In this document: positions 1-36,736 of the stretch, one piece after another
How positions within the stretch are numbered: the stretch's first letter is position 1
Layout of the letters: every line of letters starts with the position of its first letter
Origin: Rhizobacter sp.
Lineage (GTDB): Bacteria > Pseudomonadota > Gammaproteobacteria > Burkholderiales > Burkholderiaceae_C
Direction: 5' to 3'
DNA: 36,736 nucleotides
Assembly (NCBI GenBank): GCA_021732645.1
Contig: JAKFUQ010000043.1
Span: 1 to 36,736 of the forward strand
Notes under the pieces: generated by a model
What the model saw: only the letters and a program-made list of their open reading frames with translations
What the model was told of the DNA's origin: nothing
Databases searched by the model: none
Made by a program: the position numbers and the translations under genes

Positions 1-111
1 GCAGAGGGCGCGGTGGCACGGCGAGAGGCCGCAGCGGTGGAAGCCCTCGGATTATCCGGCAGCCCCTGCGCGGCGCAGGGTCGCAGGCTGTCGGGCTTCT
101 AGAATCGTTCG

Positions 112-1938
112 ATGAGCTACTTGGTGCTGGCCCGCAAATACCGACCGCGCAATTTCGACACGCTGGTCGGGCAGGAACACGTGGTGCAGGCGCTGTCGAA
201 TGCGCTGACACAGGGCCGGCTGCACCATGCCTACCTGTTCACCGGCACGCGTGGCGTGGGCAAGACGACGGTGTCGCGCATCCTGGCCAAGGCGCTGAAC
301 TGCACCGGCGTTGATGGCCAGGGCGGGGTCACCGCGCACCCCTGCGGTGTCTGCCCTGCCTGCCGCGACATCGATGCCGATCGCTTCATCGATTACATGG
401 AGCTCGACGCCGCCAGCAACCGCGGCATCGACGAGATCCGCGACCTGATCGAGCGCGCCGCCTACAAGCCGACCGTGGGCCGCTTCAAGGTCTTCATGAT
501 CGACGAGGCGCATCAGCTGACGCGCGATTCGTTCAACGCATTGCTCAAGACACTGGAAGAGCCGCCCGACTACCTGAAGTTCGTGCTGGCCACTACCGAG
601 CCCGACAAGATGCTGCCCACGGTGCTGTCGCGCTGCCTGCAGTTCAACCTGCGGCCGATGGGGCTGCACACCTTGCAGGAGCACCTCGCGAAGGTGCTGG
701 CCGATGAGGGCATCGCCGCTGAACCCGGTGCGCTGCGCTTGCTGGCGCGAGCAGCACGGGGGTCGATGCGCGACGCGCTGTCGATCACCGACCAGGCGGT
801 GGCTTTCGGCGGCGGGGCATTGCTCGAAGCCGGCGTGCGCGAGATGCTGGGCGCGGTCGATCGAAGCCATGCCATCCGTTTGATTGACGCCTTGGCCGCT
901 GGCCACGGGGCCGCTCTGCTGGCCGAGGCCGATGCGCTGCGGGCGCTGGGCCTGTCGGCACGCGGCACGCTGGAGGAGATGGCCGAGCTGCTGCAGCAGA
1001 TGGCGGTGGCGCAGGCGGTGCCCGATGCGATCGATGCCGGCGATGCCGATGCGGCAGCCGCCGCGCGCTTGGCGTCGCTGCTGGCGGCCGACCAGACGCA
1101 GTTGTTCTACAGCATGGCGCTGCATGGCCGCGCCGAACTGGCGCTGGCACCCGACGAGCACAGCGGCCTGGTGATGGTGCTGCTGCGCATGCTGGCATTC
1201 GGCCCGCCAGCGGGCGCGCGGGCCATCGAGCCGGTGGCGGTCAAGGCGCAAGCGCCTGCCAAGCCCGTGGCCTCGGCGGCACTGGCCCGGACGCCGGCAC
1301 CCGCTCGCGCCGCGATGCCGCCCGTGCTGCCGTCGCCACCTCCCCATGTGTCCGAGTCGACGCCACCGCCATGGGTCGATGCCCCGTGGGACGACGAGGT
1401 GACTCCGTTCGCCGCGGCCGTGACCGCGCCGGTAAGTGCACCTGCAGCTGCGCCTGCGCCGGTGGCCGGCGAGTCCGTCGCGGCTGCGCGTCCCGGCGTG
1501 GTGTCGGCCTCGCCTGACGCCGCTGACGCGATCACCACACCGCTCGGCGACCGCTGGAACGAGGTCGTGCAGGCGATGGTGCAGGCCGGCGGCATTGCGG
1601 CGATGGTGCGCGAGCTGGCGATCCAGTCGCAGTGCGTGCGCATCGATCAGGGCGCCTCACCGCCGCTGTGGTTGCTGCAGGTCGAGCGCGACACGCTGCG
1701 GTCCCCGGCGCAGCGCGACAAGCTGGAAGCCGCGCTGGTGCAGCACCTGGGCACCCCGCTGACGCTCGATGTGCAGGCCGGCCCGGCGCAGGACACCCCT
1801 GCGATGCGTGCCAGCGCCGAGCGTTTGCGTCGGCAGCGCGAGGCCGAGCAGCTCATCGCCGACGACCCGGTCGTGCGCACGCTGATGGCGCAGTACAGCG
1901 GGGCGCGCATCGTGCCGGGCTCGGTCAAATATCAGTAG
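112..1938 (+). CDS. dnaX: DNA polymerase III subunit gamma/tau
   Basis: 608-aa ORF. The N-terminus [22 protein letters not shown], Walker [10 protein letters not shown], the Zn module [10 protein letters not shown], the DEAH box (MIDEAHQL) and a Pro/Ala-rich tau linker are all typical of DnaX. ATG at 112. Confidence 0.95.
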
Positions 1939-1991
1939 CACGGCGCACAGATCCAACGCCACCCCTTGATGTCCATGAAGGAGACGACACC

Positions 1992-2318
1992 ATGATGAAG
2001 AACCAGCTGGCCGGTTTGATGAAGCAGGCCCAGGCGATGCAGGACAACCTGAAGAAGGCGCAGGACGAGTTGGGCGCGATCGAGGTCGAGGGCCAGTCTG
2101 GCGCTGGCCTCGTCAAGGTCACGATGACCTGCAAGCACGATGTGAAGCGAGTCGCCATTGACCCCAGCCTGCTCGCCGACGACAAGGACATGCTTGAGGA
2201 CCTGGTCGCTGCCGCGTTCAACGACGGCCTGCGCCGCGCTGAAGAGGTGTCGCAGGAAAAAATGGGCCGGCTGACCGCCGGCATGCCACTGCCGCCAGGC
2301 ATGAAGTTTCCGTTTTGA
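1992..2318 (+). CDS. ybaB: YbaB/EbfC family nucleoid-associated protein
   Basis: 108-aa product [27 protein letters not shown]...GMKFPF is the classic YbaB sequence. It holds the conserved dnaX-ybaB-recR position. The start is an internal ATG of track ORF 1632..2318, preceded by GAAGGAGA. Confidence 0.9.
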
Positions 2319-2345
2319 GCGGCTTGCCACTGACATTACGCCCGC

Positions 2346-2933
2346 GTGGCTGAACCCGCACTCGACGCCTTGGTCGATGCCTTGCGCCGGTTGCCCGGTG
2401 TCGGCGAGAAATCGGCGCGGCGCATGGCATTGCACCTGCTGCAGCACGACCGCAACGGCGCGCAGCGGTTGGCGCTGTCACTGCAGGCGGCGGTGGCCAG
2501 TGTGCGGCATTGCGCGCGCTGCCACACCTTCACCGAAAGCGAGATCTGCGGTATCTGCGCCGATGGCCGTCGCGATGCGCGGCTGCTGTGCGTGGTGGAG
2601 ACGCCAGCCGACCAGTCAGCGATGGAGCGCACCGGCAGCTACGCAGGCTATTACTTCGTGCTGATGGGACGGCTGAGCCCGCTCGATGGCATCGGTGTGC
2701 ACGACATCGGCCTGCAGGCGCTGCTGAGCCGCGCCGCTGAAGACGGTGTCGAGGAAGTGATCGTTGCCACCAACTTCACCGCCGAAGGCGAAGCGACCGC
2801 GCATGCGGTGAGCGAAGCGCTGAAGGCACGTGGCCTGCGGGTGACGCGGCTGTCGTGCGGGGTGCCGGTGGGCAGCGAACTCGAATACGTCGACCTGGGC
2901 ACGATTGCGCACGCGCTGGTCGATCGCCGCTGA
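2346..2933 (+). CDS. recR: Recombination protein RecR
   Basis: 195 aa. Helix-hairpin-helix [13 protein letters not shown], Cys4 zinc finger [16 protein letters not shown] and a Toprim region (VVETPADQ...). GTG start at 2346. Confidence 0.95.
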
Positions 2934-2956
2934 GCACCTTCTCACCTGGAAAACTC

Positions 2957-3355
2957 ATGACGAACATCAGCACCTGGTGCCTCCTGATCGCTGCGGTGAT
3001 GCCGATCGTCTGTGCCGGTATCGCCAAGTGGGGCATGTTCTCGAAGCGACCGGCTGACGGTGGCTACGACAACAGCAATCCGCGCGACTGGCTGGCGCGT
3101 CAGCAGGACTGGCGCGCGCGCGCCAACGCGGCGCAGGCCAATTGTTTTGAGGCGCTGCCGTTTTTCATCGGCGCCTTGTTGTGGGCACAGCTCAACGGTG
3201 CGGCAGGACAGCGCATCGATCTGCTGGCGCTGGTCTTCGTCGTGCTGCGCGCAGCGTATGTGCTGCTCTACGTGGTGGATCGGCCGTCGCTGCGCTCTGG
3301 CGCGTGGGGAGCGGCATTCGCGGTCAACATTGCGCTGCTGTTTGCGGCCGCGTGA
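2957..3355 (+). CDS. MAPEG-family membrane protein
   Basis: 132-aa hydrophobic protein (MTNISTWCLLIAAVMPIV...NAAQANCFEALPFF...RAAYVLLYV) with MAPEG-like motifs. The start is an internal ATG at 2957 of track ORF 2855..3355. Confidence 0.7.
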   Translation: MTNISTWCLLIAAVMPIVCAGIAKWGMFSKRPADGGYDNSNPRDWLARQQDWRARANAAQANCFEALPFFIGALLWAQLNGAAGQRIDLLALVFVVLRAAYVLLYVVDRPSLRSGAWGAAFAVNIALLFAAA

Positions 3356-3359
3356 TGCC

Positions 3360-4997
3360 TCAGTGCGCCGCGAGTCGCACCGGTTTGCCGGGTTTGCCAG
3401 CGAGTGTCTTCGTGACCCGCTGGGTGGCAGTGGCTTTGACCGGCTTGCTGCGCGTTGCCGCAGCGACCGCCACTGATTTGCCGCCCCGCTTCTTGGCCAC
3501 TCGCGTGCCCGTCGATTTGCGTATGGACTTGTAGACGACGATGCTCGCGCCCGGTTTGAAGCGCGCACTGGTTGACACTGAATTCCACTCGGCCACCTGC
3601 GTGGCCTTGACCCGGTAGCGCCGCGCGATGCTGGCCACGCTGTCGGCCTTGCCCGCTTTCAGCACCACCCGGCGGCGCGCGGGCGCATCGGGCGACAGCA
3701 TCATCGTTGCGTTGTCGGCCACGTGCGAAGCCACATCGGTGTGGCGCAGTGCGCTGCGCGGCACCAACAGCGTCGATCCGGCTTTGACCAGCATGCGCGG
3801 TGGAATGCGGTTGACGTCACGCAAGGTGGCCTCACTCATGCCGACCGCCCGCGCTGCATCGGCGGGACGCATTGTTTTCGGCGCGACCCATGCGGTCCAA
3901 CTGGCCAGCGGCGCGCGGTGTTCGGCCAACCGGCGCACGAAGGCGCTGGCGTTGTCGTAAGGCAGCAGTACCTGCGGCGTGCCGGCGGCCAGGATCACCG
4001 GCTTGTTCATCTGCGGATTCAGCGTCTTGAATTCATCGTGCGTCACGCCGGCCAGACGTACCGCCAGATCGACGTCGATGTCGCGCCCAATCGGAACGCT
4101 CAGGAAATAGGGGTGGTTCTCGACGGCAGGCAGGGTCAGTGCAAAGGCCTCGGGCGCGGCGACGAGGTTCTCCACCGCTTGCAGTTTGGGCACGTAGAGG
4201 CGTGTCTCGGCAGGCATCTTCAGGCTGAGATAGTCGGTAGGCAGGCCGGACTTGGCGTTGCGGTTGATGGCGCGCTGCACATTGCCTTCGCCCCAGTTGT
4301 AGGCGGCCAGTGCGAGATGCCAGTCGCCGAACATGGAGTGCAGGCGTTGCAGGTAGTCGAGTGCCGCGCGGGTCGATGCCAGCACATCACGACGGTCGTC
4401 GCGAAAGATGTTTTGCCGCAGTGCAAAGTCACGCCCGGTGGCTGGCATGAACTGCCACATGCCCGAGGCGTTCGCCGACGAGATCGCTTGTGGGTTGAAG
4501 GCGCTTTCGATGAAGGGCAGCAGCGCCAGCTCGGTGGGCATGCCACGCGCTTCGACTTCTTCGACGATGTGGAACAGATAGCGGCTGCCGCGGGTGGTCA
4601 TGCGCTCTACGTAATCGGGTCGGCTGGCGTACCAGCGCTCGCGCTCCCGGACCAGCTCGGTGTCGAGGTCGGGCATCTTGAAGCCCCGGCGCACACGGGC
4701 CCACAGGTCAGTTTGCGCGGCGGCATCATCGAGGTTCACGCTCACGTCGGGGCGCACCGGGTCGACCGGAGTGGCAACGGCTGCGGGAGGGTCGGTGACA
4801 GTCGCGTCACGGACGACTGAGCGATCGGCATGGGCCGAAGCGGCCGGGTCGCTGCCAAACGGCGTGTTCGTCGAACCCGGCACATCGGTGCGGGTAGCGC
4901 ACCCGCTGCCAATGCCAATGGCGGCCACAACGAGCAGGGTGATCAGCGCCCTCCGGCGCAGTGGGTGTAACGGCTGATGGACGGGTTGATGGGCCAT
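3360..4997 (-). CDS. mltD: Membrane-bound lytic murein transglycosylase D-like lipoprotein (SLT domain plus LysM repeats)
   Basis: Lipobox LLVVAAIGIGSGC, SLT catalytic motif LPFIESAFNPQAISSANASGMWQFMP, C-terminal LysM-like repeats and a basic tail. The ATG at 4997 overlaps the gloB stop (TGATG). The track ORF extends to 5015. Confidence 0.85.
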   Translation of the reverse strand: MAHQPVHQPLHPLRRRALITLLVVAAIGIGSGCATRTDVPGSTNTPFGSDPAASAHADRSVVRDATVTDPPAAVATPVDPVRPDVSVNLDDAAAQTDLWARVRRGFKMPDLDTELVRERERWYASRPDYVERMTTRGSRYLFHIVEEVEARGMPTELALLPFIESAFNPQAISSANASGMWQFMPATGRDFALRQNIFRDDRRDVLASTRAALDYLQRLHSMFGDWHLALAAYNWGEGNVQRAINRNAKSGLPTDYLSLKMPAETRLYVPKLQAVENLVAAPEAFALTLPAVENHPYFLSVPIGRDIDVDLAVRLAGVTHDEFKTLNPQMNKPVILAAGTPQVLLPYDNASAFVRRLAEHRAPLASWTAWVAPKTMRPADAARAVGMSEATLRDVNRIPPRMLVKAGSTLLVPRSALRHTDVASHVADNATMMLSPDAPARRRVVLKAGKADSVASIARRYRVKATQVAEWNSVSTSARFKPGASIVVYKSIRKSTGTRVAKKRGGKSVAVAAATRSKPVKATATQRVTKTLAGKPGKPVRLAAH

Positions 4998-5788
4998 CAG
5001 AAATTGTTCTTCCACTGGCGCAGCGCGGTGAATACATCAACGGGCTGATCGCTGGAGGCTCCATGGCTGCGGGCGGCGTTCATCACGGCGGGCACGGTGC
5101 AGCGCAAAAAAGGGTTGATCGCCAGCTCGTCTTCGATGCGGCCCGGCACGGTGGGTTGGTCTGCAGTGCGCAGTTGTTCGCACTGGTGGGTGTAACGAGC
5201 AAGCGCTGCATTGTCGGGTTCCACCGCGCGGGCAAATTTCAGACTGGACAAGGTGTACTCATGGGCACAACAAACACGGGTGTCGCCAGGGAGTGCGGCG
5301 AGTGCCTGCAGCGACTGGTGCATTTGCGTCGGCGTGCCTTCAAACAACCGCCCGCATCCGCCGATGAACAGCGTGTCGCCGCAGAACAGCACCGGCGCGT
5401 CGGTGTCGGCACCGTCCGCAGCGCCGATCTGCGGGAGGTGGAAGTAGGCGATGTGGCCCGAGGTGTGACCGGGCACGTCGATGACCTCGAAGCTCAGCCC
5501 CAGCGCCTGCACTTTTTCACCACCACGCACACGGATGCAAGGCTCCGGGATGACCTCCAGGGCGGGTCCGTAGACGGGGCCCTGCAGGCGGGGCAGCAGA
5601 GCGGGCACACCACCGATGTGATCGGCGTGGTGGTGCGTCAATAGAATCGCGACGAGATTGAGTTGCAGACGGTCAAGTGCGGCCAGCGCCGGAGCAGCAT
5701 CGCCCGGGTCGATCACGACGGCATCAACACCGTTGTGCAGCAACCAGATGTAGTTGTCAGTGAACGCGGGCAAGGCGATTAATTTCAT
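4997..5788 (-). CDS. gloB: Hydroxyacylglutathione hydrolase (glyoxalase II)
   Basis: 263 aa. MKLIALPAFTDNYIWLL, metallo-beta-lactamase motif THHHADHIGG, and the conserved mltD-gloB neighbourhood. Confidence 0.9.
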   Translation of the reverse strand: MKLIALPAFTDNYIWLLHNGVDAVVIDPGDAAPALAALDRLQLNLVAILLTHHHADHIGGVPALLPRLQGPVYGPALEVIPEPCIRVRGGEKVQALGLSFEVIDVPGHTSGHIAYFHLPQIGAADGADTDAPVLFCGDTLFIGGCGRLFEGTPTQMHQSLQALAALPGDTRVCCAHEYTLSSLKFARAVEPDNAALARYTHQCEQLRTADQPTVPGRIEDELAINPFLRCTVPAVMNAARSHGASSDQPVDVFTALRQWKNNF

Positions 5789-6641
5789 GACGGAAACCGC
5801 GATGAGTGAGTCAGCAGCCAGTATAGGTTTGGGGGCCTGGATGGCGACCCCGCCCGGCGCTTATTTGCTGGCCTGGGAACAGCAGTACCTCGATGCGGCG
5901 GTGGCCGATGTGTTTGGCTTCCACGCGGTGCAGCTTGGCCTGCCCGCGCTCGACGCCTTGCGCCAGAACCGCATGCCGCACCGCTGGCTCGCGGTGGATG
6001 TCGCGCACCGCATGGGCGGCGTGCCGAGTACAGACGCACCCAGCCCCGCTGTTGCGTTGAACTGCGACTTCGACGCATTGCCCTTCGACAGCCACAGCCT
6101 GGATCTGCTGGTCCTGCCGCACGCCCTCGAGTTGGCACGCGACCCGCACCAGACCCTGCGCGAAGTCGAGCGGGTGCTGATGCCCGAGGGCCGGGTGGTC
6201 ATCATCGGCTTCAACCCGACCAGCCTGTGGAGCATGCGCCGGCAAACCGGGCGTGCGCGACGCCGCCTGGGCCTGGGTTCGGGCGCTGCGCTCTACCTGC
6301 CGCGCGAAGGTGACTTCATCGGCTACCGCCGTTTGCGTGACTGGTTGCGCTTGCTCAGTTTTGAGGTGGAGACCGGACGATTTGGCTGCTACCGACCGCC
6401 CGTGCACTCCGAGAAATGGCTGGCCCGATGTGGCTGGATGGAGACTGCCGGTGAGCGCTGGTGGCCGGTGCTGGGTGCGGTGTATGCGCTGACGGCCGTG
6501 AAGCGGGTGCGTGGCATGCGGGTGGTCGGGCTGGCGCGTGCACAACGCGGCCAGGTCAGCACATCGCCCGCGACGGTGGCGCGACAGGTGCAGCATCGCG
6601 AGTCCCGACACTTGGCCCATGAACTGGCCGAACATGAGTGA
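5787..6641 (+). CDS. Class I SAM-dependent methyltransferase (YafS-like)
   Basis: It occupies the position between gloB and rnhA, as yafS does in E. coli, and has a methyltransferase-type core (LDLLVLPHALELARDPHQTLREVERVLMPEGRVVIIGFNP). The start is uncertain: ATG 5787 (back to back with the gloB start) or ATG 5802. Confidence 0.7.
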   Translation: MTETAMSESAASIGLGAWMATPPGAYLLAWEQQYLDAAVADVFGFHAVQLGLPALDALRQNRMPHRWLAVDVAHRMGGVPSTDAPSPAVALNCDFDALPFDSHSLDLLVLPHALELARDPHQTLREVERVLMPEGRVVIIGFNPTSLWSMRRQTGRARRRLGLGSGAALYLPREGDFIGYRRLRDWLRLLSFEVETGRFGCYRPPVHSEKWLARCGWMETAGERWWPVLGAVYALTAVKRVRGMRVVGLARAQRGQVSTSPATVARQVQHRESRHLAHELAEHE

Positions 6642-6662
6642 CATGAGTTGGTGCGCAACGCC

Positions 6663-7121
6663 ATGAGCGACGCGTTGACGATCAAGCGCCCGCAGGTCAC
6701 GGTCTACACCGATGGCGCCTGCAAGGGCAACCCGGGGCGTGGCGGCTGGGGTGCGTGGCTGGCGAGCGACGGCCACGAGAAGGAACTGTTCGGTGGTGAC
6801 GTGCTCACCACCAACAACCGCATGGAGTTGACCGCGGTGATCGAGGCCCTGGCATCGCTCAAGCGCACCTGCACGGTGGTGATCTACACCGACAGCGAGT
6901 ATGTGCGCAAGGGCATCACCGAGTGGATCAACGGCTGGAAGCAGCGCGGCTGGAAAACCGCCGACCGCAAGCCAGTGAAGAACGCTGAACTGTGGCAACG
7001 GCTCGATGCGCTGCGTGCGCTGCATGAGGTGGACTGGCGCTGGGTCAAGGGCCATTCCGGCGACCCCGGCAACGAACGCGCCGATGCGCTGGCCAACCGC
7101 GGCGCTGCCGAAGCGGTCTGA
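6663..7121 (+). CDS. rnhA: Ribonuclease HI
   Basis: [20 protein letters not shown]...[15 protein letters not shown]...IYTDSEYV...[18 protein letters not shown] carries the RNase H catalytic DEDD signature. I prefer ATG 6663 to the track start TTG 6648. Confidence 0.92.
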
Positions 7122-7205
7122 CCCGCTATACTCGCGGGCTTGCCTTGCCACACCCAGGTCGACGCTTCGGGGTGGCTTCCATGTCGGAAATCACAAGGAG
7201 ATTCA
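7122..7205 (+). promoter_or_regulatory. rpsF operon promoter/leader region (-10-like TATACT at 7127-7132, structured leader, strong SD AAGGAGA)
   Basis: TATACT hexamer, then a GC-rich imperfect hairpin (CCACACCC...GGGGTGG) and AAGGAGA 5 nt before the rpsF ATG. rpsF leaders are known targets of S6:S18 autoregulation in other bacteria. The -35 is poor. Confidence 0.3.
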
Positions 7206-7565
7206 ATGCGTCATTACGAAATCGTGCTCTTGATCCACCCCGATCAGAGCGAGCAGGTTCCAGCGATGCTGGAGCGCTACAAGGGTGTGATCACCGCTGG
7301 CGGCGGCAAGATCCATCGGGTCGAGGACTGGGGGCGCCGTCAGATGGCTTACCTGATCCAGAAGCTCGCCAAGGCGCACTATCTGTGCATCAACATCGAG
7401 TGCAGCAAGGAAGTGCTGGCGGAATTGGAAACCGGTTTCCGGTTCAACGACGCTGTGTTGCGCCACCTGACGGTGCTCAAGAGCAAGGCCGAATCGACCC
7501 CCTCGGTGATGATGAAGCCATCCGACCGGGAAGACCGCCGTGCACCGCAGGAGTCGGCTGCCTGA
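7206..7565 (+). CDS. rpsF: 30S ribosomal protein S6
   Basis: [26 protein letters not shown]...[17 protein letters not shown] is canonical S6. ATG at 7206 follows AAGGAGA. Confidence 0.95.
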
Positions 7566-7602
7566 TCTGGCTGTGTGATGTCGCCTTGGCCGAGTGCTCC
7601 CG

Positions 7603-7884
7603 ATGAACAGATTGGTTCTGACGGCGCAACTGGTCGAGAAAGCCGCGTTGCGCTACACCCCTGCCGGCTTGCCGGCACTCGATTTCAGCCTCAGGCATGA
7701 ATCGCAGGTGACGCAAAACGGCACGCCGCGCCAGGTGTCGATGGACATCAGGGCGCGCGCAGTGGGTGACATCACTGGTGCGTTGAACGGTCTGGAACTC
7801 GGAAGCACACACGGCTTTGCCGGCTTCCTGGGATCGCAGCGCAACGGCAAGGGCGTCGTTTTCCATGTGACCGAACTGGACTGA
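7603..7884 (+). CDS. priB: Primosomal replication protein N (PriB)
   Basis: MNRLVLTAQLVEKAALRYTPAGLPALDFSLRHES... is an OB-fold PriB in the conserved position between rpsF and rpsR. The track start GTG 7594 is an alternative. Confidence 0.85.
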   Translation: MNRLVLTAQLVEKAALRYTPAGLPALDFSLRHESQVTQNGTPRQVSMDIRARAVGDITGALNGLELGSTHGFAGFLGSQRNGKGVVFHVTELD

Positions 7885-7931
7885 AGTCCGAACGGTCTCG
7901 ATTCTCGAATTGAATTTGACAGAGGTTTGAT

Positions 7932-8222
7932 ATGCCACCACCACGCGGTAAAGGTAAGTTTTCCAAAGATCGCAAGCCCAAGCGCAACCAGCAATCGCTG
8001 CTGTTCCGCCGCAAGCGTTTCTGCCGGTTCACCGTCACCGGTGTGACCGAGATCGACTACAAGGACGTCGAAACCCTGCGCGATTTCATCGGCGAGAACG
8101 GCAAGATCACGCCGGCCCGCCTGACCGGAACCCGCGCGTTCTTCCAACGCCAATTGACCACCTGCATCAAGCGGGCGCGTTTCCTGGCGATGCTGCCGTA
8201 CAGCGACCAGCACCGCGTCTGA
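7932..8222 (+). CDS. rpsR: 30S ribosomal protein S18
   Basis: [42 protein letters not shown] is the canonical S18 core. Confidence 0.95.
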
Positions 8223-8235
8223 GGACACCCACATC

Positions 8236-8688
8236 ATGCAAATCATCCTGCTGGAAAAAGTGGCGAACCTGGGCGACCTCGGTGATGTCGTCAACGTCAA
8301 GGCCGGCTATGCCCGTAACTTCTTGATCCCGACCCGGTCCGCACGCCGTGCGACCGCGAGCGCGATCAAGGAATTCGAGGTCAAGCGCGCCGAACTCGAA
8401 AAAGCGGCTGCCGAGAAGCTGGCTGCGGCGCAAGCCCTGGGCGAGAAGATGAGCGGTCGCACCGTTCACATCACGCAAAAGGCCGGTGTCGACGGCCGTC
8501 TGTTCGGCTCCGTCACCAACAACGACATCGCCGAAGCGCTGACGCGCATCGACTTCAAGGTGGTCAAGTCGCAGGTTCGCCTGCCGAATGGCCCGCTGAA
8601 GGTTGTCGGCGAGCATCTGGTGTCGGTGTCGCCGCACACCGATGTCGTGGTCGAGGTCAAGGTCGTGGTGGTGGGCGAAGCCGCCTGA
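8236..8688 (+). CDS. rplI: 50S ribosomal protein L9
   Basis: [32 protein letters not shown] is the canonical L9 N-terminus. 150 aa. Confidence 0.95.
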
Positions 8689-8732
8689 TCTGCACCTGAC
8701 TCGACGGCGCGGCGTTGATCGCCGCGCTGACG

Positions 8733-8786
8733 AAACCGCTGCTACCGAGCCTGCATCAGGTTCGGTAGCAGCGGTTTTTTGTTTTG
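8733..8786 (+). terminator. Rho-independent terminator of the rpsF-rplI operon
   Basis: Perfect 16-bp stem AAACCGCTGCTACCGA (8733-8748) / TCGGTAGCAGCGGTTT (8762-8777), followed by TTTTTTGTTTTG. An extra 8-bp hairpin GCGCGGCG/CGCCGCGC lies at 8707-8727. The terminator sits between convergent rplI and the LAL regulator. Confidence 0.85.
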
Positions 8787-8913
8787 TCCGAACGTCAACG
8801 TTGCTTCTCACCGCGAGAAGGTGCCTGTCGAACGATTTTGAGTGGCGACGCCTTTCTGGCTGGCCACGCCGCTGCCGACACGGATTGGCACGCCCTTGAA
8901 TTTCAGGTGCTTG

Positions 8914-11736
8914 TCAGTGCAACACGCCGTCGCGCCGTGCTGCGAGCACGGCGTTGACTCGGCCCGTCACACCGAGCTTGCTGTAGATCGACTTCAGGTA
9001 CCACTTGACCGTGTCGACACCGATGCCCAGTGCGCGCGCAATTTCCTTGTTCGATAGCCCGCGCGCCAGCAGTTGCAGCACGTCAGCTTCGCGGCGCTTT
9101 AGCGCGTTGACGTTGGCGGTACCGGTGTCGGCCACGGCGATAAGGCTGCCTGAAACGCTGCGGGCTGGCCCGTCGGTCTCAGGGCCCGGCCCGGCCAACT
9201 CGGCCAGCTTGACCAGCGAGGCACCCCATGGCGCGCGCAGCATCTGGTTGGTCGACACACGCGTGTGCACCAGGCTCGTGAGCTCGATGAAGCGCTCGCC
9301 TTCGTCGAGAAAGCTGCGGCACACGCCGATCCCGATCCCGACGCGTAGCGCCCCTGCAGCCATCTCGAGCGCCTGGTCGAGCCGTCCGATGCCGTCTAGC
9401 GCGAGCGCCATGAGGATACGCACCCGGATTTCGAGCCACAGCCCCCGCCGCTCGATGGCGCTGTTCAACACCGGCTGCAGTACCTGTTCCGCCTTCGCCG
9501 CCTGGCCCTGTGCCATCAAAACGCGGCTGTGGGCCAGCGCAACGCACTCCCAGCCCCGAGGCGGTGTGGCGCCTCGTGTGATGGACGGCGTGCTGTCTAG
9601 GGACAGCTCGTCCTGAGCCTGCGTCAGCCAGCGCTGTGCGGCATCGAGGTCGCCTTGTCCGAGCGCGTGGCGTATGCGCTCGCCGAGCACGGCGGCCCGT
9701 AGCCGGGCAAAGCCGAGGTGCTTGACGGTGCGCTCGCCCTCGTCGAGCACATCGCGAGCGGCGTCGGTGTTGCCACGCTGCACCAGCAACCGGCTCGATC
9801 CCACATAGGTCGCAATGAAGAAATCGGCGACGCCGCCTTCCACGCCCAGCGCACGGCTGTCCTCTAGCAGGCGACCGGCCTCGTCGAGCTCGTTCATCTC
9901 GACCAGCAATTCGCCCAGCAGCGCCTCGGCCAAGCGTGCGGCATGCGACTGCCGCCCGATACCGGTGACGGCCAGTTCGTGCGCGCTGCGGAAGTGTCCG
10001 GTGGCCTCGGTGAATCGCCCCAGTTCACGCGCTGCAATGCCCGCGAAGCAACGCCCGTAGACGCCACTGAATGGCCCTTCGGTGCGCTCGTGGAATGGCT
10101 TGGCAAGCACCTGCAGTGTGATCGCTTCCTCGTACGCATGCCGCTGCAGCAGGACATAGGTGTACACGTTGGAGGCGACGGACACGAGCCATGGTCGGTA
10201 GCTGGCGTCCGGCGCGATACATGCGCGCACCAAGTCCTCGACGCCGTCGACCTCGTCGCTGTAGATATTCATGCAGGCTTCCACCACGCGCGCTTCGGCC
10301 AGCGCCTCGATCACGTCGTCGGTGTCGTCCGTTGTCGCCCCGCCGGCGAGGCGGCGCTGTAGTTCCGAGACGGCCAGGGTCAGTGAGCCGCGCGCCTGCG
10401 CGGCTCGGTGCGTCAGGCATTGCGCCCAGGCAATCGCCAGTTGCAGTGCCGGCCGGTCCCGCAGTTTCTCGGGCGGCAGTCGCTGCACCAACACGCGCAG
10501 CGTGCTCATCGCGCTTTGCTGCACCAGCCACATCGCATCGCGCTCCACCAGTTCGATGGCGCGCTCGGTGTCACCGGCTGCCAGCGCATGGCTGACGGCC
10601 TCGTCGAGGTGCGCGTGGGCGCTGAACCAAGCCGAGGCCGCGCGGTGCAATTCGGCCTTGCGGCACGGCGACTGGCGTTCAAGCCGACGCTGCAGATGGG
10701 CCGCGAAGAGGTGGTGATAGCGGTACCACTCACGGTGTTCGTCGAGCGGCTGGATGAACAGGTCCAGTTTGTCCAGCCGCTCCAGCATCGCCTGGCTGTC
10801 GTCTCGGCCGCTGACGGCTCCGCACAGGCCCGCACACAGGCGATCCAGGATCGAGGTGTCCAGCAGAAACGCCAAAACGTCGACAGGGAGCAGGTCGAGA
10901 ACGTTCTCGGCCAAGTATTCACCCAGCGCATGGTGGTCTCCACCGAAGGTCGCCGCGACGCCGTCGAGCAGGTGTCCGTAGGGCCGATCTGCCGAACCCA
11001 GGTCGTCGGCCGCGTTGCGCAACGACAGCGAGGCCAGCTGTAATGCCGCCACCCATCCCTCGGTGCTGGACCACAGCAATTCGACGGTGGCGGCGTCCAG
11101 CGGCAGGGCGTTGACGTCGCACAGAAAGGCGTGCGACTCGTCGACTGTGAAGCGCAAGTCCGAGGCGCCGATCTCGCACAGCTCGCCTGCCACGCGCAGA
11201 CGTGCCAGCGGCAGGTTCGGTCGCTCGCGGCTCATGATGACGATGTGAAAGCGAGGCGGCGCGAATTCCAGCAGTGACTTCACGGTGTCATGCACTTGCC
11301 GATCGACGATCAGATGCCAGTCGTCCATGACGAGATAGAAGTCGCGTTGCGCATGCTCGAACGCGTTGACCAGTTCGGTCACGACGATGGACGCCGCATG
11401 CTCGGGCCTGGCCTCGAATTGCGCCACCACATCCAACGCCAGGGTGGAGTCGCCCACGCGCACCGCCTCGACCAAGTAGGTGAGGAAGCGGTCGAGCGCG
11501 TTGTCTTCGCTCGACAGGCTGAGCCAAGCGACCGCGGCGCCGGCGGCTTGCAGGCGCTCACGCCACTGCACCGAGAGCGTCGTCTTGCCAAAGCCGGCCG
11601 GACCATGGATCAGCGTCAGGCGGCGATGCCGCTGGGCGTCCAACCGTGCCAGCAGCCGATCGCGCGCCACGAGCGCGCTGTCTCCGGAGGGTGCACGGAA
11701 CTTGGTCGCGATCAGGCGCGGCCGGTCGGCTCGCAT
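8914..11736 (-). CDS. MalT/LAL-family STAND ATPase transcriptional regulator with C-terminal LuxR-type HTH
   Basis: N-terminus LIATKFRAPS...RLTLIHGPAGFGKTTL (Walker A) and DFYLVMDDWH (Walker B). A long helical/TPR-like middle region. C-terminal LuxR HTH LKRREADVLQLLARGLSNKEIARALGIGVDTVKWYLKSIYSKLGV. The start is ambiguous (ATG at 11736, 11811 or 11889); 11736 best matches MalT-type N-termini. Confidence 0.85.
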   Translation of the reverse strand: MRADRPRLIATKFRAPSGDSALVARDRLLARLDAQRHRRLTLIHGPAGFGKTTLSVQWRERLQAAGAAVAWLSLSSEDNALDRFLTYLVEAVRVGDSTLALDVVAQFEARPEHAASIVVTELVNAFEHAQRDFYLVMDDWHLIVDRQVHDTVKSLLEFAPPRFHIVIMSRERPNLPLARLRVAGELCEIGASDLRFTVDESHAFLCDVNALPLDAATVELLWSSTEGWVAALQLASLSLRNAADDLGSADRPYGHLLDGVAATFGGDHHALGEYLAENVLDLLPVDVLAFLLDTSILDRLCAGLCGAVSGRDDSQAMLERLDKLDLFIQPLDEHREWYRYHHLFAAHLQRRLERQSPCRKAELHRAASAWFSAHAHLDEAVSHALAAGDTERAIELVERDAMWLVQQSAMSTLRVLVQRLPPEKLRDRPALQLAIAWAQCLTHRAAQARGSLTLAVSELQRRLAGGATTDDTDDVIEALAEARVVEACMNIYSDEVDGVEDLVRACIAPDASYRPWLVSVASNVYTYVLLQRHAYEEAITLQVLAKPFHERTEGPFSGVYGRCFAGIAARELGRFTEATGHFRSAHELAVTGIGRQSHAARLAEALLGELLVEMNELDEAGRLLEDSRALGVEGGVADFFIATYVGSSRLLVQRGNTDAARDVLDEGERTVKHLGFARLRAAVLGERIRHALGQGDLDAAQRWLTQAQDELSLDSTPSITRGATPPRGWECVALAHSRVLMAQGQAAKAEQVLQPVLNSAIERRGLWLEIRVRILMALALDGIGRLDQALEMAAGALRVGIGIGVCRSFLDEGERFIELTSLVHTRVSTNQMLRAPWGASLVKLAELAGPGPETDGPARSVSGSLIAVADTGTANVNALKRREADVLQLLARGLSNKEIARALGIGVDTVKWYLKSIYSKLGVTGRVNAVLAARRDGVLH

Positions 11737-12199
11737 CGCGTTGCGGGTCACGCTACGGCGTTCCTTGTCGAGGCGGTTGTCGTGCTTGAGCTGGAGATTT
11801 TCGCGTTCCATTCGCGCAGTGTCGTCTTTAGCACCTTGCCGTAGTTGATTTTCGGCAGGGCTTCGCTGCGCGGTGGAGCAGCTGCGCACCGGACTTCAAC
11901 AAGCCCACGGCGTGCGCAACGCGGCAGCGTCGATGAGCCGAATCACCGGCATGCCCGGCTACCGGTGACGCTGGGCCAGAAATCCCGGGGTAAACCAGCG
12001 CGGGTTTCCCCATCTACCCGCTGCTTCCACCCCTATGTTGTAGTGCTTGCTACCCGTCTGGGAGGTGATCCCGCGGCGCTGTGTCCCTACGCTTGCCTAC
12101 GTGCATCGTCCAGCCTGAATGCACTCAGTCATGAGCTGGCAGGGCGGAAGGCATGTGACGGCAGAGATGGCCTGTCACTCATCAACCTGGGAATCATTC

Positions 12200-14137
12200 A
12201 TGGGCCTACAGATCAACATCGACAACGGCGGAACGCTGACAGACATCTGCATCATCGGTGGTCCGCAGGTCCAGAAAACCAAGGTGCTGACCACGCCTTA
12301 CGACCTCAGCAAGTGCTTCTTCGAGGGCCTGGAGAAGGCCTCCGATGTGGTTTATGGCAAGCCCGATGTCGCTCGCTTGCTTGAAGAGGTGGACCTGATC
12401 CGCTACTCGACCACGCAGGGCACCAATGCCATCTGCGAGCGCAAGGGGCCGCGACTCGGGCTGATCCTCGACGCCAAAGGGGCGGCACTGGTTGGGCGGT
12501 TGGTCGAACACGACCCGGAGGTGTACTCGGCGCTGGTGGGTGACCGGGTGGTTTTTCTGGGCACCGACCTCGTCACGGGCGACACGGCGCAGCTGGAGGT
12601 GGTCAAAGCCATCAATCAGCTGACGGCTTCCGGCGCGAGCCGCATCGTGGTCAGTTTCGCAACGCCGGATTTCATCGCGGTCGAAGACGCGTTCCGCAAG
12701 GTGGCGCTGCGCAAATACCCGCGCCACTTGCTGGGCGCCGTGCCGATGCTCTACGGCAGCGACTTGAGCATCGACCGCGATCCGGTGCGTCGCACCTGGA
12801 CGGCGCTGATCAACTCTTTCCTCCATCCCGGCATGGAAGCGTTTCTGTACAACGCGGAAAACCGTCTGCGTCAGTACCGCACCAAGAACCCGTTGCTGAT
12901 CTTCCGCAATGACGGGGACGCCTCGCGCGTGGCCAAGACCATCGCGATCAAGACCTACAGCTCCGGCCCGCGCGGCGGTGTCGAAGGCGTCAAGGCGTTC
13001 TCCAGGGTTTACGGCTACACCGATGTCGTCGGGATCGACGTCGGTGGCACCACCACCGACGTGTGCCAGTACGTAGCCGGTGGCGTGGCCGAAGTGCGCC
13101 ACGGGCATGTCGAGGGCATCAGCGTGTCGTTGCCGCTGTGCGAGATCGTCAGCGTCGGGGCCGGTGGCAGCTCGATCATCAAGGTGGTCGGCGGCAAGAT
13201 CGTCATCGGCCCGGAAAGCGTTGGCGCCGTGCCCGGCCCGGCCTGCTTCGGGCGCGGTGGCCAGTTCGCCACCATCACCGATGCGAGCCTGTTGCTGGGG
13301 CTGTTCGATCCGAAGTCGTATTTCGGCGGCGGCATGGGTCTCGACCTCGACCGCGCCGCGACGGCGATTGCGGTCAACGTGGCCGAACCGCTCGGGCTGA
13401 AGCTGGAAGAGGCCTTGCAGCAGATGGAGCTGGCGTTCGAGGCGAAGGTCGCTGCCGAATTGCAGCGTGCCACCAAGATCTCCAAGGACAGCGTGCTGCT
13501 GGCATTCGGCGGTGCTGGGCCGCTCAACGCCTGCGGTGTGGCCGAGGTGGCCGGCATCACCCAGGTGGCGGTGCCGCAGATGGCGGCTGTTTTCAGCGCC
13601 TACGGCATCGGCAGCTGCGACATCTCGCAGCGCTACACCGAATCGCTGACCCGCAACGACCAGAGCGGGCTCGACGCTGCGCTGGCAGCGCTGCAGGCCA
13701 AGGCCGGCCGCGACATGTATGCCGAGGGATTCGACAAGGGCCAGTACGAGATCGAAGCCCGGCTGGTGGCCACCGACGCCACAGGCACTGAAACCAGCCA
13801 CCCGTTGAACGGCACGCCGACTTTCCCGGCGGGCATCGCGGCGGCGGCCACGGTCGAGCTGGAACTGGCCGCCATCAAGCGTCTGCGGGCAGACACGGGT
13901 GTGACCGCACGGGTCACTGTGGGTGCAGCGGCGACAGCGGTCGGTGTGCGTAACGTCCTGGCGCGCGGCCGCGGGCGCATCGATGTGCCGGTCTATCGGC
14001 TCGCCGCGTTGAAACCGGGCGACCACGCGGTGGGCCCGGCCATCGTTGAAGAAGACTATTTCACCTGCCGCGTGCTCGAAGGCTGGACCTTCGTCATCAG
14101 CGACGCTGGCGACATCCTGTTGAACAGAAAGGCTTGA
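12200..14137 (+). CDS. Hydantoinase A/oxoprolinase-family ATPase subunit (carboxylase alpha-prime-like paralog)
   Basis: 645 aa. ASKHA-type phosphate motifs NIDNGGTLTD and GIDVGGTTTDV show the HyuA/AcxA family architecture. The start is an internal ATG at 12200 of track ORF 12119..14137. Confidence 0.85.
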   Translation: MGLQINIDNGGTLTDICIIGGPQVQKTKVLTTPYDLSKCFFEGLEKASDVVYGKPDVARLLEEVDLIRYSTTQGTNAICERKGPRLGLILDAKGAALVGRLVEHDPEVYSALVGDRVVFLGTDLVTGDTAQLEVVKAINQLTASGASRIVVSFATPDFIAVEDAFRKVALRKYPRHLLGAVPMLYGSDLSIDRDPVRRTWTALINSFLHPGMEAFLYNAENRLRQYRTKNPLLIFRNDGDASRVAKTIAIKTYSSGPRGGVEGVKAFSRVYGYTDVVGIDVGGTTTDVCQYVAGGVAEVRHGHVEGISVSLPLCEIVSVGAGGSSIIKVVGGKIVIGPESVGAVPGPACFGRGGQFATITDASLLLGLFDPKSYFGGGMGLDLDRAATAIAVNVAEPLGLKLEEALQQMELAFEAKVAAELQRATKISKDSVLLAFGGAGPLNACGVAEVAGITQVAVPQMAAVFSAYGIGSCDISQRYTESLTRNDQSGLDAALAALQAKAGRDMYAEGFDKGQYEIEARLVATDATGTETSHPLNGTPTFPAGIAAAATVELELAAIKRLRADTGVTARVTVGAAATAVGVRNVLARGRGRIDVPVYRLAALKPGDHAVGPAIVEEDYFTCRVLEGWTFVISDAGDILLNRKA

Positions 14138-14142
14138 AGACC

Positions 14143-14544
14143 ATGAAGGTTCTGATGACGGAATACCTGCGCGTCGATCTCGATGCGGAGCAATGGGAAT
14201 GCCGGGTCTGCGACCACGTGATCGGCATGGCCACCAAGAGCTACAAGGAAGGCATGCTGGTCTACGACCGCGACCCGCGCGAAATCCACCCACCGATCAT
14301 CGACCCGGAGCGCTACAAGTTCACCTTCAGCCCCGACCCGGAATGGGTGCGCATCCTCGAGTACTACTGCCCGAGCTGCGGCACACAGGTCGAGACCGAG
14401 TACGCGATCCCGGGGCACCCGCCGCTGTACGACATGCAGCCCGACCTGCCCGCACTGCGTGCGCAGTGGGCCAAGCGTGAAGAGCTGAAAGAAGGCGTGG
14501 TCGGACCGGCGGTGACCTCCGGCTCAGGCGGCCACTCACACTGA
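14143..14544 (+). CDS. Acetone/acetophenone carboxylase gamma-subunit-like zinc-ribbon protein
   Basis: 133 aa. CRVCDHV...YYCPSCGTQVE (two CxxC pairs) and conserved EYLRVDLD...YKFTFSPDPEWVRILEYYCP, typical of AcxC-like subunits. GAAAGG lies 11 nt upstream of ATG 14143. Confidence 0.8.
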   Translation: MKVLMTEYLRVDLDAEQWECRVCDHVIGMATKSYKEGMLVYDRDPREIHPPIIDPERYKFTFSPDPEWVRILEYYCPSCGTQVETEYAIPGHPPLYDMQPDLPALRAQWAKREELKEGVVGPAVTSGSGGHSH

Positions 14545-14627
14545 CCGATCCACTGCGGGGTGGCGCTGTCGGCGCCGGTCCCCGCGGTCCGATCGAGCAC
14601 CAGCCGCCATCCAGGCAAGGAGAAAAA

Positions 14628-16763
14628 ATGCGACGCATATCCGTAGACATCGGCGGCACCTTCACCGACTGCTTTGTGGTCTGGGACGGCCAGTACATCG
14701 AAGCCAAGGCGCTCACCACCCACCACAACCTGGCGCTCGGTTTCAATGAGGCGCTCGAAAAAGCCAACAAGGTGCTGGGCCTCGAACTCGAAACCATCCT
14801 GTCCGAGGTCGACTCGGTGCGCTATGCGACCACGCTGGGCACCAACGCGCTGATCGAGCACAAGGGGCCGAAGATCGGCATGCTGGTCACCGCAGGCTTC
14901 GAGGCCACGGTGCCGCTGAGCCGTGCGCGCGGCTACGGTGATGGCCTGGACTCGCTGGCCCAGCAGGACATGCCCAATGCGCAGCGCCCAGCGCCGCTGG
15001 TGGCTGCGCACATGATCTATGGCGTGCGCGAACGCATGGATTTCGAGGGCAAGCTGGTGATGCCGCTGGACGAAGAGGACGTGCGCCGGCAGATCCGTTC
15101 GCTGGTGAACCGCGGCGCGCAGATCATCGTCGTGGCGCTGGTCAACAGCGTGGTCAACCCGTCGCACGAGCAGCGCATCGAGGAGATCCTGTTCGAGGAA
15201 TACCCGTCGCATTTGCTGGGCGCTATTCCCGTCATCCTGTCCCACCAGGTGGCCGGTCGCAAGGGCGAGTACGTGCGCGCCACCTCGGCGGTCGTCGACG
15301 GCTACCTGCACTCGACGATGTACCACGCGCTGTCGGCACTCGAGCAGAACCTGCGGGCGCACAAGTACAACAAGCCGATGCTGGTGATCCACAACTCCGG
15401 CGGCATGGCGCAGCTGAATTCCACCGACGCGCTGCAGACCATCCACTCGGGCCCGGTGTCGGGCATCGCGGCGTCTGAACACCTGGCAATGCAGGCCGAT
15501 CTGGGCAATGTGGTCGCCACCGACATGGGCGGCACCAGCTACGACATCGGCATCGTCGTCGAAGGGGGCGTCAAGCACTACGACTTCAACCCGGTGATCG
15601 ACCGCTGGCTGGTCTCAGTGCCGATGGTGCACCTGGTGACCTTGGGCGCTGGCGGCGGCTCGATCGCCGCCTACGACCGGATGTACCACACGGTGAAATG
15701 CGGGCCGCAAAGTGCGGCCTCCGATCCGGGCCCGGCCTGCTACGACCGCGGCGGCATGAACCCGACGGTGACCGATGCCGACCTGGTCCTCGGCTACCTA
15801 GACGCCAAAAACTACGCCGGCGGTTCGATCCCGCTGAACACGCGCCGTGCGATCGCCGCGATTGAAGACACGTTGTGCGACGACCTGGATTGCTCGGTCA
15901 TCGAAGCGGCGCTGGCAATTCGCGAGAAGGTCGACGACAACATGGCCAATGGCCTGTTCACCGAACTGCGCGCGCGCGGTTACGACCCGAAAGCGTTCAC
16001 GATGCTGGCCTACGGCGGCAACGGCCCGCTGCACTGCTGCGGCATCGCGCGCAACCTCGGCATCGACAAGATACTGGCGCCGCCACTGAGCTCGGTGTTC
16101 TCGGCGGTCGGGGCCGGCAACATGCACCAGCTGCACATCCACGAGCAGTCGCTGTACATGGTGATGTACGACTCGAACACGCGGCACGTCTTCGACGACT
16201 ACCCGCGCTTCAACAGCATCGTGGCCGAGTTGAAGGAACTGGGGACGCAGGATTTGCTGCGCCAAGGCATCGAGCGCAGCCAGATCCAGTACAGCCTCGA
16301 ACTCGACATGCGCTACGGCAACCAGCTGGTGACGACCACGGCGGTGATTCCGCAGCACGAGGTGCACGGCGTGGCCGATGTGCTGGCGATCATTTCGCAG
16401 TTCTCGAACGATTACGGCAAGCGCTTCGGCGAAGGCAGCCAGGCGCCCGAAGCCGGCATCCGGATCAACACCATCCGCGTGGCGGCCTTCGTGCGGCACG
16501 AGACGGTGACCTTCGAAGACATCAAGCCGGTGGCCGCCGAGTTGCGCAAGGGGCCTCCGAAACCGGAGACCGTGCGCCAATGCCATTTCGTAGGCCATGA
16601 AGGCGCCATCGAAACGCCGGTGTGGAACCGCTCTGCCATAGCCCCTGGCGTGCAGATTTCCGGGCCGGCGATCATCGCCTCGGAAGTGACGACCTTCCTG
16701 GTCGATCCCGGATGGACCTTCGTGGCGGCGCGCCAAGGCGCGTCATGGTTCCTGCGCGGCTGA
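14628..16763 (+). CDS. Hydantoinase A/acetone carboxylase beta-like ATPase subunit (second HyuA paralog)
   Basis: 711 aa. MRRISVDIGGTFTDCF and VVATDMGGTSYDIGIV motifs. Strong SD AAGGAGAAAAA before the ATG. Confidence 0.88.
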   Translation: MRRISVDIGGTFTDCFVVWDGQYIEAKALTTHHNLALGFNEALEKANKVLGLELETILSEVDSVRYATTLGTNALIEHKGPKIGMLVTAGFEATVPLSRARGYGDGLDSLAQQDMPNAQRPAPLVAAHMIYGVRERMDFEGKLVMPLDEEDVRRQIRSLVNRGAQIIVVALVNSVVNPSHEQRIEEILFEEYPSHLLGAIPVILSHQVAGRKGEYVRATSAVVDGYLHSTMYHALSALEQNLRAHKYNKPMLVIHNSGGMAQLNSTDALQTIHSGPVSGIAASEHLAMQADLGNVVATDMGGTSYDIGIVVEGGVKHYDFNPVIDRWLVSVPMVHLVTLGAGGGSIAAYDRMYHTVKCGPQSAASDPGPACYDRGGMNPTVTDADLVLGYLDAKNYAGGSIPLNTRRAIAAIEDTLCDDLDCSVIEAALAIREKVDDNMANGLFTELRARGYDPKAFTMLAYGGNGPLHCCGIARNLGIDKILAPPLSSVFSAVGAGNMHQLHIHEQSLYMVMYDSNTRHVFDDYPRFNSIVAELKELGTQDLLRQGIERSQIQYSLELDMRYGNQLVTTTAVIPQHEVHGVADVLAIISQFSNDYGKRFGEGSQAPEAGIRINTIRVAAFVRHETVTFEDIKPVAAELRKGPPKPETVRQCHFVGHEGAIETPVWNRSAIAPGVQISGPAIIASEVTTFLVDPGWTFVAARQGASWFLRG

Positions 16764-16807
16764 GCGCGCATCGGAACGTTACGACCACCACCAATGAAGA
16801 GGTTGAA

Positions 16808-19084
16808 ATGAGCGAAACCGTCAAGTCCTATGCGCCCAAGGTGCCCAGCGCGGAAGAGATCGCGCTGATCAAGAAATTCTTGAACGACACCACCCTGTTT
16901 CTCGGGCCCGACCCCGAGATCATGACCAACCATGACCTGATGCCGCGCAGTGCGACCGAAGACGCCGCCATCGCGAAGGTCAGCGACGCGCGCACCATCG
17001 CCAAGATCCGCGACCGCATCCAGGCCGGCTGCGACGAGGGTTTCGAGATGGTCGAGCAGATGGGCGCAGCGCCTGGTGCCAAGTGGGGCGACCTGATCAC
17101 CGGCGTCTACTCGGCCGCGGGCGACCTGGCCATCGCCAGCTCTGGCGGTGTGCTGGTGTTCTCGGCGCTGGTGCACCACCCGATCAAGTTCATCATCAAG
17201 AACTGGGTCAACGACCCGACGGTGGGTGTGCGCGAGGGCGACGGCTTCATCCACAACGACTCGCGCTACGGGAACATCCACAACACCGATCAAAGCATGA
17301 TCGTGCCGATGTTCCACCAGGGCAAGATCATCTGCTGGGTGGCCTGCACGGTGCACGAGGGCGAGAACGGGGCGATCGAGCCGGGCGGCATGCCGTCGAT
17401 GGCGGAGAGCCCGTCAGACGAAGGCCTGAAGATGTGCCCGTTCCGTGTCGTCGAGAACTACCAGATCAAGCGTGACATCCTGACCTTTCTGCAGAACTCG
17501 GTGCGCGAACCGAAGCTGCAGTACGAGGACATGAAGGTCAAGCTGTTCGCCTGCTTGCGCATCAAGCAGCGCATCGAGGAAACCATCCGCACCGACGGCC
17601 CCGAGTCGCTGATCTCGACGCTGCGGCTGTCGATGGAAAACGTGCGCACCGAGGTCAAGCGCCGCATCAGCGAGTGGCCCGACATGACGGTGCGCACCTA
17701 CATCATCCAGGACTCGACCTTGCGCGAGAACTGCGTGGTGAAGATCAACTGCCAGCTCACCAAGACCGGTGATCGGTTGATCTTCGACTTCCGCGGCTCC
17801 AGCCCTGAATTCACGAATCGCGCCACCAACACCATCCTCGCCGGCCTCAAGGGGATGCTGTCGCAGGTGTTCCTGAATTATGTCTGGCCCGATCTGCCAC
17901 GCAGCCAGGCGACCTTTGCGCCGATCGAGGTCGTCACCGACCCGCATTCAATCGTCAACAGCTCGTACGACGCACCGAACTCGCAAAGCTTGATGTCGAT
18001 CTTCACCGGCTTCACTGCTGGCCAGCATGCGGTAGCGAAGTTCCTCTACAGCTGCCCCGAAAAGTACACGAAGGTTCACGCACCGACCTTCAACATGATC
18101 AACACCTTCATCTGGGGTGGCGTCAGCCAGCACGGCGAAATTCTTGGCAACCTGTGCGCAGACCTGAACGGCATGGGCGGCGGTGCGCGCTCCGACATGG
18201 ACGGCGAACACGCGCTGGCACCGATCTTTGCCAACATGGCTGACATCGGCGAGCAAGAGATCAACGAAGAAGACGTGCCGTTCTTGCAGCTCGTGTCCAA
18301 GAAGATGACGATGGACGCCATTGCCCCGGGCAAATACCGCGGCGGGCAGGGCTACACGATGATTGTGGCTACCAAGGACAGCGAACAGTGGGGCTTCATG
18401 ACCACGACACAAGGCGCCAAGATTCCACCCATCCAAGGTCTGTTCGGCGGCTACGCCTGCGGGACGTATCCACTCTCGAAGGTGAAGGGCGTCGACGTCT
18501 ACAAGGTGTTGCTGGATCAGCCTGATCGTTTCAAGCACTCTATCGCCGAGATCATGAACGAGCGGCCGTTCGAGAGCGGGACCTACACCACTCACCACAT
18601 GGGCATGGGCTTCGAGATCTCGAAGCGCGGCGAGCTGTTCATGATTTCGCAAGGCGCGGGCGCCGGCTATGGCGACCTGCTGGAGCGCGACCCGGCGGCG
18701 GTGGTGCGTGACATCGAGGAGGGCCTGATGTCGCAAGGCGTGGCCGCGCGCCTGTACAAGGTGCAGTTCGATCCGGTCACGCTGGCCATCGACCATGAGG
18801 CCACCAGCGCCTTGCGCGCCGGCGAACGCAAGGCCCGCATCGCGCGGGGTGTGCCGTTCAAGGACTTCGTCAAGACCTGGAACAAGCCGAAGCCGCCGTC
18901 GCTGTTCCAGTTCTTCGGTTGCTGGGGCGACGATATCGGCACGCTGTACCTGGGCAGCCCGGACATCACGCGCGATGCCAACAAGCCGAAGCCGAACTAC
19001 ATGCGCCACCCGAAAGACGTGCGCATCGAGGAACTGGAAGCACGGCTCGCTGCGCTGGGGGCCTTGAAAGAAGAGAAGCAGTGA
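16808..19084 (+). CDS. Hydantoinase B/acetone carboxylase alpha-like catalytic subunit
   Basis: 758 aa. The HyuB/AcxB-like core includes GDGFIHNDSRYGNIHNTDQ...VHEGENG (putative metal-site region) and PGKYRGGQGY. ATG 16808 follows GAAGAGG. The track ORF starts earlier, at 16622. Confidence 0.88.
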   Translation: MSETVKSYAPKVPSAEEIALIKKFLNDTTLFLGPDPEIMTNHDLMPRSATEDAAIAKVSDARTIAKIRDRIQAGCDEGFEMVEQMGAAPGAKWGDLITGVYSAAGDLAIASSGGVLVFSALVHHPIKFIIKNWVNDPTVGVREGDGFIHNDSRYGNIHNTDQSMIVPMFHQGKIICWVACTVHEGENGAIEPGGMPSMAESPSDEGLKMCPFRVVENYQIKRDILTFLQNSVREPKLQYEDMKVKLFACLRIKQRIEETIRTDGPESLISTLRLSMENVRTEVKRRISEWPDMTVRTYIIQDSTLRENCVVKINCQLTKTGDRLIFDFRGSSPEFTNRATNTILAGLKGMLSQVFLNYVWPDLPRSQATFAPIEVVTDPHSIVNSSYDAPNSQSLMSIFTGFTAGQHAVAKFLYSCPEKYTKVHAPTFNMINTFIWGGVSQHGEILGNLCADLNGMGGGARSDMDGEHALAPIFANMADIGEQEINEEDVPFLQLVSKKMTMDAIAPGKYRGGQGYTMIVATKDSEQWGFMTTTQGAKIPPIQGLFGGYACGTYPLSKVKGVDVYKVLLDQPDRFKHSIAEIMNERPFESGTYTTHHMGMGFEISKRGELFMISQGAGAGYGDLLERDPAAVVRDIEEGLMSQGVAARLYKVQFDPVTLAIDHEATSALRAGERKARIARGVPFKDFVKTWNKPKPPSLFQFFGCWGDDIGTLYLGSPDITRDANKPKPNYMRHPKDVRIEELEARLAALGALKEEKQ

Positions 19085-19953
19085 GCGGACCGTTCGTTGA
19101 ACGCCTGCCCGATGCGGCGGGCAAGGGGTCCATTCGCGTCTGGCTCAAATCATCGGCGTACACCCGGCGCCTGCTGTTGGGCGAGGCCGGTGACCCGTGG
19201 GTTTCCGGCGCGCACTACCTGGCTTATTTCTCTCAAGCCCATGGGCTGCTCAGACCCGACGTGGCGGTGCTGGAAGTGGGGGATCTGTACGACTCGTGGA
19301 ATGCCGCGCACAGCGGCGAGTTGGCGGAGTCGCTCGGGAAGCGGCGCAAGCCCGCAACGGCGCTGCGCAAGCTGCTCGAAGCCGAGGCGCCACGCAAGGT
19401 GCTGGCAGAAGTGGTCGAAGCGGTGCTGGCCCATCTGCGTGGGCAGACGCCGCTGGTGTTGTCGATTCCGTCGCCGCGGCGCTGGATGAACCACGCGAAC
19501 CAGTTGACCGGCAGCACCGATATCGAACTGACCTCTGACGACGCCGAAGACGCGGCGATGTACCTGGCCGATTTGATGCGCAGCGTGTCTGCCTTTTCTG
19601 TGTCGGGCGTGCTGCTGGAAGAAGCGCGCGACGCGGCGAACTTCCATGTCGAAGACCTGACGCGCTACACCTCGATCGTCAATGTCGTGCGCCACTACCG
19701 CTGGTCACTCGCCCTGCGCCTGCCGAACGACGCTGTGCCGGTACCCGAGGCTTTGGTGGATTTCGATGCGGTGATCTCGCCTGTGATCGAGTCGGCCGGC
19801 GCCGCAGCACTGGGCCGCGACATCAGTGCGGCATTCGCCACCGACGCCGCCATCGCGCCGCTCAGTGGTCGCCAGTTCTACTTCGCCGAGATCGACCCCG
19901 GCCTGCGTCCGGAGTCGGTGCTCGAGGCGGTGGCCCGGTTGCGCGGTGGCTGA
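19081..19953 (+). CDS. Hypothetical protein, translationally coupled to the HyuB-like gene (possible epsilon-type accessory subunit)
   Basis: GTG 19081 overlaps the upstream stop (GTGA). The 290-aa product is cysteine-free, and I recognise no family motif. It is in-frame within track ORF 18919..19953. Codon usage resembles its neighbours. Confidence 0.55.
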   Translation: MSGPFVERLPDAAGKGSIRVWLKSSAYTRRLLLGEAGDPWVSGAHYLAYFSQAHGLLRPDVAVLEVGDLYDSWNAAHSGELAESLGKRRKPATALRKLLEAEAPRKVLAEVVEAVLAHLRGQTPLVLSIPSPRRWMNHANQLTGSTDIELTSDDAEDAAMYLADLMRSVSAFSVSGVLLEEARDAANFHVEDLTRYTSIVNVVRHYRWSLALRLPNDAVPVPEALVDFDAVISPVIESAGAAALGRDISAAFATDAAIAPLSGRQFYFAEIDPGLRPESVLEAVARLRGG

Positions 19954-19969
19954 TCCGGCACGGGCGCCG

Positions 19970-21283
19970 GTGGACCGGATCCCGGTCAACCTGCTCACCG
20001 GCTTTCTGGGTTCGGGCAAGACCACGCTGCTGAACCACTGGGTTCACCTGCCGGCGATGGCCGGCGTGGCGGTGCTGGTCAACGAATTCGGCGAGGTCGG
20101 CATCGACCACCATCTGGTCGACACCATCGACGAGCAGACGGTGCTGCTCGATTCCGGTTGCCTGTGCTGTGCGATGCAGGGCGATCTGATCGGCGCGCTG
20201 AAGAACCTGGCGCTGCGCGCTTCGCGACGCGAGATTGCGCCCGTCACCCGCGTCATCATCGAAACCACCGGTCTGGCCGATCCGGTGCCGGTGCTCTACA
20301 CCTTGATGGAGGACAGCTTCGTTGCAGCGCGCTATGCCTGCGACGGTGTTGCGACGGTGGTGTCTGCCACCCATGGGCTGGAGCAACTCCGCGACTTTTC
20401 CGAAGCGACGCGGCAAGTGGTTGCAGCCGACCTGCTGTTCATCACCAAGTGCGATCGCGCCACGCCTTCGATGCTGGCGGCACTGCAAGAAGCGTTGAAC
20501 CAGCTCAATCCCGGAGCGCCGCAGCGGCAGGTCCGCGACGGAAAGGACGATGCGACGGCATTGCTTTCGTGCGGGCTCTACAGCTCGGCGAACAAGCTGC
20601 CGAGCCTGGCGCAATGGCTGGGTGAGGAAGCGCTTCATCAGGCGGCTGCACAGGATCGCGACGGAGCGAAGCCTGGGTGGCTTGCCGTCTCTGAGTCGTC
20701 CGGTGTTGCTGGTGAAGGTGGCGACTCGTCCGGTCGTCCGTTGGCCGAACGCTGGCGTGAGCGGCGCGATGCCCAGGTGGTTGAAACCGCTCGCTCGGTG
20801 GCGCCGCACACAGCCGGTGTCAACAGCTTCGTGATCACGTTCGATCAGCCGGTGCCCTGGTTCGGATTCGCGGTCGCACTCGGGAAAATCCTGTCTCAGC
20901 ATGGCAAGCAGTTGTTGCGCATCAAAGGTCTGATCAATGTGGCGGGAACGGTGCAACCGCAGGTCATCCAGTGCGTTCAAGGCGTCGCCTATCCGTCAGT
21001 GACGCTGCCGGCATGGCCTGCAGAAGGCCCGTTTCGTGATGGCTGCAGCCGGCTGGTCTTCATCGCTCGTGGCCTTGACGAGGCGCAGGTGGTGGCGATC
21101 CGCACGGCGCTGGCCCGGTTGCCCGTTGACGCCATCGCGCTGCGGATGAGTGCTGGCGACTCGATGCTGCCTACCCGCTGCTGGCTGGCGCAGCGTATGC
21201 CCGTGACCACCCCGAACGCCATCGAACACGACGGCTGGTTCGTTCAAGCCAAACGCTTTCGCGGGCGCAACTCGTCGTCTTGA
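19970..21283 (+). CDS. COG0523/CobW-family G3E GTPase (putative metallochaperone)
   Basis: NLLTGFLGSGKTTLLN (Walker A), metal-binding GCLCC (CxCC), ETTGLADP, and a CobW C-terminal-like domain (NSFVITFDQPVPW...LLRIKGLINV). GTG 19970 is the first in-frame start after the upstream stop at 19953. Confidence 0.85.
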   Translation: MDRIPVNLLTGFLGSGKTTLLNHWVHLPAMAGVAVLVNEFGEVGIDHHLVDTIDEQTVLLDSGCLCCAMQGDLIGALKNLALRASRREIAPVTRVIIETTGLADPVPVLYTLMEDSFVAARYACDGVATVVSATHGLEQLRDFSEATRQVVAADLLFITKCDRATPSMLAALQEALNQLNPGAPQRQVRDGKDDATALLSCGLYSSANKLPSLAQWLGEEALHQAAAQDRDGAKPGWLAVSESSGVAGEGGDSSGRPLAERWRERRDAQVVETARSVAPHTAGVNSFVITFDQPVPWFGFAVALGKILSQHGKQLLRIKGLINVAGTVQPQVIQCVQGVAYPSVTLPAWPAEGPFRDGCSRLVFIARGLDEAQVVAIRTALARLPVDAIALRMSAGDSMLPTRCWLAQRMPVTTPNAIEHDGWFVQAKRFRGRNSSS

Positions 21284-21368
21284 TTGATCGTTGCGACCTC
21301 ACATCATCAGTGAGAGCCGCCAGATCAAAATGCGATGAGCGGTCGCTTCCGGCCGAAGAAAGCTGACG

Positions 21369-22325
21369 ATGCCCGTTCAATGGTTCCCGGGTCACATGAA
21401 TGCGACCAAGAAGGCCATCATCGAGCGCGTCAAGGCGATCGACGTGGTGATCGAGATGCTCGACGCCCGGCTGCCCGGGTCGAGCGGCAACCCGCTGCTG
21501 GCCGAGCTGACGCGTGGCAAGCCGGCGCTGAAGGTGCTCAACAAGCAGGATCTGGCCGATCCACAGCGAACCTCACTGTGGATCGAGCACTTCAATGCGC
21601 AATCAGCCACTCAGGCGGTGGCGCTCGACGGCCGGGCCGGCGCGCCGGTGCACCGCGCAGTCGACGCCTGCCGCCAACTGGCGCCACTGCGTGGCGGCAT
21701 GGTCAAGCCACTGCGCGTACTGATCTGCGGCATTCCGAATGTGGGCAAGTCGACGGTGATCAACTCACTGGCTGGTCGTGTTGCCGCCAAGACCGGCGAC
21801 GAGCCCGGCATCACCAAGCTCGAGCAAAAGATCGTCATCGCGAATGATTTTTACCTGTACGACACACCGGGCATGCTGTGGCCGCGCATCGTGGTCGAAC
21901 AAGGTGGGTACCACCTCGCTGCCAGCGGTGCCGTCGGTCGCAATGCGTATGACGATGAGGAGGTGGCGCTGGTGTTGCTGGCCGCGCTGCATCGCGACTA
22001 TCCCGGCCTGGTCGAGCAGCGTTTTCGGCTCGATGCGACGCTGGCCTGCACCGACGATGAGCGGCTGGTTGCCATCGGCCGCCAGCGCGGTGCGGTGCTG
22101 CCGGGTGGGCACGTCAGCCTGCAGAAAGCCGCCGAGATCGTGCTGCACGACTTCCGCTCGGGCAGCCTGGGACGCATCACTCTGGAGACGCCGCACGATT
22201 GGCAGCGCTGGCAGGCCGAGGCGGCGGTGAAAGAGGCTGAGCGTGCAGCCCAGCGAGAGGCCAGGTCAAAGACCGGTTCCCGGTCCCGGGCCAGGTCTGC
22301 GTCGACTCAGACCAACGGTCAGTGA
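21369..22325 (+). CDS. rbgA: Ribosome biogenesis GTPase A (YlqF/RbgA)
   Basis: MPVQWFPGHMNATKK with circularly permuted G motifs: NKQD (G4), GIPNVGKST (G1) and DTPG (G3). Confidence 0.9.
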   Translation: MPVQWFPGHMNATKKAIIERVKAIDVVIEMLDARLPGSSGNPLLAELTRGKPALKVLNKQDLADPQRTSLWIEHFNAQSATQAVALDGRAGAPVHRAVDACRQLAPLRGGMVKPLRVLICGIPNVGKSTVINSLAGRVAAKTGDEPGITKLEQKIVIANDFYLYDTPGMLWPRIVVEQGGYHLAASGAVGRNAYDDEEVALVLLAALHRDYPGLVEQRFRLDATLACTDDERLVAIGRQRGAVLPGGHVSLQKAAEIVLHDFRSGSLGRITLETPHDWQRWQAEAAVKEAERAAQREARSKTGSRSRARSASTQTNGQ

Positions 22326-22807
22326 TGAGCGCTGGCGCCCGAGATCCAGCGCGATCCCGGTTTCAGTGAGCTCTCCACAGCGTCTTCCCGTTCCGCGCGC
22401 AGCGTGTCCAGCACCCGGGGCAGGTCACCTTGCAGGCGGTCCAGTGACAGCGGCTTCAACCAGTACTCGCGAGCTCCCAGGCTCATCGCCTTCACGATGT
22501 CGATCGTCAGCGTGTCACCCGTCAGCAGGATCACTTGGCAGTTGCCCTCGGCGATGTATCGATTCAGCGCGCGCACCACCTCCAGGCCGCTGATGTCGGG
22601 AAGGTGCATGTCCAGCAGGATCACATCGGGCATCGTGTCGAGCGCCGAGCGGATGCCCGAGCGGCCGTCGGCTGCCAAGCGCAGATCCACCGTGGGGAAC
22701 GCTGCCAGCAGAGCTTCGACCAGTTCCCGGCTGACAGGATCGTCCTCGATGCAGAGCACGGAGCCTCGAACGTCGCACCGTGGCGCGTTGTTTGCGTTCA
22801 TGTCCAT
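22319..22807 (-). CDS. Stand-alone response regulator (receiver domain only)
   Basis: 162 aa. CheY-like motifs SVLCIEDDP, DVILLDMHLPDISG, and LTGD...KPL. No output domain. Its 3' end overlaps the ylqF 3' end by 7 nt (convergent). Confidence 0.85.
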   Translation of the reverse strand: MDMNANNAPRCDVRGSVLCIEDDPVSRELVEALLAAFPTVDLRLAADGRSGIRSALDTMPDVILLDMHLPDISGLEVVRALNRYIAEGNCQVILLTGDTLTIDIVKAMSLGAREYWLKPLSLDRLQGDLPRVLDTLRAEREDAVESSLKPGSRWISGASAHH

Positions 22808-23069
22808 GGCGTGTGGCCCTCGGTCGACTGAAGCGGAGCAGGAGTTTTCAATGGTTGATGGTCGTCGTGTACTGCGCGCAACGTTATCGGTAGTTCCCCT
22901 TGATCCGGGGTTGACAAGCGAAAAAGTACTCGGTCAAAAAATCAGCCTACCGAACTCGCCGCTGCCGTGCCTGGGTGATGGCCACCGATGGATCTGGTCT
23001 ACTATTTACGTGCATCTGCGGTCGACGTGCCGTCAGCCGGGGGGCGGTCAATCACAAGGAGATGTGGCG

Positions 23070-24362
23070 ATGGCTGAACACTTGACTCGTCGCCAGCTTT
23101 TGGGCAGCGCAGCCACCGGCGTGGCGAGTGCGGCGCTGCCGTTCACGCCGACTGGCAACGCGCTCGCTGCTGGCGCGCCCATTGTGCTGGGCGTGCCCAC
23201 GTCGCAAACGGCAGCGGCCGGCGTTGCCGACGACCTGGATCACCTCAACGGCACCACCCTTGCGATGGAAGAAATCAATGCCGCAGGGGGGATCCTCGGT
23301 CGGCCATTGAAGCTGTTTGTGACCGACGTTGACAAGTTGTCGCCCGAAAGTTGCCAGCAGGCGATCGCCGCCGGTGTCGACGCCAAAGTGCATGCGATCT
23401 CGAATGCGTTCCTGTTCGTGCCGATTCCGGCCATGGACGCGTCGGCGAAGTACAAGGCGCCCTACCTGCAAGGCAACACCCAGCGCGCCGCTACCGAAGC
23501 CTTCAAGGCGAACTCGGCAAAGTACAGTCATATTTTCCAGACCGACCCGTCGGAGGTGCACTACGGCTACACCTATCCGCTGTGGCTGCAGGCGATGGAA
23601 GACTCGGGCAAGTGGAAGCCGAAAAACCGCAAGGTGCACATCGTGCAGGAGCAGGTGGCGTACTGCCAGACCATCTCGAAGGCTGCGCAGGCGGCGTTGA
23701 AAAAGAGCAAATTCCAGCTGGCAGCGGTGACCGACATCCAGTTTCCAGTGCAGGACTGGGGGCCGGTGATCCGCAAATTGAAGGAGGTCGATGCCGGCGC
23801 GATCATGATCGATCACTGGGTCGCCGCGGAGTACGCCGCCTTCTGCAAGCAGTTCCGTGCCAATCCGGTGAAGGACTCGCTCGTTTACCTGCAGTACGGT
23901 CCGTCGCAGCCCGAGTTCCTGACGCTGGCCGGTGACGCTGCCAACGGCTTTTGCTGGAGTACGGTGCTGGGTGTCTATGCCGACAGCCGCGGCAACGCAT
24001 TTCGTGCCAAGTACAAGAAGCGCTTCCCTGGCGTGATGGGTCTGGTGTACACCGGTAACGGCTACGACATCGCCTACTACCTGAAGGCGGCGTGGGAGGC
24101 GACGAAGGACCCGAATAACTTCAAAGCGGTGTGCGACTGGATTCGCGCCAATCCGTACCGTGGCGTGTGCGGACTGATGGACATGCGCAACCCGTGGCAG
24201 GAAGCGGCTCACTTCCCGGACAACGGCTACGACGTTACCGCCAAGGAACTTGAGAAAGGCATGAGTCAGCTCTACGTTCAGGTGCAGAACCGGGAGCACA
24301 GGATCATCTATCCGTACGAGTTGAAGGAATCGGGACTGGTCAAGGCACCCTGGTGGAGTTGA
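23070..24362 (+). CDS. Liv/AmiC-type (cluster-4-like) ABC substrate-binding protein with twin-arginine signal
   Basis: ATG 23070 follows AAGGAG. The N-terminus MAEHLTRRQLLGSAATGVASAALPF...NALA is Tat-like. The mature part (PIVLGVPTSQTAAAG...INAAGGILGRPLKL) is typical of LivK/amide-urea binding proteins. The track ORF 22404.. is an artefactual 5' extension. Confidence 0.85.
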   Translation: MAEHLTRRQLLGSAATGVASAALPFTPTGNALAAGAPIVLGVPTSQTAAAGVADDLDHLNGTTLAMEEINAAGGILGRPLKLFVTDVDKLSPESCQQAIAAGVDAKVHAISNAFLFVPIPAMDASAKYKAPYLQGNTQRAATEAFKANSAKYSHIFQTDPSEVHYGYTYPLWLQAMEDSGKWKPKNRKVHIVQEQVAYCQTISKAAQAALKKSKFQLAAVTDIQFPVQDWGPVIRKLKEVDAGAIMIDHWVAAEYAAFCKQFRANPVKDSLVYLQYGPSQPEFLTLAGDAANGFCWSTVLGVYADSRGNAFRAKYKKRFPGVMGLVYTGNGYDIAYYLKAAWEATKDPNNFKAVCDWIRANPYRGVCGLMDMRNPWQEAAHFPDNGYDVTAKELEKGMSQLYVQVQNREHRIIYPYELKESGLVKAPWWS

Positions 24363-24366
24363 GCCG

Positions 24367-25107
24367 TTGAACGCGCAGACGCTGTTCGCCTGCGAAGACA
24401 TCCACCTTGACCTCGGCGGGCGTGAGATCCTGCACGGCATCACGTTGGCGGTCGAGCGTGGCGAAGTTCTGGGTATCATCGGCCCCAACGGTGCTGGCAA
24501 GACCAGCTTGTTCGAAGTGTTGTCCGGTCGGCTGCAGCCCAAGCGCGGTCGGGTTCTGTTCGATGGCCAGGACATCACCCGTCTGCCGCTGTACGCGCGG
24601 GCGCGACTCGGCATCGGCCGCACCTACCAGACCCCGGTCGTGCCCGACGAGTTGACGGTGGGCGAGACCTTCAAGGCCGCGCGCCAGGCGTATGAGCCGT
24701 ATCTGACGCGCTTCGATGCCGAGTACGGTGCCGAGTTGATCGGTTTCAAGGTGTCGCCTGACGAACCCACCGTCAAGCTCGAAACCTTGAACCGCCGCAA
24801 GCTGCTGCTCGCCTGCCTGCTGATGCGCCGACCCAAGCTGCTGCTGATGGACGAGCCGGCAGCCGGGCTGATCAACTCGGAGGTCGACGAGATCGACCAC
24901 CTGATCCGCCTACTGTCAAAGGAGATGAACATCGCCGTGGTGATCGTCGAACACCGCATTGAATTGCTGGACACCATTGCCGACCGCGTGATGGTGATGG
25001 ACGCGGGCGAGACCATCTCGCAGGGCTCGCTGGCCGACGTGCTGGCCGATCCGAAAGTGCATGCGGCCTACTTCGAGAACGTCGTCGAAGGCAGCCTCGA
25101 TGGATGA
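24367..25107 (+). CDS. ABC transporter ATP-binding protein (LivG-like) with a degenerate signature motif
   Basis: Walker A GPNGAGKTS, Q-loop RTYQTP, Walker B LLLMDEPAAGL and H-loop VEH. The LSGGQ position reads LETLNRRK. The only possible start is TTG 24367, with GGAG 8 nt upstream. Confidence 0.85.
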   Translation: MNAQTLFACEDIHLDLGGREILHGITLAVERGEVLGIIGPNGAGKTSLFEVLSGRLQPKRGRVLFDGQDITRLPLYARARLGIGRTYQTPVVPDELTVGETFKAARQAYEPYLTRFDAEYGAELIGFKVSPDEPTVKLETLNRRKLLLACLLMRRPKLLLMDEPAAGLINSEVDEIDHLIRLLSKEMNIAVVIVEHRIELLDTIADRVMVMDAGETISQGSLADVLADPKVHAAYFENVVEGSLDG

Positions 25108-25825
25108 GCGCCCGCAGGTGCTGAACGTGCAGGGTTTGTCGGCCGGCTACGGGCCGCTGCGGGTGATTCACGACCTCGATCTGATCGTGCATGCCGGCGA
25201 GCGGGTCGGCCTGGTGGGACTGAACGGGCACGGCAAGTCGACGCTGTTCTATGCCATTGCAGGTCTCACCGGCTGGCAGCGCGGTTCGATCCGGCTGAAC
25301 GGCGTCGAGGTCGGTCGCACCCGCAGCCAGGGGCCGGGCCGCTACACGCACCTGGTGGTGCGGCAGGGCCTGGCGCTGATCCCGCAGGGCGATGAAATCT
25401 TCCACGGCCTGACGGTCGAAGAGCATCTCGACTCCGGCGCGTTCACGCCGCGTGCCTGGAAGGAGCGGGCGTCGCGCAAGGAAGGCGTTCTCAATATCTT
25501 TCCGCCGCTGCGCAAGTTGATGCGAATTCCGGTCGGCCGGCTGTCGGGCGGTGAACGTCGCATGGTGTCGATCGGCCGCGGGCTGATGGCCGAGGCCGCG
25601 CTGTTCCTCGTCGACGAGCCCTCGCTCGGCCTTGCACCGAAGATCGGCAAGGGCGTGATGGACGCGCTGATGGCGGTCGATCTGGGCCTGTCGGCCATGG
25701 TGATCGCCGAGCAGAACGTGGCGCTGCTCGAAGGTCGCGTCGACCGCGTGATCGGCATGCACGCGGGCAAGCTCAAGGGCGAAGCCACCGCGGCCATGTC
25801 GTTGCAGACCGCGCGCTACGCCTGA
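25100..25825 (+). CDS. ABC transporter ATP-binding protein (LivF-like)
   Basis: Walker A GLNGHGKST, signature LSGGERRM, Walker B LFLVDEPSLGLAP, and the AEQN motif. ATG 25100 overlaps the upstream stop (ATGGATGA). Confidence 0.88.
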   Translation: MDERPQVLNVQGLSAGYGPLRVIHDLDLIVHAGERVGLVGLNGHGKSTLFYAIAGLTGWQRGSIRLNGVEVGRTRSQGPGRYTHLVVRQGLALIPQGDEIFHGLTVEEHLDSGAFTPRAWKERASRKEGVLNIFPPLRKLMRIPVGRLSGGERRMVSIGRGLMAEAALFLVDEPSLGLAPKIGKGVMDALMAVDLGLSAMVIAEQNVALLEGRVDRVIGMHAGKLKGEATAAMSLQTARYA

Positions 25826-25837
25826 ATCCCCGCGCCC

Positions 25838-26719
25838 ATGGACCTGCTGTACGTCGTCTCGAACGCCTTGGTGCTCACCTGCATCTACGGCATGCTGGCC
25901 ATCGGTATTTCGATCACCTGGTCCAGCGTTGGGCTGATCAATTTGTCGTATGGCTTTATCTTCGCGTTCGCCGGCTATGGCGCGTGGTATGCCGCGCAGC
26001 ATGTATCGGAGCACGGGGCGGTGGTTTTGGCTGCGGGGGTCATCTCCGGCGCGCTCGGCGGATTGCTGGTGTGCGCGCTGGCCTTCATTCCGATCCACGA
26101 CAAGCCCAACTTCACCGTGCGCGGGCTGATCGCCACGCTGGCCATCAGCCTCATCGGCACGCAGGGGCTGATGTGGTGGTTCGGCCCGCGCGCGAAGAAT
26201 CTGCCGGAGATCTTCGGCAACTGGAGCGTGATGGTTGGCGACACCGCGCTGACCGCCGACAAGATCGGCAACGTGATCACCTCGATCGTCTTCGTCGCGG
26301 CCGTGGTGCTGTGGATGCGCTCCAGCCGCCGTGGCCTGGAGATCCGAGCGATGATGATGAACCCGCATGCAGCGGCCATCGTCGGCATCGGTGTGCGGCG
26401 CACCGGCTTCTATGTCATGGCGATCACCGGCGGCATGGCCGGGCTGGCGGCGGTGCTGCTGTCGCAGACCTATTACATCTCGCCGTTCGGCGGTCTGACC
26501 CCGATGATCAAGGGCGTCAGCATTGCGCTGTGCGGCGGCCTCGGCAGCGTGCAAGGTGCGGTGATCGCCGCCGCCATTCTTGGGTTGAACGAGGCGATCA
26601 CTAGCGTGGTGCTTGGTGGGCAGTACGTGCTGATCACGCAGTTCTTGCTGATCATCGCGATCTTGCTTGTGCGCCCACGCGGCATTGCGGGCCTCCTTGA
26701 TCGCGCTCGCGAGGCCTGA
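25838..26719 (+). CDS. Branched-chain-amino-acid-type ABC permease (LivH-like)
   Basis: 293-aa polytopic membrane protein ending LLVRPRGIAGLL, typical of LivH-family permeases. Confidence 0.88.
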   Translation: MDLLYVVSNALVLTCIYGMLAIGISITWSSVGLINLSYGFIFAFAGYGAWYAAQHVSEHGAVVLAAGVISGALGGLLVCALAFIPIHDKPNFTVRGLIATLAISLIGTQGLMWWFGPRAKNLPEIFGNWSVMVGDTALTADKIGNVITSIVFVAAVVLWMRSSRRGLEIRAMMMNPHAAAIVGIGVRRTGFYVMAITGGMAGLAAVLLSQTYYISPFGGLTPMIKGVSIALCGGLGSVQGAVIAAAILGLNEAITSVVLGGQYVLITQFLLIIAILLVRPRGIAGLLDRAREA

Positions 26720-26721
26720 GC

Positions 26722-28359
26722 ATGGCGAAGTTCTGGCGCAATCCACTCGCCGACTGGGGTGTCGACGGCGCCAATGCGTCGGTGCCGGTCGCGCCGCATC
26801 GTCCGCCGCAGGAGCCGTGGGACGCGACACGCGAGTCGCGCACGCCGTTGCTGCCGGTCGGTCGCTTTCGGCGCTACTACAAATGGCCGGGCCACGGCGG
26901 CTGGACCTGGAACCGGCTGCGCTACTGGCCGACGCGACGGCGCCTGCTCGACATCCGCGGCGAATACAACCCGAAGACGCTGCGCCGCGAGAAGACGATC
27001 GTCGACAAGCGACCGATCTGGTGGGTGATGGCGCTTTGCTTTCTGTTCATCGCACCGTGGCTGATGCCGATGGACTACCAGAGCACGCTGCTGACCGCGG
27101 GCTCGACCTTCCTGATCTACGCCGCTATCAACCTGTGCTGGATGCTGATCATCGGGACGGCCGGCATCTATTCGCTGGCCACTTACGCGGTGGTCGGCGC
27201 CGCCGCCTTCGGCACGGCTTATCTGTCCATCCAGTATGGTCTGCCGTGGTACTTGCTGCCCTTTGTCGGGTCGCTCATCGGGCTCGCATTCGGCGCGGTC
27301 ATCGCCATTCCGGCGACGCGGCTCGATGGCTTCTACTACGCGTTGCTGACGCTGGGGCTCAACGAGTTGTGCCGCGTCTATGCCTTGCAGTCGAAGCTGT
27401 TCGGTTCGTCGACCGGCGGGCTGTACGGCGCGTCTTCGTACATCCCCGAAAGCTGGGACGACGCGAGCCAGTCGCTGCTGTCGTACTTCGCCTGCCTGCT
27501 GCTGATGGTGCTGGCGTTGGGGCTGTTCCGCTTCGTGAACGGCAAGCGCATCGGCCGCATCCTGCGCATGGCCCCAGAGAAGCGCGAGGCGTTCGCCGAG
27601 GCGACCGGCGTCAACTTCCGGCAGGCGCGCGTGATCGTGTTCATCGTCTCGTCGGCCGCGCTTGGCTTCATTGGCGGCTTCTACAGCAGCCACTACCGCG
27701 GCGTATCGTTTTCGATCTTCAGCTTTGACACCGTGCTGCTGGGTGTGGCGATGCTGGTGGTCGGCGGCATCGGCCGGGCCGAGGGTGCGGTGGCCGGCGC
27801 GGCCATCGTGATCTTCCTCGACAAGGTGCTGATCTCGCTGGGGCCGGTGCGGCTGATCATCATTGGCGTGATCATGCTGGCGGTGGTGCTGCAGCTCAAC
27901 GGTGGGCTGTTCGGCGTCCAGTCGCAGTTCCGCGCCTGGCGCAACAAGAAGAAGAGTGAACGACGTTCGACCCGTGCCGAGAAAGGAGGCGAGATGCTGC
28001 CCGAAGAAGCCACCGAGACCCGCGACAAGGATCAGATCTACTGGCGTCGCTACGACAAGATGCAACGCGACTACCTGAAGAAGCTGGTGTCGCCCGAGGT
28101 CATCGACGAACATGCCCGCAGCCCGCTCGGCCAGCACAGCGAGGCGCTGGAGCGGCTGCTGCTGTACTTCCGCCGCGCGCCGATGTCCGACAAGTACGCG
28201 ATCGTCACGGTTGAGGCCTTCAAGGCCTACCGCATCGTGGCGCTGTCGGGTCAGCGTGGTGTGGCGCCGCGTCTGGTCGAGGAGAAGACCTATGCCTCAC
28301 CCGAAGAGGCCTATCACGGCGTCTTCATGCGCCGCGTCCAGGACCTGCTCGAGTCTTAA
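26722..28359 (+). CDS. LivM-like ABC permease with an N-terminal extension of about 100 aa and a soluble C-terminal extension of about 140 aa (DMFase small-subunit position)
   Basis: 545 aa. Residues about 100-400 form a LivM-type polytopic core (YSLATYAVVGAAAFG...YYALLTLGLNE...LLGVAMLVVGGIGRAEGAV). Residues about 403-545 are hydrophilic. ATG 26722 is 2 nt after the LivH stop. Confidence 0.8.
   Translation: MAKFWRNPLADWGVDGANASVPVAPHRPPQEPWDATRESRTPLLPVGRFRRYYKWPGHGGWTWNRLRYWPTRRRLLDIRGEYNPKTLRREKTIVDKRPIWWVMALCFLFIAPWLMPMDYQSTLLTAGSTFLIYAAINLCWMLIIGTAGIYSLATYAVVGAAAFGTAYLSIQYGLPWYLLPFVGSLIGLAFGAVIAIPATRLDGFYYALLTLGLNELCRVYALQSKLFGSSTGGLYGASSYIPESWDDASQSLLSYFACLLLMVLALGLFRFVNGKRIGRILRMAPEKREAFAEATGVNFRQARVIVFIVSSAALGFIGGFYSSHYRGVSFSIFSFDTVLLGVAMLVVGGIGRAEGAVAGAAIVIFLDKVLISLGPVRLIIIGVIMLAVVLQLNGGLFGVQSQFRAWRNKKKSERRSTRAEKGGEMLPEEATETRDKDQIYWRRYDKMQRDYLKKLVSPEVIDEHARSPLGQHSEALERLLLYFRRAPMSDKYAIVTVEAFKAYRIVALSGQRGVAPRLVEEKTYASPEEAYHGVFMRRVQDLLES
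27994..28359 (+). other. In-frame internal SD+ATG unit inside the LivM-like ORF: 121-aa soluble module, candidate DMFase small-subunit equivalent
   Basis: AAAGGAGG (27982-27989) lies 4 nt before the in-frame ATG at 27994, just after the last TM segment and a KKKSERR linker. The module ends 5 nt before the ATG of the large-subunit homolog, which has no SD of its own. Confidence 0.4.
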
Positions 28360-28364
28360 CCACC

Positions 28365-30686
28365 ATGGCACAGATCAAGCTGTTCGGCTACGCCAACAAG
28401 ATCTCCGTGAAACCCGGAGACACCGTCGATTTCCACGTCAACGCCGACGGCACCACGCAGGCGCAGACGCAGCTGGTGCGTCTGATCCACGGCGATCAGC
28501 ACCCTCACGGCCCGGGCTTCATGGAGGAAGAGATCGCTTGCGCAGGCAACGGCGAATGGCCCGTGCGCAAGCAGTACACCCAGCTCGGCTCGTTTCTCGA
28601 AGTGGCCGACGCGGCTGGCCACCTGGCGCTCGAAGGCAGCCTGACGATCTGCGCCTATGTGTTCTCGAGTTTGCCGCAGGCCGGCCTGCGGCAGGCGCTG
28701 GTCGGCCGCTGGCACAACCAGTGCAACATCGGTTACTGCCTCGGCATCAACCAGCAAGGGCACATCGAGTTCTGGGTCGGGCAGGGCGACGAGGTCGACT
28801 ACGTCAAGACCGAGGTGCCGTTGCTGCCGAAGCAGTGGTACTTCGTCGCCGTCAGCTTCGACGCCGCCTCGGGCTGCGCCACGGTGCACCAGGAAAGCGT
28901 CGCCAACCGCTACAACAGCCTGCTTGGCGCGGCGAGCCCGATCGATTGCCGCTCGCACGTCAGCGAGCGGTTCCGCTTCCGGCAGAAGCACCTGCCGGAC
29001 ACGCCGTTCCTGATCGCCGGCTCGCGCGACTTCCACGAAACACGAGGCCACTTCGTCTCGCAGACCTTCTGCGGCAAGATCGATCGGCCCGCCGTCTATG
29101 ACCGCGCGTTGTCGTGGGACGAGTTGGTCGTGATCATGAGAGGTGGCACGCCCGGCCGTGACGGGCTGGTCGCGTTCTGGGACACGACGGCCGGCTACAC
29201 CGACCAGGGCATCGGCGACACCGTGGTCGACGTTGGCCCACACGGCCTGCATGCCCAGGGCTACAACCGCCCGGTGCGAGCGCAGACCGGCTGGAACTGG
29301 AGCGGTCGTAACGACTGCTTCCGCCTCGCGCCACAGGAGTACGGCGGCATTGAATTCCACTATGAGGCAATGATCTCGTCAAACTGGGCGGTGACTCGCA
29401 GCGTCACGCTGCCTGGGGACTTGAAAAGTGGTGCCTACGCGATGCGGCTGCGCGCCGACGATGGCCGTGGTCTGGCCGAGGAGTACATCGTGTTCTTCGT
29501 GCGTGCTGCGAAGCCGAGTGCGCCAATCGCCTTCCTGTTCCCGACTGCCAGCTACATGGCCTATGCGAACGAGCATTTGAGCTTCGATGCGCAGATCATC
29601 CAGCCAATGACCGGGCAGCCGCCGATCGTCACAGACATCGACATCGAGATGGTCAAGAACAAGGAGTTCGGGCTGTCGACCTACGACGCCTGGGAGGACG
29701 GCAACGGTGTGTGCTACAGCTCGTACCACCGGCCCATCGTCAACATGCGACCCAAGCACCGCATCTCCAGCATGGGCATCACCTGGCAGTTTCCGGCCGA
29801 CCTGTCCATCGTGGCCTGGTTGGAGCACAAGGGCTACGACTACGAGGTGCTGACCGACGAAGACCTGCACCGTGACGGCCTGTCAGCACTGAAGCCGTAC
29901 CGGTGTGTCATCACCGGCACCCACCCCGAGTACTACTCGGAAGTGATGCTCGATGCGACCGAGGATTACATCGCCGGCGGCGGGCGCTACGTCTACATGG
30001 GTGGCAACGGTTACTACTGGAACGTCGCGTTCCGCGCCGAGGAGCCGTGGGTGATGGAGGTGCGCAAGCTCGACTCTGGCATGCGCGCCTGGAACGCGCG
30101 GCCCGGCGAGCATTACCTGGCGACCACCGGCATGAAGAGCGGGCTTTGGAAGAATCTGGGTCGTCCGCCGCAGAAACTGGTGGGGGTGGGCTTCATCGCG
30201 GAGGGGTTCGAGAGCAGCCGGCCGTACCGTCGCATGCCTGACAGCTACCACCGCACCGTGGACTGGGTCATGAAGGGCGTGACGGGCGAGATGATCGGCG
30301 ATGGCGGTCTGGCCCATGGCGGCGCGGCCGGCATCGAACTCGATCGCTACGACCTGAGCCTGGGCACGCCACCGCACGCCCGCATCCTCGCCTCGTCGGG
30401 GGGCCACAGTGACAACTACCTGCTGGCGATCGAGGAGGTGCTGTATCCATACCCGGGCCTCAGTGGCTCACAGGACTACCGCATCCGCGGCGACATGGTG
30501 TATTTCTCGGCGCCGAACCTGGGCGCGGTGTTCAGCGGCGGCTCGATCGCGTTCGGACAGGCGCTGCCGGTCAACGGGTTCGAGAACAACGTGTCGGTGG
30601 TGCTTGGCAACGTGGTCGATGCCTTCATCAAACCTGGCAACCTGCCCGGTGGCATGTGGGTCGATGCAGAGAAGCAGTGGCGCTGA
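28365..30686 (+). CDS. N,N-dimethylformamidase large (beta) subunit family protein
   Basis: 773 aa. Blocks LVRLIHGDQHPHGPGF, GWNWSGRNDCF, ASYMAYANE, FGLSTYD...YHRPIVNMRPKHR, GTHPEYYS, PWVMEVRK and GDGGLAHGGAAGIELDRYDLSLGTPP match my recollection of DmfA2-type proteins from Methylobacterium/Paracoccus. The length also fits. Confidence 0.85.
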   Translation: MAQIKLFGYANKISVKPGDTVDFHVNADGTTQAQTQLVRLIHGDQHPHGPGFMEEEIACAGNGEWPVRKQYTQLGSFLEVADAAGHLALEGSLTICAYVFSSLPQAGLRQALVGRWHNQCNIGYCLGINQQGHIEFWVGQGDEVDYVKTEVPLLPKQWYFVAVSFDAASGCATVHQESVANRYNSLLGAASPIDCRSHVSERFRFRQKHLPDTPFLIAGSRDFHETRGHFVSQTFCGKIDRPAVYDRALSWDELVVIMRGGTPGRDGLVAFWDTTAGYTDQGIGDTVVDVGPHGLHAQGYNRPVRAQTGWNWSGRNDCFRLAPQEYGGIEFHYEAMISSNWAVTRSVTLPGDLKSGAYAMRLRADDGRGLAEEYIVFFVRAAKPSAPIAFLFPTASYMAYANEHLSFDAQIIQPMTGQPPIVTDIDIEMVKNKEFGLSTYDAWEDGNGVCYSSYHRPIVNMRPKHRISSMGITWQFPADLSIVAWLEHKGYDYEVLTDEDLHRDGLSALKPYRCVITGTHPEYYSEVMLDATEDYIAGGGRYVYMGGNGYYWNVAFRAEEPWVMEVRKLDSGMRAWNARPGEHYLATTGMKSGLWKNLGRPPQKLVGVGFIAEGFESSRPYRRMPDSYHRTVDWVMKGVTGEMIGDGGLAHGGAAGIELDRYDLSLGTPPHARILASSGGHSDNYLLAIEEVLYPYPGLSGSQDYRIRGDMVYFSAPNLGAVFSGGSIAFGQALPVNGFENNVSVVLGNVVDAFIKPGNLPGGMWVDAEKQWR

Positions 30687-30713
30687 GCCGCAGCCGACGC
30701 CATTGCGAGCGAA

Positions 30714-31733
30714 TCAGGGCTGATGGTCGACGCCCAGCACGCGATGCAGTCGCGTGCTGGTCGTTGTGTACTCCAGCGCTGTGACACGGTCGGGGCGCAG
30801 TCGGGTGGCTGCACCGTAGGCGGCCAGCGTCGCCTCGTGGAAGCCGCACAGGATCAGTTTTTTCTTGCCGGGGTAGGTGGTCACATCGCCCACCGCAAAC
30901 ACACCGCTCAGGCCGGTCTCGAAGGTTTCGGTTTCAACGACCACCTGCTTGCGCGCAAGTGGCACACCCCAGTCGGCAATCGGCCCGAGCTTGGGACTCA
31001 GACCCCATCGAACCAGCAGCAGGTCACAGGGCCATGTTGTGGTGTTTGCGTCGGCGTCCACCACCTGCAGGTGTGTCAAGGTGTCGCCAGCGGCATCAAA
31101 GCCGATGGCCTGGGCGGCCACAAAGCGCATGGTGCCAGCGGCGCAGGCGGCACGCAGGCGCTCGACGTGCTCTGGCGCCGCCTTGAAAGCGTCGCGGCGA
31201 TGCATCAGCGTGACGCTGGCCGGCAGTGCGGATTGAGCCGTCGACAGCGTCAGCGCGGCATCCAGCGCCTCGTCGTCGTCACCCAGCACGATCACGTGGC
31301 GCCCGGCTGCCGACGGTGGCTCGTCGCCGCTGTGGAACAGCTGGCGGCCGGCGAACTGCGCGATGCCGTCCAGCTTGAGTCGCCGCGGCTGAAATGCACC
31401 GACGCCGCCTGCGATGAACACGGTGCGCGCCGTGAAGTGGGTGCCAGTGGAGGTGCCGATGTCGTAACGGCCATCGGCGCGCGCAGCGACGGTGGCCACC
31501 TGCTGAGACAGGTGAAACGTCGGTGCCATGGGCTCAATCTGGGTCAGCAGGCGTTCGACCAGTTCGCGACCGGTGCACCGCGGCAGCGCCGGGATGTCGT
31601 AGATCGGTTTGTCGGGATACAGCGCGAGGCACTGGCCGCCCGGTGCGGGCAGGCTGTCGACAACGTGGCAGCGGATCTCCTGCAGACCGAGCTGGAACAC
31701 CTGGAACAGGCCGACCGGGCCCGCGCCGATCAC
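30714..31733 (-). CDS. fpr: Ferredoxin-NADP(+) reductase, thioredoxin-reductase-like type
   Basis: IGAGPVGLFQVFQLGLQEI...PGGQC..LYPDKPIYDIP and a second dinucleotide motif VIVLGDDDEALD, typical of TrxR-like FNR. The first canonical start is GTG 31733, but conserved N-terminal residues (IHTDALV) are encoded upstream in frame (see findings). Confidence 0.8.
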   Translation of the reverse strand: MIGAGPVGLFQVFQLGLQEIRCHVVDSLPAPGGQCLALYPDKPIYDIPALPRCTGRELVERLLTQIEPMAPTFHLSQQVATVAARADGRYDIGTSTGTHFTARTVFIAGGVGAFQPRRLKLDGIAQFAGRQLFHSGDEPPSAAGRHVIVLGDDDEALDAALTLSTAQSALPASVTLMHRRDAFKAAPEHVERLRAACAAGTMRFVAAQAIGFDAAGDTLTHLQVVDADANTTTWPCDLLLVRWGLSPKLGPIADWGVPLARKQVVVETETFETGLSGVFAVGDVTTYPGKKKLILCGFHEATLAAYGAATRLRPDRVTALEYTTTSTRLHRVLGVDHQP

Positions 31734-31780
31734 CAGCGCGTCGGTATGGATCGGTGCGCTTGGGGGTGGGGCAGGGGCGT

Positions 31781-32107
31781 TCAGCGTATCAATTCCGACA
31801 GCTTGCCGGTCTTGTCTTTCCAGTCATCGGCATCGACCGGCGGGATCTTGCGCTTGGTGATGCTGGGCCAGCCGATGCGCGAGAGCTCGGCGTTGAGCTT
31901 GATCATGTGCTGCTGATCGCCGGGCACGTCTTCCTCCGGCATGATCGCGTTGACCGGGCACTCGGGGATGCACACTGCGCAGTCGATGCATTCGTCGGGG
32001 TCGATCGTCAGGAAGTTCGGGCCTTCGCGGAAGCAGTCGACGGGACACACATCCACGCAGTCGGTGTATTTGCAGCGGATGCAGGATTCGGTGACGACGT
32101 GGGTCAT
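31781..32107 (-). CDS. fdxA: 7Fe ferredoxin (Azotobacter FdxA type, [3Fe-4S][4Fe-4S])
   Basis: [50 protein letters not shown] is the canonical FdxA cysteine pattern. 108 aa. Confidence 0.93.
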
Positions 32108-32140
32108 GACGGTGACTCGGTGAGGCTGCGCAAGCAGGGT

Positions 32141-32173
32141 TGAAAAAACAGGTGGATGCCAACCGCATCCACC
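32141..32173 (-). terminator. Rho-independent terminator after cobA (end of the cys operon)
   Basis: On the minus strand: GGTGGATGC-GGTTG-GCATCCACC (perfect 9-bp stem; plus-strand coordinates 32151-32173), followed by TGTTTTTTC. Confidence 0.75.
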
Positions 32174-32180
32174 AAAGATT

Positions 32181-32987
32181 TTACGTGTTCAGTGACGCCA
32201 CCAAAGGCGCACCGGCCTTGCCGCTGGCGGACGGTTCGACTTTGGTCAGCGGGCGGGCCCCGGCGCCGACGACGACCACCGTGGGCCGACCTGCGTGCAG
32301 CATGCTGGCGCGGCTCAGCGTGGCCACGGTGTGGTCGCTGGTCAGTTCATCGGGCCAGCCGGCGCGCGAGACCACGCACACCTCGGTCTCGCCGGGCCAG
32401 CCTGCGCGCACCAGCTTGCGTGACAGGGCAGCGAGTTGCTTGCCGGCCATGTAGAACACTTCGGTGTCGGCGTTGCGACCAGGCAGTGCTTCGGCATCGC
32501 CGGTTGTTGCGGTCATCGCGGTGGCGAAACTGACGCTGCGCCCCGCGCCGCGCCGCGTCAGCGGGCGTTGTGCTGAAGCGGCAGCGGCCAGCGCCGCCGT
32601 CACGCCGGGCACCACCTCGCAGGCGATGCCTGCGGCGGCCATCGCTTGCAATTCTTCTTCCAGACGGCCGAACACGCTCGGGTCGCCACCTTTCAGGCGC
32701 ACCACCAGGCCGGTGCGGCCGACCTCTCGGGCGCATTTGATCAGCAGCGCATTGATCGCTTCCTGACCCGTGCTGTCGGCAAAGCCGCGCTTGCCCACAT
32801 GCAACCAGCGCGCATGCGGCGCCAGCTCGCGCAGCGCCGGGTCGGCCAGCGCATCGCTCAGTATCACGGCCGCCTGAGCCAGGCGCTGTGCGCCGCGCAG
32901 CGTGATCAGGTCGGCCTGACCGGGCCCTGCGCCGACGAAGGCGACGCGGCCCGAGGGCGTGGCGGTCGATGCCGGGGCGGCTGCCAT
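32181..32987 (-). CDS. cobA: Uroporphyrinogen-III C-methyltransferase (SUMT, siroheme branch)
   Basis: [18 protein letters not shown]...[14 protein letters not shown]...PGVTAA are SUMT motifs. Only the methyltransferase domain is present (268 aa). It lies in an operon with the cys genes. Confidence 0.9.
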
Positions 32988-32989
32988 CG

Positions 32990-34303
32990 TCAGGCGGTGG
33001 TGGCCTGCACCAGCAGGGCGCCGCTGGTGCGGTTGGTCGTCGGGTCGACGACGATCAGCGAGCCGCCACTGCGGTTGGATGCGTAAGCCTCCACTGGCAG
33101 CGGCTGCTGGGTTTCGACGATCACTCGGCCGATCTCGTTGACACCGAGTTGATGCGCATCGGCGACCTCGAGCGTGTGGATGTCGAGCCGGTTCTCGATG
33201 CTGGCGATGCGCGCCTGCACCCAGCGGTTGCCATGGCGCACCCAGTACTTGCGGCCGACCACGGCAGGTTCGGTGTCCAGCCAGGCCAGTGTGGCGGCGA
33301 AGCTCTGCACGCCGTTCACGCTGCCCGGTGTCGAGATCCAGTCGCCGCGCGACACGTCGAGCTGGCGGTCGAGCACCACACCAGCCGACCAGCCCGCCTC
33401 GACGTGGTCCACCACGCTACCAGCCAGTCGCACTTCGGCGACGACGGCACGTTCGCCGCTCGGGAAGATCTGCACCTCGTCACCGGCCTTGACGCTGCCG
33501 TGCGCGATGCGACCGAAGAGGCTGCGTGGCTGGTGGCCAACGCCTGTGCTGCCGTCGCCATCATCGCGGGTGACGTACTGCACCGGGATCAGCAGGTCAC
33601 CTTCGGTGCGCTCCTGCGCCACGGGCAGCGACTCGAGCAGTTGCAGCAATGTCGGGCCCTGGTACCACGTGCTCCAGTCGGTGCCGTCGGTAACGACGGT
33701 CTGGGTGACGTTGTCACCGCGCAGTGCCGACACCGGCACGATGCCGGCGAGCGCGATGCCAGCCGCCTCGGCAAACGCCCGCAGCGCGACGCTGACCGCA
33801 TCGAAGGCCTGCTGCGGATCGGCCACCGCATCGAGCTTGTTGACCGCGAACACGATGCTGGGCACGCGCAGCAGGTGGGCCAGCAGCGAGTGGCGGCGGG
33901 TTTGAGGAAGCAGGATCAGCGGCGTTTGGTGGGTGTCGAGCTTGGTGATGTCGACCAGCACCACGGCCGCATCGCTGCCAGCCGCGGCGGTCACCATGTT
34001 GCGCGTGTATTGCTCGTGGCCCGGCGCGTCAGCGATGATGAACTTGCGGCGCTTGGTCGCGAAATAGCGGTAAGCCACATCGATCGTGATGCCTTGCTCG
34101 CGCTCGGCCTCCAAGCCGTCGGTCAGCAGCGACAAATCGATGGGTGCGCCGGCGGCCTTCTTCTCCAGTGTGTCGAGCTGGTCGGCGAGGATGGCTCGGC
34201 TGTCGAACAGCAGGCGGCCGATCAGCGTGCTCTTGCCGTCATCGACGCTGCCGGCCGTGAGGAAGCGCAGCGCGCGGTGGTCTTGGACTTGTGGGGTGCT
34301 CAT
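32990..34303 (-). CDS. cysN: Sulfate adenylyltransferase subunit 1 (GTPase), no APS-kinase fusion
   Basis: LRFLTAGSVDDGKSTLIGRLL, DAPGHEQYTRNM and NKLD are EF-Tu-like CysN G motifs. 437 aa, so there is no CysC domain. Confidence 0.93.
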   Translation of the reverse strand: MSTPQVQDHRALRFLTAGSVDDGKSTLIGRLLFDSRAILADQLDTLEKKAAGAPIDLSLLTDGLEAEREQGITIDVAYRYFATKRRKFIIADAPGHEQYTRNMVTAAAGSDAAVVLVDITKLDTHQTPLILLPQTRRHSLLAHLLRVPSIVFAVNKLDAVADPQQAFDAVSVALRAFAEAAGIALAGIVPVSALRGDNVTQTVVTDGTDWSTWYQGPTLLQLLESLPVAQERTEGDLLIPVQYVTRDDGDGSTGVGHQPRSLFGRIAHGSVKAGDEVQIFPSGERAVVAEVRLAGSVVDHVEAGWSAGVVLDRQLDVSRGDWISTPGSVNGVQSFAATLAWLDTEPAVVGRKYWVRHGNRWVQARIASIENRLDIHTLEVADAHQLGVNEIGRVIVETQQPLPVEAYASNRSGGSLIVVDPTTNRTSGALLVQATTA

Positions 34304-34438
34304 TTCAGTCTTTCGGTGGCATCGCGCGACGATCGATGCATGAATCCGTGTTCATCAAGCGGCTGCCGTGGAACTGGCTTTGCCAGGCCACTGGCAGCGC
34401 CCCGTTGAGGGGGAGGCGCGCAGCGCCTCGGGGGTGGG

Positions 34439-35419
34439 TCAAAAGTAGCCTTCTTTCTTGCGCCGCTCCATCGAAGCGTCGGAGGTGCGGTCGTCCATGC
34501 GGGTCGCGCCACGTTCGCTGACGGTCACCTGCAACGTCTCGGCGACGATCTCGGTGGCGTTGGTGGCCGGGCTCTCGACCGGGCAGGTGCAGGTCATGTC
34601 GCCGACAGTGCGAAAGCGTACCCGGGCGGTCTCGACGGTTTCACCGGCTTCGGGCGGCGTCACTTCCGTCAGCGGCACCAGCAGCCCCTTGCGGCGGATC
34701 ACCTGGCGATCGTGCGCGAAGTACAAGCTCGGCAGCGGGATGTTCTCGCGCGCCAGGTACAGCCAGACGTCGAGTTCGGTCCAGTTGCTGATCGGGAAGG
34801 CGCGCATGTGCTCGCCCGGCTTGATGCGGGTGTTGAACAGCGTCCACAACTCGGGCCGCTGCTCCTTCGGTTGCCACTGACCGAAGCTGTCGCGGTGGCT
34901 GAAGATGCGCTCCTTCGCGCGCGCCTTTTCCTCGTCGCGACGGGCGCCGCCCATCAGCACGTCGAAGCGGTGTTCCTCGATGGCTTCGAGCAGCGCGACC
35001 GTCTGGTGACCGTTGCGCGATTCGAGCGGGTGCGCCAGGCGCACGGTGCCACGCTTGATCGAGTCCTCGAGATGACCCACCACCAGCCGCTCGCCCATCT
35101 CGGCGACGCGCCGGTCGCGAAACTCGATCACCTCGGGGAAGTTGTGGCCGGTGTCGACGTGCAGCAGCGGGAAAGGCAGGCGGCCCTTGAATTCGTTCGG
35201 GTTGTCCGCGCTTTTGTCACTGCTGACCTTGGTCTTGAAGGCCTTCTCGGCCAGCCGCAGCACCACGCATGAGTCCTTGCCGCCGGAGAACAGCAGAGCG
35301 GGGCGCTCGAACGCCGCGACGGTTTCGCGCAGGATGAAGATGGCTTCTTCTTCCAGCCAATCGAGGTGGGTCTGATCCAGTTCGGGGAGCAACTGCTCCA
35401 CGCTGACGGCGGCGTTCAT
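34439..35419 (-). CDS. cysD: Sulfate adenylyltransferase subunit 2
   Basis: LDWLEEEAIFILRE...LLFSGGKDS (PP-loop), ending ...ERRKKEGYF, the typical CysD C-terminus. Confidence 0.93.
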   Translation of the reverse strand: MNAAVSVEQLLPELDQTHLDWLEEEAIFILRETVAAFERPALLFSGGKDSCVVLRLAEKAFKTKVSSDKSADNPNEFKGRLPFPLLHVDTGHNFPEVIEFRDRRVAEMGERLVVGHLEDSIKRGTVRLAHPLESRNGHQTVALLEAIEEHRFDVLMGGARRDEEKARAKERIFSHRDSFGQWQPKEQRPELWTLFNTRIKPGEHMRAFPISNWTELDVWLYLARENIPLPSLYFAHDRQVIRRKGLLVPLTEVTPPEAGETVETARVRFRTVGDMTCTCPVESPATNATEIVAETLQVTVSERGATRMDDRTSDASMERRKKEGYF

Positions 35420-36183
35420 GGTCTGTCTCCGATCATCGATACGGCGCCTTCAGGCGCGTCTTCCTTGACGTGCAGGCCGCATTCCTTGGCCTTCTCGTCT
35501 TCCCACCACCAGCGGCCAGCGCGGAAGTCCTCGCCCACCGCGATGGCGCGGGTGCAGGGTGCGCAGCCAATGCTGGGCATGAACTGGTCGTGCAGCGGGT
35601 TGTAGGGCACGTCGTTGGTGGCGACGTGGTGCCAGACGTCGTTCCAGCTCCAGTCGGCCAGCGGGTTGAACTTGATGCGACCCTGGCCATCTTCCTCGCT
35701 GAACGGCACCACCGCACGGGTGTTCGACTGCTCTCGGCGCAAGCCGGTGACCCAGGCGCTGCGGCCCGCCATCATCCGCGCCAGCGGCTCCATCTTGCGC
35801 AGGCCGCAGCAGGCCTTGCGAAGTTCGAGGCTCTGGTACATCGCGTCCTTGCCGTTGGTGGCCACGAAATGAACCACCGATTCATGCACCGGCTTGAACA
35901 CTTCGACAGCGAGGCCGTAGCGCTGCTCGATGCGCGGGATCAGCGCCAGCGTTTCGGCGTGCAGCATGCCGGTGTCCAGCGTCGCGATCGCGATGCCCTT
36001 GTCCCTGCCCAGGCTGTGGCGCGCGATCAGGTCGGTCAGCACCATGTCTTCGACGCCCAGGCTGGTCGATTGCACGATGCGGCCGCCATGCGCCGCAGCG
36101 GCTTCCTTCAGCACTGCGACGGTGTGGGCCAGGCGATCCTCGAAGCCGGGCGTCTTGCGGGCGTAGAGGTCGATCGCGCTCAT
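35416..36183 (-). CDS. cysH: Assimilatory adenylyl-sulfate (APS)/PAPS reductase, Fe-S type CysH
   Basis: Has the KACCGLRKMEPL and SIGCAPCT cysteine pairs characteristic of [4Fe-4S] APS reductases, plus the C-terminal ECGLH motif. Its start overlaps the DUF934 stop, and its stop overlaps the cysD start. Confidence 0.88.
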   Translation of the reverse strand: MSAIDLYARKTPGFEDRLAHTVAVLKEAAAAHGGRIVQSTSLGVEDMVLTDLIARHSLGRDKGIAIATLDTGMLHAETLALIPRIEQRYGLAVEVFKPVHESVVHFVATNGKDAMYQSLELRKACCGLRKMEPLARMMAGRSAWVTGLRREQSNTRAVVPFSEEDGQGRIKFNPLADWSWNDVWHHVATNDVPYNPLHDQFMPSIGCAPCTRAIAVGEDFRAGRWWWEDEKAKECGLHVKEDAPEGAVSMIGDRP

Positions 36184-36716
36184 ATCGAGGCCCCTGCATT
36201 CAGATAGTCGTCGGCGCTGTCCTTCAACTCGTCCGCCGGACGCGCGAAGCGCGGGCGGTGTTCCTGCACATCGCCCTGGTAGAAGCCGGGGAAGAAGGTC
36301 AGCGCGCGCTCGGCCGCTTCGCGCGACTGGTCGGCGCGCAGCACCACCGCGTCGAAGCCGGTGCGCTGCATCAGCGGCAGCATGTCGACCAGCACCTCGC
36401 CGAGCGCGCGGATCTCACCCTGGTAGCGGTAGCGCGAGCGCAGCAGGTGCGCCTGGCTGTAGGCGCGGCCGTCGACCCATTTCGGGAACCGCAGCGCGAT
36501 CAAGCCCAGGCGTGGCAAGTCGGCTTCGATGTCGCGCACGTCCTGATCGTTTTCGAGGATCACGCCGACCGGCATGCCGGCCGGCCAGTGGTGGCGCACG
36601 CTGCTCCATTGCAGCCAACCCAGCAGCCGATTCGGTTGTGGCGTGATCGTGACCATCGGGCCGTCATCGCCGTGGACAGTGCGCCAAGGGTCTTGAGGGG
36701 TGTGGATGAATCTCAT
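36180..36716 (-). CDS. DUF934-family protein (sulfite-reductase-associated)
   Basis: 178 aa. LIALRFPKWVDGRAYSQAHLLRSRYRYQGEIRALGEVLVDMLPLMQRTGFDA is typical of DUF934, which normally follows cysI in betaproteobacteria. Confidence 0.8.
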   Translation of the reverse strand: MRFIHTPQDPWRTVHGDDGPMVTITPQPNRLLGWLQWSSVRHHWPAGMPVGVILENDQDVRDIEADLPRLGLIALRFPKWVDGRAYSQAHLLRSRYRYQGEIRALGEVLVDMLPLMQRTGFDAVVLRADQSREAAERALTFFPGFYQGDVQEHRPRFARPADELKDSADDYLNAGASI

Positions 36717-36736
36717 GGTGCTGGCTCTCAGTCCAC

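Follow-up and report, generated by a model that had tools for sequence, protein, structure and literature searches.

Positions 12200-21283 of the analysed stretch (36,736 nt of a Rhizobacter sp. contig, JAKFUQ010000043.1, hereafter the window) form a single operon of six intact genes. Its product is probably a dual-ATP-site carboxylase of the acetophenone carboxylase (Apc) type acting on short aliphatic ketones (acetone, butanone and close relatives), a reading to which we assign a probability of about 0.55 and whose substrate part is drawn from the gene neighbourhood of the operon in other genomes. An earlier examination of the DNA letters (the sequence-only reading) had described a five-gene operon at 12200-19953, and all five ORFs were indeed found intact and tightly packed on the plus strand: g1 (12200-14137; 645 aa, ATG start), g2 (14143-14544; 133 aa), g3 (14628-16763; 711 aa), g4 (16808-19084; 758 aa) and g5 (19081-19953; 290 aa, GTG start). 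The GTGA at 19081-19084 that spans the g4 stop and the g5 start was likewise recovered and suggests, from its sequence, translational coupling of the two genes. Gene lengths, gene order and the 4-nt g4/g5 overlap are repeated in more than 20 unrelated genomes, which argues that these are real genes rather than chance ORFs of GC-rich sequence. Past 19953, a sixth gene on the plus strand starts with GTG at 19970, 16 nt beyond the g5 stop, and encodes a 437-aa CobW-type GTPase (19970-21283; Pfam cobW and CobW_C).

The first four genes find their best PDB and NCBIfam matches in ApcA, ApcB, ApcC and ApcD, in identical gene order. Both HyuA paralogues, g1 and g3, carry Pfam Hydant_A_N and Hydantoinase_A (and Hydant_A_C) domains and retain the ASKHA motifs noted earlier (NIDNGGTLTD and GIDVGGTTTD in g1, VDIGGTFTD and ATDMGGTSYD in g3). 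The top PDB match of g1 is ApcA (5l9w_b, E 2.6e-86), identifying it as an ApcA-like alpha' subunit, and that of g3 is 5l9w_B (E 3e-159, against 1.7e-85 for AcxB), as expected of an ApcC-like alpha subunit. The ApcB-like gamma subunit g2 (Pfam Acetone_carb_G, E 4.7e-38) has 5l9w_C as its top PDB match (E 4.8e-31, against only 1.4e-8 for AcxC, of which the alignment covers residues 103-158 only), and its double CxxC, at C20/C23 and C76/C79, is a Cys4 zinc ribbon whose four cysteines are invariant in alignment A1. The 758-aa HyuB-like g4 (Pfam Hydantoinase_B, E 9.8e-72) is an ApcD-like beta subunit of the core/dimerisation type (5l9w_A, E 6.1e-83; AcxA, 7.6e-38). Its residues H158, D161 and H183 align with AcxA H150, D153 and H175, which we take to be the Mn/Fe-binding site of acetone carboxylase seen in the 5SVB structure. 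This His-Asp-His triad is invariant across the loci of all three groups compared here and is also present in ApcD, so that it does not discriminate between the Apc and Acx families.

The fifth gene has no sequence match in Pfam, NCBIfam or the PDB, and the ApcE profile NF042977 fails to match it even at E<=1, whereas the fifth ORFs of Apc-like loci, used as a positive control for this profile, score 307-400 bits. The AF2 model of g5 (pLDDT 93.2) nevertheless has ApcE (9fou) as its top Foldseek match (E 9.4e-8), and profile-profile comparison with hhalign aligns g5 with the ApcE family at 96% probability and E 1.7e-9 with intermediates included, or E 3.8e-5 without them. As the best structural match and the profile comparison agree, g5 is identified as a very divergent epsilon subunit, with 17% identity to ApcE in the structural alignment and a homology invisible to BLAST or HMMER. 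On the strength of the model, it is a genuine, if remote, ApcE homologue with a predicted uroporphyrinogen-decarboxylase (URO-D)-like TIM barrel. Next to ApcE among its structural matches come URO-D structures (E about 1e-5, TM 0.6-0.66) and, for the MtaA-CmuA methyltransferase fold, an MtaA-like methyltransferase, and faint URO-D and MtaA HMM matches were found in ApcE homologues; g5 differs from these proteins in sharing only about 13-15% identity with them and in being about 60 residues shorter. What the two epsilon families have in common is limited to a (G/S)P, a single Glu and an Asn-Val pair.

The Apc branch was defined by the gene order apcABCD(E), encoding alpha', gamma, alpha, beta and (epsilon), and by a R/KERiDsxG motif found in alpha and absent from alpha' (Weidenweber et al. 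2017, PMC5214803). The window shows each of these features, with two ASKHA HyuA paralogues, the alpha-only fingerprint (RERMDFEG at residues 134-141 of g3, not in g1), a short Cys4 gamma and clustering with Apc sequences. The earlier proposal that this inventory mirrors five-component acetophenone carboxylase is thus upheld by the ordered ApcA/B/C/D matches, the g3 fingerprint, the remote ApcE homologue and the alpha/alpha' tree described below. Apc proper carboxylates acetophenone in an epsilon-dependent reaction that hydrolyses 2 ATP to 2 ADP. Like the enzyme of Aromatoleum aromaticum EbN1 (PDB 5L9W for the core, 9FOU for ApcE), the window system has five subunits in the same order, a gamma of ~130 aa and a shared epsilon fold, and a CobW GTPase follows its cluster, as in Apc-like loci; the system differs in a beta of 758 aa, against 684 aa in Apc, and in that the regulators and pathway neighbours of its lineage are not those of Apc. 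With the acetone carboxylases AcxABC of Xanthobacter autotrophicus and A. aromaticum (PDB 5SVB, 5M45) it shares the superfamily, the proposed type of reaction (carboxylation of a ketone, driven by ATP and independent of biotin), the His-Asp-His triad of the HyuB-like chain and, around orthologous operons in other genomes, an acetone-type genomic context. Acx, however, consists of three subunits with a single HyuA-type chain, one ATP site (ATP -> AMP), no alpha' or epsilon and a gamma of ~168 aa rather than 133 aa. An AcxABC-type acetone carboxylase was rejected for the window in view of its five subunits, its short gamma and Acx scores much weaker than those to Apc, the bit scores being 291 against 535 (ApcC) for g3, 133 against 282 (ApcD) for g4 and 38 against 111 for g2.

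The substrate class was approached by comparing the neighbours of true Apc-like (n=38), intermediate (n=22) and window-type (group C, n=23) loci. Genes for both subunits, A and B, of 3-oxoacid CoA-transferase were found in 0, 0 and 6 of these loci, respectively, sigma-54 GAF activators in 1, 2 and 17, and Zn alcohol dehydrogenases in 1, 0 and 7; thiolases also occur near window-type loci and essentially not near true Apc loci. The CoA-transferase subunits and BktB of the orthologous loci score above their NCBIfam cut-offs, and their sigma-54 regulators contain a MimR_N domain. The secondary-alcohol dehydrogenases, acetone-type activators, CoA-transferase and beta-ketothiolase of these relatives point to short aliphatic ketones as the most likely substrates. 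The sequence-only reading had proposed a carboxylase of unknown specificity for a ketone or other weak C-H acid, with no phenylethanol dehydrogenase or benzoylacetate-CoA ligase gene in the window; both genes are indeed absent from the window, and the comparative context would now narrow the specificity.

Neither in the window nor in its three closest relatives is the operon accompanied by genes for a CoA-transferase, a thiolase, an alcohol dehydrogenase or a sigma-54 activator. Upstream, on the minus strand, lies a MalT/LAL-type protein (8914-11889; 991 aa as listed ORF) with AAA_16 NTPase, TPR_MalT and GerE (LuxR-type HTH) domains from Pfam and NCBIfam. This agrees with the earlier description of a divergent MalT/LAL-type regulator in place of a sigma-54 AcxR-type one, an activator absent from the window; the description holds for the window and does not extend to the orthologous operons, the 17 activators of which are of AcxR/MimR type. 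None of the three closest relatives (L062, L067 and L079) has the segment 8786-12165, and in L050 and L052 related LAL regulators adjoin group B clusters. The MalT-like gene is a recent insertion and a candidate regulator in the window's lineage only. In the divergent intergenic region expected to hold the promoter(s) (11890-12199), conservation with relatives is confined to the last ~65 nt before g1 (alignment A3); the FNR-type box of the relatives is missing from it, and it contains no sigma-70 consensus match, no sigma-54 type -24/-12 match, no convincing repeats and no Rfam family.

An alternative reading is an Apc-type carboxylase whose class of substrate is not evident from the gene neighbourhood, be it a cyclic, branched or substituted aromatic ketone, an aldehyde or some other weak C-H acid, the aliphatic-ketone genes then belonging to some members of the lineage only. 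We consider this possible but rather doubtful. The absence of adjoining ketone-pathway genes from the window and its closest relatives, the MalT/LAL type of the window's regulator and the FNR-type box that takes the place of the sigma-54 system in the relatives are all compatible with it. So are the AMP-forming ligase and SCPx-type thiolase found in 8-9 of the 23 window-type loci, a pair that would fit bulkier keto acids and larger hydrophobic substrates as well, and the Phenol_MetA_deg outer-membrane channel carried by Xanthobacter, which would fit the latter. Against this, loci that do carry pathway genes consistently indicate C3-C5 keto acids (3-oxoacid CoA-transferase, BktB). Furthermore, alpha is 85-98% identical across group C, alpha and beta taken together 83-98%, and the seven positions of alpha that correspond to the proposed substrate pocket of Apc read T-I-H-P-I-H-L in 23/23 loci; this identity and the invariant pocket make it unlikely that members of the lineage differ in substrate.

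The same pocket bears on whether the operon could encode a true acetophenone (aryl methyl ketone) carboxylase, a distant ApcABCDE orthologue stripped of its pathway neighbours. The hydrophobic/aromatic pocket proposed for Apc-alpha comprises L81, F281, N282, P285, I333, Q344 and T345 (Weidenweber et al. 2017, PMC5214803), an assignment that is tentative because no substrate complex is available. The g3 residues at these positions are T72, I272, H273, P276, I324, H335 and L336, so that 5/7 are replaced and 2/7 kept in the window lineage, the aromatic F/Y281 being among those lost. At these positions L/M, F/Y, N, P, I, Q and T prevail in true Apc-like loci, the few with window residues being counted as true Apc-like because their beta gene is cut off; Rhodococcus RHA1 and Neorhizobium share T-I-H-P-I-H-L. 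Nor are the pocket residues of alpha' kept (E248 -> S, K281 -> D). Five subunits in Apc order, four of them with Apc subunits as best matches, and an epsilon with the ApcE fold would fit a true Apc. Yet none of the NCBIfam Apc equivalog cut-offs (NF042960, NF042974-NF042977) is reached, g1-g4 all falling short by a wide margin (333 vs 1250, 124 vs 250, 585 vs 1500 and 322 vs 1500) and g5 lacking an ApcE match. Alpha', alpha and beta share only about 30-39% identity with true Apc-like loci, and gamma about 48%. The neighbourhood points the same way: a PaaK-type ligase, present in 19/38 true Apc-like loci, and the PAS histidine kinase typical of them do not figure among the genes that recur around window-type loci, and 3-oxoacid CoA-transferase, as noted above, occurs in 0/38 of the true Apc-like loci. 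We therefore regard a true acetophenone carboxylase as unlikely. In our reading the enzyme is not acetophenone carboxylase itself but belongs to a deeply branching and widespread lineage, sister to true Apc and with an altered pocket, of which we found no characterised member.

A simple neighbour-joining tree of alpha and alpha' (50 replicates, PDB reference sequences transcribed by hand) places the window in this sister lineage; the clustering of beta and gamma was judged by scores. The subunit phylogeny that had been suggested as a check placed both chains with the Apc type and apart from acetone carboxylase, N-methylhydantoinase and caprolactamase, and the split of Apc-type alpha and alpha' from acetone carboxylase and the hydrolases was recovered in 82% of bootstraps. 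The alpha' clade including ApcA is recovered in 100% of bootstraps, and the B+C and A (+ApcC/ApcA) lineages each have 100% support; a clade made up of all Apc-type alpha subunits and nothing else has weak support (28%). Clustering of the subunits with ATP-dependent hydrolases, which the sequence-only reading had named as the outcome that would overturn it, was not observed. The hydrolases lie outside the Apc-type clade and give the lowest scores (275 and 270 bits for g3, 81 and 68 for g4), far below those to Apc. HyuAB, OplAB, CapAB and N-methylhydantoinase (PDB 6YRA, 7HK5) share Hydantoinase_A/B domains and ASKHA ATP binding with the window proteins but have two subunits or one fused chain and are, of the three branches, the least similar to them. 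An ABC-transporter (amide-type)/dimethylformamidase-like block located 3-10 kb downstream of the operon is absent from L062 and L067, both of which retain the operon, and is a lineage-specific insertion. A hydantoinase, oxoprolinase or caprolactamase with a lactam or cyclic amide as substrate, perhaps tied to that transporter and amidase-like gene and in keeping with the Pfam hydantoinase A/B families of g1, g3 and g4, is thus very improbable, given the scores, the tree, the absence of the block from operon-bearing relatives and the two-subunit make-up of the family hydrolases, which are devoid of gamma, alpha' and epsilon (Weidenweber et al. 2017, PMC5214803).

The GTPase encoded by the sixth gene displays a GFLGSGKTT P-loop and a GCLCC (CLCC) metal motif and, with its P-loop domain, CxCC-type motif and CobW_C domain, has the defining features of COG0523 (CobW/YjiA/ZigA), although it scores below the NCBIfam equivalog cut-offs of YjiA, CobW and ZigA and so falls in an unassigned subfamily. 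A cobW gene adjoins the cluster in 22/23 group C loci, a CobW-type GTPase also lies directly 3' of ApcE in bona fide Apc-like loci, and in Acidovorax a ZupT-like metal transporter is placed between g5 and cobW. The COG0523 protein is likely a metallochaperone for the carboxylase with which it is co-transcribed.

For the favoured short-ketone carboxylase, the chemistry and subunit roles may be sketched by analogy with Apc (PMC5214803) as those of an ATP-dependent, biotin-independent enzyme. The alpha subunit (g3) would phosphorylate the enol form of the ketone with ATP, and alpha' (g1) would use a second ATP to turn bicarbonate into carboxyphosphate. Beta (g4), with its His-Asp-His site, would form the core dimer and gamma (g2) would contribute its zinc ribbon, while a dissociable epsilon (g5) would be required to unite the two activated partners, so that a beta-keto acid would be released, presumably acetoacetate from acetone or 3-oxopentanoate from butanone. 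The GTPase would probably serve metal loading of the carboxylase, and in the genome of the window regulation would apparently have been taken over by the inserted MalT/LAL-type protein.

Acetone use by Rubrivivax gelatinosus, formerly Rhodopseudomonas gelatinosa, depends on CO2. Siegel's 1950 paper on the acetone metabolism of Rhodopseudomonas gelatinosa is among the entries listed in PMC8084838. Tentatively, the operon may represent a second, structurally distinct route to the carboxylation of acetone and short ketones, with five subunits and two ATP sites (2 ATP -> 2 ADP), which many Proteobacteria and Actinobacteria would use alongside AcxABC or in its place. In such an enzyme, a URO-D-like epsilon might itself host, or gate, the formation of the C-C bond and a dedicated COG0523 GTPase might be required for metal loading, and the enzyme would be a possible acetone-assimilation enzyme of Rubrivivax-type phototrophs.

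Although long chance ORFs are to be expected in the window, given its GC content of about 65%, the five ORFs that the sequence-only reading had placed at 12200-19953 are real genes. All lie on the forward strand and comprise alpha'-like g1 (12200-14137, 645 aa, ATG start) and alpha-like g3 (14628-16763, 711 aa), each with Pfam Hydant_A_N and Hydantoinase_A domains; gamma-like g2 (14143-14544, 133 aa, Acetone_carb_G); beta-like g4 (16808-19084, 758 aa, Hydantoinase_B); and epsilon-like g5 (19081-19953, 290 aa, without Pfam domain), whose GTG start lies within the GTGA that holds the g4 stop. The four ASKHA strings and both CxxC pairs described earlier are all present in the translations. The end of the operon at 19953 did not hold: a sixth gene on the same strand, cobW, encoding a COG0523/CobW GTPase with a GSGKT P-loop and a CLCC metal motif, continues it from a GTG at 19970, 16 nt past the g5 stop, and no terminator-like site of any strength was found within 12200-21283.

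The enzyme encoded by this operon is a member of the branch typified by acetophenone carboxylase (Apc) of Aromatoleum. When the core subunits were compared with sequences of solved structures (PDB), the best matches of g1, g2, g3 and g4 were ApcA (E 2.6e-86), ApcB (E 4.8e-31), ApcC (E 3e-159) and ApcD (E 6.1e-83), respectively, followed by AcxC for g2 (E 1.4e-8), AcxB (E 1.7e-85) and hydrolases (~1e-80) for g3, and AcxA (E 7.6e-38) and hydrolases (4e-22, 3e-18) for g4, AcxABC being the three-subunit acetone carboxylase. NCBIfam models returned the same ApcA-B-C-D order, with scores far below every equivalog cut-off (333 against 1250, 124 against 250, 585 against 1500 and 322 against 1500 for ApcA, ApcB, ApcC and ApcD). 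The Apc branch, which is very diverse and has a single characterised member, was defined by the gene order apcABCD(E), that is alpha', gamma, alpha, beta and epsilon, by a short Cys4 gamma subunit and by an R/KERiDsxG motif present in alpha and missing in alpha'; epsilon is its most divergent subunit and is sometimes missing (Weidenweber et al. 2017, PMC5214803). All three defining features are found in the window operon, the motif reading RERMDFEG at residues 134-141 of g3. The proposed likeness to the five-component enzyme is thus borne out subunit by subunit, and we infer that the window enzyme works like acetophenone carboxylase in its stoichiometry and subunit roles.

Scanning genomes with the gamma subunit as seed yielded 80 loci. 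Sorting by similarity to the window distinguished true Apc-like loci (group A, 38 loci, gamma 63-90% identical to ApcB), intermediate loci (group B, 22 loci) and window-type loci (group C, 23 loci), the group boundaries being score-based and the final grouping taken from the gamma score. Aromatoleum itself was not among the loci returned by the scan; loci with a gamma subunit 80-90% identical to ApcB and with ApcE-like fifth ORFs served as stand-ins for true Apc. Median identities to groups C and A, respectively, were 72% and 32% for alpha' (g1), 77% and 48% for gamma (g2), 87% and 39% for alpha (g3), and 85% and 30% for beta (g4); epsilon (g5) was 54% identical to group C and not alignable with group A. 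Conservation within group C is itself uneven, with alpha and beta 80-98% identical across Alpha-, Beta- and Gammaproteobacteria and Geobacter-type bacteria, alpha' falling to ~67% and epsilon to ~45% identity. By this measure, the catalytic core is far more constrained than the two Apc-type-specific subunits, alpha' and epsilon.

A simple distance tree (neighbour joining, 50 bootstrap replicates) was built from the alpha and alpha' subunits, with ApcC, ApcA, AcxB, N-methylhydantoinase and caprolactamase references transcribed from PDB alignments. Group C, groups B and C together, group A with ApcC or ApcA, and all alpha' subunits together were each recovered with 100% support. Of the subunit phylogenies proposed as a check in the sequence-only reading, this one, covering alpha and alpha', split Apc-type proteins from Acx and the hydrolases (82%) and failed to resolve the alpha subunits alone as monophyletic (28%). 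The alpha/alpha' duplication is older than the split of true Apc from the window's lineage, and so, therefore, is the five-subunit design.

No sequence match to g5 emerged from Pfam, NCBIfam or the PDB chains, permissive thresholds included, and pairwise BLASTP against one ApcE homologue was not significant (E 0.37); its homology to ApcE is visible by profile comparison and predicted fold alone. The ORFs that follow the beta gene in group A loci belong to a single family, whose members reach 307-400 bits with the NCBIfam ApcE model (cut-off 450); this family was used as the stand-in for ApcE. With the group B intermediates included, the profile of the g5 family aligned with this stand-in over 224 collinear columns at 96.3% probability (E 1.7e-9); without them, the values were 70.7% and E 3.8e-5. 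The AlphaFold2 model of g5, which is of high confidence (pLDDT 93.2, pTM 0.92), is an alpha/beta barrel that among PDB structures most resembles 9FOU, "acetophenone carboxylase subunit epsilon ApcE" (E 9.4e-8, TM 0.62/0.60, 17% identity), with uroporphyrinogen decarboxylases (E ~1e-5) and an MtaA-like methyltransferase next. Both epsilon families have a (G/S)P following strand 3, a Glu at the end of strand 4 (E181) and Asn-Val at N201-V202. Profile comparison, predicted fold and shared positions together identify the 290-aa protein as a divergent epsilon subunit. Its homologues, unnamed and of the same length, number in the hundreds: clustering at 90% identity gives at least 328 clusters, and at 50% identity there are 469 representatives, of which 351 have E<=1e-10. 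The 4-nt overlap of the beta and epsilon genes is preserved in nearly all group C loci. Many further polar positions do not vary across the g5 family, whose conserved residues include K23, S131-P132, E181, N201, H205-W208 and D247; the invariance suggests that these positions serve a functional pocket and not the structure alone.

Clues to the substrate come from the genes flanking the 23 group C loci, which were clustered and then named by Pfam and NCBIfam. The commonest neighbours are a CobW-type GTPase (22/23 loci) and a sigma-54 activator with GAF and HTH_8 domains, and with MimR_N where Pfam matches were recorded (17/23); these are followed by an SCPx-type thiolase (9/23), an AMP-forming ligase (8/23), a Zn alcohol dehydrogenase (7/23) and 3-oxoacid CoA-transferase A and B scoring above the TIGR02429/TIGR02428 cut-offs (6/23). 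Rarer neighbours include a BktB beta-ketothiolase above its equivalog cut-off and a ZupT-like metal transporter gene between the epsilon gene and cobW, both in Acidovorax, and a PQQ alcohol dehydrogenase with cytochrome c in Methylibium. The fullest set, found on a Neorhizobium petrolearium plasmid, combines the five genes with CoA-transferase A/B, their own rpoN, the GTPase and the sigma-54 activator. The CoA-transferase accompanies none of the 38 group A and none of the 22 group B loci; the corresponding counts are 1 and 2 for the sigma-54 activator and 1 and 0 for the Zn alcohol dehydrogenase. Group A loci adjoin a PaaK-type ligase (19/38), a thiolase (12/38) and a PAS histidine kinase (10/38), a set that fits the apc-bal arrangement of Aromatoleum.

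The group C neighbours together make up a pathway in which a secondary alcohol is converted to a ketone, a beta-keto acid and a beta-ketoacyl-CoA that undergoes thiolysis, the compounds concerned being C3-C5. Acetone and butanone catabolism is known to follow this same succession, from secondary alcohol through ketone, beta-keto acid and CoA ester to thiolysis. We therefore favour, with a probability only slightly better than even (about 0.55), a dual-ATP-site, five-subunit carboxylase of short aliphatic ketones that needs the COG0523 GTPase. The substrate is here assigned through guilt by association, and the main alternative is an enzyme of the same type whose substrate the neighbour genes do not reveal; the literature yielded no paper on the window's lineage, nor any assay of a member enzyme. 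As to the GTPase in the favoured aliphatic-ketone carboxylase, a CobW/COG0523 gene also lies directly 3' of the ApcE gene in true Apc-like loci (L008:15443-16627, L013:15234-16652 and L017:15502-16542, among other group A loci), which makes the GTPase a conserved partner across the Apc branch as a whole and not of the window's lineage alone. No mention of a CobW partner of Apc-like clusters was found in the literature consulted.

The acetophenone pocket of Apc-alpha has been proposed to involve L81, F281, N282, P285, I333, Q344 and T345 (Weidenweber et al. 2017, PMC5214803). The equivalent positions of g3 are T72, I272, H273, P276, I324, H335 and L336, a signature that is invariant in 23/23 group C loci, nearly invariant in group B and also found in Rhodococcus jostii RHA1 and N. 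petrolearium. Most loci counted under group A carry L/M, F/Y, N, P, I, Q and T, with the qualification that this count was grouped by beta score and that a few truncated-beta loci with the window's residues fell into group A. Acetone carboxylase shares an Ile at the position of I272 but has neither histidine. Filing the window enzyme as acetophenone carboxylase itself was rejected on its equivalog scores, pocket residues and pathway context, none of which agrees with that enzyme. In g4, the triad H158, D161 and H183 aligns with AcxA H150, D153 and H175, the Mn/Fe ligands of acetone carboxylase. This His-Asp-His triad is conserved everywhere, ApcD included; kept in both Acx and Apc, it does not help in choosing the family and was rejected as a discriminator.

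The window is syntenic with three Burkholderiales MAGs, L062, L067 and L079, the last from a Rubrivivax sp. whose operon is 87% identical to the window's at the nucleotide level. In these closest relatives the operon directly follows rpsF-priB-rpsR-rplI, and g1 is preceded, at a distance of ~130 nt, by a perfect FNR/CRP-type palindrome, TTGATTTGGATCAA (L005:2960-3010, L005 and L062 being written together as L005/L062; ~7890-7940 in L067 and L079; columns ~415-470 of alignment A3, equivalent to 12060-12110 of the window), which suggests that their operon may be under low-oxygen control. In the window, a 3.4-kb segment with a MalT-like gene (8914-11889, reverse strand; AAA_16, MalT-type TPR and GerE domains) is inserted between rplI (8236-8688) and g1, the FNR box is gone and only ~65 nt of the leader are conserved with the relatives. 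The divergent gene earlier taken for the apparent regulator is therefore present as a recent, lineage-specific acquisition; its insertion is missing from the three closest relatives, and it was rejected as a family trait. LAL-type regulators adjoin two group B clusters, so that such recruitment recurs. No sigma-54 promoter was found upstream of g1 in the window, and the g1 leader matched neither the sigma-70 consensus nor any Rfam family and showed no convincing operator repeats; a sigma-54 promoter was found in four orthologous loci having sigma-54 activators.

Downstream, cobW and a YlqF-type GTPase gene are common to the window and its close relatives. The latter (21369-22325, forward strand), a YlqF/RbgA-type ribosome-biogenesis GTPase gene (TIGR03596, 286 bits; cut-off 208), lies 85 nt downstream of cobW and always on the same strand, both in the window and in L005/L062, L067, L078 and L079, and is probably a housekeeping neighbour. 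Between a response-regulator gene (22319-22807, reverse strand) and a Pyr_redox_2 gene (30714-31733, reverse strand) is inserted a forward-strand block (23100-30686) encoding a Peripla_BP_6 binding protein, two ABC ATPases, two BPD_transp_2 permeases and a 773-aa DMFA2_C and Laminin_G_3 protein that resembles the large subunit of N,N-dimethylformamidase. The block is without counterpart in L062 and L067, whereas L079 has its first gene at least; because L062 and L067 keep the operon, the block is not part of the carboxylase module, and a link between the two was rejected. The 652-aa ORF listed at 22404-24362 is probably an over-extension, its binding-protein domain starting at about residue 259. 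In a Candidatus Binataceae MAG of group B (L069:10878-13365), an epsilon-like gene ~2.9 kb after the beta gene adjoins an opposite-strand dimethylformamidase-like ORF (score 471 against the window's protein); this only other co-occurrence of carboxylase and dimethylformamidase-like genes may be a coincidence.

Members of the lineage occur in Alpha-, Beta- and Gammaproteobacteria and in Geobacter and relatives, with distant versions in Actinomycetota. They are often on mobile elements, and the carboxylase module looks mobile. It adjoins a Tn3-family transposase in Azotobacter beijerinckii (L001:1-140) and T4SS/conjugation genes in Acidovorax (L002:15470-20876), and in N. petrolearium it is carried, with a dedicated rpoN, by a 917-kb plasmid (L087, NZ_CP123001.1). 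Plasmid pRHL2 of R. jostii RHA1 (L086, NC_008270.1, RHA1_RS41495-41475) bears a distant version, with alpha 63%, beta 54% and epsilon 29% identical. Public annotation labels these genes only as "hydantoinase/oxoprolinase family", "acetone carboxylase subunit gamma" and "hypothetical protein".

The occurrence of "Apc-like" clusters as such was already noted in 2017; new here are the definition of the lineage, its epsilon subunit, the CobW partner, the pocket signature and the aliphatic-ketone context. To our knowledge, ATP-dependent acetone carboxylation has in every characterised case been attributed to three-subunit AcxABC. Should the lineage carboxylate small aliphatic ketones, it would be overlooked by gene-based surveys that gauge acetone turnover from acxABC-type genes alone. 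One-site and two-site mechanisms of ketone carboxylases would then be comparable on one substrate, and the roles of epsilon and CobW would be testable in such tractable hosts as Xanthobacter autotrophicus DSM 431, N. petrolearium and R. jostii RHA1 (pRHL2).

What the first reader, a model, noticed from the sequence alone, without database searches (positions are those of the whole stretch)
27928..28359. ABC permease ORF runs into a DMFase small-subunit-sized soluble module that keeps its own SD and ATG
Seen in sequence:
- The LivM-like permease ORF (26722..28359) does not stop after its last transmembrane segment (...LQLNGGLFGVQSQFRAWRNKKK). It continues for about 140 hydrophilic residues.
- Inside this tail a near-consensus Shine-Dalgarno, AAAGGAGG (27982-27989), lies 4 nt before an in-frame ATG (27994). 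Translation from it would yield a separate 121-aa protein.
- The tail ends 5 nt before the ATG of the DMFase large-subunit homolog, which has no SD of its own. Its translation therefore looks termination-reinitiation coupled.

Established knowledge: characterised N,N-dimethylformamidases are heteromers of a roughly 15-kDa small subunit and a roughly 85-kDa large subunit. They are encoded by adjacent dmfA1-dmfA2 genes, with the small subunit first.

Inference: this tail is the small-subunit equivalent, and there are three ways to read it:
- it is genuinely fused to the importer permease, tethering the amidase to the cytoplasmic face of its own transporter as an uptake-hydrolysis metabolon;
- it is made in two forms, fused and free;
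- the permease has lost its stop codon.

I do not know of a described transporter-tethered amidase of this type.
Basis: partly seen in the sequence, partly recalled or inferred. Interest (0 to 1): 0.8.

Follow-up and report, generated by a model that had tools for sequence, protein, structure and literature searches.

The report
Amidase small subunit fused to permease
The membrane permease of a nutrient importer carries, as a conserved extra tail, the small subunit of the amide-splitting enzyme encoded next door, so the enzyme is probably docked onto its own transporter, and a built-in second start site may also make a free copy of that subunit.

Summary
ORF 26722-28359 (545 aa) is a LivM/UrtC-type ABC permease that continues into a roughly 120-aa domain.

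- **Identity of the tail.** It is homologous to the N,N-dimethylformamidase (DMFase) small subunit. Sequence match to PDB 6LVB_B has E=1.3e-13, and the AF2 model matches that chain at TM 0.80.
- **Not an assembly error or a recent stop loss.**
  - The 545-550-aa architecture recurs in at least 120 protein clusters.
  - About 45 syntenic loci from Alpha-, Beta- and Gammaproteobacteria and from conjugative plasmids carry it.
  - No intact locus has an intervening stop codon.
- **The fused form is functional.** It stays under strong purifying selection (dN/dS about 0.1) in lineages where it can only be made as a fusion.
- **The internal SD+ATG (27982-27996) looks selected.**
  - Loci with no other small-subunit gene keep the ATG.
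  - They also use rare codons that spell AAAGGAGG and have an unstructured mRNA window there.
  - Loci with a separate small-subunit gene have lost all three features.

Best reading: both a tethered and a free small subunit are made, and they recruit the catalytic 773-aa subunit to the importer.

Still untested: binding of the large subunit, the substrate, and actual use of the internal start. No paper describing this fusion was found, and databases call it a "branched-chain amino acid permease".

The parts
23070..24362 (+). Periplasmic substrate-binding protein (Peripla_BP_6) with a Tat-like signal MAEHLTRRQLL. It is the first gene of the operon.
   Evidence: Pfam. Start codon, SD (-8.5) and signal sequence. 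The nearest PDB entry is 3h5l, a putative branched-chain amino acid ABC transporter protein. Syntenic in almost all related loci.
24367..25107 (+). ABC ATPase, LivG/UrtD-like.
   Evidence: Pfam ABC_tran. The best NCBIfam model is UrtD, below its cutoff.
25061..25825 (+). ABC ATPase, LivF/UrtE-like. The start may instead be ATG 25100.
   Evidence: Pfam ABC_tran. NCBIfam UrtE, below cutoff. Alternative start.
25838..26719 (+). Permease, LivH/UrtB-like, 293 aa.
   Evidence: Pfam BPD_transp_2. NCBIfam UrtB, below cutoff.
26722..28359 (+). Fused gene of 545 aa: a LivM/UrtC-type permease followed by a C-terminal DMFase small-subunit (DMF_alpha) domain.
   Evidence: ORF. Pfam. At least 120 full-length homolog clusters carry PF02653+PF26354. 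Syntenic loci.
26722..27009 (+). Conserved soluble N-terminal extension (residues 1-96), rich in W, R and Y. Function unknown.
   Evidence: Conserved in the 65-sequence alignment A1 and in all three locus types. No family hit.
27010..27906 (+). Transmembrane domain (residues about 97-395).
   Evidence: AF2 helices. Foldseek similarity to the type II importer permeases BtuC, HmuU and HI1471.
27907..27993 (+). Basic juxtamembrane helix plus linker (residues 396-424, ...FRAWRNKKKSERRSTRAEKGGE). This is the most conserved stretch of the protein.
   Evidence: Junction alignment. dN/dS is 0.06 in type A and 0.10 in type B. Identity is 0.79, against 0.67 for the TMD. Residues 414-419 have pLDDT below 50, and the 411-430 blocks average 50-59.
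27982..27989 (+). Internal Shine-Dalgarno AAAGGAGG. It is spelled by the rare codons AAA and GGA.
   Evidence: Sequence. The duplex energy of -11.6 kcal/mol is within the top 0.6% of positions in the ORF. In this operon AAA makes up 14% of Lys codons and GGA 2% of Gly codons. The motif is conserved in type A loci only.
27994..28359 (+). DMF_alpha domain (residues 425-545). The same stretch is the candidate internally initiated 121-aa free small subunit starting at ATG 27994.
   Evidence: 6LVB_B, E=1.3e-13. AF2 tail with 4 helices and 2 strands, pLDDT mostly 83-91. Foldseek 6lvb_B, TM 0.80. Free paralogs start at the equivalent residue.
28365..30686 (+). DMFase large (catalytic) subunit homolog, 773 aa.
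   Evidence: Pfam DMFA2_C and Laminin_G_3. 6LVB_A, E=3e-173, about 40% identity. The Fe ligands and catalytic residues are conserved as Y400, Y440, H520, E522, N548 and E658. The pocket residue F693 is Y694 here.

Best explanation
**Shown**
- The gene at 26722-28359 encodes a real, ancient, two-part protein. An HAAT-family (LivM/UrtC-type) ABC-importer permease has a cytoplasmic C-terminus that continues, through a highly conserved basic linker, into a domain with the sequence and fold of the DMFase small (alpha) subunit.
- The next gene encodes the catalytic Fe-dependent large (beta) subunit, with all catalytic residues intact.
- The fused alpha domain is under purifying selection as a fusion.

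**Inferred**
[quoted passage not shown] Loci like this one have no other alpha gene nearby. The permease-borne alpha domain is therefore taken to be the enzyme's alpha subunit.
- It would then hold the amidase on the cytoplasmic face of the importer, so that an imported small amide (an N-substituted formamide or similar, not necessarily DMF) is hydrolysed where it enters.
- The enzyme is alpha2beta2, but a transporter has only one LivM-type permease. The conserved internal SD+ATG at 27982-27996 most likely also produces a free 121-aa alpha from the same mRNA to fill the second site.
- In lineages that own a separate alpha' gene this internal start has decayed.
For: **1. Homology and fold.**
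- The tail matches 6LVB_B at E=1.3e-13 over residues 10-127 of 132.
- The AF2 tail has 4 helices and 2 strands, as described for the small subunit in PMC7686228.
- The top Foldseek hit is 6lvb_B at TM 0.80.

**2. Conservation of the fusion.**
- The junction WRNKKKSERRSTRAEKGGE-LPEEATE is nearly invariant in 45 loci.
- The ORF is intact in all loci except the broken ones.
- At least 120 clusters of 545-550 aa carry both domains.
- The operon SBP, ATPase, ATPase, LivH, LivM::alpha, (alpha'), beta is syntenic throughout.
- The fused gene also sits on 26 Agrobacterium, Rhizobium and Aminobacter plasmids.

**3. Function as a fusion.** Type B loci have no internal ATG and carry a separate alpha' gene. 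There the fused alpha domain has dN/dS 0.10-0.12 against 0.17 for the TMD. It is 80% identical among loci, against 56% for the free alpha'.

**4. Link between alpha and beta.**
- Beta always follows the fused gene.
- A natural single-chain alpha-beta protein exists, P0352.
- Beta alone is inactive in Paracoccus, and alpha lines the active-site entrance (PMC7686228).

**5. Topology.**
- There are 9 K/R residues in the 20 that follow the last TM helix.
- The TMD resembles BtuC-type permeases, which from my own knowledge have 10 TM helices with both termini in the cytoplasm.
- Beta has no signal peptide.

**6. Internal start.**
- The ATG is kept in 21 of 24 loci without alpha'. The 3 exceptions have GTG-ATG, or ATC-TTG with AAAGGAGG retained.
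- It is lost in 13 of 16 loci with alpha' (Fisher 3e-5, not corrected for phylogeny).
- Among 120 protein clusters, Met is present in 116. Of the four exceptions, two were looked up and carry a free alpha' (P0206, P0215). P0210 shares the junction of the Rhodopseudomonas B29 locus L036/L037, which has an alpha'. P0224 is type A.
- The rare codons AAA (18 of 19, background 0.18) and GGA (11 of 19, background 0.09) occur in type A. In type B the counts are 1 of 10 and 0 of 10.
- The least-structured mRNA windows of the last 1.2 kb lie at +15 to +30 of the ATG in type A. The homologous site is more structured than average in types B and C.
- This is the strongest SD in the whole operon.
- Free alpha paralogs begin at the same residue.
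Against: - Docking is therefore inferred.
- The motif EKGGE is conserved at the protein level even where there is no ATG. Part of the SD-likeness is thus forced by the amino acids. A scan of synonymous-site entropy showed no general dip at the site apart from the invariant AAA.
- Four type B loci have GTG at the site, which could still initiate translation.
- The association statistics are not corrected for phylogeny. Type B is probably one clade, so the number of independent events is small. There are at least two losses of Met, given the type C cases.
- One tether per transporter against an alpha2beta2 enzyme is a stoichiometric puzzle. The free-alpha idea answers it only by assumption.
- Small neutral amides cross membranes easily, so the benefit of channelling is unproven.
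- Alpha is about 31% and beta about 40% identical to the characterised DMFase. A Paracoccus aminophilus paralog pair of similar divergence was not linked to DMF use (PMC4543880).
- There are no expression or proteomic data.
Confidence: 0.55

Rival explanations
1. Tether only. The fusion protein is the sole source of the alpha subunit. The internal SD+ATG is not used, and is a by-product of the conserved Glu-Lys-Gly-Gly-Glu-Met peptide. Two transporters, or one empty alpha site, serve each beta2 dimer.
For: - EKGGE is conserved at the protein level in all locus types, including those without ATG.
- There is no general dip in synonymous variability at the site.
- AAGGAGG alone occurs at the chance rate in the window.
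- Type B shows that the fused form is functional on its own.
Against: - Met is invariant only where no other alpha gene exists. Elsewhere it is freely replaced by A, V, L, T or I.
- Rare AAA and GGA codons are enriched only in type A.
- The unstructured mRNA window is found only in type A.
- The single type A locus that lost ATG keeps AAAGGAGG and has TTG one codon downstream.
Confidence: 0.22
2. Expression device, not a tether. The fusion only ensures co-expression. The alpha domain is released by cleavage in the conserved linker, or only the internally initiated product is active. The amidase then works as a free cytosolic alpha2beta2 enzyme.
For: - The linker is the most conserved segment (dN/dS 0.06-0.10). 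It could be a processing site.
- Characterised DMFases are soluble (PMC7686228).
- Free-standing alpha is the norm in the family: most of the 288 representative clusters are 115-140 aa.
Against: - A fusion kept for this long, with no intact locus reverting to a stop codon, is hard to explain if separation is the goal. A stop codon plus the existing SD would achieve that directly.
- Type B and C loci keep the fused domain under strong constraint although a free alpha' gene is already present.
Confidence: 0.1
3. Regulatory domain. The alpha-like tail acts mainly as a cytoplasmic gate or sensor of the transporter, comparable to the C-terminal regulatory domains of MetN, ModC and MalK. It would couple import rate to the state or presence of the amidase or its products, rather than serve as the catalytic complex's structural subunit.
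For: - In type B loci a complete canonical alpha'-beta pair exists next to the fused alpha. The fused copy there must add something other than simple enzyme assembly.
- The linker and the N-terminal extension are both highly conserved.
Against: - In type A loci no other alpha gene lies in the locus, and beta alone is inactive in the characterised enzyme.
- No precedent or test is available here.
- This reading is not mutually exclusive with tethering.
Confidence: 0.1
4. Artefact. A sequencing or assembly error, or a recent mutation, removed the permease stop codon in this genome.
For: Four related loci (L002, L029, L044, L046) have the tail in a short ORF.
Against: - Those four loci have broken reading frames. 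In L029, which was inspected, the large-subunit gene is broken too.
- The junction peptide is conserved in 45 loci and at least 120 clusters from independent isolates, MAGs and plasmids.
Confidence: 0.01

Closest known systems
N,N-dimethylformamidase DmfA1/DmfA2 of Paracoccus sp. DMF (PDB 6LVB; Arya et al. 2020, PMC7686228)
   Same: - The small-subunit domain has the same fold: 4 helices and 2 strands, TM 0.80.
- It lies immediately upstream of a large subunit with the same three-domain family signature.
- The large subunit keeps the same 2-Tyr-1-Glu iron site plus H519, N547 and E657.
   Different: - Identity is only about 31% for alpha and about 40% for beta.
- The pocket residue F693 is Tyr here.
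- Alpha is the C-terminal domain of a membrane permease, not a free 15-kDa protein.
- The genes are embedded in an ABC importer operon.
- The substrate is unknown.
HAAT-family ABC importers (LivHMGF-J, urea UrtABCDE, short-chain amide FmdDEF)
   Same: - The gene set is the same: SBP, two ATPases, and LivH-like and LivM-like permeases.
- The best NCBIfam models are UrtB, UrtC, UrtD and UrtE.
   Different: - All scores fall far below the equivalog cutoffs, so this is a separate subfamily.
- The LivM-type subunit carries a 96-aa N-terminal extension and a 150-aa C-terminal linker plus enzyme-subunit domain.
- I know of no described member with either addition (own knowledge).
Two proteoforms from one gene by in-frame internal initiation (CcmM M58/M35, CheA-L/S, ClpB, IF2; genome-wide in the Ribo-RET study, bioRxiv 10.1101/520783)
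   Same: An in-frame ATG with a strong SD at a domain boundary would yield the C-terminal domain as a separate protein alongside the full-length one.
   Different: - Here the evidence is comparative only.
- The long form is an integral membrane transporter subunit and the short form would be a soluble enzyme subunit.
Non-covalent enzyme-channel pairs (Helicobacter pylori urease-UreI, FocA-PflB, GlpF-GlpK; own knowledge)
   Same: The concept is the same: a cytoplasmic enzyme held at the exit of its substrate's transporter.
   Different: - Those associations are non-covalent and involve channels.
- Here an enzyme subunit is genetically fused to the permease of a primary active ABC importer.
ABC importers with accessory regulatory domains (MetNI C2, ModBC, MalK; own knowledge)
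   Same: An extra cytoplasmic C-terminal domain is appended to a transporter subunit.
   Different: - Those domains sit on the ATPase and bind the substrate or regulators.
- This one sits on the permease and is homologous to an enzyme subunit.

Membership tests
DMFase small subunit (DmfA1; Pfam PF26354 DMF_alpha) | Sequence homology to a characterised small subunit | tested here: met
   phmmer against PDB gives 6LVB_B at E=1.3e-13, covering residues 10-127 of 132. Homologs carry a precomputed PF26354 DMF_alpha hit.
DMFase small subunit (DmfA1; Pfam PF26354 DMF_alpha) | Fold of four helices and two strands, with long N- and C-terminal helices | tested here: met
   The AF2 tail has helices 436-455, 458-466, 474-485 and 527-544 and strands 492-498 and 502-507, with pLDDT mostly 83-91. 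Foldseek gives 6lvb_B at TM 0.80. The published description is in PMC7686228.
DMFase small subunit (DmfA1; Pfam PF26354 DMF_alpha) | Encoded immediately upstream of the large-subunit gene | tested here: met
   The gap is 5 nt in the window. The arrangement is syntenic in the related loci.
DMFase small subunit (DmfA1; Pfam PF26354 DMF_alpha) | Free-standing polypeptide of about 15 kDa | tested here: inconclusive
   As an ORF it is fused to a permease. A free 121-aa form from ATG 27994 is supported only comparatively.
DMFase small subunit (DmfA1; Pfam PF26354 DMF_alpha) | Binds the large subunit and is needed for its activity | not testable with these tools
The only support is indirect: the natural alpha-beta fusion P0352.
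DMFase large subunit (DmfA2) | DMFA2_C domain and full-length homology | tested here: met
   PF20254 at E=1.7e-87. 6LVB_A at E=3e-173 over residues 2-760.
DMFase large subunit (DmfA2) | 2-Tyr-1-Glu Fe(III) ligands plus H519, N547 and E657 | tested here: met
   They map to Y400, Y440, E522, H520, N548 and E658. F693 maps to Y694 (using the alignment).
DMFase large subunit (DmfA2) | Hydrolyses DMF or N-methylformamide | not testable with these tools
   Identity to the characterised enzyme is about 40%. A similarly diverged paralog pair in P. aminophilus was not linked to DMF use (PMC4543880).
HAAT ABC importer permease (LivM/UrtC) | BPD_transp_2 membrane domain in an operon with an SBP, a LivH-like permease and two ATPases | tested here: met
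HAAT ABC importer permease (LivM/UrtC) | Reaches the NCBIfam equivalog cutoff for LivM or UrtC | tested here: not met
   UrtC scores 47.7 and 44.1 bits against cutoffs of 575 and 296. LivM scores 48.3 against 366. This is a distinct, unnamed subfamily.
Genes giving two proteoforms by in-frame internal initiation | In-frame start codon with an SD at suitable spacing, conserved among orthologs | tested here: met
   AAAGGAGG, then 4 nt, then ATG. The ATG is kept in 21 of 24 loci that lack alpha', and rare SD-forming codons are enriched.
Genes giving two proteoforms by in-frame internal initiation | Locally unstructured mRNA at the internal start | tested here: met
   The type A mean z is +0.94 at the ATG, and the six least-structured windows lie at +15 to +30. 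Type B scores -1.20 and type C -0.74.
Genes giving two proteoforms by in-frame internal initiation | Short proteoform detected experimentally | not testable with these tools
   No Ribo-seq or proteomic data were available.

The most novel reading that the evidence does not exclude
This would be a covalently built uptake-hydrolysis machine.
- The C-terminal alpha domain of the ABC permease inserts into the beta2 dimer and forms part of the substrate tunnel.
- The amide released by the transporter is then handed directly to the buried Fe site.
- An internally initiated free alpha from the same gene fills the second, untethered alpha site.
- One gene would thus supply two stoichiometrically distinct roles in a transporter-enzyme supercomplex.
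- The conserved N-terminal extension and the linker may be further docking or gating elements.
Probability: 0.35. Interest if true: 0.85.

Novelty: new variant of a known kind. Interest (0 to 1): 0.66.

Why it matters
- **A defined transport metabolon.** It would be a clear, genetically encoded case of an enzyme subunit fused to the membrane subunit of a primary active importer. The system is widespread in methylotrophs, rhizobia and environmental Proteobacteria, and on conjugative plasmids.
- **A testable question.** Whether bacteria physically couple uptake to first-step catabolism becomes directly testable in culturable hosts.
- **A likely undetected second product.** It adds a probable internal-initiation proteoform that current annotation cannot see.
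- **An annotation gap.** The gene is called "branched-chain amino acid ABC transporter permease" in RefSeq and JGI. This hides both the amidase link and the probable amide substrate.
- **An open role for the enzyme family.** The clade is clearly distinct from the solvent-degrading DMFase, which was thought to be a recent adaptation to a man-made chemical. Its natural substrate and ecological role are unknown.

Tried and rejected
1. **Alpha-beta interface prediction.** No interface test was possible.
2. **Synonymous-site entropy along the fused ORF.** There is no general dip at the internal start. Only Lys421 (AAA) is invariant in type A. I relied instead on codon-specific, SD-energy and mRNA-structure tests.
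3. **Apparent unfused loci.** L002, L029, L044 and L046 are broken reading frames rather than natural stop codons. L029 was checked directly and is frameshifted in the permease and in beta.
4. **Search with the N-terminal 96 aa.** It returned only 7 fragments and was uninformative.
5. **Rfam scan of the window.** No riboswitch or other RNA family was found that could hint at the ligand.
6. **Promoter and terminator scan of 22300-31000.** There is no internal promoter-like site. The three terminator-like sites are fewer than expected by chance.
7. **AAGGAGG frequency in the window.** It is at chance, so the motif alone is not evidence.
8. **Literature searches.** I searched DMFase with permease, ABC transporter and dmfA1/dmfA2. 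No description of the fusion was found. The library is limited to open-access papers.
9. **Termination-reinitiation coupling of beta.** I rejected it as a general feature, because the gaps are 25-73 nt in most orthologs.
Full report
**1.

The + strand ORF 26722..28359 encodes 545 aa.
- Pfam BPD_transp_2, the LivH/LivM-type permease domain, covers residues 128-389.
- After the last hydrophobic segment (...LQLNGGLFGVQSQFRAWRNKKK) the frame stays open for about 143 residues.
- AAAGGAGG lies at 27982-27989, 4 nt before the in-frame ATG at 27994. That ATG opens a 121-codon reading frame.
- The stop TAA (28357-28359) is followed after 5 nt by the ATG (28365) of a 773-aa protein.
- The 773-aa protein has Laminin_G_3 and DMFA2_C domains.

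The internal ATG has the strongest anti-SD pairing of any start in the operon.
- It scores -11.6 kcal/mol. The first gene (SBP, ATG 23070) scores -8.5, the large subunit -2.5, and the other starts between +0.4 and -5.9.
- It is also the strongest of all 62 internal in-frame ATG codons in the six genes.
- AAGGAGG by itself occurs at the chance rate in the window, 3 observed against 2.2 expected. The single-sequence observation is only suggestive, and the weight comes from comparison with other loci.

**2. What the tail is**

- A sequence search of the PDB with the 143-aa tail finds one protein, the N,N-dimethylformamidase small subunit (6LVB chain B). The E-value is 1.3e-13 and the match covers residues 10-127 of 132.
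- Public homologs of the tail carry the Pfam family PF26354, named DMF_alpha.
- An AlphaFold2 model of the whole 545-aa protein, built on 65 full-length homologs, has mean pLDDT 78.
- In that model the tail (residues 427-544, pLDDT mostly 83-91) has four helices and two strands, with long first and last helices. This is the architecture Arya et al. describe for the small subunit (PMC7686228).
- Foldseek against the PDB ranks 6lvb_B first, with TM-score 0.80 on the target. BtuC, HmuU and HI1471-type ABC permeases follow for the membrane part.

The downstream 773-aa protein matches the DMFase large subunit.
- The match to 6LVB_A has E=3e-173 and about 40% identity.
- It keeps the iron ligands Y399, Y440 and E521, and H519, N547 and E657.
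- The pocket residue F693 is Tyr here.

**3. The fusion is real and old**

- A scan of one genome per species returned 41 loci. They include Rubrivivax (97% identical tail, the nearest relative), Methylobacillus, Methylobacterium, Methyloversatilis, Hansschlegelia, Bradyrhizobium, Rhodopseudomonas, Dongia and many MAGs of Alpha-, Beta- and Gammaproteobacteria.
- In every one, the match begins at tail residue 1, inside the permease's last helix.
- The junction peptide WRNKKKSERRSTRAEKGGE-LPEEATE is almost invariant.
- The stop-to-stop ORF holding the tail is at least 500 aa in all loci that are not cut by a contig end. The four exceptions (L002, L029, L044, L046) have broken frames. L029 was inspected directly: the permease is split into overlapping 383-aa and 189-aa ORFs and the large-subunit gene is split too.
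- A full-length protein search lists 120 clusters, all 523-565 aa with both PF02653 and PF26354 at 65-96% identity. They include RefSeq proteins of Methylocella, Chelatococcus, Verminephrobacter, Methylopila, Mesorhizobium, Aminobacter and Bradyrhizobium.
- The gene also sits on 26 Agrobacterium, Rhizobium and Aminobacter plasmids, where it is annotated only as 'branched-chain amino acid ABC transporter permease'.
- The whole operon is syntenic: SBP, ATPase, ATPase, LivH-like permease, LivM-like::alpha, then beta.

An assembly error or a recent stop-codon loss is excluded.

**4. Three locus types**

- Type A (the window and about 25 loci): fused alpha, then beta.
- Type B (14 loci): fused alpha, a free alpha' gene, then beta.
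- Type C (L003, L023, L029, L036/L037, L047, L051): fused alpha, beta, free alpha', then a second beta.
- Aminobacter plasmid pMDW2 has fused alpha, beta and a second beta, with no alpha' annotated.

All alpha versions are about 30-32% identical to the Paracoccus small subunit. Fused alpha domains are better conserved among themselves (0.71-0.80) than free alpha' copies (0.56).

**5. The fused form is functional as a fusion**

Most type B loci have a non-start codon at the internal position, and a separate alpha' gene is present. Four have GTG, which could in principle still initiate. Even so, the fused domain evolves under strong constraint.

| Region (type B) | dN/dS |
|---|---|
| Fused alpha domain | 0.10-0.12 |
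| Linker | 0.10 |
| Last 90 codons of the membrane domain | 0.17 |

dS is about 1 in these comparisons. In type A the linker is the most constrained part of the protein (dN/dS 0.06; identity 0.79 against 0.67 for the TMD). The tethered domain and its linker are therefore not a tolerated read-through product.

**6. Evidence that the internal start is used in loci like the window**

*(a) The start codon itself.*
- Residue 425 is ATG in 21 of 24 distinct loci that have no second alpha gene.
- The three exceptions still offer a start. L042 and L044 read GTG-ATG. L049 reads ATC-TTG and retains AAAGGAGG.
- ATG is replaced by GCN, ACC, GTG, CTG, CTT or ATT in 13 of 16 loci that do have an alpha' gene. 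Fisher's test gives 3e-5, not corrected for phylogeny.

*(b) A prediction tested on protein clusters.*
- Of the 120 full-length clusters, 116 have Met at this position.
- Two of the four exceptions were looked up (P0206, P0215) and both have a free alpha' gene in the locus.
- P0210 shares its junction with the Rhodopseudomonas B29 locus L036/L037, which also has one.
- The fourth, P0224, is the L049 case above.

*(c) Codon choice before the ATG.*

| Codon | Type A | Type B | Background usage |
|---|---|---|---|
| Lys421 = AAA | 18 of 19 | 1 of 10 | 0.18 |
| Gly422 = GGA | 11 of 19 | 0 of 10 | 0.09 |

Mean SD pairing is -10.2 kcal/mol in loci without alpha' and -7.5 in loci with it. Neighbouring synonymous sites are randomised.

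*(d) mRNA structure.*
- In type A the six least-structured 42-nt windows of the last 1.2 kb of the ORF all lie at +15 to +30 nt from the ATG. The mean z-score is +0.94 at the ATG itself.
- The homologous site scores -1.20 in type B and -0.74 in type C.

*(e) Free alpha paralogs.* They start at or within about ten residues of the equivalent position, with their own SD. A Met425 product of 121 aa is close in length to the 132-aa Paracoccus subunit.

*Caveats.*
- EKGGE is conserved as protein everywhere, so part of the SD-likeness is imposed by the amino acids.
- Type B is probably a single clade.
- Four type B loci have GTG at the position.
- Nothing here is experimental.

**7. How it most likely works**

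*Established for the Paracoccus enzyme (PMC7686228).*
- The complex is alpha2beta2 or (alpha2beta2)2.
- Beta expressed alone is inactive.
- The N-terminal helix of alpha wedges between the two beta subunits.

*Topology.*
- The C-terminus of the permease is cytoplasmic by the positive-inside rule, with 9 K/R in the 20 residues after the last helix.
- The membrane domain resembles BtuC-type permeases, which from my own knowledge have 10 TM helices with both termini in the cytoplasm.
- Beta has no signal peptide.

*Inference.*
- The permease-borne alpha occupies an alpha site on beta and holds the amidase at the cytoplasmic face of the importer.
- A transporter has one LivM-type subunit but the enzyme has two alpha sites. 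A free alpha would fill the second site. It would come from the internal start in type A and from a separate gene in types B and C.
- The transporter components score best, though below cutoffs, against urea (Urt) models. Methylobacillus loci insert a signal-peptide, porin-like ORF between the fused gene and beta. Both fit uptake of a small amide.
- With about 31% and 40% identity to the DMF enzyme, and a similarly diverged P. aminophilus paralog pair not linked to DMF use, the substrate should be regarded as unknown.

**8. What could not be shown**

- Indirect support comes from strict gene adjacency and from a natural single-chain alpha-beta protein, P0352, 891 aa.
Most orthologs have 25-73 nt between the genes, usually without an SD.

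**9. Comparison with what is known, and novelty**

- The parts are known: the DMFase subunits, an HAAT ABC importer, and in-frame internal initiation.
- The domain combination is visible in precomputed Pfam annotations.
- An exhaustive search finds only 288 representative clusters of DMF_alpha at E of 1e-3 or better, most of them free-standing at 115-140 aa. The permease fusion is one populous branch of a small family.
- No open-access paper combining DMFase with permease or ABC transporter terms was found. Papers on DMFase genomics do not mention it.
- I rate it a new variant of known kinds. It is an enzyme subunit genetically fused to the membrane subunit of an ABC importer, probably with a second, free proteoform from the same gene.

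**10. Verdict**

| Claim | Confidence |
|---|---|
| The fusion is real and functional | about 0.9 or higher |
| The tail serves as the alpha subunit and docks beta at the transporter | about 0.6 |
| The internal start is used in this window | about 0.6 |

Overall interest is 0.66.

Noticed in passing
window 26722-27009: The fused permease has a conserved, soluble N-terminal extension of about 96 aa, rich in W, R and Y (VGRLRYYYKWPGHG..W.RLRYWPTRR..IRGEYNPKTLRREKTIVDKRPIW). It is present in all locus types and has no Pfam or NCBIfam match. It could be another docking or regulatory element.
   Followed up: partly
L011:7483-8634 (also L014): In the Methylobacillus loci a 383-aa ORF lies between the fused gene and the large-subunit gene. 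It has a signal peptide and a porin-like C-terminus (...GLQLQF). This suggests a dedicated outer-membrane channel for the substrate.
   Followed up: no
P0352 (891 aa, from the representative search): This is a natural single-chain protein with a DMF_alpha-like segment (residues 25-123) followed by DMFA2_C (443-867). It is a Rosetta-stone fusion of the small and large subunits.
   Followed up: partly
L052 (Aminobacter sp. MDW-2 plasmid pMDW2, NZ_CP060199.1 116238-132600): The plasmid-borne operon has the fused permease::alpha followed by two large-subunit genes (780 and 773 aa). These are 79 nt apart, and no free small-subunit gene is annotated. The same fused gene occurs on 24 Agrobacterium and several Rhizobium conjugative plasmids, so the system is mobile. 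L001 is flanked by a Tn3-family transposase.
   Followed up: partly
window 28340-28364 and the homologous regions of L001-L026: The large-subunit genes mostly lack a recognisable Shine-Dalgarno across orthologs. The internal site in the preceding gene has the strongest one in the operon.
   Followed up: partly
window 23070-23132: The substrate-binding protein starts at ATG 23070 with a twin-arginine-type signal (MAEHLTRRQLLGSAATGVASAALPF). The mechanical ORF list extends it spuriously upstream to 22404.
   Followed up: partly
window 8914-19084: A MalT/LuxR-type regulator lies at 8914-11889 on the minus strand. Next to it is a cluster with two hydantoinase A-like genes and one hydantoinase B-like gene (12119-14137, 14628-16763, 16622-19084), resembling acetone carboxylase or oxoprolinase. 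It appears unrelated to the finding.
   Followed up: no
public protein database hits P0012-P0120: Dozens of metagenomic gene calls are exactly 121 aa, start at the Met425 equivalent, and are up to 88% identical to the window tail. Many are named 'branched-chain amino acid transport system permease protein' by JGI. Some may be true free genes, as P0082 is. Others are probably calls made at the internal SD+ATG on truncated contigs.
   Followed up: no
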